The notes: a model not told the origin generated them from the letters alone. Shown: positions 1 through 64,000, counted from the first letter of the stretch. The stretch is DNA of 64,000 bases from Acidobacteriota bacterium (GCA_046733875.1 JBKPQB010000028.1:42870-106869); one strand, 5' to 3'. Numbers and translations are program-made.

Positions 1-961
1 GCACCTCCCACGAAATCCGCGTGTCGTATTCAGTCAGGCCGAGCTGCTCCTCCACATACGAGAGCAGCTTCTGCCCTCCAGGGTGCAGCAGGAATGCTGA
101 CAGATCGCGGCGCTCGAGACGATGGCGTGCGAGGAAGCCGTCCACGAGATCGGCAATTCGATCGCGGATCAACTGCGGGACATCCTTCGAGAGCACGATG
201 TGAAAGCCCGTGTCGCGCAGATCGAAGCCCATCGCGTCCAGCGACTGCGGGAACGTGTACGTCTCGGCATCGAGAATGTGCAGCCCGCTCTCCCGGCGGC
301 CGGTGACCAGCGCGGCCGCTGCGCCGTCGCCGAACAGGACGCACGAGATGAGATTCGCCTGCGACGGATCGTCGCGCTGGAACGTCAACGTGGGAAGTTC
401 GACCGAGATGATGAGCGCGGTCTTGTCGGGGAACGCGCGGACGAATTCCCAGGCACGCGAGAGCGCCATTGCTCCGGCCGCGCACCCGAGCTCCGTCACG
501 GGCAGCCGCCGCACATTGGACCGGAATCCCATCAGGTTGATGAGATGCGCATCAAGCGACGGAATCATGAATCCGGTGCAGGACACCGTGATGATCATGT
601 CCACGTCTCGCGGGGTGATGCCGGCGCGCCGGAGGCACGCGTCCGCGGCTTCGCGGCCGAGACGAATCGCATGCTCCTGATACTCGAGCGTCGTCTGCGC
701 CAGCGGACGGCGCTCGACGATGTATTCGACGGGAAAGATCGCGCGGCGGCGATCGACGCGGGCGTTGTCGATGACGGCCATCATCGCGTCCAGGCGCCGG
801 CCCTCGAGGCCGAACACCCGCTGCATGTAGAGCTTCACGCTGTCGCGCGTGAGCGTATGGTCGGGGAGCGCCGTCGCAGTTCCCGTGATGGCAGCACTCG
901 ACGTGGTCGGTACGGCTCCGTTGGCGTGTGTGTGAACGCGAGAACGAGGCGTGTCGTGCAT
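1..961 (-). CDS. Type III polyketide synthase (chalcone/stilbene synthase family); C-terminal end runs off the left edge of the window
   Basis: This gene is absent from the ORF track because no stop codon lies inside the window. My own reverse translation from the ATG at 959-961 stays open to position 1. It reads MHDTPRSRVH...ITGTATALPDHTLTRDSVKLYMQRVF...ITVSCTGFMIPSLDAHLINLMGFRSNVRRLPVTELGCAAGAMALSRAWEF...CVLFGDGAAAALV...FLLHPGGQKLL. The active-site Cys context (LGCAAG) and the HPGG His motif are typical of type III PKS. Confidence 0.8.
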   Translation of the reverse strand, partial: MHDTPRSRVHTHANGAVPTTSSAAITGTATALPDHTLTRDSVKLYMQRVFGLEGRRLDAMMAVIDNARVDRRRAIFPVEYIVERRPLAQTTLEYQEHAIRLGREAADACLRRAGITPRDVDMIITVSCTGFMIPSLDAHLINLMGFRSNVRRLPVTELGCAAGAMALSRAWEFVRAFPDKTALIISVELPTLTFQRDDPSQANLISCVLFGDGAAAALVTGRRESGLHILDAETYTFPQSLDAMGFDLRDTGFHIVLSKDVPQLIRDRIADLVDGFLARHRLERRDLSAFLLHPGGQKLLSYVEEQLGLTEYDTRISWEV

Positions 962-1089
962 CAGCACCGGAAGAAAAACGCAAAATCGCGTCCGCGCAGT
1001 TTCCCGTGAAAATCGCCGGAGGGGCCGCCCTTCAGTTTCGCTGGATTGGCGCCGCTTTCACAATTAGTAAGGATGCCGTGCCCTGCGCG

Positions 1090-1464
1090 TCATCGCGTCT
1101 CACCCTGGCACTCCGGGCACTGGTGCTGGACGTGCTCGAGCCAATCGACGAGCTCCCCGATGCTCGGGAGCGCGCGCACGGACTGCCCGGTCACGATGAA
1201 CTGGATCTCTCCCCAGCGATCCGCGATCACCACCGATGCCGGAGGCAGTCCTTGGAGCGAGTCCGCTGTCACGATGCATGCGGTGTCGTGCGTCGCCAGC
1301 AACGGCTCGTCGCTCAGCAGCTCGGACGCGTACGCGGCGGCGGATCCATCCGCAGGAACCGTGAGGAGCACGATGTTCTTCCGCTGCCACAGATCCGCGT
1401 ATTGGACGCGATTGCCGTCAACAGTGATCACGCCGAAATGCGGGAGGGGATCGCCGCGGCGCAT
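1090..1464 (-). CDS. Thioredoxin-fold (redoxin/AhpC-TSA-like) protein with a C-terminal CPEC motif
   Basis: I trimmed track ORF 1090..1563 to the internal ATG at 1464 (MRRGDPLPHFGVITVDGNRVQYADLWQRKNIVLLTVPADG...). The 33 upstream codons are Arg/Gly-rich and look non-coding. The C-terminus is HVQHQCPECQGETR. The gene lies on the same strand directly upstream of the type III PKS. Confidence 0.5.
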   Translation of the reverse strand: MRRGDPLPHFGVITVDGNRVQYADLWQRKNIVLLTVPADGSAAAYASELLSDEPLLATHDTACIVTADSLQGLPPASVVIADRWGEIQFIVTGQSVRALPSIGELVDWLEHVQHQCPECQGETR

Positions 1465-1622
1465 GATACCTCTCGATATTCTAGTCCGGTGGGCTTCGCC
1501 CCGCCGCGCCCCCCTGCACGCGCGCTCGCGGGGCCCGCACCCTGCGCCGCGGGCGTGGCTCACTCGCGAGGCTCGTTCGCGTTTCTCTCAGGCCAGCTGC
1601 CGGGGCGGTGAGCGTTAGAAGT

Positions 1623-3809
1623 TCAGCTCACGGGCACCTCGCTCGTGCCCACGCGGACGCCGACGTCCCCCTGTTTGGCGGTCACCGAAACGCGCGCCCC
1701 GGTAGTGCCCTGCTCGAATTCCAGATCGACGGTGCCCCCGGGAACCGCAAGGCCCGAAACCGTCAGATCTTTGAGAAACGGCGGCAGCATCGGCCGTTCC
1801 ACGAGCAGCTCGTGCGTCGAAGGATCGAAACGCAGGCGGAGGCACGACTGAAGCAACTGAAAGACGACGCCCGCCGCCCACGCCTGCGGCGAACATGCGA
1901 CCGGATACAGCGTCGGTCCCTCTCCCGACCTCCGGTGAAACCCGCAGAACAGCTCGGGAAGGCGACGCGATTCGAGCCAGACGCTGGCGTCGAACAGACC
2001 GGTGAGCGGCACGGACGTCAGATCGTCGAAGCCGTAGCGGGAGAACCCCGCGACGATCATGCCGTTGTCGTGCGGCCACACCGAGCCGTTGTGGTACGAC
2101 ATCGGGTTGTAGCGCGCTTCCGTCGAGGCAACCGTCCGGATGCCCCATCCCGAGAACATCTGCGGCGATGTGAGCAGCTCCGCAACCCGGCGCGCGCGAT
2201 CCCGCTGCGCAATCGCGCTGAACAGCACCTGACCGGCGTTCGACGTCCGGACGCGGCACGGCTGCTTGCGTCCGTCGAGGGCGATCGCGTAGCACGACAA
2301 ATCCTCGCACCAGAACTGCGCCTCGAACGCCTGCCGCAGCTTCTCCGCCTCGCTCCGCAGCCGGTTGGCGCGCGGCGTGTCGCCGAGCGCCGCAGCCAGG
2401 ACGGCAGCCTGCTGCTTCGCTTCGAACACGTAGCCCTGCACCTCGCACAACGCAATCGGCGGCTCCGCCAGCGTCCCGTCGGCGTGAAAAACCGAATCCT
2501 GCGAATCCTTCCATCCCTGCTGCACGAGCCCGGTGCTCGAGCGTCGCGAGTACTCGACGAATCCGTCGCCGTCAGCGTCGCCGTAGCGGTCGATCCATTC
2601 GAGCGCGCGCTCGACGTGGGGCCAGATCGTCCTGACGAATGCCACGTCTGCGGTGCGCTGGTAGTACGCGCCGGCAAGCGCGACGAACAGCGGGGTCGCG
2701 TCGACGCTCCCGTAGTAGCGACCGAACGGCACCTCGCCGACGCGCGCCATCTCGCTGGAGCGTGTCTCGTGCAGAATCTTGCCCGGCTCCGCGTCCTCCT
2801 CCGCCTTGAACGAATCGGCCTGAGTCGCCGCAAGATAGCCGAGGACGCCGCGCGCGAGCTGCGGGTTGATCCAGAGCAGCTGCAGCGCCGTGATGATGCC
2901 GTCCCGCCCGAATGGCGTCGAGAACCACGGGACTCCCGCGTACGGGTATTCGCCGTACGGCGTGTCCGCGACGAGCATCCGGACGTCCGCCGCAGACCGG
3001 CGCATCCACTGATTGAAGCGCTCACTCGAGGATTCGACGCGGGCGTAGTGACTGCGCGCGGCCTCGAGCGCGGCCATCGCGTCCGCGAGGGCGAGATCGT
3101 ACGCGCGCGGCGCCACTCGGCGTCCCGCGCGCTCGCACCGGATCGACAGCGACACGCAGGTCGGCTGCTGCGGCGGCAGATCGAATTCGAAGCGCGTCGA
3201 GGTCGGGCTGATCGCCGCGGGACGGTCGCTCCAGTCGAGGACGGTCCAACGATCCTCGCCGTCCAACCCACGGTATCCAAGTCGCACGCTACGATCCCCG
3301 ACATCCGCCGGCAGGATGGTGCCGCGCCGCTCGCGGCGCATCCCGCGCACCTCGAAGATGTCGGCGAAGTCCGCCTCGTAATCGAATGTCAGGACGATGT
3401 GGACGGGCGATTGTCCGTAATTCCAGAGCCGAATGCGCTCGTGGGAGGAGCCTTCCCAGATGAATCGCCCGCGGAACAGGTGGACCAGATCCCGGGCGAG
3501 CACCTGGTCAGGATCGGACAGCGGAATATCGGGGTTCGTCAGATCTGCGCCGAACAGCTCGTTGTCTTCCTTGACGCGCGCGCTGAGGAGGAGCAGCCGC
3601 TTGTCGTTCAGCCGGAGGCGGAACCGCGACAGATATCGCGTGCCCTCGTGATACACGCCTTGATCGCTCGACCCCAGCGCACCCATGTCGCCGTACAAGT
3701 CGAACAGGGCAAAGGTGTCGCCCTGCTGGAGGACGAGGCGCTGTTCGCCGGCTTTCGACGCCGTGGCCAGGATATAGAACTGATCCTGGACCTGAATTAC
3801 ATCTTCCAT
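1623..3809 (-). CDS. Glycogen debranching enzyme-like protein (amylo-alpha-1,6-glucosidase family, GDE_N + GDE_C)
   Basis: I trimmed track ORF 1623..4097 to the ATG at 3809 (MEDVIQVQDQFYILATASKAGEQRLVLQQGDTFALFDLYGDM...GVYHEGTRYLSRFRLRLN...), which is the usual N-terminus of this family. The alpha/alpha-toroid catalytic part contains GYVFEAK...WCEDLSCYAIALD...MFSGWGIRT...YHNGSVWPHDN. The start overlaps the stop of the upstream GT4 gene by 13 nt. Confidence 0.8.
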   Translation of the reverse strand: MEDVIQVQDQFYILATASKAGEQRLVLQQGDTFALFDLYGDMGALGSSDQGVYHEGTRYLSRFRLRLNDKRLLLLSARVKEDNELFGADLTNPDIPLSDPDQVLARDLVHLFRGRFIWEGSSHERIRLWNYGQSPVHIVLTFDYEADFADIFEVRGMRRERRGTILPADVGDRSVRLGYRGLDGEDRWTVLDWSDRPAAISPTSTRFEFDLPPQQPTCVSLSIRCERAGRRVAPRAYDLALADAMAALEAARSHYARVESSSERFNQWMRRSAADVRMLVADTPYGEYPYAGVPWFSTPFGRDGIITALQLLWINPQLARGVLGYLAATQADSFKAEEDAEPGKILHETRSSEMARVGEVPFGRYYGSVDATPLFVALAGAYYQRTADVAFVRTIWPHVERALEWIDRYGDADGDGFVEYSRRSSTGLVQQGWKDSQDSVFHADGTLAEPPIALCEVQGYVFEAKQQAAVLAAALGDTPRANRLRSEAEKLRQAFEAQFWCEDLSCYAIALDGRKQPCRVRTSNAGQVLFSAIAQRDRARRVAELLTSPQMFSGWGIRTVASTEARYNPMSYHNGSVWPHDNGMIVAGFSRYGFDDLTSVPLTGLFDASVWLESRRLPELFCGFHRRSGEGPTLYPVACSPQAWAAGVVFQLLQSCLRLRFDPSTHELLVERPMLPPFLKDLTVSGLAVPGGTVDLEFEQGTTGARVSVTAKQGDVGVRVGTSEVPVS

Positions 3810-4888
3810 GCATCCCCTCGGGCGGGTGCACGGCTCCCGAGTTCCTCGGCGGCGCTCCACGCAGCCGCCGAGGCGTTGCGCGCGAGCGCGCGCTCGTAGA
3901 CGCGCATGTACCCCTCCATCATCCGCTCGCACGAGAACCGCTCGTCGGCCCATGCGCGGCACGAGTCGGGTGCAATCGGAGAGGACGCCGCACGGAAAGC
4001 CATCTCCTCCACGTCGCCGCAAATCCAGCCGCTGACGTCGTTCTTGACGATCTCCGGGACGGATCCGCCGTTGAAGGCGATCACGGGCGTGCCGCACGCC
4101 ATCGCCTCAATCATGACGAGGCCGAACGGCTCGTCCCACTGAATCGGGAAGAGGAGCGCGCGCGCGCGCGAGAGCAGTTCGTTCTTCTGCGCGGGGCCGG
4201 CTTCCCCAAGATATTCGATGTCACCGCCAAGCCGCGGCGCAACCTCCTTCTCCCAGTACTCGTGAAACACCGGTTGAATTTCGCCCGCGAGCTTCAGCGG
4301 CAGGCCCGCGCGGCGGGCCGCGTCGATCGCGAGATGAGGGCCCTTGCAGGGCGCCATGCGGCCGAGGAACGCGAGGTAGCCCTCCTTCTGCCGCTGAAAG
4401 GTGTACTGCTCGAGCGGCAGCCCGTGATGCACGACGTGGATGCCGCGCATGGGCTCCTGCTTCGCCTGAAACGCGCTGATGGCGATGTAGTGCATGTCGG
4501 GATACCGCCGGTACTGCTCGCTGAGCGCGGGCTCGTGCGGATGGTGCAGCGTGTGCACCATCGGCACGTCGATGAACGTCGAGAGCGGCACGCCGACGAT
4601 ATCGTTCACGTGAATCACGTCGGCCGTGCCCGCCGCGTCCCGAACGGCCCACGCGGTGTGATCGGCGTTGAGCAGATGGGCGGACCCAGGATCCTTGATG
4701 GGCCATTGGGCGCGGCGGTAGCGCCACTTCACTTCCGCGCGGACGCGGGACTCGCCGTTGGCGTACACGGTGACGCGATGGCCCGCGTCCGTCAGTGCTT
4801 CCGCCAGATGGGCGATGAACAATTCCGTGCCGCCATACGCCACTGGCGGGACCGGAATGAAAGGGGGAGCGATCAATGCGATATGCAA
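3797..4888 (-). CDS. Glycosyltransferase family 4 (GT1 group / GT-B fold)
   Basis: The N-terminus MHIALIAPPFIPVPPVAYGGTELFIAHLAEALTDAGHRVTVYA is typical. The C-terminal part LLFPIQWDEPFGLVMIEAMACGTPVIAFNGGSVPEIV carries the EX7E-type motif region. Confidence 0.85.
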   Translation of the reverse strand: MHIALIAPPFIPVPPVAYGGTELFIAHLAEALTDAGHRVTVYANGESRVRAEVKWRYRRAQWPIKDPGSAHLLNADHTAWAVRDAAGTADVIHVNDIVGVPLSTFIDVPMVHTLHHPHEPALSEQYRRYPDMHYIAISAFQAKQEPMRGIHVVHHGLPLEQYTFQRQKEGYLAFLGRMAPCKGPHLAIDAARRAGLPLKLAGEIQPVFHEYWEKEVAPRLGGDIEYLGEAGPAQKNELLSRARALLFPIQWDEPFGLVMIEAMACGTPVIAFNGGSVPEIVKNDVSGWICGDVEEMAFRAASSPIAPDSCRAWADERFSCERMMEGYMRVYERALARNASAAAWSAAEELGSRAPARGDAWKM

Positions 4889-5085
4889 GGTAGAAATCCT
4901 CCGCAGGTCACGATCCGTAAGAGATCAAGATTCTTGCCAGCCGATGCGAAAGAATCCCGGCAACTGGCCAGCTCGCAGCTCTGGCGTTCGTGACACATTG
5001 CCGCCATTCGCGACAGCGACCACGGCCGCGGGAACGCCGGTGCGCGCTCCGTCATCTGATGAGGAGAATCGTTACGGAGTTGATC

Positions 5086-6411
5086 ATGCGACTACTTGCT
5101 GCCCTGCTCCTCTCGGCATCCGTTGCCGTCGCCCTTACCGCCCGCGGCTCATTCGACGACAAGGCGTCGCAGCCGCCGCGAACGTTCGATGACGTCATCC
5201 GCCACAACGGCGAGCGCATGATCGAAGAGGGCCGTCGCATTTTCCGCTACGATACGTTCGGCGACGAGGCGTTCTGGGGCGACACGCTGAAGCTGCACAC
5301 CGCGATCGAAGGCGCGCAGCACGGGGGTGTCGGGCCCGGCGTCAGTCCTGCCACGGCGCTCGCGGTCGGATTGAAAGTGGATGCGGACGCGCTGTCGCCG
5401 AGCGTGCTCAATGCCATCACGCACGGCCGCGTGAACCTGAACGACCCGGCCGTCACGCTCGCCCTCCTCGACGCCAACGCCGTCGTCGGCGTCACCGGGC
5501 ATCGTGCGGCGGACGGAAGCCTGAGCTCGGTCGGCATTCAATGCGCGCTCTGTCATTCGACCGTCGACGATTCCGTTGCGCCCGGAATCGGCCGAAGGCT
5601 CGATGGCTGGCCGAATCGCGACCTGAACGTCGGGGCGATCATCGCGTTGTCGCCAGATCTGAGCGCCGTCGCGAACCTGCTGCAGACCGATCAACAAACC
5701 GTTCGAGCGGTTCTCAACAGTTGGGGACCGGGGAAATTCGACGCGCAGCTCTTTCTCGATGGCAAGGCCTTCCGGCCCGATGGCAAGTCCGCGGCCACTC
5801 TGCTGCCCGCGGCATTCGGACTCGCGGGTGTGAACCTCCACACCTACACGGGATGGGGAGGCGTGCCGCACTGGAACGCGTTCGTCGCGAACCTCGAGAT
5901 GCACGGCCGCGGCACGGTCGTCGACGCGCGCCTTGAGGATCCGATTCAGTTTCCGGTCGCCGCGCGTGCGGGGTTCGCCAACGTGCGAAACGATCCGGAT
6001 CTGATCACGTCCAAGCTGCCGGCGCTGCAGTTCTATCAGCTCTCGATTCCGGCGCCGCGTCCCGCGCACGGCACCTTCGACCCGACGGCCGCCGCACGCG
6101 GCAAGGCGGTGTTCAATGGCGCGGGCGGCTGCGCGACGTGTCACGTCCCGCCGATCTTCACGGAGCCGGGCTGGAACATGCACACGGCGGCGGAGATCGG
6201 CATCGACGATTTCCAGTCGTCGCGATCCCCCGATCACCGTTACCGGACCACCCCGCTCGCGGGCCTCTTTACTCGCCAGAAGGGCGGCTTCTACCATGAC
6301 GGCCGGTTCCCGACGCTTCGGGCCGTCGTCGACCACTATGATCAGTTCCTGCGCCTGAATCTGAGCGAGCAGGCGAAGAGGGATCTGATCGAGTACCTGA
6401 AGTCACTGTGA
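5086..6411 (+). CDS. Secreted di-haem cytochrome c (cytochrome c peroxidase / MauG-like family)
   Basis: I trimmed the ORF to the ATG at 5086, which follows GGAG. The signal peptide is MRLLAALLLSASVAVALTA. There are two CxxCH motifs (CALCHS and CATCHV). The C-terminal FYHDGRFPTLRAVVDHY resembles the CCP-family conserved end. Confidence 0.7.
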   Translation: MRLLAALLLSASVAVALTARGSFDDKASQPPRTFDDVIRHNGERMIEEGRRIFRYDTFGDEAFWGDTLKLHTAIEGAQHGGVGPGVSPATALAVGLKVDADALSPSVLNAITHGRVNLNDPAVTLALLDANAVVGVTGHRAADGSLSSVGIQCALCHSTVDDSVAPGIGRRLDGWPNRDLNVGAIIALSPDLSAVANLLQTDQQTVRAVLNSWGPGKFDAQLFLDGKAFRPDGKSAATLLPAAFGLAGVNLHTYTGWGGVPHWNAFVANLEMHGRGTVVDARLEDPIQFPVAARAGFANVRNDPDLITSKLPALQFYQLSIPAPRPAHGTFDPTAAARGKAVFNGAGGCATCHVPPIFTEPGWNMHTAAEIGIDDFQSSRSPDHRYRTTPLAGLFTRQKGGFYHDGRFPTLRAVVDHYDQFLRLNLSEQAKRDLIEYLKSL

Positions 6412-6499
6412 CGGAGTGATGCAGCCGCGATGAAAGCCGGTCTGACCAGCGCATGCCGCCGGTGCTCGACGGGCTCGGTGCGGATCCCGACTGAAACGC

Positions 6500-7972
6500 T
6501 CAGAGGTCGCGTTCGTCGGGAGGGCCTTTCAGGCCCTCGGTTCGCCTCTTCTTGAGCGCCGCTCCCCGGACCAGCAGCGCGGCAGCAAACCATGCGGCAA
6601 TGAGCGCAACCGGGTAGGCAAAGCCCCGTGGAAACGTGACGATGAGCGCGGCGAACCCCAGCAGGAGCAGCCCCGCGATCATCGCGATGTGGGCCTCGAC
6701 GGGCTCGAGCACCCGCCGATTCGTAATCGCAGCCGTCACGGTGTTGCCGATGCGTACCGCGCCGCTCACTGCACGCCCGCTGCTTCCACCAGCGCGGGCG
6801 CGCGGCGTGCTGCGCGACATGCCGGGCGCCTTGACGCGGTTGCGTGCATCGAGGACGACTTCCGTCGCGTTCGTGAGATCAGCGAGGAACATGGCCTCGA
6901 CGGCGCGCGCGAACGGCTCGTCCTCCACGATGACATCGAGTTCGCGATTCCCCATCCAGCTCGCAAGGTTCAGGTTCGTCGATCCAACCCGCGCCCACCG
7001 CCCGTCTGCCGCGGCGGTCTTCGCGTGCAGCATCGATCCGTTCCACTCGAATACGCGAACGCCGGCTTCGAGCAGCGGCCGATAGCCGGCGCGTGAGAAC
7101 AGCCGGAGGAGAGGGATGTCGGACGATCCGGGGACGAGCAGTCTGACGTCCACGCCGTCGCGCGCCGCGGCGCACAGCGCCTGCACGTACGGCGTGGTGC
7201 CCGCAAAGTACGCGTCCGTGAGCCACAGCGTGCTCCTGGCCATCGCGGCGACGAGCTGATCGACGCGAAACAACCCCGCCGTGTTGGGGACCGTCGCGAC
7301 CACACGGACGGAGATGTCGCCGGCAGGAGGCTGGCGCTCGGACGGCGGCGGGGTCTCGAGCGCGAAGGGCTCGCCTGCCGCCGACCACGCGTCCGCGAAC
7401 GCGCGCTCGCAGTCTTCGACCGCGGGCCCGCGCAGCTCGACGCCCGTGTCGCGCCACGGCTCGAAGCCACGCGACGGATTGCCGACCCATGCCTCGCCGA
7501 CGCACAACCCGGTCACGAACGCGACCGACCGATCGACGCAGATCATCTTGCGATGATCGCGGCTCAGCCACCCGAGCGGACGGTCGAACCGCGGCGGGTT
7601 GTAGCAGCGGACTGCGACTCCGCCTGCGCGCAGGCGGTTCCAGAACGCTCGCGATGTCTTGTTGAACCCGCCCATCCAGTCGTACAGCAGCCGGACCGTC
7701 ACGCCTTCGCGCGCCTTCGCCAGCAGCGCGTCGGCGAAATGGCGGCCCTGCTGGTCCTCGTGGACGATGTACATCTCGAAGTGGATCGTCCGGCGCGCCG
7801 AGCGAATCGCGTCGAGCCAGCGTGGGTAGTTCTCGGCGGCGTCTCTCAGCAGCGTGACGCTGTTGTGATCGCGCAAGGGGGCGCCGGATGCGCGGGAGAA
7901 CGCCTGATCGGCGAGCTGCCGGACGAGGAGCGTCCCTGCGGGCTCCGTCGAGGTGAGTGCGCTGCGGATCAT
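6500..7972 (-). CDS. Phospholipase D superfamily protein, cardiolipin synthase-like, with C-terminal transmembrane segments
   Basis: There are two HKD motifs: [18 protein letters not shown] and [21 protein letters not shown]. The hydrophobic C-terminus is [19 protein letters not shown]...[15 protein letters not shown] chose the start at ATG 7972 (MIRSALTS...). Confidence 0.8.
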
Positions 7973-8009
7973 CGCTCGTCGGCCTTTGCTCGTCCGGCAG
8001 CCCTCGAGA

Positions 8010-10448
8010 TCAGAGCGCCGCGCGCCGCAGGCGCAGCGCGTTGCCAATCACCGACACCGAGCTGAACGTCATGGCGGCGCTCGCAATCATCGGGCTCAGA
8101 AGAAGGCCGGAGATTGGATACAGGAGACCGGCGGCGATTGGAACACCCAAGACGTTGTACACGAATGCGAAGAACAGATTCTGCCGGATGTTGCTCATCA
8201 CGGCGCGGCTGAGATGCCGGGCGCGCACGATCCCGCGCAAGTCCCCTTTGACGAGCGTCACGCCGGCGCTCTCCATCGCCACGTCTGTGCCCGTGCCCAT
8301 CGCAATCCCGACGTCGGCCTGCGCGAGCGCGGGCGCATCGTTGATCCCGTCGCCCGCCATCGCGACACGTCGGCCTCCCTGCTGCAGTTGCTGCACGATT
8401 GAGGCCTTGCGGTCGGGCAATACGTCGGCCTCGACGCGATCGATCCCCAGCGTTCGGGCGACCGCCTCTGCGGTTGTGCGGTTGTCCCCCGTCAGCATGA
8501 CGATCCTGACGCCGTCCTCGTGCAGCGCGCGAATGGCGTCAGCGGCGCTGTCCTTGATCGTGTCGGCGACGCCGATCAGCCCCGCCGGTCGGCCGTCAAT
8601 GGCGACGAACATGACGGTCTGGCCTTCGCGTCGGAGGGCTTCCGCGCGATCGTCGAGCGCGGCGTCGCCGATCTCCTGCATGAGCGCCTTGCTGCCGACG
8701 GCGACGGTCCGGCCGTCCACGGTGCCCATGACACCCCTGCCGGTGAGCGATTGAAAATCTTTCACCTCGCCCAGCGGAAGGCGCTGTTCGAGAGCGGCCG
8801 CGGCGATCGCCGATGCCAGCGGATGTTCGCTCACGTGTTCCACGCTCGCGGCCAGCCGAAGCACGGTCGCGGCGTCCACACCGCCGGCCGGCTCCAGTGT
8901 CACCAGCCTCGGTCTGCCTTCCGTGAGCGTCCCGGTCTTGTCGACGACGATCGTCGTCACCTTCTCCAGGATCTCGAGCGCTTCGGCGGTTCTGATCAGC
9001 ACGCCCGCTTCCGCGCCCCGCCCCGTTCCCACCATGACCGACATCGGCGTCGCCAGGCCGAGCGCGCACGGGCACGCGATGATCAGCACAGCGACGGCGT
9101 TCACGAGCGCATGTGCCAGCTTCGGCTCTGGTCCGGCAGTCGACCAGATGATGAAGGTGATGACGGCGACCGCGATCACGATTGGAACGAACCAGGCAGA
9201 CACGACATCGGCGAGCCGTTGAATCGGCGCGCGCGATCGCTGCGCCTCGCCGACCATCCGGACGATCTGTGCCAACAGCGTGTCGCTGCCCACGCGATCC
9301 GCGCGCATGACGAACGTCCCCGTTCCGTTCACCGTTCCGCCGGTGACCCGCGCGCCGGGAGTCTTTTCAACGGGAATCGGCTCCCCCGTCACCATCGACT
9401 CGTCCACTGTCGCGGATCCATCCAGGACCGTTCCGTCCACTGGGACTCGCTCGCCCGGCCTGACGCGCAGCCGATCGCCGACGACGACCTGCTCGAGCGG
9501 GACCTCCTCCTCCGAACCATCGCCAACGCGCCGCGCCGTTTTGGGTGCGAGCGCCAGCAATCCCCGAATCGCGGCGCTCGTGCGGCTGCGCGCGCGCAGC
9601 TCGAGCACCTGGCCAAGGAGTACGAGAACGACGATCACCGCCGCCGGTTCGAAGTACACGGCAACCTCTCCGCCCGATCGGAAGGACTGCGGAAAGATCT
9701 GCGGTACGAGCGTCGCGACGACGCTGTAGCCGTACGCCGCGCCCACGCCCATGGCAATCAACGTGAACATGTTGAGGTGCCGGTTCACGATCGAGGCCCA
9801 ACCGCGTTCGAAGAACGGACGCCCTCCCCACAGAACGACGGGACTCGCCAGCGCCATCATCGCCCAGTTCATGGCCGCGTGCGGCAGCAGATGCTGCAGC
9901 GGCTGCCCCGGAACGAACTCCGATACCATGACGGCGAGAATCGGAGCGGTGAGCAGCACGGACACGCGGAACCGGCGCGTCATGGCGTCGAGCTCGGGGT
10001 TCTGCTCCTCGACCGTGACGACGCGCGGTTCGAGCGCCATGCCGCAGATCGGACAGGAGCCGGGCTCGCTGCGCACGATTTCCGGGTGCATCGGACACGT
10101 CCACTCGGTCTTCGTCAGCGGCTCCACGCTGACCGGCTCGAGCGCCATCCCGCACTTCGGACACGCGCCTGGGCCTTTCTGACGGACCTCCGGATCCATC
10201 GGGCAGGTGTATTCGCGCTCGCTATCGCCGGCCGCAGGCGTGCGGTCGCCGGCGTGCAGGAACCGCTCCGGATCGGCGCGGAAGCGCTCGAGGCAGCTCT
10301 TGGCGCAGAAGTAGTACCTCTCCCCTTCGTAGTCGGCATGTCCAACGGCGTCTTCCGGACTGATCGTCATCCCGCAGACAGGATCGACGACTTCAGCAGA
10401 CGCGCCGGCAGGAGTCTCAGTGTCGGGGCTCATCGCTGATGTGATCAT
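8010..10448 (-). CDS. copA: Cu(I)-translocating P1B-1-type ATPase with N-terminal TRASH/YHS and two Cys4 ribbon-type metal-binding modules
   Basis: Core motifs present are [11 protein letters not shown] (CPC), [10 protein letters not shown] and [10 protein letters not shown]. The P1B-1 transmembrane signatures are N-x6-YN-x4-P ([14 protein letters not shown]) and P-x6-M-xx-SS ([15 protein letters not shown]). I trimmed track ORF 8010..10952 to the ATG at 10448; an alternative ATG lies at 10433. Confidence 0.9.
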
Positions 10449-10544
10449 ATCCAGCCATTGGAGTAACCTGACGATGCGCGCCACTGGCGCGCCCGCCTGA
10501 GCCGGAGCGGGGCACGGTGGCCTCGAGCGCCGGCGAGGGGAGAC

Positions 10545-10566
10545 CGGCGGGGCGAAAGCCCCGCCG
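10545..10566 (+). promoter_or_regulatory. Perfect 9-bp stem / GAAA tetraloop hairpin in the divergent copA-methyltransferase intergenic region
   Basis: The sequence CGGCGGGGC-GAAA-GCCCCGCCG is read directly. It ends 12 nt upstream of the methyltransferase ATG at 10579. Its function is unknown. Confidence 0.3.
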
Positions 10567-10578
10567 TGAGATAACGCT

Positions 10579-11376
10579 ATGGACGTTCTCGATAATTTCA
10601 AAGCGGCGCAGCGTGCGGGGTGGGCGCATTTCGCGCCGCTCGCAGCGATGACGACCGTTACCGCCGCGCGGCTCGTGAAACATGCCGGCATCAAGCCTGC
10701 CGATCGAGTGCTGGATGTGGCGTGCGGCACCGGCGTCGTGTCCGTGACGGCGGCGCGCCTCGGCGCGCGGGTGACCGGGCTCGACCTGACGCCAGAACTG
10801 CTCGCCGCCGCACGGGACAACGCGCGCATCGCGTCCGTCACAATCGAGTTCCAGCAAGGGGACGTCGAGAAGCTCCCCTTTCCCGACGGCGCGTTCGACG
10901 TCGTCGTCAGCCAGTTCGGCCACATGTTCGCACCGCGTCCCGAGGTCGCCACGTCAGAAATGCTGCGCGTCCTGAAGAAGGGCGGGACGATCGCGTTCTC
11001 GACCTGGCCGCCGGAGTTGTGCGTGGGCCGATTGTTCGTGCTCGCAGGCAGCTACATGCCGCCGCCCCCACCTGGTGTCTCGCCGCCGGTACAGTGGGGT
11101 GATCCGGCGATCGTACGCGAGAGACTCGGGATGGCCGTGCGCGATCTCCTGTTTGATCGCGACACCATGCTCGCGCCTGCCCTGAGCCCGGAGCACAATC
11201 GTGAGCTGACCGAGCGGACCGCCGGACCGCTCATCAAGCTCGTGGAAGGGCTCTCCAGCTCGGATCCGCAGAGACTCGCGGAGTTTCGGAAGGCCTATGA
11301 CGAGCTGACGTCGCAGTATTTCGAGGGAAACGTCGTGCGTCAGGGATACCTGCTGACGCGCGCGACGAAGGTGTGA
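10579..11376 (+). CDS. Class I SAM-dependent methyltransferase
   Basis: The SAM-binding motif I is [27 protein letters not shown]. This is followed by [12 protein letters not shown] and [12 protein letters not shown]. Confidence 0.8.
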
Positions 11377-11382
11377 GGGGGC

Positions 11383-12405
11383 TCAGCTCGCGGCCTTCTT
11401 CTTCCGCATCTGCAGTTCGCTGCCGCCCGCGGCGAAGCCAACTTCGTCCATGAGGTTGTTGATCAGGAAGATGCCGCGGCCGCTCGACTTCAACTGGTTC
11501 GCGGGTGCGAGCGGGTCGGGAATAGCGCCCGGATCGAAGCCGGTGCCCGGATCACGGACCACAATGAGGATCTCGCCGCCGTCGTCGAACGTGACGCAGC
11601 ACTGCACGGATTTCGTAGCGTCGTTCCCGCACCCGTGACGGATGGCGTTCGCGACCGCCTCCTGCAGCGCCAGCTCCACGGCCATGATGTCGCTCTCGCT
11701 CCAGTGCTTCGCGTGAAGCAGCTGCGTGACGCCGTCAGTGATCGTGGGGATCGCTGTGGGGTCCGCCGGAATCGTCATCTCGAACTGCGTCTTCGAGCAG
11801 AACGGAATGAGGGCGCTGAGCTTCTCGACTTCCTCATGCGAGCTGCGAAGCTGCTCGATGAGCGCCGCCTGCGCGGCCTCCGCGCCGTCCCGCGCCGCCA
11901 AAGCGTCCTGCAGCTCCAGCAGGTTGCGCCGCAGCTCCAGCTGCCCCTGCACCTGCCGCCGCAGCGCGTCGAGCGCCTCGATCTGTTCGGGCGACAACGT
12001 CCGCGAGACGCAGTCGGCCACGCACAAGGTGCCGAGCGCTTCGCCCTCCGGCGTGACCAGCGGCGCGCCGGCATAAAAGCGGATGTGCGGCTCGTTCGTC
12101 ACGAGCGGACTCTCGCTGACGCGCCCGTCCTGGCTGGCATCCGGAATGATCAGCACTCCGCGCTGGCAGATCGCGTGCGTGCAGAAGGAAATCGCGCGCG
12201 ACGTTTCCGTCATCGATACGCCGACGCGCGATTTGAACCACTGTCGATGCGCGTCCACGAGGGTGATGAGAGCGATAGGCGTGCCGCAAATCTGAGACGC
12301 CAGCAGCGTGAGGTCGTCGAACGCACGCTCGGGTTCCGTATCGAGGATCCTGTACCGGCGGAGCGCCGCAAGGCGCGCCGTTTCGTCGGTGGCCACGGAA
12401 GGCAT
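11383..12405 (-). CDS. GAF domain protein fused to an RsbW/SpoIIAB-like HATPase (anti-sigma-factor type Ser/Thr kinase) domain
   Basis: The N-terminal region RLAALRRYRILDTEPERAFDDLTLLASQICGTPIALITLVDAHRQWFKS...FYAGAPLVTPEGEALGTLCV is a GAF domain. A coiled-coil linker follows. The C-terminal region ELALQEAVANAIRHG...ILIVVRDPGTGFDP...SGRGIFLINNLMDEV is an HATPase_c_2-type domain. Confidence 0.75.
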   Translation of the reverse strand: MPSVATDETARLAALRRYRILDTEPERAFDDLTLLASQICGTPIALITLVDAHRQWFKSRVGVSMTETSRAISFCTHAICQRGVLIIPDASQDGRVSESPLVTNEPHIRFYAGAPLVTPEGEALGTLCVADCVSRTLSPEQIEALDALRRQVQGQLELRRNLLELQDALAARDGAEAAQAALIEQLRSSHEEVEKLSALIPFCSKTQFEMTIPADPTAIPTITDGVTQLLHAKHWSESDIMAVELALQEAVANAIRHGCGNDATKSVQCCVTFDDGGEILIVVRDPGTGFDPGAIPDPLAPANQLKSSGRGIFLINNLMDEVGFAAGGSELQMRKKKAAS

Positions 12406-12532
12406 GTCAAACCCCTAGCGTGTGGGTGTCGAGCACGGGGCTGATTATCGCCGAACGGATACCCAAGTCAAACGTCATGGGCCTTCGCCGCTCTGCCGCT
12501 GCTGGTAAGATTCGCACTCGAAATCACCGCTC

Positions 12533-12931
12533 ATGCCTTATTCGGACCGAACCGTGCTCGTCGGCCAGGCGCTTTCGCATTTCGCAATCACCGGACGTCT
12601 GCGCGCCGGCGGGATGGGGGAAGTGTGTCGGCGACCGACAACACCCTCGGCCGCGAGGTGCCATCAAGGCCGAAGTGGCGCGGAGACAGCAAGGAGCTGT
12701 ATTACGTGGCGCCGAACCGTAAGCTGATGGCCGTACAGATTCTCCCCGGCAACGAGCTCGCGGTCAGGCTCCCGAAGCCACTTTTCGCGATCGGCGATCT
12801 CGAATCCGACTACGACGATTACCCGCCCGCCGGACGGGCAGCGATTCCTCGTCAAGCTACCGATTGAACCCGTCGAAACCGTGCCCATCCACCTGATCCT
12901 GCACTGGGACCCGCCGAACGCCTCGCGGTAA
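12533..12931 (+). pseudogene. Remnant of a Ser/Thr protein kinase-TolB/WD40-like propeller gene (large internal deletion plus frameshifts)
   Basis: Three frames together give the fragments LVGQALSHFAITGRLRAGGMGEV | TDNTLGREV(AIK) | PKWRGDSKELYYVAPNRKLMAVQILPG...LPKPLFAI | DGQRFLVKLPIEPVETVPIHLILHWDPP*. The first part is the kinase glycine loop up to the VAIK lysine region. It is joined directly to the last blades and tail of the propeller. Compare the intact paralogue at 49340..52000 (GIGGMGEVYRARDPHLRREVAIKVL). Confidence 0.65.
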
Positions 12932-13031
12932 ACCCCTCCGCCCCGAGACGATGCGTCCGCAGGCGCACTCGGAAATTGGGGTATGATCCCAATTCTCTCC
13001 GTCGCGGTCGACCGTCACCTGGTGAACGGCG

Positions 13032-13454
13032 ATGCTTTTCCCTATGGCCACTGTCCTCATCGCCGACGACTCCCCCACGATCCGGCGGATGGTCCGTTTC
13101 TCGCTGAACACCGTGCCGGGCCTCAGCTTCCATGAGGCCGCGACGGGGCTGGAGGCGATTGAAACGCTGGTCATCCAGCCCGCCGATCTGATCGTGCTCG
13201 ATTTGAACATGCCGGATATGCACGGGCTCGACGTGCTGAAATTCGTCCGGTCCCAGGCTTCATTGAAGAATCTCCCCGTCGTCGTGCTCACGACGCGCGG
13301 CGACGAGGCAAGCCGGGAGGCGGCGCTTGCCGCGGGGGCGACGATCTTCCTGGCGAAGCCCTTCTCGCCCACGGCCCTTGCGCGGGACGTGCGGACGCTG
13401 CTGGGCGTGGCCGGGACCGTGACTGCGCCGGTGCACCGGGAGGAGCGTTCGTGA
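13032..13454 (+). CDS. cheY: CheY-like single-domain response regulator
   Basis: Receiver-domain motifs present are VLIADDSPTIRRMV, DLIVLDLNMPDMHGLDVL, VVVLTTRGD and FLAKPF. An alternative start lies at 13044. The stop overlaps the cheA GTG start (GTGA). Confidence 0.85.
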   Translation: MLFPMATVLIADDSPTIRRMVRFSLNTVPGLSFHEAATGLEAIETLVIQPADLIVLDLNMPDMHGLDVLKFVRSQASLKNLPVVVLTTRGDEASREAALAAGATIFLAKPFSPTALARDVRTLLGVAGTVTAPVHREERS

Positions 13455-15460
13455 CCGACCGCGAACCGGGCGCACCGGAAGACTTCATCGCCGGTTTTAT
13501 CGAAGACTACTTCGCCGAATGCGAAGAGCACCTCGCGATCGTGCGCCGCGGGCTGCTCGCGCTGGAACGCTCCGACGACGGCGCGGCCGAGGCCGGCGTG
13601 CTCGACGAGCTCTTTCGCAGTTTTCATTCGCTGAAAGGCATTTCCGCGATGGTCGACGTGCGCGAGGCGGAGCGCGTCGCGCATGAACTCGAAGCCTACC
13701 TGCGGCGCCTGCGGGATCGCGAGCTGACGCTCGGATCCGAGGCCGTGTCGGTGCTCATCGACAGCACCGCCGTCCTCGAAACCGTGATCGCCGCCCGGCG
13801 AGCGGGCGCGCCGCCGCCGTCGATTGCAGAGGCGGTGCGACGGCTCCGGACACTGACGCTCAGCGCGCGTGCCGGCGGTCCGGAGGCTGAAACTGCTTCG
13901 CGTGCGTCATCGAAATCCAGGAACTGGCGGTTCACGTTCGTACCCTCCCCGGCGCTGGTCGATCGAGGCATCAAGGTGGACACGATTCGCGCACGCCTCG
14001 CGGGGGTCGGGCGCATCATCCGCGCTGCTCCGTACGTCACACCCGGTGCGGGCATCGTGTTCGAGTTCGTTGTCTCGAGCGCCGCGGATTCGTCCGCATT
14101 CGACGAGTGGCGGAACGATGGCCTCACGTGGGAGCCGCTGGAACCGGCGGCTGCGGCACCAATGGAAAGCGACGGGGCCCTCCCGACGGCGGCGCTGCCC
14201 GAGAGTGTGATTCTGGCGCCTTCTCATTACGTCCGCGTCGATCTCGGCCGGCTCGACGAGGTGATGCGCCGCGTTGGCGATCTCGTCATCACGCGCGCAC
14301 GCCTCGAGGAGCTTCTCGCGCACCTCGAGGGCGCGATTCCCTCGACCGAACGGCGCACGCTGCAGGAGTCGATGCTCACGTTCGAGCGGCACCTGCGCCG
14401 CCTGCGGCACGACGTGATGCGCTTGCGGCTGGTCCGCGTCGATGAGATCTTCCGGCGCATGCCGTTCGTGGCCCGCGATGTGGCGCGCGATCTCGGAAAG
14501 CACGTGCGGGTCGCGCTCAGCGGCCCCGAGACGGAGATCGACAAGTTTCTCGTCGAACGCATGATGGACCCCGTCCTGCATCTCGTGCGCAACGCCGTCA
14601 GCCACGGCATCGAGACGCCGGAACGCCGCACCGCCGCCGGAAAGTCCGCGGAAGGCACCATCACGCTGAACGCGTCGACCTACGGTGAGATGGTCGTGTT
14701 GCAGATTGCCGATGATGGAGCCGGCATCGACGCCGCATCCGTGGTCGAGAGGGCACAGAGCGCCGGTCTGGCGATACCGCAGGGGCCGATCGACGCCGCC
14801 GCATTACTCGATCTGATTTGCGAACCGGGCCTCTCGACGCGCGACGAGGCGGATCGCGCGAGCGGCCGAGGCTTCGGCATGTCGGTCGTGCGGACGACCG
14901 TCCGCGAGCTGGGCGGCGCGATGACGCTGCAGAATGAGCCCGGACGCGGCACGACGTTCCGCATCACACTGCCGCTCACGCTCGCGATCACGGAGGCCCT
15001 CATCGCCGTCGTCGGCGGTCAGCGCTTTGCCGTTCCGCAAAGCACGGTTGAGGAGGTCATCGAGATCGATGAAACCCTCGTGCGGCGAACGGAACGGATC
15101 GAGCTGATTCCCTATCGCGGCCGATCGCTGCCGTTGGTACGGCTCAGCGGTGTGTTCGGGCTCGACGCCAACGGTTCCATGAGGCGGCACGCGTTCGTCC
15201 TGGGTACGGGCCAGGACGCCGTCGCCCTGACCGTCGATCGAATTCTCGGGCAGCGTCAGATCGTCGTGAGGACGATGGGCGACGCGCTGCTGAAGGTCGA
15301 CGGCATCAGCGGCGCGACCGACCTCGGCGACGGCCGTGTCGTGCTCATTCTCGACGCCGCGGCGCTCGCGCGCAGCGCTCGTAGCGTGCCGCGGCCCGTC
15401 TTGCCGCCGCGCCCGATCGGCGCCGCGGCCGAACAGTCCAGCAGCGGAGCGATCGCATGA
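13451..15460 (+). CDS. cheA: Chemotaxis histidine kinase CheA
   Basis: The HPt motif is FRSFHSLKGISAMV. The HATPase region contains HLVRNAVSHGIE, DDGAGID and GRGFGMSVV. The C-terminal CheW-like domain reads QRFAVPQSTVEEVIEI. The GTG start is preceded by AGGAG. Confidence 0.9.
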   Translation: MTDREPGAPEDFIAGFIEDYFAECEEHLAIVRRGLLALERSDDGAAEAGVLDELFRSFHSLKGISAMVDVREAERVAHELEAYLRRLRDRELTLGSEAVSVLIDSTAVLETVIAARRAGAPPPSIAEAVRRLRTLTLSARAGGPEAETASRASSKSRNWRFTFVPSPALVDRGIKVDTIRARLAGVGRIIRAAPYVTPGAGIVFEFVVSSAADSSAFDEWRNDGLTWEPLEPAAAAPMESDGALPTAALPESVILAPSHYVRVDLGRLDEVMRRVGDLVITRARLEELLAHLEGAIPSTERRTLQESMLTFERHLRRLRHDVMRLRLVRVDEIFRRMPFVARDVARDLGKHVRVALSGPETEIDKFLVERMMDPVLHLVRNAVSHGIETPERRTAAGKSAEGTITLNASTYGEMVVLQIADDGAGIDAASVVERAQSAGLAIPQGPIDAAALLDLICEPGLSTRDEADRASGRGFGMSVVRTTVRELGGAMTLQNEPGRGTTFRITLPLTLAITEALIAVVGGQRFAVPQSTVEEVIEIDETLVRRTERIELIPYRGRSLPLVRLSGVFGLDANGSMRRHAFVLGTGQDAVALTVDRILGQRQIVVRTMGDALLKVDGISGATDLGDGRVVLILDAAALARSARSVPRPVLPPRPIGAAAEQSSSGAIA

Positions 15461-15954
15461 CGAGCGGCGCGACCTACATCCTTTTCTCCATCGCAGGTAC
15501 GACGTACGGCATTCGAAGCGAGGAGGTCCGGCACATCGAGATGGTCGAGCAGATCACGCCCGTGCCGAACGCCAGCCGAGACGTGGACGGCGTCGTGTTC
15601 TCCCGGGGGCAGATTGTGCCCGTGGTCAACATGCGCAGCCGATTTGGCTTCGAGCGCCTTCCGCACGACCTCGCGACCCGGCTCCTCGTGGTACAGGCGC
15701 GGGAACGGTGGGTCGGTCTGCTCGTCGACAGCGCGCGCGAATTCGTGCGCGTTCCCGCATCAGCGATTCAGCCGCCGGGACATGCCATGGCCGACGCGAG
15801 ATATCTCGACGGAGTCGCGACGCTCGGCGAGCGGCTCGTGCTCCTGGTCAAGGTCGAAGCACTCCTGGAGGGATCCGTCCTGGAGACGCCCGCCGCCGCT
15901 GGAACGCCCGACGTGATCGCAGCGTCAGCACCAACCGCACATCTCAGAGCCTAG
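15457..15954 (+). CDS. cheW: CheW coupling protein
   Basis: The sequence YILFSIAGTTYGIRSEEVRHIEMVEQITPVPNASRDVDGVVFSRGQIVPVVNMRSRFG is typical of CheW. An ATGA overlap joins it to the cheA stop. Confidence 0.9.
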   Translation: MTSGATYILFSIAGTTYGIRSEEVRHIEMVEQITPVPNASRDVDGVVFSRGQIVPVVNMRSRFGFERLPHDLATRLLVVQARERWVGLLVDSAREFVRVPASAIQPPGHAMADARYLDGVATLGERLVLLVKVEALLEGSVLETPAAAGTPDVIAASAPTAHLRA

Positions 15955-15969
15955 AACAAGGAGACGGTC

Positions 15970-18114
15970 ATGGCATCGCGCCGCAACGGGATCAACGGAA
16001 AGCGTGTCGAGGCAGTCGAGGCGGGCCGCACAAACGGCAGACGTGCGAATGGTGTCGATCCAGTCGTGCTGCGTGAAGAGGCCGACTCCATTACGAAGAC
16101 GGCCCACACGATCGCGCGCGTGGCGCAGGGCGTACTGGAAGGCGCCGAGAGCCAGGTGCGATCGCTCGAGGATGCGGTGAACGGCGGCACGCAGATGGCG
16201 GCGTCGCTGACGGACACCGCACGCCAGGCGGAATCCGTCGCCGGATCCGCCGAGGAGCTCGCGTCCTCCATCAACGAGATGGCGGCGTCGATCGAGCAAG
16301 TGACGGCAAGTACTGCCAGCCTTGCCGGATCCGTCCGCGATACGGCCGCGGCGATCCAGCAGGGCGACGCCGCGGTCAAGAGCGTGACGCGCATTGCGGA
16401 ATCGATGGCGACCTCGGCCCAGCAGGTGACCGCGTCGATGGCGTCGATGGTGTCTTCAATCCGGCGCGTCACTCTTGACGGCGAAACGCTCGCCTCTTCC
16501 GTCAACGAGACGGCGGCGGCGATCGAAGAGATCACCGTGTCGGTGCAACGCGTCGCCGGCAACGCGGACGATCTCGCCGCGGCGGCGGAAGAGACCTCGT
16601 CGGCGATCAACGAGACCGCAGCGTCGATCGAGGAAGTCACGGCGATGACCGAGTCGCTGGCGACGTCCATCGAGCAGAACGCGACATCCACCGAGCAGTT
16701 GGCCCGGTCAGTGGAAGCGGTCGCCCAGAACGGACAGCGCATCAGCGAAGCCGCCGCGGTCGCCGCGAGCGGCGCCACCGAGCTCGATCGATCGGCGGAG
16801 TCGGTCGCCGCGCTCGCCAGACAGGCCGACGAGATCACCAGGCGCGTGGCACGCGACGCGGAGGAAGGCGCCGGTGCGATCCAGAAATCCATTCATGGTT
16901 TCGGCCGCGTCCGCGAATCGATGACGAAGTCGAGCGGCGTCATTCGCGACATGGGGAAACGCGCCACCGACATCGGCACGATCGTCAACACGATCAATCT
17001 CATCGCCGAGCGCACGAACCTGCTGTCGCTGAACGCGTCGATCGAAGCCGCCCGCGCGGGCGACGCCGGTCGGGGCTTCGCGGTGGTGGCCGAGGAGATT
17101 CGCAACCTCGCGGATCGGGCGGCGAAGGCGACGGCCGACATCGATGCGATCATTAGGGCCCTGCAGGAGGTGGCGCAGGAGGCGGTTACCGCATCGTCGG
17201 ACGCGCTGCGCACGGCCGACGAGAGCAGCACGCTCGCGGAGGGGGGCCGCGCGGGGCTGCAGAAGATTCTCTCCGGCATCAACGAGTCTGCACAGATCAG
17301 CGGGCAAATCGCGCGCGCAACCGAGGAACAGCGGGATGCGGCGCGCTCCGTTGTAAGCGCGATTACGAGCACGGCCGAACAGGCCCGCCACGTGGCCACC
17401 TCGACCGCCGAACAGCGAACGTCTGTGACTTCGATCGTGCAGGCGAACACCGCGATGCGCAAGACTGCTCAGGAAGTCCGGAAGGCGATCGGGGAACAGG
17501 CGCGAGCCGCGCGAGACATCCTGAAGGCCGCGCAGAGCACGAAAGAGCTCTCGACGCACGTTCGACGGGCAACCTCGGAGCAGGCGAAAACGGCCCAGCA
17601 GATCGGACAGGTGACGGACTCGATGCGGCGCACGGCCGCGAGCACCGCGCGGGCCCTCGCGGAGCAGAGTACGGCCGGCGATCAGGTCTCGAGCGCCGCG
17701 GAAGGGCTCGCTCGCATGATTTCGACGGTGACCAGCGCCATGGGGGAGCAGGCCACCGCGATGAACCAGATCGCAAAGGGGGCCGAGATCGTGCGGGTCC
17801 AGTCCGATCAGACGGCAAAGGCGCTCAAGGAACAATCCCGCGCAGTGAAGGACATCTCCGACGCCGCGACCAGCACCGCGAGACAGATCAAGCTCATCAC
17901 CACGGCGAATCGGGAGCATTCGGTTGTATCCGCGCAGCTTCTCAACACGCTGAAGCAGATCCGCGAGATCACGGACCGCAACGCCCACGGCGTCCAGGAG
18001 ACACGCGGCGGCACCAACGATCTCCTGCAGCGCGCCGCGGCGCTCGCGTCGATCGCCGAAGGCGGGACAGGACGCCACACCCGCGGAAACGGTGCACATC
18101 GCGGTGGGAGATAG
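15970..18114 (+). CDS. Soluble (no TM segment seen) methyl-accepting chemotaxis protein with an unusually long helical N-terminal region
   Basis: The highly conserved signalling hairpin is [40 protein letters not shown] recognised no hydrophobic stretch. An AAGGAG RBS lies upstream. Confidence 0.85.
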
Positions 18115-20938
18115 CACCCGGGACCGAGCGTCCCGCGATGCCGTGCCGACCGCGTCGGGAATGGGTGTCTTCACGACAGACACTTCTCTGATCGTTCGTA
18201 CGTGGGACGGCTGGCTGGCGGAAACAACGGGCATTCCGTCCGATGCGGCCCGCGGACGCGCGCTCGCTGAGCTCATTCCGGATCTGGCAGATCGAGGACT
18301 GATCGCCGCGTTCGACCAGGTACTCTCCCGCGGCGTCGTGGAGATTCTCGCGCCGGCATTTCACCGCTATCTGATCGCGTGCCCGCCAGCCACGGAGTCG
18401 ACGCGATTCGATCGCATGCAGCAGCGTGTGACGATTGGCCCGCTGCGCGAGGACGGGCAGGTGATCGGGACGATCGTCGCGGTTGAAGACGTGACGGCGC
18501 GTCTCGAACACGAGCGGGAGCTGGCCGCGCAGCTGGCCAGCGCCGATCCGGGCGTGCGGCTGCGTGCCACCCAGGCGCTCGCGGACAAGGCGCTCGTCGG
18601 ACCCAATCCCCTGCTCGGCGCAATCGGCGACGAGGATTGGCGCGTTCGCCGTGCGGCCGTCGCTGCGCTCAGCCGCCGAAGCTCGGCCCAGGTGATCGGC
18701 GCCGTGCTCGATGCGCTGCGAGACGAGCATCACAATTTCAGTGTTCTCAGCAGCGCAATCGAGCTGCTTGCCACGGGCGAGACCGATGTCGTCGAGCCCC
18801 TCATCGAGCTGCTGCGCGAAGCCCATCCTGACCTGCGTCTCCAGGCGGCCCTGGTGCTCGGCGAACGGGGCGACGCTCGCGCGGTACCGCCGCTCATCGA
18901 GACGCTCGCCGAGGCCGACGACAATCTCCGCTTTCACGCGATAGAGGCGCTGGGCAAGCTGAAAGCGCCGGCGGCGGTCGAGCGCTTGATCGGCATTGCC
19001 GAATCGGGCGATTTCTTCCTCGGATTTCCTGCTCTCGATGCGCTTTCGCGCATTGGCGATTCGACGATCGCCCCGCGCCTCGTTCCGCTGCTGGCGCACG
19101 AACTCCTGCGCGGTCCGGTCGCCGACGTCCTCGGCGCGCTCGGGGACGACGATGTGGTCGAGCCGCTGACGCGGCTGCTCAACGAAGCAATGACGCCAAC
19201 GGAGATCGTGGCGGAGGCGCTCGCGCGCGTCGCCGACCGCTTCGAACGCCGCTACGACCATGGAGAGCACATCGCGGATCTCGTTCGCGCAACGATCTCT
19301 GCAACGGGCACGCAGAACCTGCTCGACGCCGTGCAGCACGCCCGGGCGGATACGCTGCCGTCGATCGCCAAGGTCCTCGCGTGGCTCGAAGGACCCGCCG
19401 TCGATCGCGCGCTGACGTTTCTGCTCGGCCAGCCCTCGGTGCGCGCGAAGGCCGTCGAATACCTCGTACGGCAGGGCCCGCGCGTGGTGGATCTGCTGAT
19501 CGATCAGTTGCGCGCGGACGATCTCGATACGCGACACGCCGCGGTGGCCGGGCTCGGGAGAATTGGCGACCGGCGCGCGACCCCAGCGCTGCTGGCCGTT
19601 CTGGCCGCTGATCCGGCCCTCACCATTGCGGCGGCGGGCGCGTTGGGCCGGATCGGTGACGGCCGCGCCTTCGAGGCGCTCATCGGCCTGGTCGGTGACG
19701 AGAATCCCGCCGTCCGTCAGGCCGTCATCGCCGCGCTGAACTCGATTGGACATCCCGAGATGGGCGGGCGCACGGCATTGCTGCTGCGCGATCCACGGCC
19801 GCACGTGCGCGAATCTGCGGTACGAATTGCGGGATATTTCGGCTATCGCGAATGCGCGGACGATCTCCTCGCGCTCTGTCGCGACGCCGATCCATTGGTG
19901 CGGCGCGCCGCGATCGAGCATCTCGCCTTTCTGGACGACCAACGCATATTCGACACGCTCCTCGCGGCGCTGAGCGATGCCGACGCCAGGACTCGCGCCG
20001 CGGCGGTACAGGCCATCGCCCGGCTCGATCGCCACGCCGCGGCATCCCTTGTGCCCGCGCTGTGCGATGGTGACGCGTGGGTGCGTTACTTCGCCGCTCG
20101 CGCGATGGGCGAGCATCGTCACGCTCCGGCGCTCGACGACCTCACGCGCGTCGCGCTGGACGATCCTGCCGGACAGGTGCGATTGGCGGCAATCGATGCC
20201 TTGGGCCGCATCGGGAGTCCGGTGGCGGTGCCGGCGCTCGCCGCACTCAGCATGTCGGGCGATCAGGAGCGTGCGATTGCGGCCATCACGGCGCTCGGCC
20301 GCATTTCGCACGAGGACACGTGGCCGCCGCTGCAGACTGCGCTGCGATCCGCGGACGAAGATGGACGGGCTGCCGCGGCTGAATCAATCTCGCGCCTTGG
20401 GGGGAAGGCGGCCATCGAGCTGCTCGAGTGGTCCGCGGCGGCCGACAACAGTCTCAGGGTCGCGTCGGCAGCCGTGGAAGGGCTGGCGACCATCGCCAGG
20501 GATGAAACGATCGGCGCAGCCGCCGTACACGCGTTGATCGATCTCGCGGCGGAAGCGTCTCGGAGAGATTTGGTCGTTCCGGTGCTCGCAGCTCTGCCCG
20601 CTGACGCGATTTCGTGGCTCGCAGAGGGGCTGCGAGATCCGCATACCCAGGTTCGTGTCGCGGTCGTCCAGGCGCTTGGAGGCATGCGGCGAGCGGAAGC
20701 GTCGCGGCGGCTGGAGTCGGCGCTGGACGACAGCGCGACCGAGGTCCGAACCGCTGCCCTCGCCGAGCTGCGCCATCTCGGCACACGCGCAATGGAGCGG
20801 CGCGTGGTCACGCTCGCGCGCACGGATCCGAACCCGATCGTTCGGAGGGCTGCGCTTGCCGTCCTCAAGGCCGCATCCGGCGGGCGTGACGAGCACGCGT
20901 GGCCCGCGTTGGAACCGCGGACCGGCGCGGAGCCCTGA
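18092..20938 (+). CDS. PAS domain + multi-HEAT-repeat (PBS-lyase-type) protein embedded in the che operon
   Basis: The N-terminal PAS-like region is [25 protein letters not shown]...[21 protein letters not shown]. At least 15 HEAT-like units of the form D-x-x-x-VR-x-x-A-x-x-AL-G follow. Examples are [39 protein letters not shown] and [14 protein letters not shown]. The start is uncertain: GTG 18092 overlaps the MCP stop, and an ATG lies at 18161. Confidence 0.8.
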
Positions 20939-20941
20939 GCC

Positions 20942-21844
20942 ATGGCGTTCGACGCGGATTCGCTCGGAATTTCCCGCGCCTCGACGCGCCTGCTGCGCGA
21001 TTTGATCCACGAGCGGCTCGGCCTGTACTTCGACGACGCCCGCTTCGACCAGCTTGCGGATCGCCTCGCGCCCGTGCTGGTGCAGCGGGGATTCGGGTCG
21101 CTGCTCGACTACTATTACCTGTTGAAGTACGACGCGGAGGCAGACGCCGAATGGCCACGCGTGATGGACGCCCTCGCCGTCAACGAGACGTACTTCTGGC
21201 GCGAGATCGATCAGATCCGCGCGGTCGCGGACGTGGTGCTGCCCCAGTGCCTGGAAGCGGCCGCAGGACAGCCACTGCAGATCTGGAGCGTTCCGTGCGC
21301 GACCGGAGAGGAGCCGCTCACGATAGCCATGGTGTTGGAGGAGGGCGGCTGGTTCGCGCGTGCGCCGATCCGGATCATCGGGAGCGACGCCAGTCCTGCA
21401 GCGATTCACAAGGCGCGTCGCGGACTCTATCGCACGCGGTCGTTCCGCAATCTGCCCGAATCGCTTCGCGAGCGCTATTTTCAGAAAGATGGCGACGAGT
21501 GGCGCATCGATGACGCGATCCACCGCCGCATCACGTGGGACCTCGTGAACCTGCAGAATCCGGCGGACGTGGCACGATGGGGCGCATCGCCGATCGTGTT
21601 CTGTCGCAACGTGTTCATTTATTTTTCCGAAACGAGCATCCGGCGGACGCTCGACCTCTTCGCCGGCTGCATGCCGCCGCGCGGGTATCTCTGCATCGGT
21701 GCGTCGGAGTCGCTGCTCCGAATCACGACCAGCTTCGAGCTGCAGGAGATTGGGGGGGCGTTCATGTACGTTCGCCGCGCCAGCAGGGACGAAACGCCCG
21801 CCACAACAGCGCCCGCGCGCGGAACCGCACGATGGAACGAGTAA
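20942..21844 (+). CDS. cheR: Chemotaxis protein methyltransferase CheR
   Basis: Matching segments are TYFWREIDQI, LQIWSVPCATGEEPLTIAMVL, IIGSDASPAAIHKARRGLY and VFCRNVFIYF. Confidence 0.9.
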   Translation: MAFDADSLGISRASTRLLRDLIHERLGLYFDDARFDQLADRLAPVLVQRGFGSLLDYYYLLKYDAEADAEWPRVMDALAVNETYFWREIDQIRAVADVVLPQCLEAAAGQPLQIWSVPCATGEEPLTIAMVLEEGGWFARAPIRIIGSDASPAAIHKARRGLYRTRSFRNLPESLRERYFQKDGDEWRIDDAIHRRITWDLVNLQNPADVARWGASPIVFCRNVFIYFSETSIRRTLDLFAGCMPPRGYLCIGASESLLRITTSFELQEIGGAFMYVRRASRDETPATTAPARGTARWNE

Positions 21845-22875
21845 CGAGAGTCCTGGTAGTCGACGACTCGGCGTACGTCCGCAAGACGATCAAGCAGATT
21901 CTCTCCCGGAGTCCGTCGCTGGAAGTGATCGCGACGGCCCGCGGTGGAGACGAGGGTCTCGAGCTCGTCCGCGAACTGCGCCCCGATGTCGTCACGGCTG
22001 ATTTGATCATGCCGGACATGGACGGGGCGGAGTTCACACGCCGCGTCATGGAAGAGCAGCCGGTACCCGTCGTCATCGTCAGCATCGCCTCGGAGTCGAG
22101 CGAGCGCGTGCTCGCGGCGCTGGATGCCGGCGCGATCGATTTCGTCCAGAAGCCGACGGCGCTTGCGACGGAGAAGGTGTTTGAGATGTCCGAGGAGCTA
22201 ATCAGCAAGGTCACGGCGGCCGCACACGCGCCGATCGGAAGAACGCGCACGGTTGCCTCCGCGCCCGCGCGTTCACGATCCTCCGCGGTCGCCGTCGCGC
22301 GCGGCCTCGTCGACATCGTGGTGATTGGCATTTCGACCGGCGGCCCGCAGGCGCTCAAGCTGCTGATTCCGCGGCTCGCTGCGGATCTGCCCGTACCGGT
22401 GGCCGTCGTGCTCCACATGCCTGTGGGCTACACGGAGCTGTTCGCGCGGCGACTGGACGAGATTTCGACCCTGTCGGTTCGCGAGGCGGCGGAAGGCGAC
22501 GAGGTTCGTCCGGGCGTCGTGCTGATTGCGCCCGCGGGACGGCACTTGACGTTCCGCAAGGCGCCTGACCGGCGCGTCCTCGCACACCTCGATCTGCGTC
22601 CGCTGGATGCGTCGCACCGGCCATCTGCCGACGTGTTGTTTCATTCGGCCTCGGAGGTATATGGTGAGCGTGTTCTTGGCATCGTGATGACAGGAATGGG
22701 CTCGGACGGCCGCGAAGGATCCGCGTGGATCAAGGCGGCCGGCGGTACCGTATTGACCGAATCGGAAGAGAGCTGCGTCGTGTACGGCATGCCGCGATCG
22801 GTCGTCGAGGCCGGATTGAGCGACGGCACTGTGCCTCTCGATGCGATGGCGGACGCGATCCAGGAGCGCCTGTGA
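21832..22875 (+). CDS. cheB: Chemotaxis response regulator protein-glutamate methylesterase CheB
   Basis: I trimmed track ORF 21535..22875 to the ATG at 21832 (MERVTRVLVVDDSAYVRKTIKQIL). The receiver domain is followed by the esterase motifs VVIGISTGGPQAL, VLHMPVGYT and VMTGMGSDG. The start overlaps the cheR end by 13 nt. Confidence 0.9.
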   Translation: MERVTRVLVVDDSAYVRKTIKQILSRSPSLEVIATARGGDEGLELVRELRPDVVTADLIMPDMDGAEFTRRVMEEQPVPVVIVSIASESSERVLAALDAGAIDFVQKPTALATEKVFEMSEELISKVTAAAHAPIGRTRTVASAPARSRSSAVAVARGLVDIVVIGISTGGPQALKLLIPRLAADLPVPVAVVLHMPVGYTELFARRLDEISTLSVREAAEGDEVRPGVVLIAPAGRHLTFRKAPDRRVLAHLDLRPLDASHRPSADVLFHSASEVYGERVLGIVMTGMGSDGREGSAWIKAAGGTVLTESEESCVVYGMPRSVVEAGLSDGTVPLDAMADAIQERL

Positions 22876-23240
22876 CGCCGAAGGTGCTGATCGTCGACGA
22901 TTCAGGGCTCGCGCGCCGCAACCTGCGGCAGATCATCGAGCCTGCCGGATATCAGATCGTCGAGGCCGAGGACGGGCTGATCGCGCTCGAGAGGTACTTC
23001 CTTGAAAAGCCGGACGTCGTGCTGCTCGATCTGGTGATGCGTGGGATGTACGGGCTGGACGTGCTGAAGAAGCTGCGTGAGCTCGACCCGGGCGCGCGGG
23101 TGCTCGTGGTGTCTGCGGACGTGCAGAGCTCGTCGCACGCGCTGGCGGAGCAAGCGGGCGCGAAAGGATTCATCAACAAGCCATTCGATCGCGATGAAAT
23201 TCTGGGCGCGCTCCAGACCGCCGTCGCCGGAGTGAAGTAA
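22872..23240 (+). CDS. Second CheY-like single-domain response regulator
   Basis: The GTG start overlaps the cheB stop (GTGA). The sequence reads VTPKVLIVDDSGLARRNLRQII...DVVLLDLVMRGMYGLDVLKKL...VLVVSADVQ...GFINKPF. Confidence 0.8.
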   Translation: MTPKVLIVDDSGLARRNLRQIIEPAGYQIVEAEDGLIALERYFLEKPDVVLLDLVMRGMYGLDVLKKLRELDPGARVLVVSADVQSSSHALAEQAGAKGFINKPFDRDEILGALQTAVAGVK

Positions 23241-23851
23241 TGGTGCTGACGGTCGAACAGCGCGACGCGCTGACGGAGCTCATCAACATTGGTTTCGGGC
23301 GCGCGGCTGCGTCGCTGTCGCGGCTCACCGGTCATCGCGTCCAGCTCGAAGTGCCGCGTGTGATGATTTGTCCCGTCGGCGAGCTGGGCGACACACTGCG
23401 TCCGTATATCGACGGCGACATCGCGAGCGTCCATCAGGTCTTCTCCGGTCCCGTCGCAGGCGATGCCTTTCTCGTGCTCGATCAACGCAGCGGGGGAATG
23501 CTGAAGGAGCTGCTCACGAACGAGCCCGCGCTGCCGCTCTCGATTGATGCGTCTGCGCGCGAGGTCATCGCGGAGGTGGGCAACATCCTCCTGAACGCGT
23601 GCCTCGGCATGTTCGGCAACCTGCTCAGGGTGCAGGTCTCCTTCGCAGTCCCCCACGTCACGCTCGAAGGGCTCGAGGCGCTGGTCGAATCGGTGATGGT
23701 CGAACGCGAGGAGCTGCGCTATGCGCTCGTCGTGCACGCGGGCTTCCGCCTCAAGAACAGCTCCGTCACGGGATACCTCATCATGGTCTTGAGCGTCGCA
23801 TCCATCGATCGGCTGATACGCGCGATCGATGCGTGGGAGCCCGGTCGGTGA
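23240..23851 (+). CDS. cheC: CheC-family CheY-P phosphatase
   Basis: Two CheC-type motifs are present: DALTELINIGFGRAAASLS and EVIAEVGNILLNACLG (D/S-x3-E-x2-N). The start overlaps the upstream stop by 1 nt (TAATG). Confidence 0.75.
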   Translation: MVLTVEQRDALTELINIGFGRAAASLSRLTGHRVQLEVPRVMICPVGELGDTLRPYIDGDIASVHQVFSGPVAGDAFLVLDQRSGGMLKELLTNEPALPLSIDASAREVIAEVGNILLNACLGMFGNLLRVQVSFAVPHVTLEGLEALVESVMVEREELRYALVVHAGFRLKNSSVTGYLIMVLSVASIDRLIRAIDAWEPGR

Positions 23852-23906
23852 CGGCGGCCGTCACGATCATGCTGCGCGGGCGCGCCGACACGCCCGGGGC
23901 GCATCG

Positions 23907-25514
23907 ATGAGCGCGCATGTCCTGGATCCGGCGATCGCTCGCTGGATTGCCGAATTCGCCGAGCAGGGCATCTTCACCACCGATCATCAACTCGTCGTCA
24001 CGAGCTGGAATTGCTGGCTCGAACAGCACGCGGGGCGCGCATCGGCCGACGTGGTTGGCCGTCCACTCTTCGACGTATTTCCGGATCTCGTCTCACGTGG
24101 CCTCGACGAGGCGTACCACGAGGCCATCGCCGGTCACGGCTACCTTCTGTCGCACCTGCTGCACCGCTACCTGCTGCCGATGCCGGGGCGCGGCGGTCAG
24201 CCGCTCTTTGCCAACATGCCGCAACGCGCGCGCATCGCGCCCCTGGTGTTGGAGGATCGCATCGTCGGCACGATCACCGTCATCGACGACGTCAGCGAGC
24301 GCGTGGCATCCGAGCACGAACTGCGCAAGCAGATCGACGCGCAGCTCGCCGCCAGAACCGCGGCAGAGAAGGCGCTGCGCGTCAAGGATGACTTCCTCGC
24401 GACGCTTTCGCATGAAATCAGGACTCCTCTGAATGCCGTGCTCGGCTGGGCGCGCATCCTGATCGAGCGCGAGCTCGAGCCGCAGCTCCTCGCGCGCGCC
24501 GTGGAATCGATCTTCCGCAACGCGACCGTGCAGGCACGAATGATCGATGATCTGCTCGATACCGCGCGGATCATGGCAGGCAAGCTGCGCCTGCAGATGC
24601 AGCCGGTCGATCTCGTGGCCGTGTCGATCGCGGCGCTCGACGTGATGGGGCCGTCGATCGAGGCGAAGAAGATTCAGCTCAGACGATACCTCGACCCGGC
24701 GCTTCAAAGCGTAGCGGGCGATCCCGATCGGCTTCAGCAGATCGTCTGGAATCTGCTGTCGAACGCGGCCAAGTTCACGGAGGCGGGCGGCACGATCGAG
24801 CTGCGGCTCGAGCAGCTCGCCGGCCGCGTGCGGATCGTGGTCAGCGACACGGGAAAGGGGATCGACGCCGAGTTCCTTCCGTTGATCTTCGACCGCTTCC
24901 GCCAGGCCGACACGTCCAGCAGCCGGCGCGAAGGGGGCCTTGGCCTCGGGCTCGCGCTCGTCAGGGAGCTCGTGGAGCTGCACGGAGGGGTCGTCCGCGC
25001 CGACAGCGCCGGTACCGGGCAAGGCTCGACGTTTGTCGTCGAAATCCCGACGAGCCCCTCTCACCAACTTCAGGGGCAGACGGGCGATGCCTCGTCAGCG
25101 ACGCCGCACGACGCGCTCGCGGGGATGCACGTGCTCCTCGTCGAGGACGAAGACGATGCGATGGCGCTGCTCTCCGCCACGCTTCACGACACGCGCGCAC
25201 GCGTGACGACGCTGACATCCTGCGCCGCCGCACTGGATTACATACGCAGTGCGGCAGACGATGAGCGTCCCCACGCGCTCGTGTCGGATATCGGAATGGC
25301 GCCCCAGGACGGCTACCATCTGATCGCGGAGGTCCGGAAGCTGCCAGCCGACCGGGGCGGGAGCATTCCGGCCGTCGCCGTCACGGCCTACGCGTCGGCA
25401 ACGGATCGGCAGCGAGCGCTGGACGCGGGGTACCACGAACACGTTCCGAAACCCGTGGACCCCGCCGCCCTCGTCGCGGCGATCGCCCGAGCGATACGCG
25501 GTTCGGGCGTCTGA
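23907..25514 (+). CDS. Hybrid sensor histidine kinase / response regulator with N-terminal PAS domain
   Basis: I trimmed the ORF to the ATG at 23907. The PAS region is GIFTTDHQLVVTSWNCWLEQHAG. The H-box is FLATLSHEIRTPLNAVLGW. The HATPase region contains NLLSNAAKFT, DTGKGID and GGLGLGLALV. The C-terminal receiver contains VLLVEDEDD, LVSDIGMAPQDG and HVPKPV. Confidence 0.9.
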   Translation: MSAHVLDPAIARWIAEFAEQGIFTTDHQLVVTSWNCWLEQHAGRASADVVGRPLFDVFPDLVSRGLDEAYHEAIAGHGYLLSHLLHRYLLPMPGRGGQPLFANMPQRARIAPLVLEDRIVGTITVIDDVSERVASEHELRKQIDAQLAARTAAEKALRVKDDFLATLSHEIRTPLNAVLGWARILIERELEPQLLARAVESIFRNATVQARMIDDLLDTARIMAGKLRLQMQPVDLVAVSIAALDVMGPSIEAKKIQLRRYLDPALQSVAGDPDRLQQIVWNLLSNAAKFTEAGGTIELRLEQLAGRVRIVVSDTGKGIDAEFLPLIFDRFRQADTSSSRREGGLGLGLALVRELVELHGGVVRADSAGTGQGSTFVVEIPTSPSHQLQGQTGDASSATPHDALAGMHVLLVEDEDDAMALLSATLHDTRARVTTLTSCAAALDYIRSAADDERPHALVSDIGMAPQDGYHLIAEVRKLPADRGGSIPAVAVTAYASATDRQRALDAGYHEHVPKPVDPAALVAAIARAIRGSGV

Positions 25515-25535
25515 CGCGCCCCACGCCCGCCCTCC

Positions 25536-26129
25536 CTATTCGGCGATCACGACGGGCGTATCCACAACGTGTTCGGCGACGAACCACGCCTGGAGCTCGT
25601 TCGTACGGATCACGTCGCTGACGATCAGATCGTTCGTGCCCTGATCGTCCTGTTCGGCGGCCCGGCGCGCCATCGTGCGCGCTTCCTTCAGCACGATCTC
25701 GTGCGCGTGGAGCAGCCGCGAGATCTGGACCGGCACCTCTTCGCGCCCCTTCGGTGGCCGCGGAACGATCGTCGTTTCCGCCACGTCGTGCGACATGGCG
25801 ACGCTGATCCCGCCCAGGAGCTGGATGCGCTCGGCGAGCTCGTCCACGAGCTTGTTCTGCTCTTCGTAATGCTTGTCGAACAGCAGGTGCAGTTGATAGA
25901 ACGTCGGCCCCGAGACCTGCCAATGGTGCTTCTTGTACAGATCTCGCAGGGTCATGGTGTCCGCAAGCAGTTGATTCAGGTTCGCGACACTCTCGCGGCA
26001 GATGTTCTCCGAGAGCGCAATCGGCATTCTCACGAGGTGTCCGAACGGCTGAATCTCGTGCGCCTTTTGATGCACGACCGGGCTGGCGTGCTGGAGGATC
26101 TCATCGGCGTCCAGGATGGCTTTGCTCAT
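25536..26129 (-). CDS. dps: Dps-family DNA-binding ferritin-like protein
   Basis: Matching segments are VANLNQLLADTMTLRDLYKKHHWQVSGPTFYQLHLLFDKHYEEQNKLVDELAERIQLLGG and DLIVSDVIRTNELQAWF. Confidence 0.85.
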   Translation of the reverse strand: MSKAILDADEILQHASPVVHQKAHEIQPFGHLVRMPIALSENICRESVANLNQLLADTMTLRDLYKKHHWQVSGPTFYQLHLLFDKHYEEQNKLVDELAERIQLLGGISVAMSHDVAETTIVPRPPKGREEVPVQISRLLHAHEIVLKEARTMARRAAEQDDQGTNDLIVSDVIRTNELQAWFVAEHVVDTPVVIAE

Positions 26130-26162
26130 GACGCTTCCTTTCGCAAGAAAAGTTCCACGTGT

Positions 26163-27683
26163 TCAACGGCTCGCGCGCAAGTCTGCGTCCACCCTCCGCC
26201 CAATCCGGGCGACGATCTCGGGCACGGCCTCCACATCAGCCAGCGTCGTGTGGAAGTTCACGATGCAGGCGCGCAGCACGTAACGGCCGCCGACGACGGC
26301 GTTCGATACGAACGTTTCACCACCGCGCTGGAGGCGATCGAGCAGCTCGCGGTTCAGCGCGTCGAGATGGCGCTCCACCTCATCGTCGCCGACGCCCTTC
26401 CGCTGATCTTCCGGGACGAAACGGAAGGTCGTAATGCTGAGGGCCTGAGTGAACAACTGCAGCTCGGGATGCCGCTTCACGGCTTCAGCCATCGCACGTG
26501 AGAGGTGAATATCGTCTGCGATCATCTGCCGGTAGCCTGCGGCTCCGGCGTGCTTCATCGCAAGCCACACCTTGAGCGCTCGGAACCCGCGCGAGTTCTG
26601 GGGACCGTAGTCGACGTAGTTCGCCGCGCGCTCCTCGAAGTGATAGTAAGGCGGGTGGTACGCAAATGCGTTGCGCAGCGCGTCCGCATCCCGCACGAGC
26701 GCGCATCCCGCCTCGAGCGGGGCGTAGAGCCATTTATGCGGATCGACGGCGACGGAATCCGCCGCGCTCATTCCACGGAGGTCGTCCGGCGCGTCATGGA
26801 CTGCCGCCGCGAAGCCGCCGTACGCGCCGTCCACGTGAAACCACAATCCGTACTCACGACAGATCGCCGCGATTCCCGGCAGCGGATCGACGGCGCCCGT
26901 CCCGACCGAGCCGGCCGTGCCAATGACCATGCACGGCACGTCCCCGGATGCGGCGTCGGCCTCGATTTGCCTGCGCAGCTCGTCGACGTCCATGCGGAGA
27001 TCCATGTCGGTAGGAATCCAGCGAATGGAGGACGAGCCGAGCCCGCTCAGGTCCGCGGCCTTGTGAATCCACGTGTGCGTCTCGGCCGATCCGTACACGC
27101 GAAGCGCCCGTCCGCCCGCCACACCCTGCTCCCGGACATTCCAGCCGGCCTTCGCGGCGCGCGCCGCCATGAAGCAGACCATGTTGGCCATGTTGCCGCC
27201 GCTTACGAGCAGCCCCCCACACGTCTCGGGATATCCGATGAACGAGGCAATCCAGCGGACGGTCTGCCCCTCGATCTCCGTCGCCGCTGGCGAGAGCATC
27301 CAGGCGCCCACGTTCGGATTCACAGCGGACGCGAGAAAATCCCCGAGAATGCCGATGGGTGCCGGCGCCGATGTGATGTATCCGAAAAATCGCGGGTGGC
27401 CGTTGAAGAGCGAATGCTCGAAGAGCAGGGACGCGGCCTGCTCGAGCAGGACGCCGGGTTCGGTCCCCGCTTCAGGCATCGGCCCGTTGAGGTCGAGCGC
27501 GGCGCGCACTTCGGAAGGAGATTCGTTTCGTGTGACGGGCCGTCCCGGAAGCGATTCCAGGAAATCAGCCAGCGTATCGACGAGGCGATGGCCGATCGCG
27601 CGAAAGGCGGCGGTATCCATCGCAAGCGGCGTGTTGCGTCTCGATTCCAGAGCGATCCCGGAGTCCTCTGCTCGCGCGTCCAT
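26163..27683 (-). CDS. PLP-dependent group II decarboxylase (aromatic-L-amino-acid / tyrosine decarboxylase-like)
   Basis: Matching segments are HPRFFGYITSAPAPIGILGDFLASAVN, GGNMANMV, HVDGAYGG, and SVAVDPHKWLYAPLEAGCALV (the PLP-lysine region). Confidence 0.85.
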   Translation of the reverse strand: MDARAEDSGIALESRRNTPLAMDTAAFRAIGHRLVDTLADFLESLPGRPVTRNESPSEVRAALDLNGPMPEAGTEPGVLLEQAASLLFEHSLFNGHPRFFGYITSAPAPIGILGDFLASAVNPNVGAWMLSPAATEIEGQTVRWIASFIGYPETCGGLLVSGGNMANMVCFMAARAAKAGWNVREQGVAGGRALRVYGSAETHTWIHKAADLSGLGSSSIRWIPTDMDLRMDVDELRRQIEADAASGDVPCMVIGTAGSVGTGAVDPLPGIAAICREYGLWFHVDGAYGGFAAAVHDAPDDLRGMSAADSVAVDPHKWLYAPLEAGCALVRDADALRNAFAYHPPYYHFEERAANYVDYGPQNSRGFRALKVWLAMKHAGAAGYRQMIADDIHLSRAMAEAVKRHPELQLFTQALSITTFRFVPEDQRKGVGDDEVERHLDALNRELLDRLQRGGETFVSNAVVGGRYVLRACIVNFHTTLADVEAVPEIVARIGRRVDADLRASR

Positions 27684-27744
27684 GGATCGTCCATTCTATG
27701 CGCGTCTGCCGATGGGCTCGCGCGGAAATCTTCGCGCGGAACAA

Positions 27745-27785
27745 AGACGTAGACATCCTACGTCTAAAGTCCTAGAGTGTCTACG
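27745..27785 (+). promoter_or_regulatory. Candidate PadR operator: perfect 8-bp inverted repeat plus a third half-site just upstream of padR
   Basis: AGACGTAG-ACATC-CTACGTCT lies at 27745..27765. A further GTCTACG lies at 27779..27785, 3 nt before the padR ATG at 27788. Both were read directly from the sequence. Confidence 0.4.
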
Positions 27786-27787
27786 AC

Positions 27788-28144
27788 ATGCCCAAACACT
27801 CCGACGATCGTCCCCTGGAGCTTCTCCAGGGCACCCTCGACATGTTGATCCTTCGCACGCTGCAGTGGGGGCCTCGCCACGGGCACGGCATCGGACAGGC
27901 GATCCGCGCCCAGTCCGACGATCTGCTCAAAGTGGAAACCGGCTCCCTCTACCCTGCGCTCCATCGCCTCGTGAAGCGGGGCTGGCTGAAGGCGGAATGG
28001 GGCATCAGCGAAGCGAACCAGCGCGCGAAGTACTACCAGTTGACCGCCGCGGGCAAAGCTCAATTGGTGCGCGAGCAGGATCGATGGTCGCGGCTCGTCC
28101 ACGCGATCGGCCGAATCATGAATCCGGTGCCGACCAAGGAGTAG
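27788..28144 (+). CDS. PadR-family transcriptional regulator
   Basis: The sequence LQGTLDMLILRTLQWGPRHGHGIGQAIRAQSDDLLKVETGSLYPALHRLVKRGWLKAEWGISEANQRAKYYQLT is a PadR winged helix. Confidence 0.9.
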   Translation: MPKHSDDRPLELLQGTLDMLILRTLQWGPRHGHGIGQAIRAQSDDLLKVETGSLYPALHRLVKRGWLKAEWGISEANQRAKYYQLTAAGKAQLVREQDRWSRLVHAIGRIMNPVPTKE

Positions 28145-28148
28145 GACC

Positions 28149-30785
28149 ATGCGGCCTGACGAGCGGGAACTCGACGACGAAATTCGCGGTCACCTGGCGC
28201 TGAACGTCAAGGAACGCATCGAGCGCGGTCAGGATCCGGAATCGGCCCGGCGCGCCGCGCTGCAGGAATTCGGATACGTGCCAGCCGTCCGCGAGTCGAT
28301 GCGGCGCGTCTGGTACAGCCGCGCCTTCGACGCCGTCACGGCGCTCGGGCGCGACATCCGGTTCGCGCTGCGCTCCCTGGTCCGCGCGAAAGGGCTTGCC
28401 GCGACCGTCATCGTGACGCTGGCGCTCGGCATCGGCGCCAACGCGGCGATCTTCAGCGTCGTGCGCGGCGTGCTGTTGCGCCCGCTCGTCAACCGCGACG
28501 AGGATCGCCTCGTCTACATTCGCCAGAGCGCTCCGGGTATCGGCGCCGCGAACACCACGTTCTCCGTGCCGGAAATCAGGGACCTCGAGTCGCGCGTCAC
28601 CACGATCAGCGCATTCGGCGATTTCTCCACGGTCGACATGACAATGATCGGCCTCGGTCTGGACGTGCGGATGGTGAAGGCCGGCGTCGTGGACGGATCG
28701 TTCTTCGACGTCATGGGCCTTCGCCCCGTGCTCGGCCGCCTGCTGAACGCAAAGGACGACGGCCCGAAGGCCGCAGGCGCGGCAGTCCTCACGTACCGCT
28801 TCTGGACGACCGAGCTGAAGAGCGATCCCGGCGTGATTGGAAAAGTGATCCGGCTTGGTCCGCGCACCGCGACGGTCGTCGGCGTGCTCGAGCCGTCGGT
28901 CCCCTATCCCGCGGATACCGAAATCATTGCGAACATCGTGACCAGCCCTCATCACCTCGACGCGACGATGGTCACGAGCCGCTCGCACCGGATGACGGAG
29001 CTGTTCGGCCGCCTGGCGCCGGGCGCCTCACTCGAGGCCGCGCGCGCCGAGCTGACCTCGGTGCACGCAACGATCGTCCGCGAGCACCCGGAGGCCTATT
29101 CCCCGCAGTCCAATATGCAACTACGCGTCACGAGGCTTCGCGATCAAATCGCCGCGCCCGCCCGGACGGTTCTGCTCGTGCTCCTCGCGGCCGCAGTCGT
29201 CGTGTTCATCATCGCGTGCTCGAACGTCGCCAACCTGATTCTCGCGCGCTCGGTGCGCCGCGAAGGCGAGCTTGCGATCCGGGCGGCGCTCGGGGCCGGC
29301 GCTGGCGCGCTGCGCCGGACGTTGCTCGCGGAGAGTTTGGTGCTTTGCGGAGCCGGCGCCGTCCTGGGCGTCCTCGTCGCGCCAATATTCGTCAGCGCCG
29401 TCGCCCGCTACGCGGCCCGGTTCTCCGTTCGCGCGCTCGATGTCACCGTGGACGCGAGCGTGCTCTGGATCGGTGCCGCGCTCGCCATCACCGCCGCCGT
29501 CCTGCTCGCGTACGTGCCGCGCCTGCCGTCGCCCCATGCGCCGACAGGCCTCGGCCTAGCCGCCGGCAGCGTGCGCATTACCCCGGGCACGAACCGCCGG
29601 CTTCGTATTTTCGCGACGACGCAGATCGCGTTCTCGTTCATGTTGGTGGCGGGCGCGGGCATGCTCCTGGCAACGCTGGTTGTTCTCCAGCGCGCGAACA
29701 CCGGCTACGACATGCGGCACGTGCTCGCCTTCGACATTCCGACCTCGGCGCCCGGTGTGGGCATCGGCGACAAGAAAACGATAGCCTTCTACGACCAGAC
29801 CATACAGCGTATCGGCGAGCTGCCCGGCGTCGAAGGAGTTGCGGTGGGAAGCTTCGTTCCATGGCGCGATGCGGGAACGTTCGGTCCGGGCCTGCGGTTC
29901 GACGCGGAGGGCTATACGCCGGCGAACGGCGAAGAGAATCCGCGCGCGCGGTTCCGGATCGTGACGCCTCATTTCTTCAACGTGGTCGGGATTCCGCTGC
30001 AGGCCGGCCGCGACTTCACGGACGAGGATCGCGCCGGCCGCGAGCCCGTGGTGATCGTCAGTCAGACGCTTGCGCAGCGCCTCTTTCCGAACGGCGAGGC
30101 GCTGAACCGCAAGATGTGGTGGACCGATCCGTACTTTGGGAAGCCGCTGCGCCGCCGCATCGTAGGCGTTGTCGCCGACGTGGACGACGAAAACATCGCC
30201 CATGAGGCGGCCATGACGGTCTACCACCCGGTCAGGCAGATCGGTGTCGGCGGACGGTTGTTCGTCCGCGTCGCAGGCGACCCGTACGCCTTGGTGCCTG
30301 CGATCACACGCGCGATCCGCACGATCGCCGCCGACCAGCCCGTCGAGCGCGCCGCTACGCTCGAAGACATCCGCTCCGAGATTCTGTCGCCCGAGCGCCT
30401 GAACGCATTCGTGTTTTCCGGATTCGCAAGCATTGCGCTGCTCATCGCCGTCGTCGGCGTCGCGGGCGTGTTGGCGTTCTCGGTGAGCGCGCGGACGCGT
30501 GAGTTCGGGATCCGCCTGGCCGTCGGGTCCGCCCCCCGAGGTCTGCTGGCGCGCGTCCTCTCGGAGGGCGTTCTGATCGCGACGATTGGCGTCTCCGCAG
30601 GCGCCGCGTGCGGGTACGTGCTCGCGGAAGTCGCGGGACGGTTGTTCGAGCACATGGAGCTGCCCGGGATCCTGCCGCTCGCCGGTGCGGCAGCGGTGCT
30701 CCTGGCCGCCGCGGCGATGGCGTCACTCATGCCCGCGGCGCGCGCGTCGCGCGTCGACGTGCTGCAGGCGCTCCGATCGGAGTAG
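28149..30785 (+). CDS. ADOP-type duplicated FtsX/MacB-like ABC transporter permease
   Basis: The N-terminal cytoplasmic helix reads ELDDEIRGHLALNVKERIERGQDPESARRAALQEFG. There are two MacB_PCD/FtsX halves, with LLAESLVLCGAGAVLG in the first and LSEGVLIATIGVSAGAACG in the second. The length is 878 aa. The gene lies 4 nt downstream of padR. Confidence 0.85.
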   Translation: MRPDERELDDEIRGHLALNVKERIERGQDPESARRAALQEFGYVPAVRESMRRVWYSRAFDAVTALGRDIRFALRSLVRAKGLAATVIVTLALGIGANAAIFSVVRGVLLRPLVNRDEDRLVYIRQSAPGIGAANTTFSVPEIRDLESRVTTISAFGDFSTVDMTMIGLGLDVRMVKAGVVDGSFFDVMGLRPVLGRLLNAKDDGPKAAGAAVLTYRFWTTELKSDPGVIGKVIRLGPRTATVVGVLEPSVPYPADTEIIANIVTSPHHLDATMVTSRSHRMTELFGRLAPGASLEAARAELTSVHATIVREHPEAYSPQSNMQLRVTRLRDQIAAPARTVLLVLLAAAVVVFIIACSNVANLILARSVRREGELAIRAALGAGAGALRRTLLAESLVLCGAGAVLGVLVAPIFVSAVARYAARFSVRALDVTVDASVLWIGAALAITAAVLLAYVPRLPSPHAPTGLGLAAGSVRITPGTNRRLRIFATTQIAFSFMLVAGAGMLLATLVVLQRANTGYDMRHVLAFDIPTSAPGVGIGDKKTIAFYDQTIQRIGELPGVEGVAVGSFVPWRDAGTFGPGLRFDAEGYTPANGEENPRARFRIVTPHFFNVVGIPLQAGRDFTDEDRAGREPVVIVSQTLAQRLFPNGEALNRKMWWTDPYFGKPLRRRIVGVVADVDDENIAHEAAMTVYHPVRQIGVGGRLFVRVAGDPYALVPAITRAIRTIAADQPVERAATLEDIRSEILSPERLNAFVFSGFASIALLIAVVGVAGVLAFSVSARTREFGIRLAVGSAPRGLLARVLSEGVLIATIGVSAGAACGYVLAEVAGRLFEHMELPGILPLAGAAAVLLAAAAMASLMPAARASRVDVLQALRSE

Positions 30786-30879
30786 TAGATCGACGCGGTC
30801 CACCAACGCGCGCGTTCGTGCGCCGCAATGACGTGCAGAGCGGTGCCGCAGGCTGAAGCGAACGCCTCGTCTGAGGGCT

Positions 30880-31539
30880 TCAGCCCTGGCGCCTTCGTCC
30901 ACGGAACATCAGCATGGAGAGACCCGACCCGAGCAGAAGGAGGCTGGCCGGCTCAGGCGTCTGAGCGGCCCGAATCAGGGACGCCTGGCCGAGGACGACG
31001 TGCGACGGATCGTCCTCGTCGGGAGGAAAAGCGAAGAACGTAAACGGTCCGCCGCTGAATCGCGACAGCAGCTCGGCGTTGCTCCGAGGCAGCGCACTGC
31101 CGCCGCCCATGGCCGGAGACTTCAGGTCCAGCGTCGTTTCGACGAAGTCGAAGCCGGGCATCGTGGTGCTCTGCCCGAAGGTCGTGAAGTCGTCGTGCCC
31201 GTCGGGGTTGGCATCGCCTCGATCGTCGAAGATGGAGATCTGTCCGAGCGCGAACTCCAGTCGATCGTGTGCGCCAAATGACAGTGTGCCCGGAGCGGCG
31301 TAGCCGCCAAAGAGCGGATTCGTGGCGTCAGGAATTCCTGTCGGATCGTAGATGAGGCTTCCCTGCAGGACATCGCCCGCATGAATCGGCGTTCCGAAAA
31401 ATGTTTCCAGCCCGCCGTGCGCGGTCGTGACCGTCACGATGAAGTCGACGTTCACAGGATCAGCGGATGCGCGTGAGCCAGGACCGAGGACTAGAAGGAG
31501 AACAAGAAGAGCGCCCAAAACGAGTCGATGCTTCTCCAT
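30880..31539 (-). CDS. Secreted PEP-CTERM sorting-domain protein
   Basis: I trimmed the ORF to the ATG at 31539, which follows GGAGGGAAGAGAA. The signal peptide is MEKHRLVLGALLVLLLVLGPGSRASA. The C-terminus TPEPASLLLLGSGLSMLMFRGRRRQG has the PEP motif, a TM helix and a basic tail. Confidence 0.8.
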   Translation of the reverse strand: MEKHRLVLGALLVLLLVLGPGSRASADPVNVDFIVTVTTAHGGLETFFGTPIHAGDVLQGSLIYDPTGIPDATNPLFGGYAAPGTLSFGAHDRLEFALGQISIFDDRGDANPDGHDDFTTFGQSTTMPGFDFVETTLDLKSPAMGGGSALPRSNAELLSRFSGGPFTFFAFPPDEDDPSHVVLGQASLIRAAQTPEPASLLLLGSGLSMLMFRGRRRQG

Positions 31540-31600
31540 TTCTCTTCCCTCCATGGGCCGTTCCGGCGCGTAAGCGGTCACCGCATGCAAGGCGCGCACC

Positions 31601-32218
31601 TCAGCGGTCGGGGCTCGTCTGCGAGTCTTCGAACGACGCCGCTTCGACCGATCGTTCCGCTGCGCGGCGCACGCGCCACGCCTGCCATAAATGGCGCCGC
31701 TCGTGCGCGGCGATGACGTGCAGTCCTGTCGCCAGGCTGAAGCGGACACCTCGGATCAATGGATTGGGAAAGCGCACTCGACGCAAATCGATGGTCGCGT
31801 ACGCCTGAATGAATGCGCGCACCTCGCCTTGCGTCGCGAGAAAACTGCTGAGTGCGGCCTCGAGCGGCGGCGCTGATCGCGGTTTGATCTTGCGCGGCGC
31901 CTTGCTCTTCAGGTTCGCGGGAGGTTCGAGATATGCGACGAACCATCCGCCGAGGAGGCCCGGTCGCGCAGGCCCGCGGCGCCGCGTGCCCTCGCTGAGG
32001 GCCCGCGTGGCGGCTGGTTCCATCGCTGCGAGATACACGCGGTTGGCCGTTGCGAGGTGGTCGAGGCATTCCGCAACGCTCCACGACCCAGTCTCCGCCC
32101 GCCACGCGCCCAGCCAGCTCGTCAACCCGTCCACGAGCGCCCGCGCGTTACGCTCTGCCGCGTCCAACCCATCCTGCAGGTTCTGAAGATCCGGCGGCAG
32201 CGCTGCGTTCATGGCCAT
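31601..32218 (-). CDS. DinB-family (DinB_2) protein
   Basis: Matching segments are WSVAECLDHLATANRVYL and the C-terminal GLHVIAAHERRHLWQA. Together they give the His triad spacing typical of the DinB four-helix bundle. Confidence 0.7.
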   Translation of the reverse strand: MAMNAALPPDLQNLQDGLDAAERNARALVDGLTSWLGAWRAETGSWSVAECLDHLATANRVYLAAMEPAATRALSEGTRRRGPARPGLLGGWFVAYLEPPANLKSKAPRKIKPRSAPPLEAALSSFLATQGEVRAFIQAYATIDLRRVRFPNPLIRGVRFSLATGLHVIAAHERRHLWQAWRVRRAAERSVEAASFEDSQTSPDR

Positions 32219-32221
32219 ACT

Positions 32222-33814
32222 TTAGTACACGATCTTGCCGCCGACGATCGTTCGCACGACCTTCGCGTCCCGGATCTGCTCCGGCGGGATCGACCTCAAG
32301 TCCCGATCGGTGACGACGAGATCGGCGAGCATATCGGGCGCAATGGTGCCCTTCTGTCCTTCTTCGAAGGATGCGTACGCACCGCCGCGGGTGTAGGCCC
32401 TCAGCGCCTGGTCGACCGTGATCTTCTGCCCGGGTACCCACCCGTCCGGGTTCTTGTCGTCCAGCGTGCGCCGCGTCACAGCCGCGTAGATGCCTTCGAG
32501 CGGCGTCGGCGGTGCCACGAACCAGTCGCTGCCGAACGCGAGCGTCGCGCCTGCGTCGAGCAGCGATCGAAACGCATACATCGTCTTGATGCGTTCCGGA
32601 CCAATCACCCGCTCGGCCCACCGGCCATCGTCGATCGCGTGATACGGCTGCATGCTCGCAATCACGCCGAGCCCGTGGAACCGGGGAATGTCGGCGGGCG
32701 CGACATGCTGCGCGTGCTCGACCCGGAACCGGCGATCCCGCTTGCCGCCTTCGCGGGCGACGCGCTCGTACATGTCGAGCAGTGTTCCGATCGCGCGATC
32801 GCCGATCGCGTGCACGAGCACGTGCAGTCGATGCTTGTCCGCGTTCGAGATCCACGAGTACAGATCCTCTGGAGTGTTCACGAACAGCCCGCGGTCGTTC
32901 GGCGCGTCGGTGAAGGAATCGCGGAACGCCGCCGTATGCGACCCGAGCGAACCGTCGACGAAGCCCTTCAGCCCTCCGATCCTGAGCCATTCGTCGCCGT
33001 GGCCGTCCGTCCCGTACGTTCGCGCCTCGACCGTCTGACACAGTCGTTCCCACGTGTTCAGCGGCACCACCGCGTATACGCGCGTGGTCATGCGATGAGC
33101 GCGCCGCGCCCGCGCGAACACATCGAGGTCCTCCCACGTCCCCATGTTGTGGACGGTCGTGACACCTTGCGCGTTCACGTATTGCATTGCGGCCTGGAGC
33201 GCGCGATCGTTCGTGGCGTTCGTGGGCGGCGGCACCTTGTCGGCGACGAGGGACATCGCGTTGTCTTTGAGGAGTCCCGTCAAATCCCCGTTTCCATCGC
33301 GGACGATCTCGCCACCAGCAACGCCCTTTACAGCGCGCGTGACGCCTGCCGCCTTCAACGCTGCGCTGTTGGCCAGCGCCATGTGACCGTCGAGACGATT
33401 GACCCAAACCGGATGATTGGGCGTCACCGCATCGATCCAGTCCTTTTGTGGCAGCTCGCCGCCCCAGAGCGTGTGGTCCCAATCACCGCCCGTCATCCAG
33501 ACGCCCGGCGGCGTCGTTGCGGCGAACGCCTCGATGCGGGCCGCGAACTGCTCCGGCGTCTTCGCGTCGCGGAGCCGCACGGACGTGAGCCTCAACCCGC
33601 CCTCCAGAAAGTGCACGTGGGCGTCGACGAATCCCGGCGTGACGAACTGGCCCTGGAGGTCGATGACCTCGGCGCCTCGGATCCGCGCCGTGACCTCAGC
33701 GGTGGATCCGACGGCGGCGATGCGGCTCCCGACGATCGCGATCGCTTCGGCCTTCGGCCGCGTCGGATCGCCCGTCCAGATGCGTCCGTTGATCAGCACG
33801 AGTGATGTGGTCAT
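32222..33814 (-). CDS. Metal-dependent amidohydrolase (Amidohydro_3 family)
   Basis: Matching segments are VLINGRIWTGDP...AIAIVGSRIAAVG...VIDLQGQFVTPGFVDAHVHFLEGG, then VHAIGDRA and AFGSDWFVAP. Confidence 0.85.
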   Translation of the reverse strand: MTTSLVLINGRIWTGDPTRPKAEAIAIVGSRIAAVGSTAEVTARIRGAEVIDLQGQFVTPGFVDAHVHFLEGGLRLTSVRLRDAKTPEQFAARIEAFAATTPPGVWMTGGDWDHTLWGGELPQKDWIDAVTPNHPVWVNRLDGHMALANSAALKAAGVTRAVKGVAGGEIVRDGNGDLTGLLKDNAMSLVADKVPPPTNATNDRALQAAMQYVNAQGVTTVHNMGTWEDLDVFARARRAHRMTTRVYAVVPLNTWERLCQTVEARTYGTDGHGDEWLRIGGLKGFVDGSLGSHTAAFRDSFTDAPNDRGLFVNTPEDLYSWISNADKHRLHVLVHAIGDRAIGTLLDMYERVAREGGKRDRRFRVEHAQHVAPADIPRFHGLGVIASMQPYHAIDDGRWAERVIGPERIKTMYAFRSLLDAGATLAFGSDWFVAPPTPLEGIYAAVTRRTLDDKNPDGWVPGQKITVDQALRAYTRGGAYASFEEGQKGTIAPDMLADLVVTDRDLRSIPPEQIRDAKVVRTIVGGKIVY

Positions 33815-33946
33815 CGGGAGTGCGCGTTGAAGTCTCGCGGGAGAGAGGGGCTTCTTGGACTCTCTTTTGGGCTGCGCGGCACTCTAGCATGTCTGCCGCG
33901 ACGAACTCGGTTGTCACATTTGGGGCGGCTTGCTCGTCAACTGGGC

Positions 33947-34402
33947 ATGAGCAGACCTACCAGACCGGCGCAACTTTGGCTGGCAGCAATTGTCGCGATG
34001 CACCTCATCATTGCGGTCTTTCATGGCGCCGCCCACAGCGGAGCAGCCGTTCCGCTCTCGCCTGCCGCGGCGCTATTCGTCCTCATTGTTATCTTCGGCG
34101 GGCCGTTGGCCGGTCTCACACTGACGTGGTGGGAGGAACGACTCGGGGCATGGGTGATCATGACCACGATGGCCGGCTCATTGCTGTTCGGGCTCCTGAA
34201 CCACTTCATTCTCGACGGCGTCGATCAGGTCTCTCACGTCGCCGGCGAGTGGCAGCCGCTCTTCGGGACGACTGCGGTTCTGCTGGCACTCACCGAAGCG
34301 CTCGGCTCCGGCCTGGCGCTGTTCGTTGCGACGACCGCGGAGGGATGGCATAAAGGTGCTTGTTGCCGCCGGGGGCCCGGCGCAGTGTATGAGATCGTGT
34401 AA
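33947..34402 (+). CDS. Hypothetical integral membrane protein (about 4 TM helices)
   Basis: I trimmed track ORF 33827..34402 to the ATG at 33947 (MSRPTRPAQLWLAAIVAMHLIIAVFHGAAH...). Four hydrophobic stretches are visible. I recognised no family. Confidence 0.5.
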   Translation: MSRPTRPAQLWLAAIVAMHLIIAVFHGAAHSGAAVPLSPAAALFVLIVIFGGPLAGLTLTWWEERLGAWVIMTTMAGSLLFGLLNHFILDGVDQVSHVAGEWQPLFGTTAVLLALTEALGSGLALFVATTAEGWHKGACCRRGPGAVYEIV

Positions 34403-34480
34403 GCGGACCTTGAATAGCGGCCGGAGTGTCCGACGACGCGCGACAATCTCGCGCAGATGCTTCGGCGCACAGCATAGACA

Positions 34481-35374
34481 ATGAATCAAGAAGTCCTGAC
34501 GGCCGACAGGCCGCTTCTCTTTTCGATTGCCTACCGAATGCTCGGCAGCGCATCCGACGCGGAAGACGTCCTGCAGGACGCGTGGCTTCGCTACCGCAGC
34601 GTCGACCAGTCCTCGATCCGTTCAGCGAAGGCATTCATGACGACCATCGTTACGCGCCTGTGTCTGGATCGGCTGAAGTCCGCACGCAAGGCGCGCGAGG
34701 AATACGTCGGACCGTGGCTGCCGGAGCCTGTGCTCACCTCGGAGCTGGAGAGTCCGGAGACCATGCTGCAGCGCGCGGAGTCGGTGACGCTCGCGTTTCT
34801 CGTCCTGCTCGAAACGCTCTCTCCCGAGGAGCGTGCGGTATTTCTCCTCAAAGACGTCTTCGACTATGAGCACTCGGAAATTGCCGAGATCCTGGGGACG
34901 ACGACGGAGAACTCGCGTCAAATGCTGCATCGCGCGAAGTCGCGGCTGGCGCAGGGGCGGCAGCGGCTGACGGGCACGGCCGAGTCCAGACGGGCCGTTG
35001 CGGAGCGATTTGCGGAAGCGTTCGTATCTGGCGACGCGTCCGAGCTGACGGCGCTGCTGACAAGCGACGTCGGGATGTGGAGCGATGGCGGCGGTAAAGC
35101 CGTCGCGGCGCGTCGTCCGCTCCTTGGCCGCGATGAAGTGCTGAAGTTCCTGCTCGGAGTGCACCGCGCGGTGCATGCCAGCGGCATGGCGGGCAACGTC
35201 TCGCGAAGCATTGAAGATATCAACTCCGAGCCGGCGCTCGTCGTGCGAGTCGGCACGCGGTTGGAGTCGATCTTCGTCCTGTCAATCGACGGCGCCACCG
35301 TCTCAGGCATTCGTGTCGTGCGCAACCCCGACAAGCTGACGCGCATCGATCGTCAACTGACGCCTGTGCACTGA
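34481..35374 (+). CDS. ECF sigma factor of the SigJ/ECF41 type (sigma2-sigma4 plus fused SnoaL-like C-terminal domain)
   Basis: Region 2 reads LFSIAYRMLGSASDAEDVLQDAWLRY. Region 4 reads LSPEERAVFLLKDVFDYEHSEIAEILGTTTENSRQMLHRAK. The C-terminal extension of about 110 aa reads AERFAEAFVSGDASELTALLTSDVGMWSDGGGK. Confidence 0.85.
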   Translation: MNQEVLTADRPLLFSIAYRMLGSASDAEDVLQDAWLRYRSVDQSSIRSAKAFMTTIVTRLCLDRLKSARKAREEYVGPWLPEPVLTSELESPETMLQRAESVTLAFLVLLETLSPEERAVFLLKDVFDYEHSEIAEILGTTTENSRQMLHRAKSRLAQGRQRLTGTAESRRAVAERFAEAFVSGDASELTALLTSDVGMWSDGGGKAVAARRPLLGRDEVLKFLLGVHRAVHASGMAGNVSRSIEDINSEPALVVRVGTRLESIFVLSIDGATVSGIRVVRNPDKLTRIDRQLTPVH

Positions 35375-35503
35375 CGCTACGTGCGTCAGCGGGAGACGTG
35401 AATCCCGAATTCGATCCACCCATCGCACGTGCCGTCGTGCTGGACTGCTTCCAGTAATCAGGCCTCACCGATTTGATCGAGGTCAGATACAATCGCCACT
35501 GCA

Positions 35504-36853
35504 ATGGACCTACAAACGTTCGAATCCGGATTCCGCGGTCAGATTTTCGCGCCTGCCGACGCCGAGTACCACAACGCCCGGCGAATTTGGAATGCCAGCG
35601 TTGACAAACGGCCTCGGCTCATCGCGCGTTGCTCGGGCACCGCGGATGTGGTCGCCGCGATAGGCTACGGACGTGCAAATGACTTGCTCACGGCGATCCG
35701 GGGCGGCGGTCATAATGTGGGCGGCCGCGCGTTGTGCGATGACGGCCTGGTCATCGACCTTTCAGGAATGCGCGCCGTTCATGTGGATTCGAGGGAGCGG
35801 ACGGTCCGCGTCCAGGGTGGTGCGACGCTTGGTGATCTGGATCGCGAAACACGCCTCTTTGGCCTTGCGGTCCCATGCGGCATCGTCTCAAAGACCGGCA
35901 TCGCCGGTCTCACGCTCGGCGGTGGTGTGGGGTGGTTGCTTCGCAAGTACGGCATGTCCATTGACAATCTCTTATCCTGCCAAGTTGTCACTGCGGACAG
36001 TCGCGTGCTGACGGCCAATGCGGTTGAGCATGAAGATCTGTTCTGGGCTCTTCGTGGCGGCGGCGGGAACTTCGGCGTTGTCACGTCGTTCGAGTTCAAA
36101 GCTCATCCGGTAGACACGGTGTTAGGCGGCCTCATCTTGTACCCTCGCGCGGTCGCAGTCGATGTGATCCGTCATTTCCGTGACTGTATCGAAGCCGCTC
36201 CCGACGATCTCACCGCGTACGCTGCGCTTCTGCACGCACCGGATGGCGCGCCCTTGGTCGGAGTGATCGCCTGTTTCTGCGGACCGATCGCCGACGGCGA
36301 ACGTGTCCTGCAGCCTCTCCGCAAGTTCGGGACGCCAGTCCTCGATGCAATTCAGCCGATGTCTTTCGTCTCGATGCAATCGCTGCTTGACCCGTCTTTT
36401 CCAGACGGCAATTAGAACTACTGGAAGTCCACCTTGCAGCGGCACCTAACAGACGATGCGATAGACGCGATCGTCGAGCACGCCAACGGCTTGGCCTCTC
36501 CCCTTTCGGCCGTCGTTCTGGAGCACTATGGGGGCGCCGCTGGCCGAATCCCCAACGATGCCACCGCGTTTCCACATCGCGATCTCCCGTGGGACATTCT
36601 GTTTCTCGCCCAGTGGACCAACCCGGCTGAGACGACGAGCCACCGCGACTGGGCCCGAGCCGGCGAAGCGACCCTTCGGCCTTTTTCTGCGAACGCGCAT
36701 CTCCTTTCTGCCCTCGACATCGAAGCCGACGATGTCATTTACACCGCGTTCGGGGCCAATCTCGCGCGGTTGGCGAGCGTCAAGGAGAAACACGATCCCG
36801 CCAATTTCTTTCGCGTGAATTACAACATCCAGCCGGGTCTCGCGCCATCCTGA
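35504..36853 (+). pseudogene. FAD-linked oxidase (FAD_binding_4 + BBE domain) interrupted by a single in-frame TAG at 36413..36415
   Basis: Track ORFs 35504..36415 and 36434..36853 are in the same frame. Across the stop the protein reads ...LLDPSFPDGN*NYWKSTLQRHLTDDAID.... This sits inside the conserved G-x-x-NYWKS block of this family. The N-terminal part has IRGGGHNVGGRA and ALRGGGGNFGVVTSFEF. The C-terminal part ends KHDPANFFRVNYNIQP (BBE domain). Confidence 0.7.
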
Positions 36854-37103
36854 CGCCGCATTCACGAGCGGCGAACGGTCTGAGGCCAAGCGGGGAGATA
36901 CCCAGTAGCGTGGGAGGAACCACCCGTCCCCGCACAACTGACAGGTGTCCTGCCAGCCGGGGCGCTACACCTCGCGAATGGATCGCGCAGGCCGTCCCGC
37001 CGGCAGGCGAAGCGTACGGCCATCCGCGCCGCCATCAGCGGCCGCGGGTCCCACCGATTCTGTGGTGGCTGCGATCCGGCGGCACGAATTCCAGCGCTCG
37101 GCC

Positions 37104-37871
37104 TCAAGGACGCGCGACATCCTGAACATTGCCGGCGCCTTCGCGCATCATTTGTTTCGCGAGCTGCATGCGCCAGCCGGCAAGGTATCGCATCGGCGCC
37201 TCGCCCACGAGTTCAGTGAAGCGCTGCGCCAACACGGAGCGCGACACGGCCGCCTCGCGCGCGAGATCATCGGCGGTCCAGTCCCGAACGGGATGTTCGT
37301 GCATCAGCCGCAGGGCCTTGCCGACGTGGGGATCGTTCAACCCGGCCAACCATCCACCATGGTTCGCGGGAAGGCGCTCCATGTACTCACAGAGGATCTC
37401 GACGAACATCAGTTCTGTCAGGCGTCCCCGGATCGCGGCGTTGCCGGGACGCGCAGCCCTTGCTTCGTTGACGGTGAACTTCAGTGTCGTGTCAAGTTAG
37501 GTTCCCGACCCGTGCGGGACCACAGCCGCTATCTGATCGTGCCAGGGATTCACCCATCGCGTATTCACGCCCTCGACACGAAGCCGGATCCGCGCCGCCC
37601 ACAGATCGTGAAAGTGATCAAGCCCACTACGGTCTTCGCGCGAACAGGGTTTGCCGCGCCGCACACCGTGCACTGCGGTCGGAGGGCACCTTCGTGAGCG
37701 CGCTTGGCGCGCCCGACGGCAACGGCCCCGGGGGTTCGCAGGGCCTGGTTCAACGTGGACCACGTCTGGGCTGGCGCTCTGGTCGTTACCGGGGTTGTCG
37801 TGTTGTTGAAGTGATCTCGAAGTGTTGAGACGAAAGGAGTGCGCCATGCGCGACTCACAGGTCCGGTGCAT
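37104..37871 (-). pseudogene. Decayed AraC-family regulator (cupin_6 + HTH_18) with in-frame TAA at 37497..37499 and a truncated C-terminus
   Basis: One minus-strand frame reads ...LDHFHDLWAARIRLRVEGVNTRWVNPWHDQIAAVVPHGSGT*LDTTLKFTVNEARAARPGNAAIRGRLTELMFVEILCEYMERLP...WTADDLAREAAVSRSVLAQRFTELVGEAPMRYLAGWRMQLAKQMMREGAGNVQDVARP*. The cupin core and the first HTH are recognisable, but the second HTH helix pair (VGY-SE-AF-RAFKR) is missing. The N-terminal 60 residues are Arg-rich and probably frameshifted. Confidence 0.5.
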
Positions 37872-37984
37872 TCGTCAGCAAGGCTTCCCGGGAACGCAGT
37901 GTCCCGTCAGCTTCTACTCCGCGTTGCTGTTCCAGCCAAGACTCATTGCCTGCGGGGTGGCGCGGCATGATTTCACGCGACGGC

Positions 37985-39826
37985 TCACTTCGAATAGGCG
38001 ACGCCTCCGCTCGCCTGATCGATCGTGACGAACGCATCGACGTGATTGACCTCATAACGAACGGTCGGACCATTCGCCCACCGAACCTCCACGCTCGATA
38101 CCGCGGTCGCTGCGCCGAGACCGAAATGGACGCGAAGGTCCGATTGGGAGATTTGGCCGCGGCCGCTCGCGACCTCACCCCTGTGTCGGACGCCAGCAGC
38201 CGTCACGAACACGACCGAACCGATCGCGTCACGCGGACACCTTCTGTCCGGATCTCCCTTGAGATGCACCGTAAGCCAGTGTCCGGCGCTGCCGCCTCCT
38301 TCATTGCGCGCGAGCGTCGGCCCACCGTCGAGATTGTTGATGACGATGTCCTCGCCGCCGTCGTTATCGATGTCTCCAACGGCCGATCCTCTCGACACGC
38401 GCGGCGTCGCGAGGACGTCTCCTGCCGCCCGGCCCACGTCCTCGAATCTCGCGCCTTTGATATTGCGAAACAACAGCGCGCGCTGTGCGTACGACGTGTT
38501 CCAGCGCAGCCTGTCCGCTGCCGGATAGATGTGGCCGTTCACGACGAGCAGGTCCAGCCATCCATCATTGTCGTAATCGAGAAAATCGGTGCCCCAGCCG
38601 AGAAAGGGTGTGCTCGGAAGCGCCAAGCCGACGGCGGTCGTCACATCCGTAAGAATCTTGCCGTCGTCGTTGTGATAGAGGACGTTGAAGTCGTTCGCAA
38701 AATTCGTGACGTGCAGATCGTCACGGCCGTCGTTGTCGTAGTCGCCGACAGCGACGCCCATGTGCGCCTGTTCGCGGCCCTGCGCATCGAGTGCCGCACC
38801 CGACGGATAGCTGACGTCCTCGAACTGCCCGTCGCCCCGATTGTGATACAGGAAATTCGGACCTGAATCGTTCGCGACGAACAGATCCGGCCGACCATCG
38901 TCGTCCATGTCGAACCACGCAACGCCGAATCCGTACAAGCCGTCGGGATCTGCGACGCCGGCCTCGCGGCTGATCTCCGTAAACGTTCCGTCGTGATTGT
39001 TTCGATACAGATGGTCCGAGGCTCCCTTCAGGCCGCGGGGACCGCACATCACGCGCTCGCTGCGGTACGTGCAGAACGGCGTGCCGGGCGAGTACGATGC
39101 GCCGAGGCGCGAGGAACTTTCGGACGCGTGTGGCTGGGGCTCGGCCTCGCGCTGACCCGGAGCGGCGGCCGCCGGCGTCGCGGGAGGCGGGAGTCGCTGA
39201 AGATCGAGCGCGACGTAGCCGGCAACGAATAGATCCAGCCATCCATCGCCGTCGTAATCGCCGAACGCACATCCAGTGGACCAGCTGTCCGTCGCGACGT
39301 GGGCGGCCTCCGCCACATCGCTAAACGACCGACCGCTCTCATTATGATAGAGACGGTTCTTGCCGAAGTTGGTGACGTAGAGATCTTCGTAGCCGTCATT
39401 GTCGAAGTCGCCCACGCAGACGCCTTGTCCCCACCGCTCGTTCGCAACGCCTCGTTCCGCGGTCACGTTCGTGAACGTTCCGCCGCCGTTGTTGTGAAAG
39501 AGCGCGGCTGCGGGCGCGGGTGTGCCACCCTCCACGCGGTCCAGCGTCGAGCCGTTCACGAAATAGATGTCGAGCAAGCCATCATTGTCGAAATCCCACA
39601 GCGCGACGCCGGAGCCCGTGCCCTCGATGATGTAGTTCTTCTCAGGGCTGCCGGACACGTGGCGGAAGCCTGACACGCCCGCGCCCATCGTCAGGTCGCG
39701 GTATGTCACACCGCTCGCGGCCAACGGCGATGGGGGCGGCACGCGCGTCGTTGGAGGAAGATCTTGCGCACGCGAGACGACCGCAGCTGCGATCGCGCAG
39801 ACAGCGGCCAGGCGGACACTCATCAC
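37985..39826 (-). CDS. Secreted CRTAC1-family protein (FG-GAP/VCBS repeats + ASPIC/UnbV C-terminal domain)
   Basis: A signal peptide is present. Repeated motifs include GVALWDFDNDGLLDIYFVNG, GDFDNDGYEDLYVTNFG, GDYDGDGWLDLFVAGY, FDMDDDGRPDLFVAND, GDYDNDGRDDLHVTNF and LDYDNDGWLDLLVVNGH. The C-terminal region is NRRCPRDAIGSVVFVTAAGVRHRGEV..GRGQISQSDLRVHFGLG. Confidence 0.85.
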   Translation of the reverse strand: MMSVRLAAVCAIAAAVVSRAQDLPPTTRVPPPSPLAASGVTYRDLTMGAGVSGFRHVSGSPEKNYIIEGTGSGVALWDFDNDGLLDIYFVNGSTLDRVEGGTPAPAAALFHNNGGGTFTNVTAERGVANERWGQGVCVGDFDNDGYEDLYVTNFGKNRLYHNESGRSFSDVAEAAHVATDSWSTGCAFGDYDGDGWLDLFVAGYVALDLQRLPPPATPAAAAPGQREAEPQPHASESSSRLGASYSPGTPFCTYRSERVMCGPRGLKGASDHLYRNNHDGTFTEISREAGVADPDGLYGFGVAWFDMDDDGRPDLFVANDSGPNFLYHNRGDGQFEDVSYPSGAALDAQGREQAHMGVAVGDYDNDGRDDLHVTNFANDFNVLYHNDDGKILTDVTTAVGLALPSTPFLGWGTDFLDYDNDGWLDLLVVNGHIYPAADRLRWNTSYAQRALLFRNIKGARFEDVGRAAGDVLATPRVSRGSAVGDIDNDGGEDIVINNLDGGPTLARNEGGGSAGHWLTVHLKGDPDRRCPRDAIGSVVFVTAAGVRHRGEVASGRGQISQSDLRVHFGLGAATAVSSVEVRWANGPTVRYEVNHVDAFVTIDQASGGVAYSK

Positions 39827-40764
39827 GGAAGCTTGGCGGTCGTCTCGCCGGATCGCTGGGTCCGCGCGAGCGCGGTCGCACGATCGAACGCCTGCTGCGC
39901 CTTCGCCGGCTGACCCAGCTTCTGATACGCCCGTCCGAGCACGTAGTAGGTTTCGCGAACCGTTGGCGCGAGCGCCGCCGCGCGCTCGAGTGCCGCGACG
40001 GCCCCGGCGGCATCGCCGATGTGCAGAAGAGAGCCGCCCAATCCAAACTCCGCGGCGGCAGAGCGTGGATCGTACGTCAGCGCTTCGCGAAACGATTCAA
40101 CAGCGCGTGTATGATCGTTCTGCGTCGCCAGGCACACCCCGAGGCCGTACGCCCCGTCGAACGTCACCTTCACGCGCTGCGCACGCTCGTACAGCGTCTG
40201 TGCGTCGGCGCAATTCGATTCCTCGCGACGCAGTCTGGCGTATTCGAGAAGCGCGTCGAGGAGTTCCGGGTCCGCGCGCAGCGCAGCTTCGTACTCCGCC
40301 GCGGCCTCGACGGGCTTCCCCTGGAGCTTGAGCGATCGCCCCATGAGCTGGTGGACTCGTGCGCTGTCCGGCGCAAGCGCATAGACGCGGCCGAACGCCT
40401 GCGTGGCGAGCTCGCCGGATGCGATCCCGAGGAAGTACAGGGCGTCGGTATTCTGTGGATCGATCGCGAGTCCTTCTTCCAGGAGGTCGTATGCCGCCGT
40501 CAGCTCGTTGCGCGCGAGATGCGCGCGCGCGGCCAGCACCAGCATGCGGGCATCGCGCGGGTGCCGCTTCAGGTATTCCTGCGCGACTTGCAGTCCATGC
40601 TCCAGATCGCCGGAATACAGTGCTTTGAAGACTTCCGATGCCGCGCCACCCTGATCCGCGCGCGCCAGCGTGGCCCGCGTCTGGGCGCTCGCGTACCCGG
40701 CCACAGAGATGGCCGCGGCGACGGCGATTCCACACACCATTCGCCCGCGGTGTCCGAAGCTCAC
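39823..40764 (-). CDS. Secreted tetratricopeptide-repeat protein
   Basis: The signal peptide is MVCGIAVAAAISVAGYASAQ. TPR-like A/Y/L periodicity runs throughout (for example YFLGIASGELATQAFGRVYALAPD and AQQAFDRATALA). A 4-nt overlap is present at both ends. Confidence 0.75.
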   Translation of the reverse strand: MSFGHRGRMVCGIAVAAAISVAGYASAQTRATLARADQGGAASEVFKALYSGDLEHGLQVAQEYLKRHPRDARMLVLAARAHLARNELTAAYDLLEEGLAIDPQNTDALYFLGIASGELATQAFGRVYALAPDSARVHQLMGRSLKLQGKPVEAAAEYEAALRADPELLDALLEYARLRREESNCADAQTLYERAQRVKVTFDGAYGLGVCLATQNDHTRAVESFREALTYDPRSAAAEFGLGGSLLHIGDAAGAVAALERAAALAPTVRETYYVLGRAYQKLGQPAKAQQAFDRATALARTQRSGETTAKLP

Positions 40765-42386
40765 TTGAGGACCTCGATTATGCGAAGGAAGTCTTGTCCT
40801 GCAACCGCGCGTTTCTGTTGCAGAGCGGCGAGCCGGGCGTTTTGCTCCTCCCGGCGAGGATCGCGCGTGCGCGCGAACAGCGCCGCGAGATTGACCATCG
40901 CCGCGTAATTACCGCCATCGATCGCCAGCGCCTGGTTCAACGTTCGTTCGGCCGCATCGTAGTCGCCGCTGCGCGTCTGCAACAATCCCAGCTCTGCCAG
41001 CGCGTCTGGATAACGCGGATCCGCTTTCAGGGCCTGCCCGATCTCATCTCGCGCTGTGTCGAGATCGTTCAACTGCCGGGCGATACGTCCGAGGAAATAA
41101 TGCGCGCCTGCGGCGTTTCCGCGCATCTCGGCCGCGCGTTGCAGATCGGCGCGCGCGCCCTCGAAATCATTGCTGTAGAACTTTGCCGCCCCGAGCGCGA
41201 AGCGTCCGCGCGGGTCGTCCGGCTTCATGCGGACGTACGCCTCGAAGTACGGAATCGCCTCGGACGGCTCGTGCCGGTGGATGGCGACGGCTCCCATCGC
41301 ATAGTTGACGAACGGATTCCGCGGAGCGAGTGCCACCGCCTTCTTCAACGATTCGTACGCTTCACTCCCGAGATTGAGCTCGATGCAGACAACCCCGAAG
41401 AAAAAATGGACCTCGGCATTCTGCGGCTCCAGATCGCGTGCGTGGGCGAGATATCCGAGAGCTCGCTCGAAATCCTTTTGCCTGTACGCCACTCGTGCGA
41501 CATCGAGCAGCAGCGGCGCCGACGGCGAGTCCGTCGATCCCACCGCCCGCTCCAGCGTGTCTCGGGCGCGATCCAGGCGTCCGAGGCGCATCTGCATCGC
41601 GCCAAGCCGCCGCAGAGACTCCGCAGACGCAGCATGCCTGGCGTCCAGGCCTTCGAGCAGCCGTTCCCCAAACTCATCGTCGTTCAGCCGCTCGAGCGCA
41701 GGAACCGCCGCGACGACGTCTTCCTCCGTCAGATCGGGATGTTGCAGCAGCGCGTCACTCGCTTCGGAGGCCTGGCGCCGGTCGCCAAGACCCTGAAGAT
41801 CGGTTGCTAGAAGCACGAGCACCTGCGGGCGCGAACGGCCGGAATCCGGCAACCGCTTGAGAAAGGCGCGCGACGCTGCCCAGTCACCATTGCAAGCGCT
41901 CAGGTACGCAGCCTGAAACAACGCTTCCGGGTTATTGGCATCGATCTGCAACAGGGAGCGGTACACTCTGAGCGCCTTGGCCGGCGCGTCGGCCTCGTCA
42001 CGCGCGTGTTCCTGATAGAGTCGCCCGAGATTCAGGTACGCGGAGACGAGCCGTGAATCGTGCTCGATTGCGGTACGAAAGTGGCGTTCCGCCTCACGAT
42101 ACGACCCTTGCTGCGCGTCGACCGCCCCTGCGATGTCGTGCAGCGCGGCGTCCGACGGATAGCGCCGAAGCGCCTCGCCGACGCGCGCCTTGACCTCGTT
42201 CAACTTACCGCTGTCGAGGAGCGCCGAGAGCTCTTCGATCAGCTCACGCGGCGCTGATGCTGCTGCACGATCGCGCGATGCGCCATGTGCCGGCGTCTGC
42301 GCGAACGCCGCAGCATGAACCTCGTGCGAAAGCCACACGAGGGCGGCAATACAGCAGCACCGCACCGCATAGCGCCCGGAGCTCAT
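40761..42386 (-). CDS. Secreted tetratricopeptide-repeat protein
   Basis: The signal peptide is AVRCCCIAALVWLSHEVHAAAFAQ. There are many TPR units (EAERHFRTAIEHDSRLVSAYLNLGRLY, AIPYFEAYVRMKPDDPRGRFALGAAKFY and others). Confidence 0.75.
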   Translation of the reverse strand: MSSGRYAVRCCCIAALVWLSHEVHAAAFAQTPAHGASRDRAAASAPRELIEELSALLDSGKLNEVKARVGEALRRYPSDAALHDIAGAVDAQQGSYREAERHFRTAIEHDSRLVSAYLNLGRLYQEHARDEADAPAKALRVYRSLLQIDANNPEALFQAAYLSACNGDWAASRAFLKRLPDSGRSRPQVLVLLATDLQGLGDRRQASEASDALLQHPDLTEEDVVAAVPALERLNDDEFGERLLEGLDARHAASAESLRRLGAMQMRLGRLDRARDTLERAVGSTDSPSAPLLLDVARVAYRQKDFERALGYLAHARDLEPQNAEVHFFFGVVCIELNLGSEAYESLKKAVALAPRNPFVNYAMGAVAIHRHEPSEAIPYFEAYVRMKPDDPRGRFALGAAKFYSNDFEGARADLQRAAEMRGNAAGAHYFLGRIARQLNDLDTARDEIGQALKADPRYPDALAELGLLQTRSGDYDAAERTLNQALAIDGGNYAAMVNLAALFARTRDPRREEQNARLAALQQKRAVAGQDFLRIIEVLK

Positions 42387-44110
42387 TTGCGATCCTGTTC
42401 GCGAGCCGCGCGCAGGCGGAAGAACGTGGCAAGCGCCTCGTCCGCGCGCGTGCTCTGGCCCTCACGACGATAGAGGCGGGCGAGAAGATAGTGCGGTTCG
42501 GGATACGCTCGATCGAGCGACGCGGCCCGCTCCAGCTCGCTCACGGCATCGGCGGTCTTCCCCTGCTCTTCCAGCAGGATCCCGAGCTCGTAGTGCCCTT
42601 TGGCAAACGTGCTGTCGTACTGGAGCGCCTCCTGAAAGAGAGACGCTGCTTCGGCGGTCTCGCCGCGTTGCCGGAGGAGAATGCCCAGGTTAGTCGGCGG
42701 CCAGGGTGATTTCGATCGCGCTTGCCGGTTCAGGCTGATGGCTTCGCGATAATGCGCGATGGCCGCGTCCGGGTCGTCGAGCGCTTCGTAGCAGAGCCCC
42801 AGGTTGTCGTGCGCGCGCATGAAGCGCGGATTGCGGGCGAGCGCCTCGTTGAATCGCGAGATGGCGGACGCATACTTCCCCGCGTCATAGGCCAGGCGGC
42901 CGATCCAATAGGGGTATTCGGCATTCTGCGGATCTTCCCGACTGAGGCGCTCGAGCTCCGGCTGTGCCCAATCGCCGCGACCGAGGCGGATGTACGCGAG
43001 CGCCAGCGTGAACCGCTGCTCGCGATCGAGGGGAGCGATTGCGTCCGCTTTCTTCAACGCGACCGCCGCGTTCAGCGGCTTGCCGTCGATCACGAAGATC
43101 CGCGCGACGAGCACCAGCAATTCACGCGAGTGCGGATTTCGCTCGATCTGACTCACCAGCAACCGTTCGGCCGCGTCCCAGTTGCGGTTGCGGATCGCCT
43201 CGTCGACTTCAGGTATGCCGGAGGCATTGGGCGCCGGGGCGCTGCCGGCGCTCTCCAGGGGATCGACCGGATCAGGCCTTCGTGCCTGGATGCGCGCGTT
43301 CAGATCGAGCGCCTCTTTGCTGAAGGGCACGAGCTCGAGCTCGCGCGCAACTTCGCGCGCCGCGTCATCGAGGCGGCCGGCTTCCAGGTGAATCCGCGCA
43401 ATTGCGAGGTGAAGATCGGGCAGCGTGGGGTCAGCATTCACCGCGCGTTGAAATGCATCCAGCGCAAGGTCCGTTCGGCCCTGATTGAGGTATTCGCGGC
43501 CGAGCGCCTCATGGACCCTGGCCGATCCCGAATCGATTGTCTTCAGCCGCTGGTGCGCCCACTCGGACACTTTGAGGTACGCCGATCCAACGCGATACGC
43601 ATTTTCCGCGTCCTCAGGCGCGAGCCGTGCAACCGAACGGAACGCCTTTGCAGCGCACAGCCAGTCTTCGAGATGCTGACAGGCGTCCGCGAGCTGGGCA
43701 TAGGCGAGCGGTTCCCGCGGCATCAGCCGCACGGCATACTCGAGCTCGGACCGCGCTTCCCGGTACTGCTGCAGCGCGATCAGGCTCGTCCCCGCGAGGA
43801 GACGCGAGGGGCCGTACGATGGATCGAGCTTCGCGGCGGCTCGGAATTCGGCGAGCGCGTCGGCATCGCGTCTGCGCTCGCTCAGCACGAGCCCGAGGTT
43901 GTGGTGGACGAAGCTGCGGTCGCCGCCGGACCGCAGGACGTCGCGGAAGGCTGCTTCGGCGGCATCGAGTTTGCCCGCCTTGAGATCCGCCACGCCGCGT
44001 GAGAAGCGATCGGCGAGCGCAGGGCTCAGATCTTGTGCGGCGGCAAGGACTGGCGCCGGAAAAATGACGAGCCAGAACACCGTCGCGCGGAGGAGACTAC
44101 CCATCGGCAT
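42383..44110 (-). CDS. Secreted tetratricopeptide-repeat protein
   Basis: I trimmed the ORF to the ATG at 44110 (MPMGSLLRATVFWLVIFPAPVLAAAQD). TPR units include AIAHYREAISLNRQARSKSPWPPTNLGILL, AASLFQEALQYDSTFAKGHYELGILLEEQGK and AVSELERAASLDRAYPEPHYLLARLY. Confidence 0.75.
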   Translation of the reverse strand: MPMGSLLRATVFWLVIFPAPVLAAAQDLSPALADRFSRGVADLKAGKLDAAEAAFRDVLRSGGDRSFVHHNLGLVLSERRRDADALAEFRAAAKLDPSYGPSRLLAGTSLIALQQYREARSELEYAVRLMPREPLAYAQLADACQHLEDWLCAAKAFRSVARLAPEDAENAYRVGSAYLKVSEWAHQRLKTIDSGSARVHEALGREYLNQGRTDLALDAFQRAVNADPTLPDLHLAIARIHLEAGRLDDAAREVARELELVPFSKEALDLNARIQARRPDPVDPLESAGSAPAPNASGIPEVDEAIRNRNWDAAERLLVSQIERNPHSRELLVLVARIFVIDGKPLNAAVALKKADAIAPLDREQRFTLALAYIRLGRGDWAQPELERLSREDPQNAEYPYWIGRLAYDAGKYASAISRFNEALARNPRFMRAHDNLGLCYEALDDPDAAIAHYREAISLNRQARSKSPWPPTNLGILLRQRGETAEAASLFQEALQYDSTFAKGHYELGILLEEQGKTADAVSELERAASLDRAYPEPHYLLARLYRREGQSTRADEALATFFRLRAAREQDRK

Positions 44111-44187
44111 CCCGTGGTTTCCGGCTTCAGCCGGAAGATCATTTTGCCGCAAAGTATCTTCCGCCTAAAGGCGGAAGCCACGAGGCT

Positions 44188-47100
44188 TCAGTATTCGAAG
44201 CGAACCGCCAGCTGGATATTTCTGGGGTCGCTAACGCCTCCTTTCCATTTTCCGAAGTTCGGGCTGGCAAGATCGAGATCGAACGCATCAGTGATGGAGC
44301 CCATAATCGTGCCGCGGGCTCCAAAGATGTGCCAGTTCCACATGTTGAACATCTCGACGCGGAACTGCAGGTTCTTGCCCCCCGGCAACCTCGTATTCTT
44401 GATGAACGACACGTCCTGGTTGTGATACGCGAACCCGCGGACATCTTCCTCGATGCGGTTGCCGCGCCCGTAATAGAAGTTGAACGCGCTGACCGGCTCG
44501 AACGCGCTCTTGCTAAAGAGTGGTCCCTGTGCAGGATCGAAGCTCCCCTTGTCCTGTGCAAAGACCGCGTCAGGATTGACAATCACCGGAATGCATCCCG
44601 CGCGGAACTGAGTCGGTACGTTGCATGCCGTTCCGTTCACGCGGAAGAAGAAGGGCATCCCGGACGAATACCGGAAAATCGTGCTGGCCTGCCAGCCGCC
44701 TAGCAACGCGTTGGTCACGCCGCCTTCGTTGAGATACCTTCGACCCTGTCCAAAGGGCAGCTCGTACACGAACGCTGCTGAGAAGACGTGCGGCGTGTCG
44801 TCCGTCGTGACGGTCTTGTTGCGCTCCCGCTCGAAGGGAGAGATGACGCCCTGTGCGCCGCTCCAGCTGCTGCCGGTCGAGCTCTGCGTGTTGTCCGACC
44901 CGCTCGACACCGTCCGCGAGACCGTGTAAGACACGAGCGCGTACAGTCCGCGCGTGAAGCGCTTCTCCAACTTCATCTGTAGCGCGTTGTACTCCGACTC
45001 ACCGTAGTTCTCATTTAGGCCCTGAAAACTGTCGCAGTATTGCGGATACGGACGCAGCGCCTGCGCGACGGACGGAGGACACCCCGTCATCTGCTCGACC
45101 CAGCCGGCGTATGGGAGCGGCACCCCATCGAGACTGGTCATGCCGGGTTGGAACTGATCGTAGAGCGCGCTACCCATCGAGAGGTATTTCGGATCGATGG
45201 CATTGATGGGTGCCACAGCCGATGGCAGACGCCGGCCTACGGTGCCGACATACGCGACGCTCAGGGCCATGTTCGCGCGGAGCTCGCGTTCGACCGTGAC
45301 GTTGAACTGGTGCGAGTAGGGACGCTTGTTCGCATCGAACGGCCGGTATCCGGAGCCATTGCCATTGGCCATAGAGATCGTTTGACCGTTCTTGTAGTCG
45401 GACCGGATGATGGGTGGCGGCTGGAAGTTCTGCGGGAAGCCCTGATCCAGCAGGAACGCCGGCTGAATCCCACCCAGGGAGCTTGAAAACACGGGCGTGT
45501 TCGAAAAACCATCCAGCCCGATGCCTCCGCCCCATCCGGGGTAGAACGCCTGCGTGTAGAAGATGCCGTACCCGCTCCGAATGACCGTCTTGTCGTTCAG
45601 CCGGTAGACGGCGCCGAGCCGCGGCGCGAAGCCGCCGTACCACTCCTTTTCGGGATATCGCGCGCCAAAGCTCGCCGCGCCATAGCCGGTTCCGGCAAAT
45701 GCCAGACGGCCGAGCCGTCCGCCGGCGCCCGGATTTGCGCCAACAGGATCAAAGAACGAAAAATGGTCGTACTTCTCGCTCGAGGGAGAGAAATAGTCCC
45801 ACCTCAGGCCGTAATCCACTGTCAGCTTTTCGTTGACGCGCCAGGTATCTCCGGCATGCAACACCCACGCGTGCTGTCTCGGATACCACGAGTCGACGGC
45901 GCGGTATGCGACGTTCCCGTTATCCACGGCTCCGAGCAAAAAGCTGGCAATCGGGCTGCCGCTGTTGATGCCAAGCAGCCCCGTCGCGCCGCGTCCGAAA
46001 TTGAAGGTGCCCGACTCGTTTCCACTCGCGTGGATGTTCCCCATGATCTTGCGGTACTCCATCCCGAACTTCAGCGTGTGCGTGCTGCGCGTCCAGGTCA
46101 CCATGTCGTTGAGGATGAACGTCGGGCGCGTGGTGATGTTGGTGATCGGAATGCCCGCAGTACACCCGAGCTGGGCAAAGCCATCACTGAACTGGTACTG
46201 TGGCGCCACGTCCGATGACGCGACACCGTTGATCTTTTGGAAGTCGTTCGCGAACTGCGCGTTCACACATCCATATCCCTCGTTGCGGTTCAGGTACCCC
46301 ATCGACATGTGGTTCAACAGCGTCGACGAGAACGCGCGGTCGTAGTTGAACCGGCTGACCCACGAGTTCTGCGGATCCGAGAGCGTCTGGCTCGCGATGG
46401 GCTGGGGCAGCGTGGAGAAGTATTTCACCGGCGCAGTCTGATGCCAGATGCTGAGGAACGCGTGATCCTTGTTGCCGATCTGAAGGTCGTAGCGACCCAT
46501 GTAGTACTGCGTATTACCCAGAATCGTGTCGGGAATCGCCGGCGCGAGGAAATTATTCTGAGCGCCGCCGCTCGACGGGTTCGGGAGCCCGCTGAGCCAC
46601 GCCTTGACGAGCGGACTGATGCGCGACGGACAAATCACGTTTGGCGTGGTCCCGTCGCAGCCCATGAACTGATCCTTGATATACCCGCCTTTTCCGTCTG
46701 GCCTGAGCGTCGCAGGATCGTAGATGGGAATGAGATTCCCCGCGGAATCGCGCCAGTCTCTGAAGTCGCCATTCCGTTCCAGGATTGATGGAATCGACAG
46801 CGTCGGCTGATTCGAGCCACCTGTCTGCTTGTAGCCCTCGAAATTGAAATAGAAATAGCTCTTCATGCGATCGGACCAGAGGCCAGGCAGCTTGACCGGG
46901 CCGCCGATGTTCGCGCCATAGCTGTTCTTCGTGAACGGGCTGACGGTTTTCGCGCCCCACTGCCGTGCGTTCAGTGAATCGTCGCGGTGGTACTCGAACG
47001 CAGCCCCGTGGAAGCTGCTTCCTCCCGACTTCGTGACCGCCATGATCTGGCCCGACAGCGACGCTCCGTATTCAGGCGCGTAGTTGGAGGTGAGGACCTT

Positions 47101-47781
47101 CACCTCGCTGACCATGTCCGGCGACATCGGAAAGTCCTGGAAGATCGACACCATGCCGCCCTGGCTCATGAAGCCCTGCTGCATGCTGACGCCATCGACG
47201 GTCGCCTCGTCGCCCGACTGCAGGCCGCCGTTGATGCGCGCGTCGAACGCGCTCGCGCGTCCGCCCGTGCTGACACCCGGCATGAGAATCGCAAAACTCG
47301 CAGACGATCGCGGGCCGCTGTCCATCAGGAGCGGAAGCTGTCCGAGCGTCTCCGGGGAGATGCCGTGCTCCTGCGTGCCCGTCGTGCTGAGGACCGAAGA
47401 GCCGCCGACGACCTCCACGCGCTCGCTCTGCTCGCCGATCGGCAGCTCGATTTCGACGCGCTGCACCGAACTCAACGTCACGTCGATGTTCGGCACGATG
47501 ACCTGACGGAAGCCAGTCTTGATGGCCGTGACCTCGTAGCGTGCGGGCGCCAGGTTGCGGAAGGCGTACTCGCCGTCGGCACCGGATACCGTAGTCGCGA
47601 CGGTTTGATCGGTTGCTACGTTGCGGAGCGTGAGCGCGGCGTCAGGCACCATGGCGTGCGAGCTGTCGCGAACAACTCCGGTGATGGCTCCGTTGAAGCT
47701 TTGGCCGAAGGACAGTGCAGGAAGGAAAAGGAACAGGAGGATCCCGGACACAACCCATGACCGAAGGTGAGGCCCTGACAT
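44188..47781 (-). CDS. TonB-dependent receptor / outer-membrane beta-barrel with N-terminal CarboxypepD_reg-like domain
   Basis: A signal peptide is followed by AITGVVRDSSHAMVPDAALTLRNVATDQTVATTVSGADGEYAFRNLAPARYEVTAIKTGF (carboxypeptidase-regulatory fold). The plug region is SVQRVEIELP...VEVVGGSSVL. The protein is 1197 aa and ends in the barrel terminus NIQLAVRFEY. A GGAGGGG RBS is present. Confidence 0.85.
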   Translation of the reverse strand: MSGPHLRSWVVSGILLFLFLPALSFGQSFNGAITGVVRDSSHAMVPDAALTLRNVATDQTVATTVSGADGEYAFRNLAPARYEVTAIKTGFRQVIVPNIDVTLSSVQRVEIELPIGEQSERVEVVGGSSVLSTTGTQEHGISPETLGQLPLLMDSGPRSSASFAILMPGVSTGGRASAFDARINGGLQSGDEATVDGVSMQQGFMSQGGMVSIFQDFPMSPDMVSEVKVLTSNYAPEYGASLSGQIMAVTKSGGSSFHGAAFEYHRDDSLNARQWGAKTVSPFTKNSYGANIGGPVKLPGLWSDRMKSYFYFNFEGYKQTGGSNQPTLSIPSILERNGDFRDWRDSAGNLIPIYDPATLRPDGKGGYIKDQFMGCDGTTPNVICPSRISPLVKAWLSGLPNPSSGGAQNNFLAPAIPDTILGNTQYYMGRYDLQIGNKDHAFLSIWHQTAPVKYFSTLPQPIASQTLSDPQNSWVSRFNYDRAFSSTLLNHMSMGYLNRNEGYGCVNAQFANDFQKINGVASSDVAPQYQFSDGFAQLGCTAGIPITNITTRPTFILNDMVTWTRSTHTLKFGMEYRKIMGNIHASGNESGTFNFGRGATGLLGINSGSPIASFLLGAVDNGNVAYRAVDSWYPRQHAWVLHAGDTWRVNEKLTVDYGLRWDYFSPSSEKYDHFSFFDPVGANPGAGGRLGRLAFAGTGYGAASFGARYPEKEWYGGFAPRLGAVYRLNDKTVIRSGYGIFYTQAFYPGWGGGIGLDGFSNTPVFSSSLGGIQPAFLLDQGFPQNFQPPPIIRSDYKNGQTISMANGNGSGYRPFDANKRPYSHQFNVTVERELRANMALSVAYVGTVGRRLPSAVAPINAIDPKYLSMGSALYDQFQPGMTSLDGVPLPYAGWVEQMTGCPPSVAQALRPYPQYCDSFQGLNENYGESEYNALQMKLEKRFTRGLYALVSYTVSRTVSSGSDNTQSSTGSSWSGAQGVISPFERERNKTVTTDDTPHVFSAAFVYELPFGQGRRYLNEGGVTNALLGGWQASTIFRYSSGMPFFFRVNGTACNVPTQFRAGCIPVIVNPDAVFAQDKGSFDPAQGPLFSKSAFEPVSAFNFYYGRGNRIEEDVRGFAYHNQDVSFIKNTRLPGGKNLQFRVEMFNMWNWHIFGARGTIMGSITDAFDLDLASPNFGKWKGGVSDPRNIQLAVRFEY

Positions 47782-47828
47782 ATGCCCCTCCGTGTGGAAG
47801 TGACTTCCCGGTGCTCGTGCGGTATATC

Positions 47829-47846
47829 ACACCCCTTGTGGGGTGT
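47829..47846 (-). terminator. Short GC-rich hairpin between the amine oxidase stop and the TonB-dependent receptor start (possible attenuator/terminator; no U-tract)
   Basis: ACACCCC-TTGT-GGGGTGT is read directly. On the minus strand it lies about 18 nt after the amine oxidase stop codon. Confidence 0.25.
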
Positions 47847-47864
47847 AAACGTGTTTCAAAGTCC

Positions 47865-49271
47865 TTATGAGCGGTCGATCGCCTCGGCCACGCGATGGGC
47901 CGATCGGGTCGCTGCTTCCATACCCCAGTTGAGGTTGTCTGCGTATGCGCCTGCGAAGTGAATCCGGCCGTGCGGCTCGATGAGCACAGGCCAGAACCTT
48001 GCGAGCTCGCCGGGGCCATAGGACGTACGTTCGCACGCGGACGCCCAGGGGTCTACCGCCCATACGACGACCCGCGCCTTCTCGATATCCTCCGACCGCC
48101 CCTGATAAAAACGTCGGTATACGGCGAGCGCACGGTCGGCCGTGCCGGCGCCCGACGCCGTCCCCGCCAGCAATCCGCGCGTCGTCTTCACATCCTGTGA
48201 CGCACTCCACACGTGGTACAACGCCGGGTCGCCGAATTCCATGTTGGGGCTGAGGCCGTCGCGGTCCCAGAAGCGTGTCTTCGTCTGAAAGATGACGCGC
48301 GTGTCGTGATAGTACGGCACGTGCTCGATCGCATACGCCTTCGCCGGCGGGAACGCTGGCGTCACCGGAAGCAGCCGCAGCATGCGCGCGGACATCGCGC
48401 ATACGAGGTAGTCGGCCTCCAGACGCACGATCTGCCCTTGTTCACGGCAGCTGATCCGGACGCCCGAGTCGCCGTGCTCAATCGCGGTGACCGGACACTG
48501 CAGGCGGATGCGATCGTGCAACCGTTCGGTGAATGTGTCGGTCAGCGTCTGATTTCCGCCTATCAGCCTGTACACCTTCGGCGGGAACAGCGGCACGCCC
48601 CGGCGTTTGAGGATGCCGGCGTGCCACACAGCCTGCAGCGCCGAGCCGCTCCCTCCGATGAGCTCGAGCGCCGCAGCCGACGCGCCGTCGCGGCGAAAAA
48701 GCTCCGTTGCCGTGATTTGGTCCAGTTCGTTCAATCCGGCGTCGAACGGACGATATTCGTCCTCGAAGCGATCGACGTAGGGCGCGAAGTAAAGGGATGC
48801 GAGCTCCGGGAACGGATGCTTCGTCAGGTACTCGACTTCCCTGCTGTTCAAACCAAGCTTCCCGAGTACTTTCGGATCCGCAAGCATCTCCTCCGTGGAT
48901 GGCGCGCCACGAATCCATCGGACGATGTGCTCGCGGCGCGGGTAGTAGGTGTACGCGAGGTTGAACTCGCGGACGTAATCCCAATAAAGCTCGTATCCCG
49001 GCTGCGTGAAGTGCTCGGCACCGCCGTCGGCATACAGGCCATCGTCGAGCCCTTCCCGGACGGTGAAGACATGGCCGCCGGTCCGAGCCGATGCTTCGAC
49101 GATGGTCACGTCGTGCCCGCGTCGCACGAGCTCCCACGCGCAGCTCAGACCGCCGATTCCGCCACCCGCGACCAGAACCTTCTTCGATCGTTTCGTACCG
49201 GGCTGCTGAGGACGAAGGAGTGCGGCCGCGGCAAGCGAAAGGACTTCGCGCCGCGTGAGATTGGTCGGCAT
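47865..49271 (-). CDS. Tat-exported flavin-containing amine oxidase
   Basis: I trimmed the ORF to the ATG at 49271. The twin-arginine signal is MPTNLTRREVLSLAAAALL. The Rossmann FAD motif is VLVAGGGIGGLSCAWELVRRGHDVTIVEASARTGGHV. The C-terminal region is IHFAGAYADNLNWGMEAATRSAHRVA. Confidence 0.85.
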   Translation of the reverse strand: MPTNLTRREVLSLAAAALLRPQQPGTKRSKKVLVAGGGIGGLSCAWELVRRGHDVTIVEASARTGGHVFTVREGLDDGLYADGGAEHFTQPGYELYWDYVREFNLAYTYYPRREHIVRWIRGAPSTEEMLADPKVLGKLGLNSREVEYLTKHPFPELASLYFAPYVDRFEDEYRPFDAGLNELDQITATELFRRDGASAAALELIGGSGSALQAVWHAGILKRRGVPLFPPKVYRLIGGNQTLTDTFTERLHDRIRLQCPVTAIEHGDSGVRISCREQGQIVRLEADYLVCAMSARMLRLLPVTPAFPPAKAYAIEHVPYYHDTRVIFQTKTRFWDRDGLSPNMEFGDPALYHVWSASQDVKTTRGLLAGTASGAGTADRALAVYRRFYQGRSEDIEKARVVVWAVDPWASACERTSYGPGELARFWPVLIEPHGRIHFAGAYADNLNWGMEAATRSAHRVAEAIDRS

Positions 49272-49339
49272 GGCTGGATCCTCAGGAAGATCGTCCGACG
49301 CCGGAGGGCATTCTACTCCGCTTCCGCCTCTCTGTTGGA

Positions 49340-52000
49340 TCATTCCGAGCGTGGCCGTTTGATCAATCCGTCGAGCAGGACGATGTCGGCGTCGCCTTCG
49401 GCAACGGCCGCGATGATTGATTCGCCGTCAGACGACCACGACACCTTGCGCGCGATGAACATCGTCCGATCGCCGAAATCAGTGACCTGTCGCGCCTCGC
49501 CGTTCGCCGTCGAGAGCGCCCAGATGTTGGTGGTGACGCCATCCGTGAGCGGCAGCGCGAGCCACTGCCCATCGGGCGAGAGCGAAGGGTTCACGATCTG
49601 CCAGCTCGCGACACGAGACGCAGGGATCCGGGCGAGCAGGCGCGACGGACCGTTCTCTGGAGCGGCTGCACGGATCTCGAATTCCGGCCGCCCGTCGATG
49701 AGCGGACGTTCGAGCATGTAGTACAGCGTCTCGCCGGAGAGGCCGATCACGTTTCGCGCGGGCTCCGATCTCACCGTCACGGGCGTGCCTCCCGAGGCGC
49801 TGACTTTCTTGAGCGTCCCCGCGGACGTGTCGACGTAGTACAGCCACTTGCCGTCCGGCGCCCAGCCCATGCCGAGGCCCGGCGTCGCGATGCTGCGAAG
49901 ATTGCTGCCGTCAGGATCGACCAGCCAGATCCCGAATTCGAGGCCGGTCCTTCCCTTCGATGACACGAACGCAATCGAGCTGCCGTCGGGAGACCAGACA
50001 GGCGCACCGACCGAGACCGCCGGATCATCCTCGAACGTGATCTGCCGAACATCGCCGCTGCGGGTTGAAATGACCCACAGGTTGCTGTGACCGCCGCTGT
50101 CGGACAGAAATGCGATGCGATCGCCGTCGGGTGCGGCGGTCGGCGTGAGCACTTGTCCCGTTTGCCGCGTCACGGGGACGCCGCCCCGAACGTTGTCCGC
50201 GGGACCGCGACCGAACGGAAACCTCCAGACGTCGAAGCGCATCCGCGTGCGTACGGCAGCGACGATTCCCGCATCGCGCATGTCAGGCTCTTCGTACGAC
50301 ACATCAGCCGCCGTGATCGGTCGCTCTGGCCGGCCATCCAGGCCTATCTCCCACAGCGCCAACGGCGGCAGATACGGGACCGTCGATCCACGACTCGAGC
50401 TGTAGATGATTCCCTTGCTGTCCGGAAGCCACGCCAGGCCGCTCATCATGCTCCGATCGTGCGTCAGTTGGCGCGCATCGCCACCACTCGCGGACACGAC
50501 GAAGATGTCGTCGCGGACGCCGTCTCCTCGCTGGTACGCGATCCATCGGCCGTCGGGCGACCAGCGCGGATACCGGTGATAGCCGGCCTCCGAGCGCACG
50601 ATCGAGCGCGCCCCCGATCCGTCGAGTGCAGACGTTATCAGCTGGATGTGTCCGTCGACGAGGCTGAAGCACGTCAGCCGTCCCGTGCTGCTGACGTCGC
50701 CGCCCCCGATGCTTGCGATCACGCGACGCGGAGATCCGCCAAGGGCCGGGATGCTCCAGATCGTGCCCTGAGGCTCGCCAGGTTCCGGCGCCGAAAAATA
50801 CACGAGCGAGCTCGCGTCGTTCGACCACCGCGGGAATCGGTGATCGACGTTGTCCTTCGTGATCTGAAGCGGCGCCCCCCCCGCGAGCAGCCGCACGAAG
50901 ATCTGCCGTCGCCCGTCCACGTTTGCCGTGAAGGCGACGGACTTCCGATCGGGCGACATCGATGGAAACTCCTCGACGCCTGACAGGTCGGTCAGGCGGC
51001 GGACGGTGTGAACGGCCGACGTGTTCATCTGTGGCACGGCGCGCTTCCCCGCAAGATACCCGAGCAGCGCGACGGCCGGCGCCGCGAGGAGACCCGCAAG
51101 AACGAGCGCGATAGTCTTTGGTTTGATCGGCCGCCGCGGAAGCGTCGCCGGCGCCGTGCTGGTCGTCGGCAGGTTCTCGAGATGAAACACGAGATCTCGC
51201 GCGTTTTGAAATCGTGCCGCGGGTGCCTTCTCGAGACAGCGGCGGACGAGCCGTTCGACCGCGGTGTTGACACCGGTCACTGGCGGAGGATCCTCGTTGA
51301 CGATCGCGCTCAGCGTCTCCGCCGTCGTGCCCCGCCGGAACGGCGGGAACCCGGCAAGCATTTCGAACAGGACCGTCCCGAAACTGAAGATGTCCGAGCG
51401 ATGATCCGTGCGAAGACCGCGCACCTGTTCCGGCGACATGTAGAGCGCGGTGCCCACGACGGGCGCGAGCTTGAGGCCGCCGAGTGGCAGAGCCTCCGTG
51501 GTGTCGCCGCTGCCCTCAGCACCGGTCAGCTTCGCGAGCCCGAAGTCCAGAATCTTGATCCGCCCTTCGGTGGTGACGAACAGATTCGCAGGCTTGACAT
51601 CCCTGTGCACGATTCCGCGTTCGTGCGCCGCAGCAAGGCCGCTGGCAATCTGGATCGCGTACTCGACGGCCGTTCGCTCTGACAGCGGGCGTCCGTCCAT
51701 CCTCTCGCGAAGCGTCTCCCCCACGAGCAGCTCCGTGATGATCCATGTGCAGCCACCCTGCACGCCGACGTCGTGGACTGCGAGGATATTCGGATGGTTC
51801 AGGCTGCCAGCCGCACGTGCTTCCTGTTCGAACCGGCGCTGGCGATCGGGATCGGTCGAGAATTCCGTCCGCAGAACTTTAATCGCCACCTCGCGGCGGA
51901 GGTGCGGGTCGCGCGCGCGATACACCTCACCCATGCCGCCGATCCCGAGACAGCCGCGGACTTCGAATCGGCCAAGACGATCCCCGACGGAGAGGCTCAT
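49340..52000 (-). CDS. Ser/Thr protein kinase fused to a TM segment and TolB-like (WD40-like) beta-propeller repeats
   Basis: Kinase motifs present are GIGGMGEVYRARDPHLRREVAIKVL, HRDVKPANLF, ILDFGLAK and YMSPEQ. The TM helix is IALVLAGLLAAPAVALLGYL. Repeated propeller motifs are PRWSNDASSLVY, PRWSPDGRWIAY, PVWSPDGSSIAFV, WAPDGKWLYY and LSPDGQWLAL. Confidence 0.9.
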   Translation of the reverse strand: MSLSVGDRLGRFEVRGCLGIGGMGEVYRARDPHLRREVAIKVLRTEFSTDPDRQRRFEQEARAAGSLNHPNILAVHDVGVQGGCTWIITELLVGETLRERMDGRPLSERTAVEYAIQIASGLAAAHERGIVHRDVKPANLFVTTEGRIKILDFGLAKLTGAEGSGDTTEALPLGGLKLAPVVGTALYMSPEQVRGLRTDHRSDIFSFGTVLFEMLAGFPPFRRGTTAETLSAIVNEDPPPVTGVNTAVERLVRRCLEKAPAARFQNARDLVFHLENLPTTSTAPATLPRRPIKPKTIALVLAGLLAAPAVALLGYLAGKRAVPQMNTSAVHTVRRLTDLSGVEEFPSMSPDRKSVAFTANVDGRRQIFVRLLAGGAPLQITKDNVDHRFPRWSNDASSLVYFSAPEPGEPQGTIWSIPALGGSPRRVIASIGGGDVSSTGRLTCFSLVDGHIQLITSALDGSGARSIVRSEAGYHRYPRWSPDGRWIAYQRGDGVRDDIFVVSASGGDARQLTHDRSMMSGLAWLPDSKGIIYSSSRGSTVPYLPPLALWEIGLDGRPERPITAADVSYEEPDMRDAGIVAAVRTRMRFDVWRFPFGRGPADNVRGGVPVTRQTGQVLTPTAAPDGDRIAFLSDSGGHSNLWVISTRSGDVRQITFEDDPAVSVGAPVWSPDGSSIAFVSSKGRTGLEFGIWLVDPDGSNLRSIATPGLGMGWAPDGKWLYYVDTSAGTLKKVSASGGTPVTVRSEPARNVIGLSGETLYYMLERPLIDGRPEFEIRAAAPENGPSRLLARIPASRVASWQIVNPSLSPDGQWLALPLTDGVTTNIWALSTANGEARQVTDFGDRTMFIARKVSWSSDGESIIAAVAEGDADIVLLDGLIKRPRSE

Positions 52001-52043
52001 GGCAAGGTCGGCTGATTATAGCTGGCCGGTTTCATGCGTTTCC

Positions 52044-52078
52044 CACAGGATTCCCACGAGTTCCTCAGGATTTCCGCG
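52044..52078 (+). promoter_or_regulatory. Tandem direct repeat (20-nt period) in the divergent kinase / haloperoxidase promoter region
   Basis: CACAGGATTCCCACG (52044..52058) and CTCAGGATTTCCGCG (52064..52078) match at 12 of 15 positions. TTCCCAC is also repeated at 52040 and 52051. All were read directly. Confidence 0.3.
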
Positions 52079-52132
52079 CCGCCTCCTCTCTATCCTCGCC
52101 CTTATCGGCGCCATTGATGGGCAAGGAGGTTC

Positions 52133-53381
52133 TATGGGTAAGCTCGTCACGATGATCGCACCGCTCGCGTGCGTACTGCTGACTGCGCTTCCGGCGCAAG
52201 CGGATGATGCGGTGATGGAGTGGAATCAGATTGCGCTCGCGTCCACGGTGATGGCAGGCCAGGGCCCGCTTCCTCAAGTACGGAGCATGACGATCGTTCA
52301 AGTGTCCGTGCACGATGCCGTGAATGCGATTACGTGCAAGTACCGGACGTACCTGTCAATCGCGTGCGGGGCATGGGGCTCACCGGAGGCAGCCGCGATT
52401 GGTGCAGCGCACCGCGTGTTGATCGGCCTCTTCCCCGCTCAGGCGACGATGCTGAACCAGGCGCGTGCCACGACCCTTGCGTCGCGCGGATTCACGGACA
52501 CGAGTCCCGGAGTGGCGTTCGGAGAGGCGGTCGCGTCCATGATCCTCGCGGTTCGTTCGAATGATGGCGCGGCCCAGGCGCAGTTCCCGTACACCGCGCC
52601 GGGCGCGGGCACACCCGGGGCGTGGGTACCGGTTGGTACTGCCCCTCCCGTGTTGCCAGGCTGGGGGAAAGTGACCCTCTGGGTCGTGCGCAGCCTCTCG
52701 CAGTTCGAGCCCGATGGTCCCCCGCCCTTGTACAGCCGCCGCTATGCGCGGGATTACAACGAGGTGAAGGAGTTCGGATCGATGAACAGCACCGCGCGAA
52801 CGGCCGAGCAAACCGAGATCGCACGCTTCTGGCTCGCAACGCCCTCCGCGATCTGGAACGTGGTCGCGCGGCAGCTGATCCAAGCGCATAGTCTCGATCT
52901 GTCGGCGAGCGCTCGCACGCTGGCGCTCCTCTATCTCGCCTCCTCCGATTCCGGCGTCGCATGCTGGAACACGAAGTACCTGGTCAACTTCTGGCGGCCC
53001 TTCACCGCCATCCGAAACGGTGACACGGACGGCAACGATCGCACGGAAGCCGACCCCCTCTGGACACCGCTCTTCACGACGCCGCAGCATCCAGAGTACC
53101 TGTCCGGCCACTCGACCAACAGCAGCGCGATGGCGACCGTTCTGATTCGACTCTTTGGGGACCAGCAGGCCACGCCGATCGCCGCCACTAGCCCGACGAA
53201 TCCCGGATTCGAGCGTCACTGGTCCAGCCTGAGCGAGGGGGTCGAGGAAGTGATCGACGCGCGGATTTTCTCAGGGTTCCACTACCGGTCGTCGAACGAA
53301 GACGGCGCGCGGTTGGGTCGCAGCATCGCGCGGTTCGTCATCGACCACGCGTTGCGCGGCCGCAAGGAGTCGAACGACTGA
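52133..53381 (+). CDS. Secreted vanadium-dependent haloperoxidase / PAP2 acid-phosphatase superfamily protein
   Basis: I trimmed track ORF 51450..53381 to the ATG at 52133, which follows AAGGAGG. The signal peptide is MGKLVTMIAPLACVLLTALPAQA. PAP2 and haloperoxidase signatures are K-x6-RP (KYLVNFWRP), PEYLSGHS, and ARIFSGFHYRSS. Confidence 0.75.
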
Positions 53382-53428
53382 CCACCCGGCGAAGCGACGG
53401 ATCGTACACGAATTCCGCCGTACAATAC

Positions 53429-53465
53429 CGCGTTGCCAGGAGCCTTCACGGCTTCTGGCAACGCG
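53429..53465 (+). promoter_or_regulatory. Long imperfect hairpin (11-bp perfect outer stem) between the haloperoxidase gene and the wHTH-FHA gene
   Basis: CGCGTTGCCAG-gAGCCttcacGGCTt-CTGGCAACGCG is read directly. The 3' arm abuts the GGAGG RBS (53465..53469) of the GTG start at 53476. Confidence 0.35.
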
Positions 53466-53475
53466 GAGGCCGTGT

Positions 53476-54129
53476 GTGGTCTATCGGTTTGGCGACTTCA
53501 CGCTTGATGAGGCGATCCGTCAACTCTCGCGCAGCGGCAGCGAACTGCATCTCTCGCCGAAGGCGTTCGAGCTCCTGACGTTTCTGCTTGCCAGTCGTCA
53601 CCGCGCCGTCTCCAAGGCGGAGCTGCTGCAGCATCTGTGGCCATCCACGTTCGTCGAAGAGACGAACATTGCGGGTCTCGTCGCGGAGATCCGCCGCGCA
53701 GTCCAGGATTCCGCATCCCAACCGCTATTCATTCGAACGGTTTACGGATTCGGATATCGCTTCGTCGGCGACGTCGTGGCCGGGGCGGCGACGACACGTC
53801 CTGCAAGCCCGGGCGTGAAGGTCTGCCTGATCTTTCAGACGCGTGAGATCCTGTTGATGGAAGGCGCGAATGTCATCGGGCGCGACCCGGCTGCCACGAT
53901 TCACATCGAGTCGCCGGCCGTGTCGCGGCATCATGCGCGCATTCTCGTGTCGAACGATGAGGCGACCCTCGAGGATCTCGGCAGCAAGAACGGAACACAC
54001 GTGAATGGAAGCCGGATCGCGGCCCCTGTTCGGCTGGCCGATGGTGACTCGATCGGACTCGGCACGAGTACCCTGCGATTCCGCATCGCGCCATTGACAA
54101 GCGCCACCGAGACCGTGCCCGTGAGCTGA
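53476..54129 (+). CDS. OmpR/PhoB-type winged-helix DNA-binding domain fused to an FHA domain (minimal EmbR-like regulator)
   Basis: The GTG start follows GGAGG. The wHTH region is YRFGDFTLDEAIRQLSRSGSELHLSPKAFELLTFLLASRHRAVSKAELLQHLWP...TVYGFGYRF. The FHA region is NVIGRDPAATIHIESPAVSRHHARILVSNDEATLEDLGSKNGTHVNGSRI. Confidence 0.8.
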   Translation: MVYRFGDFTLDEAIRQLSRSGSELHLSPKAFELLTFLLASRHRAVSKAELLQHLWPSTFVEETNIAGLVAEIRRAVQDSASQPLFIRTVYGFGYRFVGDVVAGAATTRPASPGVKVCLIFQTREILLMEGANVIGRDPAATIHIESPAVSRHHARILVSNDEATLEDLGSKNGTHVNGSRIAAPVRLADGDSIGLGTSTLRFRIAPLTSATETVPVS

Positions 54130-54206
54130 CCCGACATGACTGCGCGCGTGAAAGAGCGCTCGGATGATGTCGCCGGCCCGTGTGTCACACGATCGGAGGG
54201 AGATCC

Positions 54207-55151
54207 GTGACCGTCGTCGACTGGCTGCTCGACTCGGACCCGGCAGTCCGCTGGCAAGTGATGCGGGACCTGACCGATGCACCTGCGGAGGAGGTCGCAG
54301 CCGAGCGCGCGCGCGTTGCCACCGAGGGCACTGGCGCGCGGCTGCTCGCCCTGCAGGCGTCCGATGGTCGCTGGGGTGGCGCCGCCTGGAACCGCGGGTG
54401 GAACTCGACGATGCACGTCCTCACGTTGCTGCGGGAGATGGGCCTTGATCCCGCGAGCACCGAGGCACGGCGGGCGGTGCGCCTCGTCCGCGGTCGGGTG
54501 ACGTGGAAGGGATGCGGCCCGCAGGAGTGCGACGCGAATCCCTTCTTCACTGGCGAGCTCGAGCCGTGCATCAACGCTCAGGTGGCCGCGAGCGGCGCCT
54601 ACTTCGGCCAGGACGTTTCCGGCATCGTCGACCGGCTGCTGAGCGAACAGCTCTCCGACGGCGGCTGGAACTGCGAGGCCGCAAACGGCTCGATGCGGTC
54701 GTCGTTCAATACAACCATCTGCGTGCTGGAGGCGCTGCTCGAGTACGAACGGGCCGTCGCGAGCAGCGCGGACGTGACCCATGCGCGGCTCCTGGGGCAG
54801 GAATACATCCTCGAGCGCCGCCTCTTCCGAAGGCGGTCGACGGGCGAGCCGATCGAGCGAGATCGCAAGAGCGGCGCCGCGTGGAACCGCTTCGCTTTCC
54901 CGACGTGGTGGCACTACGACGTGCTGCGAGGACTGGAGTACCTGCGCCGCGCTGGCATCGCGCCCGACGGGCGCGTAACCGAGGCAATAGAGCTGGTCGC
55001 ATCGAAGCGCGACAGCGACGGCCGATGGTCGCTCGACACCCTGCACCCCGGCCGGATGCCGGTCGAGACGGACGAGGGCGAGGGTCGGCCAAGCCGATGG
55101 AACACTCTGCGATCGCTCCGCGTCCTTCATTGGTACGAACAGACAGCATGA
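54207..55151 (+). CDS. Alpha/alpha-toroid protein of the prenyltransferase / squalene-cyclase repeat type
   Basis: Repeated QW-like motifs are LQASDGRWGGAAWN, LSDGGWNCEAANGS and KRDSDGRWSLD. The start is uncertain: GTG at 54207 (VTVVDWLLDSDPAVRWQVMRDL) or the track start at 54180. Confidence 0.5.
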   Translation: MTVVDWLLDSDPAVRWQVMRDLTDAPAEEVAAERARVATEGTGARLLALQASDGRWGGAAWNRGWNSTMHVLTLLREMGLDPASTEARRAVRLVRGRVTWKGCGPQECDANPFFTGELEPCINAQVAASGAYFGQDVSGIVDRLLSEQLSDGGWNCEAANGSMRSSFNTTICVLEALLEYERAVASSADVTHARLLGQEYILERRLFRRRSTGEPIERDRKSGAAWNRFAFPTWWHYDVLRGLEYLRRAGIAPDGRVTEAIELVASKRDSDGRWSLDTLHPGRMPVETDEGEGRPSRWNTLRSLRVLHWYEQTA

Positions 55152-55170
55152 GCCTTGCACAGGAGTCCGT

Positions 55171-55602
55171 GTGGGTATGAATGAAACGGCGCGACAACCG
55201 CCAGTCCTAATTCAGTCAGCGCCATCGGAGCATTCGCTGATTAGCTGGACGCAACTGATTTACGGCCTTCACGCGTTCAGCCTCTTGACCGGCATCCTTG
55301 GCACCGCGACGATCGTGGGCGCCTTTCTGACCGGCTGGCCATCGATCATTGCGGTGATTCTGAACTACGTGAAGCGCGGCGATACGCGCGGTACCTGGCT
55401 CGAATCCCACTTCCGCTGGCAGATCCGCACGTTCTGGTTCGGCCTGCTATGGGTATCGCTGTGCCTGCTCTTCGTCGTGTTCACGCTCGGAATCGGCATC
55501 ATCATCGCGTGGGTGCCGATATTGTTGACCGGCGTGTGGTTCATCTATCGCATCGTCAGAGGCTGGATGGCGCTCAGCAGCCGGCGGCCGATGTACGCAT
55601 AG
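55171..55602 (+). CDS. Small integral membrane protein (DUF4870-like topology, 3-4 TM helices)
   Basis: The sequence reads WTQLIYGLHAFSLLTGILGTATIVGAFLTGWPSIIAVILNYVKRGDTRGTWLESHFRWQIRTFWFGLLWVSLCLLFVVF...WFIYRIVRGWMAL. The family assignment is made by eye only. Confidence 0.5.
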   Translation: MGMNETARQPPVLIQSAPSEHSLISWTQLIYGLHAFSLLTGILGTATIVGAFLTGWPSIIAVILNYVKRGDTRGTWLESHFRWQIRTFWFGLLWVSLCLLFVVFTLGIGIIIAWVPILLTGVWFIYRIVRGWMALSSRRPMYA

Positions 55603-57603
55603 TCACGGTGCCTTCTCCGTTTCCTCGACTAATCGAGTCCAGCTGTCGAAACCGTGTGCCCGTGCGACGAGCAGGCGTGCATCGGCCGGCACCGGCACCT
55701 CGCGTTCGGATTCGGGCCCGGACCGCCTTCCCAGTTGCTCGGCGACGAAGCGCCGCAGTTTCGCCATGCGCTCCTGCGGCGTCCGGTGTGCCCAGTTGAA
55801 CGACCCGCGCGCAATTCGAAATACGTCGGCGAGCCTGCGCATTGCGCCTTCCTCGCCGGACTCGGAGGCCTGAAGGAGGTCGCGGACGAGCCCTTCGTAG
55901 TACGCCATGTCGTGCCAAGGCAGCGCGCCGGTACGCTCGTACTCCGTCAGCAGCTCAACGATCCGCGTATGGCCTTGATGAGCGGCCTGCGCGAGCGGCG
56001 TGGCCCAGCTCGGATCGTCGGGCAGCCGGGTCCGGGCGCCGCGCCGCAGGAGATACTCGACGAGCCGTGTGTGGCCGAAGTTAGCGGCCCACGCGAGCGG
56101 CGTGGCGCACGACTCCTCGTCGCGCGCATCGAGGTCCGCGCCGTGATCGATGAACAGAGCGGCGCTCTCGACGTCGCCGGTCTCCGCAAAGTAGTGCAGC
56201 GGCGTGATGCGCAGCCAGTTCGGATGGTTCGGGTTCATGCCGTGCTCGAAAAGCAGCGTCGCCATTTCGCGAGGTCTGGACACGGTCACGCGAGATGCGA
56301 GGTCGGGCTGATACTTGAGGAGCAGGCGCACGAACTCTTCCCGCCCGCCACTGGCCGCGGTCTTCAACGCCTCCTCGTCATCGGCCAGTGCCGGGTTATC
56401 GGCCAATAGCGCGGAGGCGGTATCGATGTCGCCGTAGTGGGCGAGGATCGCCATCGAGCGACGGAGCCCGGTGGCAACGATGTCCGCGTACGTCAGCCCA
56501 CCCCCGGGATGCATGTGGATTTCCCACGTCGCACCGTGCGACGCGAGCAGCTCGATCATCCGCGTGTCGCCCCTCGCGATGGCGATGCCTACCGCGTCGG
56601 CCGAGCTCTCGACGGGCGGATTGGGATAGGCGCCGCGCTCGAGCAACAGCTTCGCAATCTCGTAGTGGCCGTTATAAACCGCTGCGTAGAGACCGTGCCC
56701 GTGCGGCGCGATACCCTCTTCGGGCAGATTCGGATCGGCGCCATGCTCGAGGAGCAGTTTGACGATGTCGAGATGACCTGCACCTGCGGCATTCCGCATC
56801 GGCGTGCCGGAGCAGGGATAGTAACTCACGTAGTCCGACCGCCGATTCGCGAGCGACGCGTCTTCCGCGAGTAGCTCCCGCACACGAGCGACATCGCCGA
56901 TGTAGCACGCCGTGCAGATGTCGCAGTACGCTCCGCGCGCACGGAGGTGCTCGAGCACCTGACGCGGTGTCGTCGGCACGTCGCGGGCGTGCACCCACCC
57001 CCGGTAGCCGTAATCGCCGTTCGTGAGCTGAATGGGTCTCGCGCCGTCGCCCCGCTGCGCGTTGATGTCTGCGCCGCGCGCCAGCAGCTCGTCGATGACG
57101 TCGAGCTGACGCGTCATCACGGCCCAGTGGAGAGGCTGATTTGATGCCGAGTCACCGGCGTTTACGAGCTCGGGATTTTCGTCGAGCATCCGCCGCACCG
57201 TCGTTCGATCGCGCGAGCGAATTGCCTCGGCGATCGCGTCCCCCTTCGGCGACGCCTGGTGCAGGCTGGCGTACTTCGTCTCGAGCAGCCGCGCCATATC
57301 CGTGTAGCCGCGCTGCCGCGCGATCCCGATCAGATCGCCGCTCGTTCCAAAGAGATCCGCGCCGTGATCGAGCAGGTACGCGGCAACTTCGACCTGGTTT
57401 TCACGAACGGCGAACGCAATCGGTGTCCGGTATTCGTAGTACGCACGGGCGAGAGACGGGTCCTTGTCAAGCAGCCGCTTCACCGTGGAGAGATCGCCGC
57501 TGATGCACGCACAGAACATCTCCCAGAGATCCGAGCCGATGCCCGAGGTCCAGAACAGCTTTCTGTTCTCGGTGAGATCCCTCGGGCGAATCAAGCGCGT
57601 CAT
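55603..57603 (-). CDS. Ankyrin-repeat protein (666 aa), last gene of the lanM operon
   Basis: I trimmed track ORF 55603..57783 to the ATG at 57603 (MTRLIRPRDL...), because upstream codons would overlap the lanM 3' end. Ankyrin units are TPIAFAVRENQVEVAAYLLDHGADL, QPLHWAVMTRQLDVIDELLARGADINA, NAAGAGHLDIVKLLLEHGADPN, YAAVYNGHYEIAKLLLERGAYPN, TPLHYFAETGDVESAALFIDHGADLDA, TPLAWAANFGHTRLVEYLLRRGA and TPLAQAAHQGHTRIVELL. The start is 38 nt downstream of the lanM stop. Confidence 0.85.
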   Translation of the reverse strand: MTRLIRPRDLTENRKLFWTSGIGSDLWEMFCACISGDLSTVKRLLDKDPSLARAYYEYRTPIAFAVRENQVEVAAYLLDHGADLFGTSGDLIGIARQRGYTDMARLLETKYASLHQASPKGDAIAEAIRSRDRTTVRRMLDENPELVNAGDSASNQPLHWAVMTRQLDVIDELLARGADINAQRGDGARPIQLTNGDYGYRGWVHARDVPTTPRQVLEHLRARGAYCDICTACYIGDVARVRELLAEDASLANRRSDYVSYYPCSGTPMRNAAGAGHLDIVKLLLEHGADPNLPEEGIAPHGHGLYAAVYNGHYEIAKLLLERGAYPNPPVESSADAVGIAIARGDTRMIELLASHGATWEIHMHPGGGLTYADIVATGLRRSMAILAHYGDIDTASALLADNPALADDEEALKTAASGGREEFVRLLLKYQPDLASRVTVSRPREMATLLFEHGMNPNHPNWLRITPLHYFAETGDVESAALFIDHGADLDARDEESCATPLAWAANFGHTRLVEYLLRRGARTRLPDDPSWATPLAQAAHQGHTRIVELLTEYERTGALPWHDMAYYEGLVRDLLQASESGEEGAMRRLADVFRIARGSFNWAHRTPQERMAKLRRFVAEQLGRRSGPESEREVPVPADARLLVARAHGFDSWTRLVEETEKAP

Positions 57604-57641
57604 TTTCGATAAACCGCGGGTCCCGTGACGTGGTTCGTATA

Positions 57642-60600
57642 TCAGGAAGATATCGGTAGCGCAGGATCGAGCATCGGGACACACGGCACTCGCTCGCCAG
57701 CGGCGATGCGCAGCAGGCCCATGCCGATGCCGGCGAGCCCGATCATGAGCCCTGGTGACTCTGCCTGCAGCGGTATTCCACAACGCGGTCCATTGCGATC
57801 GATGTCATCAACGATCCCGGCGGCAATGCTTTGCGCCTCTTGCCGGCGATCGGCGAACTCGGGCAACCGCGCTGCTTGCATCAGCAGCTCGAGATTCCCC
57901 AGGTCGCCATGACAGAGGGAGTGGTTCAGGCCGAAACCCGTACGTCGAGTCGTCCGCACCGCAGCTGCGAGATCGGAGTGCAGCGCGCGATCGCCCATTC
58001 CCTGGAGCAGTGCAACACGCGAGAGGCCGATTCCCGCTGCGCCGTGGCACCAGGCCGTCGAAAACTTCGCTGGCGCCTCTGGTCCATTGCTCGGCACGCC
58101 CCTGTCTCTCGCGTCGCGCCAGTTCTCCAGGTCCTCGGAGAACAGCGTGCGCTCGTACTCGAGAGCCGAGGCCGCGCACGCATTGAACGTGTCAACGCGA
58201 GTCGCAACCGAGAGCTTGTGCAGCGCCCAGGCGATGCCAGCAGCGCCGTGGGCAAACCCCGCGAGCGCCACCGGCGCCATCTCAAGCCTGACCCATCCAC
58301 ATCCGCTCGGATACTCCGTCGCCGTCGCGACGAGGTGATGCCCGCACGCAACGGCCTGCTCGATCACCTCATCGGATGGCGCGGACTGCCAGAGCGTCAA
58401 CAGGCCCGCGATGCAGCCCGCGGCGCCGCCGATGACGTCGAATTCCTGGTCGCGCGGAATGAGCCTGGGAAGCTCGCGGACCATGTCCTGCGCCGTCCTC
58501 AGTAACTCTGAGTCGTGAAGAACACCCGATAGATGTGTGAGCGCGTAAATCAACCCCCCGAGTCCTGAAAACCCGCCGATCGAAGGCTGCGCGGCAATGT
58601 CGGCGCGCCACGTCGCTTTCACCGACGCCGCAGTCCGGCGCGCGAGATCGAGGAACTTCTCATCCCCTCGGATCGTCCCCAAGTATCCAAAGAACAACGC
58701 GATGCCGGCGAGGCCGTCGTAGACGCTGGTGCGCATCGGGGCGAGCGACCACCGCTCGTCTCTTGAAACGGTGAGGCCGATCCACGTGATGTCCGATTCA
58801 CCGTGGTACGCCAGCGCTGCCAGGCGCTCGCCGATCGATGCCGCAAGCTCGCCCGCGCGAAGACGCATTGCCCCGGCGTCTGCACTCACCGGTTCGATCG
58901 CGTATCGTATCCAGCCCTGCTGCGTTTCGCGTGCTGCCGTGGCGAGCGAAGCTTTCACGAGCCATTGCTGACGGACCAGGTCCTCATCGTCCAGCCTGCC
59001 CAGACGAGTGAGGGCGGTGTCCAGGCACGACCGATCGAACCGATAGGGCACCTCGCGATCGCGTCCGGCCCACAAATCATGCTGACCTGCACGGGTGATG
59101 AATCGGGGTACGTCGCCGGCGCGGAGATCCTCCTGTTCGAAGACGACAGCGGCTTCCAGATGTTCGGCGTATGGCGCGGTCGCCCACAGGAGATCCAGCA
59201 ACCGGTCCTGGTCCGCGGCGTCTTGCAGGTAGTCGGGGTGGTAGCTTTCCTGGAGCAACACGCTGTAGGTGAGGGTCGGGCGCAGCACGACCCTCACCTC
59301 GTCGTTTCGAAACGCGGCGAGCGGCCCGGACTCCGCGCACAACGCTGGCCTGACCGATCGAAGCAGGTTGTAGGCACGTTCGAATCCGTCGAGGATCAGC
59401 GACACGTGTTCGGCAGCAGCGATCGGCGCACCATCCAGAACGGGACGATTGATGGCTGCCCCCAAAGGCATCGGCCGACGGACCAGACGCAAGACATCGT
59501 CTTCGTGCGGCTCGCTCCATGTCAAGACGCCGAACGGCGTCTGCTGCGCCGGGTCGCCCTCGAGTCCGCTGAGATCGATGCCGCTCCACTGATCGCTGCC
59601 CCAAACGCGCCGGGGCAGCAGACCGACGCGAAGGACCGACTCCGCGATCGCGCGGTGCGCCAGGCTTGGCGCACGCCGTTCTTCCTTCGGCTTCACCTCA
59701 GGGCTGAACAAGGTCTCGAGATCGACCGGCACGGGATAGGAACCGTGCGCAATCAGATTCTCGCGGTGGAAGTCGCTGCTGCCCAATGCGTAGAATAAAG
59801 CGAGGTATGCGCCCTGACGCCGATAGAAATCGGCGATCTCATCGATCGAGCGGCACGCCCGGTGTTCGATGAACTCACACCAGCCGTGCGAACCCTTGTC
59901 GATCAGCCGGACCGTTCGTAAATCCGGATGAAGGCCCTGTGCATTCATCCAGGCAATCAGGTCGCCGAAGTGGCGATCGAGTGCCAATGAGCGTGGCTTG
60001 TAGACGACACGGCGCCCCGAATGGAAAACGAGCACCACCGGAGTCCGTCCACCTGCATGCCTGTCACCACCGGTGGGCTCGACGCCAACGAGCGGCGCGC
60101 TCCCCTCGCCCAGAAATGTTGCACGCACGTCGTCGAAATCGATGCGGAGCCGCTGCAGCCATTCCTCGGTACTGGCAACCCAATTGTCGATGAGGCTGAC
60201 GAGATGTCGCGCCAGCACGGGATATGCCCGGAGGATTTCTCCGGCGACGGCAGGCTTGGTCAGCTCCGCGACGAATGCGGCGAAACGCTCGGCTGGCGAA
60301 CCCCCCGCCAGCCGCTCTTCAAGGCTTCGCACGTTCAGCTCCAGGGCGCAGACGCGGCCAATCGCGGGCATCACCAACCCGTCGAGCGCCTGGCTCAGTG
60401 CTGCCGTCACGCGGTCGACATCGATCCCGGGCTCCTCACACTCGGATCGGAAGGCGTGCAGTACGGGGGCGACACGGCGGATGGCCTCACGCGTCAGCGG
60501 ACGTACGAGCGCAATCAACCCCCGTGTGCCGGTTTCCGGCTCGACGCTATCCCCGTCCTCGATACAACCCTGTGGGCCGCCGTACAAGCGGTTGATTCTG

Positions 60601-60896
60601 TCGGCCCAGCGAGGGGGAACCTGGTCGTGCGCTGCTCGCGAGGCCAGCGCCTCGTCCGAGATCAAGTACTCGAAATGAGCGCGGTCGATGCCCCATTTGG
60701 AAAGGCGCCGCTCGAACCATTCCTCTTCATGAAAAGGTGGTTGCGAACGCCAGCCTTCGAGCCGGAACCGCGACTGGTCGGATGAAACCGTACCGCCGTC
60801 CTTTCGGGCGGCGTTATCGGAAGCGCGTTCAGAAATGGACGCTGCCGCGAGCCACCACGCGGCGGTCGTCAGCAGTGATGTCTGCCGGACGGGCAC
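57642..60896 (-). CDS. lanM: Class II lanthipeptide synthetase LanM (N-terminal dehydratase DUF4135-type domain + C-terminal LanC-like cyclase)
   Basis: The dehydratase core is VVYKPRSLALDRHFGDLIAWMN...YALGSSDFHRENLIAHGSYPVPVDLETLF. The LanC-like Zn-ligand motifs are STAWCHGAAGIGLSR and SLCHGDLGNLELL, along with GFAHGAAGIAWAL and GGFSGLGGLIYAL. Track ORF 57642..61775 (1377 aa) has a 293-codon Arg-rich 5' extension that overlaps the upstream gene out of frame. I place the start at GTG 60896 (MPVRQTSLLTTAAWWLAAASISER...), giving 1084 aa. The exact start is uncertain. Confidence 0.85.
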   Translation of the reverse strand: MPVRQTSLLTTAAWWLAAASISERASDNAARKDGGTVSSDQSRFRLEGWRSQPPFHEEEWFERRLSKWGIDRAHFEYLISDEALASRAAHDQVPPRWADRINRLYGGPQGCIEDGDSVEPETGTRGLIALVRPLTREAIRRVAPVLHAFRSECEEPGIDVDRVTAALSQALDGLVMPAIGRVCALELNVRSLEERLAGGSPAERFAAFVAELTKPAVAGEILRAYPVLARHLVSLIDNWVASTEEWLQRLRIDFDDVRATFLGEGSAPLVGVEPTGGDRHAGGRTPVVLVFHSGRRVVYKPRSLALDRHFGDLIAWMNAQGLHPDLRTVRLIDKGSHGWCEFIEHRACRSIDEIADFYRRQGAYLALFYALGSSDFHRENLIAHGSYPVPVDLETLFSPEVKPKEERRAPSLAHRAIAESVLRVGLLPRRVWGSDQWSGIDLSGLEGDPAQQTPFGVLTWSEPHEDDVLRLVRRPMPLGAAINRPVLDGAPIAAAEHVSLILDGFERAYNLLRSVRPALCAESGPLAAFRNDEVRVVLRPTLTYSVLLQESYHPDYLQDAADQDRLLDLLWATAPYAEHLEAAVVFEQEDLRAGDVPRFITRAGQHDLWAGRDREVPYRFDRSCLDTALTRLGRLDDEDLVRQQWLVKASLATAARETQQGWIRYAIEPVSADAGAMRLRAGELAASIGERLAALAYHGESDITWIGLTVSRDERWSLAPMRTSVYDGLAGIALFFGYLGTIRGDEKFLDLARRTAASVKATWRADIAAQPSIGGFSGLGGLIYALTHLSGVLHDSELLRTAQDMVRELPRLIPRDQEFDVIGGAAGCIAGLLTLWQSAPSDEVIEQAVACGHHLVATATEYPSGCGWVRLEMAPVALAGFAHGAAGIAWALHKLSVATRVDTFNACAASALEYERTLFSEDLENWRDARDRGVPSNGPEAPAKFSTAWCHGAAGIGLSRVALLQGMGDRALHSDLAAAVRTTRRTGFGLNHSLCHGDLGNLELLMQAARLPEFADRRQEAQSIAAGIVDDIDRNGPRCGIPLQAESPGLMIGLAGIGMGLLRIAAGERVPCVPMLDPALPISS

Positions 60897-61978
60897 GGGC
60901 CGTTGCAGCTCAAACCGGAGCCAGGGCTGGTCGGGCAGAAACCTTCGGTCGGACAGTGCTCGTAAATGCTGTGGCAGGACGCATCCGTCACGCAGCTCAG
61001 GTCGCCGGTGGAGCAGCACACTTCGTCGCCCACGGTATGCGTGCTGAACCCGAGCTCGAAGCCGCCAAGTCCGCCGATCCCGCCAATCCCACCCATTCGC
61101 GCCATGACCGGCTGAAGCTCTGTTCCGCCCATCGTCACGTCTCCCGCCGGATGCGGCGGCATCAGAGAGCGCTCGACGCTCGTCATCGCCTGTCGAATCG
61201 ATTGACGACGCCAGGCGTTGATGATGGTCGAAATCGGCATCAGCTCGCGGGCGGCCTGGCACCAGGCGTACGCCGGTTCCATCACCGCGTCCACAGGCGA
61301 GTTGTCGAGGACGCGAGTCAGCGTGCGGGCGCCGTGATCGGCCACACGCTGCAACAGGAGGAACTTGTAGGCCGACATCCGCCCGATCATCGACGGGAAC
61401 AGTTCCCTCGCGATCGCACCGACAAGGTTCGCGCCAGCGGCGTCGCGGCCACCGTCCAGCGGCCACGCGTCCCCCGCTCCGCGCTCGTTGAAGACGCGCG
61501 CGAGCTCCGGAGAGCGCAACACGCGTGCAGCGGCCTGGAACATCGTCGTCGCGGTGGCGTGACGGCGCTGCAGGGCAGACTCGCCCCTCGCCTGGAGCTG
61601 CACGCGAAACGCGTCGACCGCCTCGGCGGCGGCCGCGTTCGAGATCGACCTCGCTGTGTCGCTCGATTTCTCCACGTACGTGACGACCGACACGCGGAAC
61701 GCCGCGGCTGCATCCGCGAACCATTCGCCGAGCTGCGCATCGTACATGGCGTTGCGTTCGGCAAAGGACGGCCATCCCGGATCGACGCCGACCTTGCTGC
61801 GGAATTCAGCTAACGCTGCCGCGACCCCGTCGGGCAGCTCGCGGTACTTGTCTGGCTCTCGCGCGTAGTCCTGAGCGACGGCCCGGACGGCCTCTATGAT
61901 GAAATCCAACGCCCACTGTTGATACAGCTGAGCCAATGGATGCAGCGGAGTTGCCGCGCCTTGACGCTTCTCGGCCAT
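60869..61978 (-). CDS. 369-aa hypothetical protein with a helical N-terminal region, a Gly-rich linker and a Cys/Ser/Thr-dense C-terminal tail; candidate LanM substrate (atypical LanA)
   Basis: The ATG at 61978 follows GGGAGG at 6-nt spacing; the track starts one codon earlier, at GTG 61981. The composition is protein-like throughout. The C-terminus reads ...TELQPVMARMGGIGGIGGLGGFELGFSTHTVGDEVCCSTGDLSCVTDASCHSIYEHCPTEGFCPTSPGSGLSCNGPCPSGRHHC*. The gene lies immediately upstream of lanM and overlaps it. The confidence given is for the CDS; the LanA role is a hypothesis. Confidence 0.7.
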   Translation of the reverse strand: MAEKRQGAATPLHPLAQLYQQWALDFIIEAVRAVAQDYAREPDKYRELPDGVAAALAEFRSKVGVDPGWPSFAERNAMYDAQLGEWFADAAAAFRVSVVTYVEKSSDTARSISNAAAAEAVDAFRVQLQARGESALQRRHATATTMFQAAARVLRSPELARVFNERGAGDAWPLDGGRDAAGANLVGAIARELFPSMIGRMSAYKFLLLQRVADHGARTLTRVLDNSPVDAVMEPAYAWCQAARELMPISTIINAWRRQSIRQAMTSVERSLMPPHPAGDVTMGGTELQPVMARMGGIGGIGGLGGFELGFSTHTVGDEVCCSTGDLSCVTDASCHSIYEHCPTEGFCPTSPGSGLSCNGPCPSGRHHC

Positions 61979-62106
61979 CACGTACCTCCCGACGAACGAT
62001 TACCTGCGAGCTCTTCCGACGCGACACATGTTACCCGTTCCTCTGAAGGGGTCATGAGGGAAATGGGTTGGATGGGGTCGGCAGCGATATGAGCCGCAGC
62101 CGCAAC

Positions 62107-62658
62107 TTACCCAACGGTGAACGGCACGCTGGCGCTGACGGTCCCCCACTCGATGCGCAACGTCGCGCCGGGGGCCGTGTCGTCGATTGAAATCGTCAAC
62201 TGCTCTACCGGCGTCGTGGTCTTGGCGACGGCCATGGGCACTTTGCCGAGCTCGAGCGCCGCCTGGTACGGAACACCCCACTGGCCCGCCTTCGCGAGCT
62301 TCCCGAACACGATCTGCCACTGCTTGTCTCCGGGCACGGTGTTGATCGTGTACGGCGTATTCGCCTCGAGCTTCACCGACCCGAACGTCAGCGGCTTGCT
62401 GCTCGTAATGGTCGTCGCCTCATCGGCGCCGGTGCGCCACGGCTGGCCCGCGGGCATCATCTGCGCCTCCGGACGGCCCTTGAGAGATGGACGGCCGTAC
62501 TCGATCCTGATCGCTGCGCCATCAATCATCCACTCGGCTTTCACATGCGGACTGCCGCCACCGCCGGTGCCGCTGTTGGTGACCTTCTGGCCGGCAAGCG
62601 AAACGCCGAACGTGCACGCGAGTGCCATGATCAGTGATGTCCTCAACCGTGTCCGCAT
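62107..62658 (-). CDS. Secreted DUF2911-like protein
   Basis: The signal peptide is MRTRLRTSLIMALACTFGVSLAG. Matching segments are IEYGRPSLKGRP...WRTGADEATTITSSKPLTFG..LEANTPYTINTVPGDKQWQIVF and LRIEWGTVSASVPFTV. Confidence 0.6.
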   Translation of the reverse strand: MRTRLRTSLIMALACTFGVSLAGQKVTNSGTGGGGSPHVKAEWMIDGAAIRIEYGRPSLKGRPEAQMMPAGQPWRTGADEATTITSSKPLTFGSVKLEANTPYTINTVPGDKQWQIVFGKLAKAGQWGVPYQAALELGKVPMAVAKTTTPVEQLTISIDDTAPGATLRIEWGTVSASVPFTVG

Positions 62659-62679
62659 CCGTTCCCTCCAGCAGCCATT

Positions 62680-64000
62680 CTAGTCTTCCTGACGACGCCT
62701 TTCCTGCGGCAATGCCCCCGGCTGCGTGGCTTTGAGGAACGCGAGCAGGTCCGCGAGCTCCTGACGCGACAATTGATCCGCGAGCCCCGGCGGCATGATC
62801 GATACGGTGCCCGGTTGCATGTCGGCGATGTCGCCTCGTGGAATGCGAGTCTCCGCGCCTGCGCCGGAGACCAGCACGATTGCGTCCGAGAGCTCGCTGC
62901 GGACAATGCCCGTCTGGACCTCGCCGGATTGCTGCGTGACGACGACCGGCTCGTAGCCGCGGGCGAAGCTGGCGCTCGGGAAGAGGATCGCTTCGAGCAG
63001 ATCACGCTCGCTGCGCACCTGGCCGATTCGCGTGAGGTCCGGTCCGATCTTCCCTCCCAGATACCCGATGCTATGGCAGGCGATACACGCGACCTTCGGG
63101 CTGTTGAACACCGCCTGGCCGCTGCGAATGTCGCCTCCTCTGCTCGTCGCGAGAATCTCATCCAGCTGCCGCGCCTGCCTGGCTGAGTCGATATTGACCG
63201 AGGCGAGCAGGGCTTCTCCTCTCTTCTGCACGGACTCAGGATAGTTCGCCAGCCGCGGACGCAAAATGTCGCCCCGAAGACCCGATCGCCCGTTCGACCG
63301 CTCGAGCGCGGCCAGCATCTCGAAGCCAAGCGCCTCGTCGCTCCCGCGATCGAACGCGGGCAGAAGGCGCGGCAGCTCCAGCGGACCGGCGCGCTCCAGC
63401 GATTGTGTCAACCCGACCAGCTGTTCGCGCCCCAGCCGTGCCTTCTCGAGAACGCCGGCTGCCGCTACGCGAACGCCGACGGGCTGTGTCGGCTCGAGGC
63501 TCGTCCGCAGCAGATCGAACAGATCGGGATCGACGCTCGTCAGCCCGCCCGGCACCGCGCCGAGTGCATCGAGCCGAACGTCGAGCGGCAGCGCGGCATT
63601 GCGCGCGACGCGCAGCAGTGTCGTCTGCATCGCGAGAACAGCGTCCTTCGAGGGAGGCGCAGCGCGAGCGACCAAGAGCGCAAGACGGGTCATGTCGAGA
63701 TCGCGGCCGGCAAGAGCCTCTATCACCGACGGAATCCACGAGGACGGCAGCTCCTTCGCACGCGTCCTCGCCATCGCGCGGAGCGCGATCTCACGATCGC
63801 CTTTCGCCGCCGGCCGTTCGGCAATCGCTGCCAGCAGCTCCTGAATCGCGGTGCTGTCCGCGAATTCGATGAGCTTTTGCTGCAGATCGTCGCGGGCTGT
63901 GGCACTGAGATCCTTCTCCGCGAGGTGCGTCTGGAAAAAATCCGCGAGCGAGCTGCCCCATTCCCGCCGATGGCCGACAATCCACCACGCCGTCTCGCGC
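62680..64000 (-). CDS. C-terminal part of a large HEAT-repeat protein with a PVC-type haem-binding CxxCH domain; N-terminus lies beyond the right edge
   Basis: The cytochrome c domain is GQAVFNSPKVACIACHSIGYLGGKIGPDLTRIG...LLEAILFPSASFARGYE...SIMPPGLADQLSRQELADLLAFL. The track gives an ATG at 63774. My translation of the same frame stays open up to 63999 (RETAWWIVGHRREWGSSLADFFQTHLAEKDLSATARDDLQQKLIEF...), so the gene is partial. Confidence 0.75.
   Translation of the reverse strand, partial: RETAWWIVGHRREWGSSLADFFQTHLAEKDLSATARDDLQQKLIEFADSTAIQELLAAIAERPAAKGDREIALRAMARTRAKELPSSWIPSVIEALAGRDLDMTRLALLVARAAPPSKDAVLAMQTTLLRVARNAALPLDVRLDALGAVPGGLTSVDPDLFDLLRTSLEPTQPVGVRVAAAGVLEKARLGREQLVGLTQSLERAGPLELPRLLPAFDRGSDEALGFEMLAALERSNGRSGLRGDILRPRLANYPESVQKRGEALLASVNIDSARQARQLDEILATSRGGDIRSGQAVFNSPKVACIACHSIGYLGGKIGPDLTRIGQVRSERDLLEAILFPSASFARGYEPVVVTQQSGEVQTGIVRSELSDAIVLVSGAGAETRIPRGDIADMQPGTVSIMPPGLADQLSRQELADLLAFLKATQPGALPQERRRQED

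Follow-up and report, generated by a model that had tools for sequence, protein, structure and literature searches.

The Che7 chemosensory system of Myxococcus xanthus reportedly has its original study in Darnell et al. (2014, J Bacteriol 196:3160). Its genes are arranged as cheY7-cheA7-cheW7-mcp7-[MXAN_6961]-cheR7-cheB7, and it groups phylogenetically with the Dif and Che8 systems of the same organism (PMC3945109). In two citing papers, Che7 is reported to act via a HEAT-repeat protein, Cpc7 (MXAN_6961), that binds CheY7, and to affect development and stress tolerance, not motility (PMC9040617, PMC11514114). For a kinase placed downstream in a Che pathway there is a precedent in Che3, the cyst-control cascade of Rhodospirillum centenum, where CheA3 passes phosphate to the receiver of the kinase CheS3 (PMC3868531).

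Here we describe a locus within a 64-kb stretch of acidobacterial DNA (the window), in which Pfam and NCBIfam scans identified ten genes running in one direction on the + strand (13032-25514), in the order cheY-cheA-cheW-soluble MCP-PAS-HEAT-cheR-cheB-cheY2-cheC-PAS hybrid histidine kinase (Table 1; PAS* denotes the PAS domain common to the HEAT protein and the kinase). A sequence-only reading had proposed this ten-gene order and a translationally coupled chemosensory operon with five stop/start overlaps, a soluble MCP and an embedded PAS-HEAT protein, all of which were borne out. The domain scans recovered the order, and reading the junction sequence confirmed each overlap, i.e., GTGA at 13451 (cheY1/cheA), ATGA at 15457 (cheA/cheW), 13 nt at 21832-21844 (cheR/cheB), GTGA at 22872 (cheB/cheY2) and TAATG at 23240 (cheY2/cheC). 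Short gaps lie 5' of the MCP gene (15 nt, with an AAGGAG Shine-Dalgarno sequence), the HEAT gene (22 nt, given a start at ATG 18137) and cheR (3 nt). One correction concerns the kinase start: ATG 23829 would give 561 aa, but the closest orthologues begin MSAHV/MNQDV, and the start is therefore probably ATG 23907, which makes the protein 535 aa long and leaves 55 nt between it and cheC. GC3 across the ten ORFs is 0.73-0.86, and a chance arrangement is ruled out because the synteny is kept in 80 other loci (the best 80 of 234).

Table 1. Features of the chemosensory locus, in window coordinates
Feature	Position	Strand	Evidence
Upstream non-coding stretch, presumed promoter region	12406..13031	.	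Three-frame translation
cheY1, single-domain response regulator, 140 aa	13032..13454	+	Response_reg E 3e-25
cheA, 669 aa	13451..15460	+	Pfam/NCBIfam; Hpt, dimerisation, HATPase_c, CheW domains
cheW, 165 aa	15457..15954	+	CheW E 2e-30
Soluble MCP, 714 aa	15970..18114	+	MCPsignal E 7e-36
PAS*-HEAT protein, 933 aa	18137..20938	+	Pfam; 1807 homologues
cheR methyltransferase, 300 aa	20942..21844	+	CheR E 2e-44, CheR_N
cheB methylesterase, N-terminal receiver domain, 347 aa	21832..22875	+	NCBIfam CheB 366 bits, cut-off 293
cheY2, second single-domain response regulator, 122 aa	22872..23240	+	Pfam; GTGA overlap with cheB
cheC-family CheY~P phosphatase, 203 aa	23240..23851	+	CheC Pfam match; NCBIfam CheC_Thtogales
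PAS*-HisKA-HATPase_c-REC hybrid histidine kinase, 535 aa (probable start)	23907..25514	+	Pfam; start from orthologues

The operon encodes the elements of a Che pathway: a CheA with Hpt (P1), dimerisation (P3), HATPase (P4) and CheW-like (P5) domains and no receiver domain, a CheW, an MCP signalling hairpin, CheR and CheB, and CheY proteins with the phospho-acceptor Asp, Thr/Ser and Lys, in motifs conserved in 60-69 orthologues. In CheY1 the active-site residues are D12, D13, D57, T87 and K109 (conserved in 69 orthologues), and CheY2 is 37% identical to it. The CheC match to the NCBIfam model (E 3e-22) lies under that model's cut-off, and the CheC-family motif D/S-x3-E-x2-N-x22-P is found twice. 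Both sites are intact (D9-x3-E13-x2-N16-x22-P39 and E108-x3-E112-x2-N115-x22-P138, the second beginning with Glu, not Asp/Ser), with the E-x2-N residues kept in 60 orthologues. The MCP has no hydrophobic or transmembrane segment (maximum 19-residue Kyte-Doolittle mean 0.82) and is therefore soluble, and neither a Pfam scan nor sequence reading found a recognisable sensor domain in it. Its signalling tip, with the 31-letter tip motif, lies mid-protein (residues about 351-381), and both arms consist of 56-residue (8-heptad) repeats, with periodicity at 56 and 28 residues, that bear methylation-type EE/EQ motifs. The protein is apparently coiled coil throughout, as a low-confidence, all-helical structure model would have it.

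We compared the locus with the best 80 of 234 related loci, none of which is myxobacterial. The order of the first seven genes (Y1-A-W-M-H-R-B) is kept in all 80, across at least six phyla; this core occurs also in Cyanobacteria, Chloroflexota, Desulfobacterota and other phyla, and no further flanking gene is conserved in the 80. The best relative is an Acidobacteriota MAG (HEAT protein 79% identity, the other nine proteins 75-91%), in agreement with the acidobacterial assignment made from the sequence. Thirty-nine acidobacterial species loci have enough downstream DNA, and cheR-cheB-cheY2-cheC is found in 39/39 of them and the terminal PAS*-kinase in 36/39. Judged by these counts, the combination of PAS-HEAT protein, CheC and hybrid kinase is the standard form in Acidobacteriota, not a rare one, and it recurs in Cyanobacteria, Chloroflexota and Desulfobacterota. 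Thus, of the earlier view of the combination, its being uncharacterised holds (we found no experimental study of it in the searchable literature), whereas the implied peculiarity of this window does not. In other phyla, PAS* stays N-terminal in the last-gene effector and the output domain varies, such that we found kinases with extra PAS/GAF domains, diguanylate cyclases, an HD-GYP-type protein and a stand-alone PAS* protein beside a kinase. Two loci (L058 and L060) keep cheY2-cheC and carry PAS*-GGDEF effectors with no kinase or receiver domain; PAS* is therefore the sole element common to all effectors. In some loci from cyanobacteria and actinobacteria the seven-gene core stands without a PAS* effector nearby, so the effector is not obligatory.

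The analogy to Che7 drawn in the sequence-only reading holds for genes 1-7, whose order (MXAN_6965 to MXAN_6959), sizes and domain content match (PMC3945109 table). CheY is 140 aa here vs 125 in M. xanthus, CheA 669 vs 683, CheW 165 vs 148, CheR 300 vs 273 and CheB 347 vs 348. In both systems CheA has Hpt, dimerisation, HATPase and CheW domains without a receiver, and the MCP (714 aa here, 821 aa in Mcp7) is long and cytoplasmic, with no TM or HAMP and with its signalling domain mid-protein. Both also place a HEAT-repeat protein gene between mcp and cheR, a likeness of position and domain; Cpc7 is described with 27 helices, whereas the protein here has about 50 (AF2) and an N-terminal PAS*. 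Downstream of cheB the two loci part, with cheY2, cheC and the PAS*-hybrid kinase here and, in M. xanthus, a desaturase gene, des7. Only one CheY is listed for Che7, with no CheC and no operon kinase (PMC3945109), and the Y2-C-effector module, perhaps PAS* too, may be missing from M. xanthus che7.

Other known systems share parts of this design. By architecture, R. centenum Che3 is similar in being a non-motility Che-like operon with an extra PAS-type kinase plus receiver (CheS3) and a single-domain CheY; it differs in its CheA3, a hybrid that carries its own receiver, and in having no HEAT protein, CheC or shared PAS* pair. The F1-type systems of Bacillus and Thermotoga and the Dif system of M. 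xanthus likewise have a two-site CheC-family phosphatase and a CheA without a receiver, but the operon here has no CheD/CheV, its receptor is soluble and no flagellar genes lie nearby. An F1-type flagellar system was accordingly rejected: CheC is present, but the ten genes include no CheD/CheV and the window's large ORFs no flagellar family. With CpcE, CpcF and NblB, the HEAT protein shares PBS-lyase HEAT-like repeats (HEAT_PBS E 4e-22); it is three to four times longer, PAS-fused, encoded in a Che operon and found mostly in non-phototrophs. As a phycobilin lyase it was rejected on score (NblB 130 bits vs a cut-off of 300, CpcE 96 vs 330, CpcF 62 vs 220). As for formal class, the 667-aa CheA of Pyrinomonas methylaliphatogenes, likened by its same architecture, is assigned to ACF in the rows available of PMC10782961 Table S2. 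The ACF rows available of that table have no entry for the O. acuminata orthologue (636 aa), and the family may therefore formally belong to an F class.

The PAS*-HEAT protein is confidently predicted to consist of a PAS domain and a solenoid of about 50 helices (AF2 model, pLDDT 93.6), and the solenoid resembles protein-binding scaffolds; Foldseek matched the model to generic solenoid scaffolds only. Its PAS* is N-terminal (residues about 9-125; 18161-18511) and matches that of the kinase (about 23967-24335) at 37% identity over 124 aa (E 3e-25), the only non-receiver cross-match among the operon's proteins. By sequence comparison the two are paralogues, a relationship between HEAT protein and last-gene effector that is unreported as far as our literature search shows. 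Hundreds of protein clusters, most of them kinases, carry PAS* at residues about 15-150. The kinase carries the H-box SHEIRTP (H195) and a receiver with the acceptor D487 (561-aa numbering), and a Pfam scan found no Hpt domain in it.

Taken together, these results suggest, with a probability of roughly 60% for class and mechanism jointly, that the operon, by order, sizes and domain content, belongs to the Che7-type chemosensory class as an acidobacterial representative, and specifies a cytoplasmic pathway in which CheY~P acts on a HEAT scaffold, and the scaffold on a PAS*-coupled effector, rather than steering a flagellum. Going by what each protein family does, the very long soluble MCP would form cytoplasmic arrays with CheW and CheA, adaptation of the array by CheR and CheB would take place at its many repeated EE/EQ sites, and CheA~P would phosphorylate CheY1, CheY2 and the receiver of CheB. 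As CheY7 is reported to do with Cpc7 in M. xanthus, CheY~P would bind the large HEAT solenoid, and, as comparative genomics suggests, the shared PAS* would couple this CheY-controlled scaffold to an interchangeable effector, in this operon the hybrid histidine kinase. We infer that the HEAT protein and the kinase are the outputs, such that the pathway would end in a phosphorelay or second messenger, not in motor switching. CheC, with two intact active sites and translationally coupled to cheY2, would reset CheY~P. Since the kinase has no Hpt, its receiver would depend on an Hpt or response regulator from another locus, or would exchange phosphate with CheA-P1, which would resemble the transfer from CheA3 to the CheS3 receiver in R. 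centenum. The operon would then represent a widespread form, experimentally unstudied in the searchable literature, of a system known only from M. xanthus Che7.

A tentative extension is that PAS* serves as a family-specific docking domain that joins the CheY-regulated HEAT scaffold to interchangeable effectors (hybrid kinase, diguanylate cyclase, HD-GYP). If so, the operons that carry it would make up a chemosensory class of their own, spanning phyla, in which a soluble receptor of roughly 100 heptads leads not to motility but to an output by phosphorelay or c-di-GMP. As a counterpoint to coupling, PAS domains can equally bind ligands, and the invariant His and Cys of the HEAT-type PAS* would suit a cofactor. 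More speculatively, these residues, which adjoin lyase-type HEAT repeats, might bind a tetrapyrrole or bilin, in which case the HEAT scaffold itself would be a sensor.

A different wiring, which we consider unlikely, would make the PAS*-HEAT protein an input: its PAS* would sense a cytoplasmic ligand, redox state or light via a cofactor and signal to the sensor-less MCP, and the kinase PAS* would sense the same cue in parallel. Something must supply input to an MCP with no recognisable sensor domain, and the HEAT gene lies directly 3' of mcp; moreover, His76 and Cys82 are invariant in 92 HEAT-type PAS* sequences, and PBS-lyase-type HEAT repeats handle bilins in cyanobacteria, and there are sub-threshold NblB and CpcE matches. 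However, these matches fall far under their cut-offs, several cyanobacterial members have another residue in place of the His, effector-type PAS* lacks the Cys, and by sequence the closest solved PAS domains are cofactor-free phytochrome PAS-A/B and ThkA. In M. xanthus, CheY7 reportedly has the HEAT protein as its partner, which places the latter downstream.

Less probable still is a role in controlling surface motility, like that of Frz, Pil-Chp and the cyanobacterial Tax/Hmp systems, with the type IV pilus or gliding genes located elsewhere in the genome. Filamentous cyanobacteria that glide (Oscillatoria, Kamptonema, Crinalium) carry the family, motility-linked F-class systems typically include CheC, and distant pilus or gliding genes could lie beyond the window. 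Nevertheless, Pfam scans of the window's large ORFs found no flagellar, pilus or other motility families, which within this scope agrees with the absence of nearby flagellar and pilus genes noted from the sequence, and the flanks of the 80 related loci have no motility gene in common. The operon-encoded effectors that are conserved are kinases and c-di-GMP enzymes, and Che7, the relative that has been characterised, reportedly acts in development and stress tolerance; a non-motility function appears the more probable. Least credible is that cheY2-cheC-kinase forms a separate two-component module on the same transcript, in which the kinase phosphorylates CheY2 and CheC dephosphorylates it with no link to the Che core or HEAT protein: a kinase, single-domain response regulator and phosphatase make a complete set, a 55-nt gap probably precedes the kinase, and the seven-gene core occurs without the three in some phyla and in M. 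xanthus, but cheY2 overlaps cheB and cheC overlaps cheY2, the module accompanies the core in every one of the 39 acidobacterial loci and across phyla, the kinase and HEAT protein have the family-specific PAS* in common, and the PAS*-GGDEF loci keep cheY2-cheC without a kinase, so that there CheY2 must get its phosphate from CheA.

The Che7-type pathway ending in a PAS*-coupled effector remains our preferred reading. Upstream of cheY1, we found no sigma-70 consensus on the + strand of the presumed promoter region (12406..13031), which says little for Acidobacteriota; three-frame translation of the same stretch revealed a decayed, frameshifted remnant of a Ser/Thr-kinase/PD40 gene.

The operon consists of ten ORFs in succession, all on the plus strand and with GC3 values of 0.73-0.86: cheY1, cheA, cheW, a soluble MCP gene, a PAS-HEAT gene, cheR, cheB, cheY2, cheC and a terminal hybrid kinase gene headed by the PAS type of the HEAT protein. 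The genes are coupled: every overlap listed by the sequence-only reading was found in the sequence (GTGA twice, ATGA and TAATG), as was the 13-nt overlap it had described between cheR and cheB. Inspection of the remaining junctions showed that the MCP gene is preceded by a 15-nt gap carrying an AAGGAG site and cheR by a gap of 3 nt, while the family consensus MxxxxxxxG places the predicted start of the HEAT gene at ATG 18137. In the case of the hybrid kinase, the longest ORF begins at an upstream ATG and overlaps cheC by 23 nt. Its nearest orthologues open with MSAHV or MNQDV at the position of a second ATG, which is most likely the true start; from there the protein would have 535 aa, and cheC would be followed by a gap of 55 nt. 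The annotated start, and with it the apparent overlap on cheC, is therefore probably wrong. A pattern scan for promoters and terminators returned nothing above shuffle expectation, and therefore nothing suggests an internal terminator splitting the operon.

Coordinates of the features discussed, in the window or, for related loci, in the locus' own numbering
Feature	Sequence	Positions	Strand
Kinase/PD40 gene remnant	window	12406-12931	
Ten-gene operon	window	13032-25514	+
GTGA overlap	window	13451	+
ATGA overlap	window	15457	+
MCP gene (714 aa)	window	15970-18114	+
HEAT gene, predicted start (ATG)	window	18137	+
PAS domain of HEAT protein	window	18161-18511	+
C573 and C581 of HEAT solenoid	window	19853-19879	+
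cheR/cheB overlap	window	21832-21844	+
GTGA overlap	window	22872	+
TAATG overlap	window	23240	+
Hybrid kinase, longest-ORF start (ATG)	window	23829	+
Hybrid kinase, most likely start (ATG)	window	23907	+
Receptor/TPR/FG-GAP gene run	window	37985-47781	-
Intact Ser/Thr-kinase/PD40 gene	window	49340-52000	
Ankyrin-repeat protein gene	window	55603-57783	-
Tandem kinase genes	L006 (Acidobacteriota MAG)	15219-18859	
23S_rRNA_IVP-family gene	L005/L021 (Chloroflexota locus)	6494-6988	
IS605 OrfB/TnpB-like gene	L001 (Oscillatoria acuminata)	17962-19692	

A resemblance to the Che7 cluster of Myxococcus xanthus had been proposed, and comparison with that cluster upheld it, as genes 1-7 match in order, size and architecture. 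In M. xanthus these encode CheY7 (MXAN_6965, 125 aa), CheA7 (MXAN_6964, 683 aa, with Hpt, dimerisation, HATPase and CheW domains and without a receiver domain), CheW7 (MXAN_6963, 148 aa), Mcp7 (MXAN_6962, 821 aa, with no TM, no HAMP and a mid-protein signalling domain), CheR7 (MXAN_6960, 273 aa) and CheB7 (MXAN_6959, 348 aa), with MXAN_6961 positioned between mcp7 and cheR7 (PMC3945109). Che7, however, is listed with one CheY and with no CheC or kinase, whereas the window operon has cheY2, cheC and the PAS-headed kinase. Secondary sources (including PMC9040617 and PMC11514114) report that Che7 works via the HEAT-repeat protein Cpc7 binding the single-domain regulator CheY7, and that it affects development and stress tolerance. 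Gene order and architecture, rather than sequence orthology of the HEAT protein, are the grounds on which we placed the operon among Che7-type systems.

Set against the definition of the flagellar F1 class, the operon carries CheC and lacks CheD, CheV and any linkage to flagellar genes among the large ORFs scanned, and an F1 system was rejected on these grounds. The portion of PMC10782961 Table S2 available lists, for Pyrinomonas, a CheA of the same architecture and size in the ACF class (alternative cellular functions), and the orthologue from O. acuminata is absent among the ACF rows in that portion.

Homologues of the PAS-HEAT protein are numerous (1807 at E ≤ 1e-3). In Blastocatellia, Chloroflexota and Oscillatoriales, many are ~50% identical across 97% of the length. 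When one genome per species was scanned, 234 proved to contain relatives, headed by an Acidobacteriota MAG whose HEAT protein is 79% identical. The ten proteins of the operon were matched against every ORF in 85 loci, 80 from the genome scan (the best 80 of the 234) and 5 from look-ups of the encoding contigs. Among these loci, the seven-gene order from cheY1 to cheB was found wherever the contig was long enough, in Acidobacteriota (Blastocatellia, Pyrinomonadaceae and Vicinamibacterales), Chloroflexota, Cyanobacteria and Desulfobacterota, and in single MAGs labelled Actinomycetota, Clostridia and Verrucomicrobiota. Downstream genes were counted only in loci with at least 6.5 kb past the HEAT gene. 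All 39 such loci in Acidobacteriota have cheR-cheB, cheY2 and cheC, and 36 have an effector, i.e., a last operon gene bearing the same N-terminal PAS type; the other three look like cases of fused or fragmented ORFs. The 6 Desulfobacterota loci likewise all have cheR-cheB, cheY2 and cheC, with the effector in 4, and the single Chloroflexota locus has all of these. The 5 cyanobacterial loci all have cheR-cheB, together with cheY2 (2 loci), cheC (4) and the effector (2), and the one Actinomycetota locus has cheR-cheB and none of the others. A search around the related loci turned up no further conserved flanking gene such as one for an Hpt protein or a terminal response regulator, and its sole recurring matches were generic histidine kinases (17 loci). 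Given these counts and the lack of further conserved flanking genes, the ten-gene unit is no local oddity but the form standard in Acidobacteriota of a widespread system that spans at least six phyla; the system's only experimental data come from the shorter M. xanthus cluster.

The PAS-HEAT protein is also encoded by the culturable Oscillatoria acuminata PCC 6304 and Kamptonema formosum, and in O. acuminata the seven-gene core and a CheC-like gene were confirmed. We also observed local differences between loci: the MAG with the 79%-identical HEAT protein has two tandem PAS-headed kinase genes vs one in the window, in a Chloroflexota locus cheA and cheW are separated by an inserted 23S_rRNA_IVP-family gene, and in O. 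acuminata an IS605 OrfB/TnpB-like gene lies just 3' of the cluster.

The N-terminal PAS domain of the HEAT protein matches that of the terminal kinase (37% identity over 124 residues, E 3e-25), the only cross-match among the operon proteins apart from receiver domains, and the two are paralogues. An alignment of 34 such domains splits into HEAT-type and effector-type subgroups, in both of which D7, W15, G58, Q88, D110 and E118 are invariant and one His is nearly so. This shared PAS domain is, as judged by sequence, a generic PAS: a profile search of solved structures for a cofactor-specific relative gave generic PAS matches only, the nearest being plant phytochrome PAS-A/B (cofactor-free) and the ThkA PAS.

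In non-acidobacterial loci the last operon gene retains the shared PAS domain and the remainder varies. In Cyanobacteria, Chloroflexota and Desulfatiglandales it heads hybrid kinases carrying additional PAS or GAF domains. It also heads PAS-GGDEF proteins in two loci (L058 and L060) and a PAS-HD_5 protein in L060, and it forms a stand-alone protein of 218-224 aa in L049 and L056, immediately 5' of a hybrid kinase in the former. Overall, 46 of 51 operon-linked effectors have HisKA and HATPase domains, 42 of the 51 having a receiver domain as well; GGDEF occurs in 2/51 and an HD-type domain in 1/51. Searching 1.84 billion cluster representatives with the shared PAS domain yielded 521 proteins at E ≤ 1e-10, in which it almost always occupies residues ~15-150; the longer matches (n = 68) include 52 with kinase, 42 with GAF, 23 with receiver and 5 with GGDEF domains. 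In loci with GGDEF effectors, the effector has neither kinase nor receiver domain and cheY2-cheC is kept. It follows that CheA must feed CheY2 in these loci, and that no feature but the shared PAS domain is found in every effector.

The high-confidence model of the HEAT protein (pLDDT 93.6, pTM 0.79) consists of a PAS domain at residues 9-118 followed by ~50 helices, and Foldseek matched it in the PDB to long scaffolding solenoids only (CAND1, SF3B1, karyopherin-beta and PP2A-A), with TM-scores of at most 0.31. As a phycobilin lyase or NblB, it scored far under the cut-offs, and this identity was rejected. H76 and C82 of the HEAT-type PAS are invariant across 92 sequences (motif FHxYLIxCPP), and C573 and C581 of the solenoid are near-invariant; the invariant Cys is missing from the effector-type PAS. 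His76/Cys82 and Cys573/Cys581 may form a cofactor, metal or redox site. It is possible, if rather unlikely, that the PAS-HEAT protein is a sensor that feeds the sensor-less MCP.

The most economical reading of the wiring has the HEAT protein as a scaffold on the output side. The soluble MCP, CheW and CheA would build a cytoplasmic array adapted by CheR and CheB, and CheA would pass phosphate to CheY1, CheY2 and CheB. CheY~P would then act on the HEAT scaffold, as reported for CheY7-Cpc7, and the scaffold would be linked through the paralogous PAS domains to the operon-closing effector, here the hybrid kinase, with CheC resetting CheY~P. The proteins themselves were examined individually: CheY1 and CheY2 (37% identical) both retain the acid pocket, Thr/Ser and Lys; CheC has both active-site motifs, whose E and N residues are kept in 60 orthologues; and the terminal kinase has an H-box and a receiver Asp, without an Hpt domain. 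In the Che3 system of R. centenum (PMC3868531), the embedded kinase CheS3 receives phosphate on its receiver domain from CheA3. This cascade shows that such rewiring takes place in non-motility Che systems and suggests that CheA may have a further route to the receiver domain of the terminal kinase.

The lack of flagellar and pilus genes nearby, noted from the sequence alone, held up, as no large ORF in the 64-kb scan matched a flagellar, pilus or gliding family. That the operon controls pili or gliding machinery encoded elsewhere in the genome seems improbable. An independent cheY2-cheC-kinase module is very unlikely, being opposed by the gene overlaps, the co-conservation with the core and the shared PAS domain.

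For the ten-gene form with cheY2, cheC and the PAS-headed effector, and for the PAS pairing, we found no description in the searchable literature; we file the form as a variant of the Che7-type system. The outputs of most non-motility chemosensory systems are, to our knowledge, unknown, and we know of almost no work on signalling in Acidobacteriota, which are abundant in soil. No expectations are overturned here; the operon provides a concrete, widely conserved model for the output side of such systems, in which the shared PAS domain is a testable link joining the Che core, the HEAT protein and an enzymatic effector, and the ten proteins are a compact set for reconstitution.

The MCP has no hydrophobic segment, and its length of ~700 aa is conserved across phyla. 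Its signalling tip sits mid-protein, and both arms show heptad periodicity (autocorrelation strongest at 56 and 28 residues), being made of 56-residue (8-heptad) tandem repeats with methylation-type EE/EQ motifs. The entire protein may thus form a single hairpin of some 100 heptads, which would give a predicted receptor length of ~50 nm. A single-sequence AlphaFold model, all-helical and of low confidence (pLDDT 59.5), lends weak support to a long hairpin. The largest MCP class known to us is 64H, and a ~100-heptad hairpin would be longer. Such an unusually long, repeat-built soluble receptor bears on the architecture of cytoplasmic arrays.

Upstream of the operon, the minus strand encodes a GAF/HATPase_c_2 protein, a heavy-metal P-type ATPase, a PLD-like protein and a glycogen-debranching-type enzyme. 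The 627 nt 5' of cheY1 contain a decayed, frameshifted remnant of a Ser/Thr-kinase/PD40 gene, which keeps a kinase-like GGMGEV motif and a C-terminal ...DGQRFLV...LILHW... end and is similar to an intact gene in the window. The downstream side has genes for a ferritin/Dps-like protein, a PLP decarboxylase, a PadR and MacB/FtsX pair and an amidohydrolase; farther on are TPR and FG-GAP-ASPIC genes and those for a CarboxypepD_reg/OMP_b-brl_4 receptor, a Ser/Thr kinase with PD40 repeats and an ankyrin-repeat protein. The window gave no matches in Rfam and tRNA scans. A minus-strand run encoding the 1197-aa outer-membrane receptor, three TPR proteins and an FG-GAP/ASPIC protein has a gene content typical of acidobacteria, which supports the taxonomic assignment. 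Lastly, the ankyrin protein, at 726 aa nearly all ankyrin repeats (Ank_2 E 2e-58), is large for a free-living bacterium.
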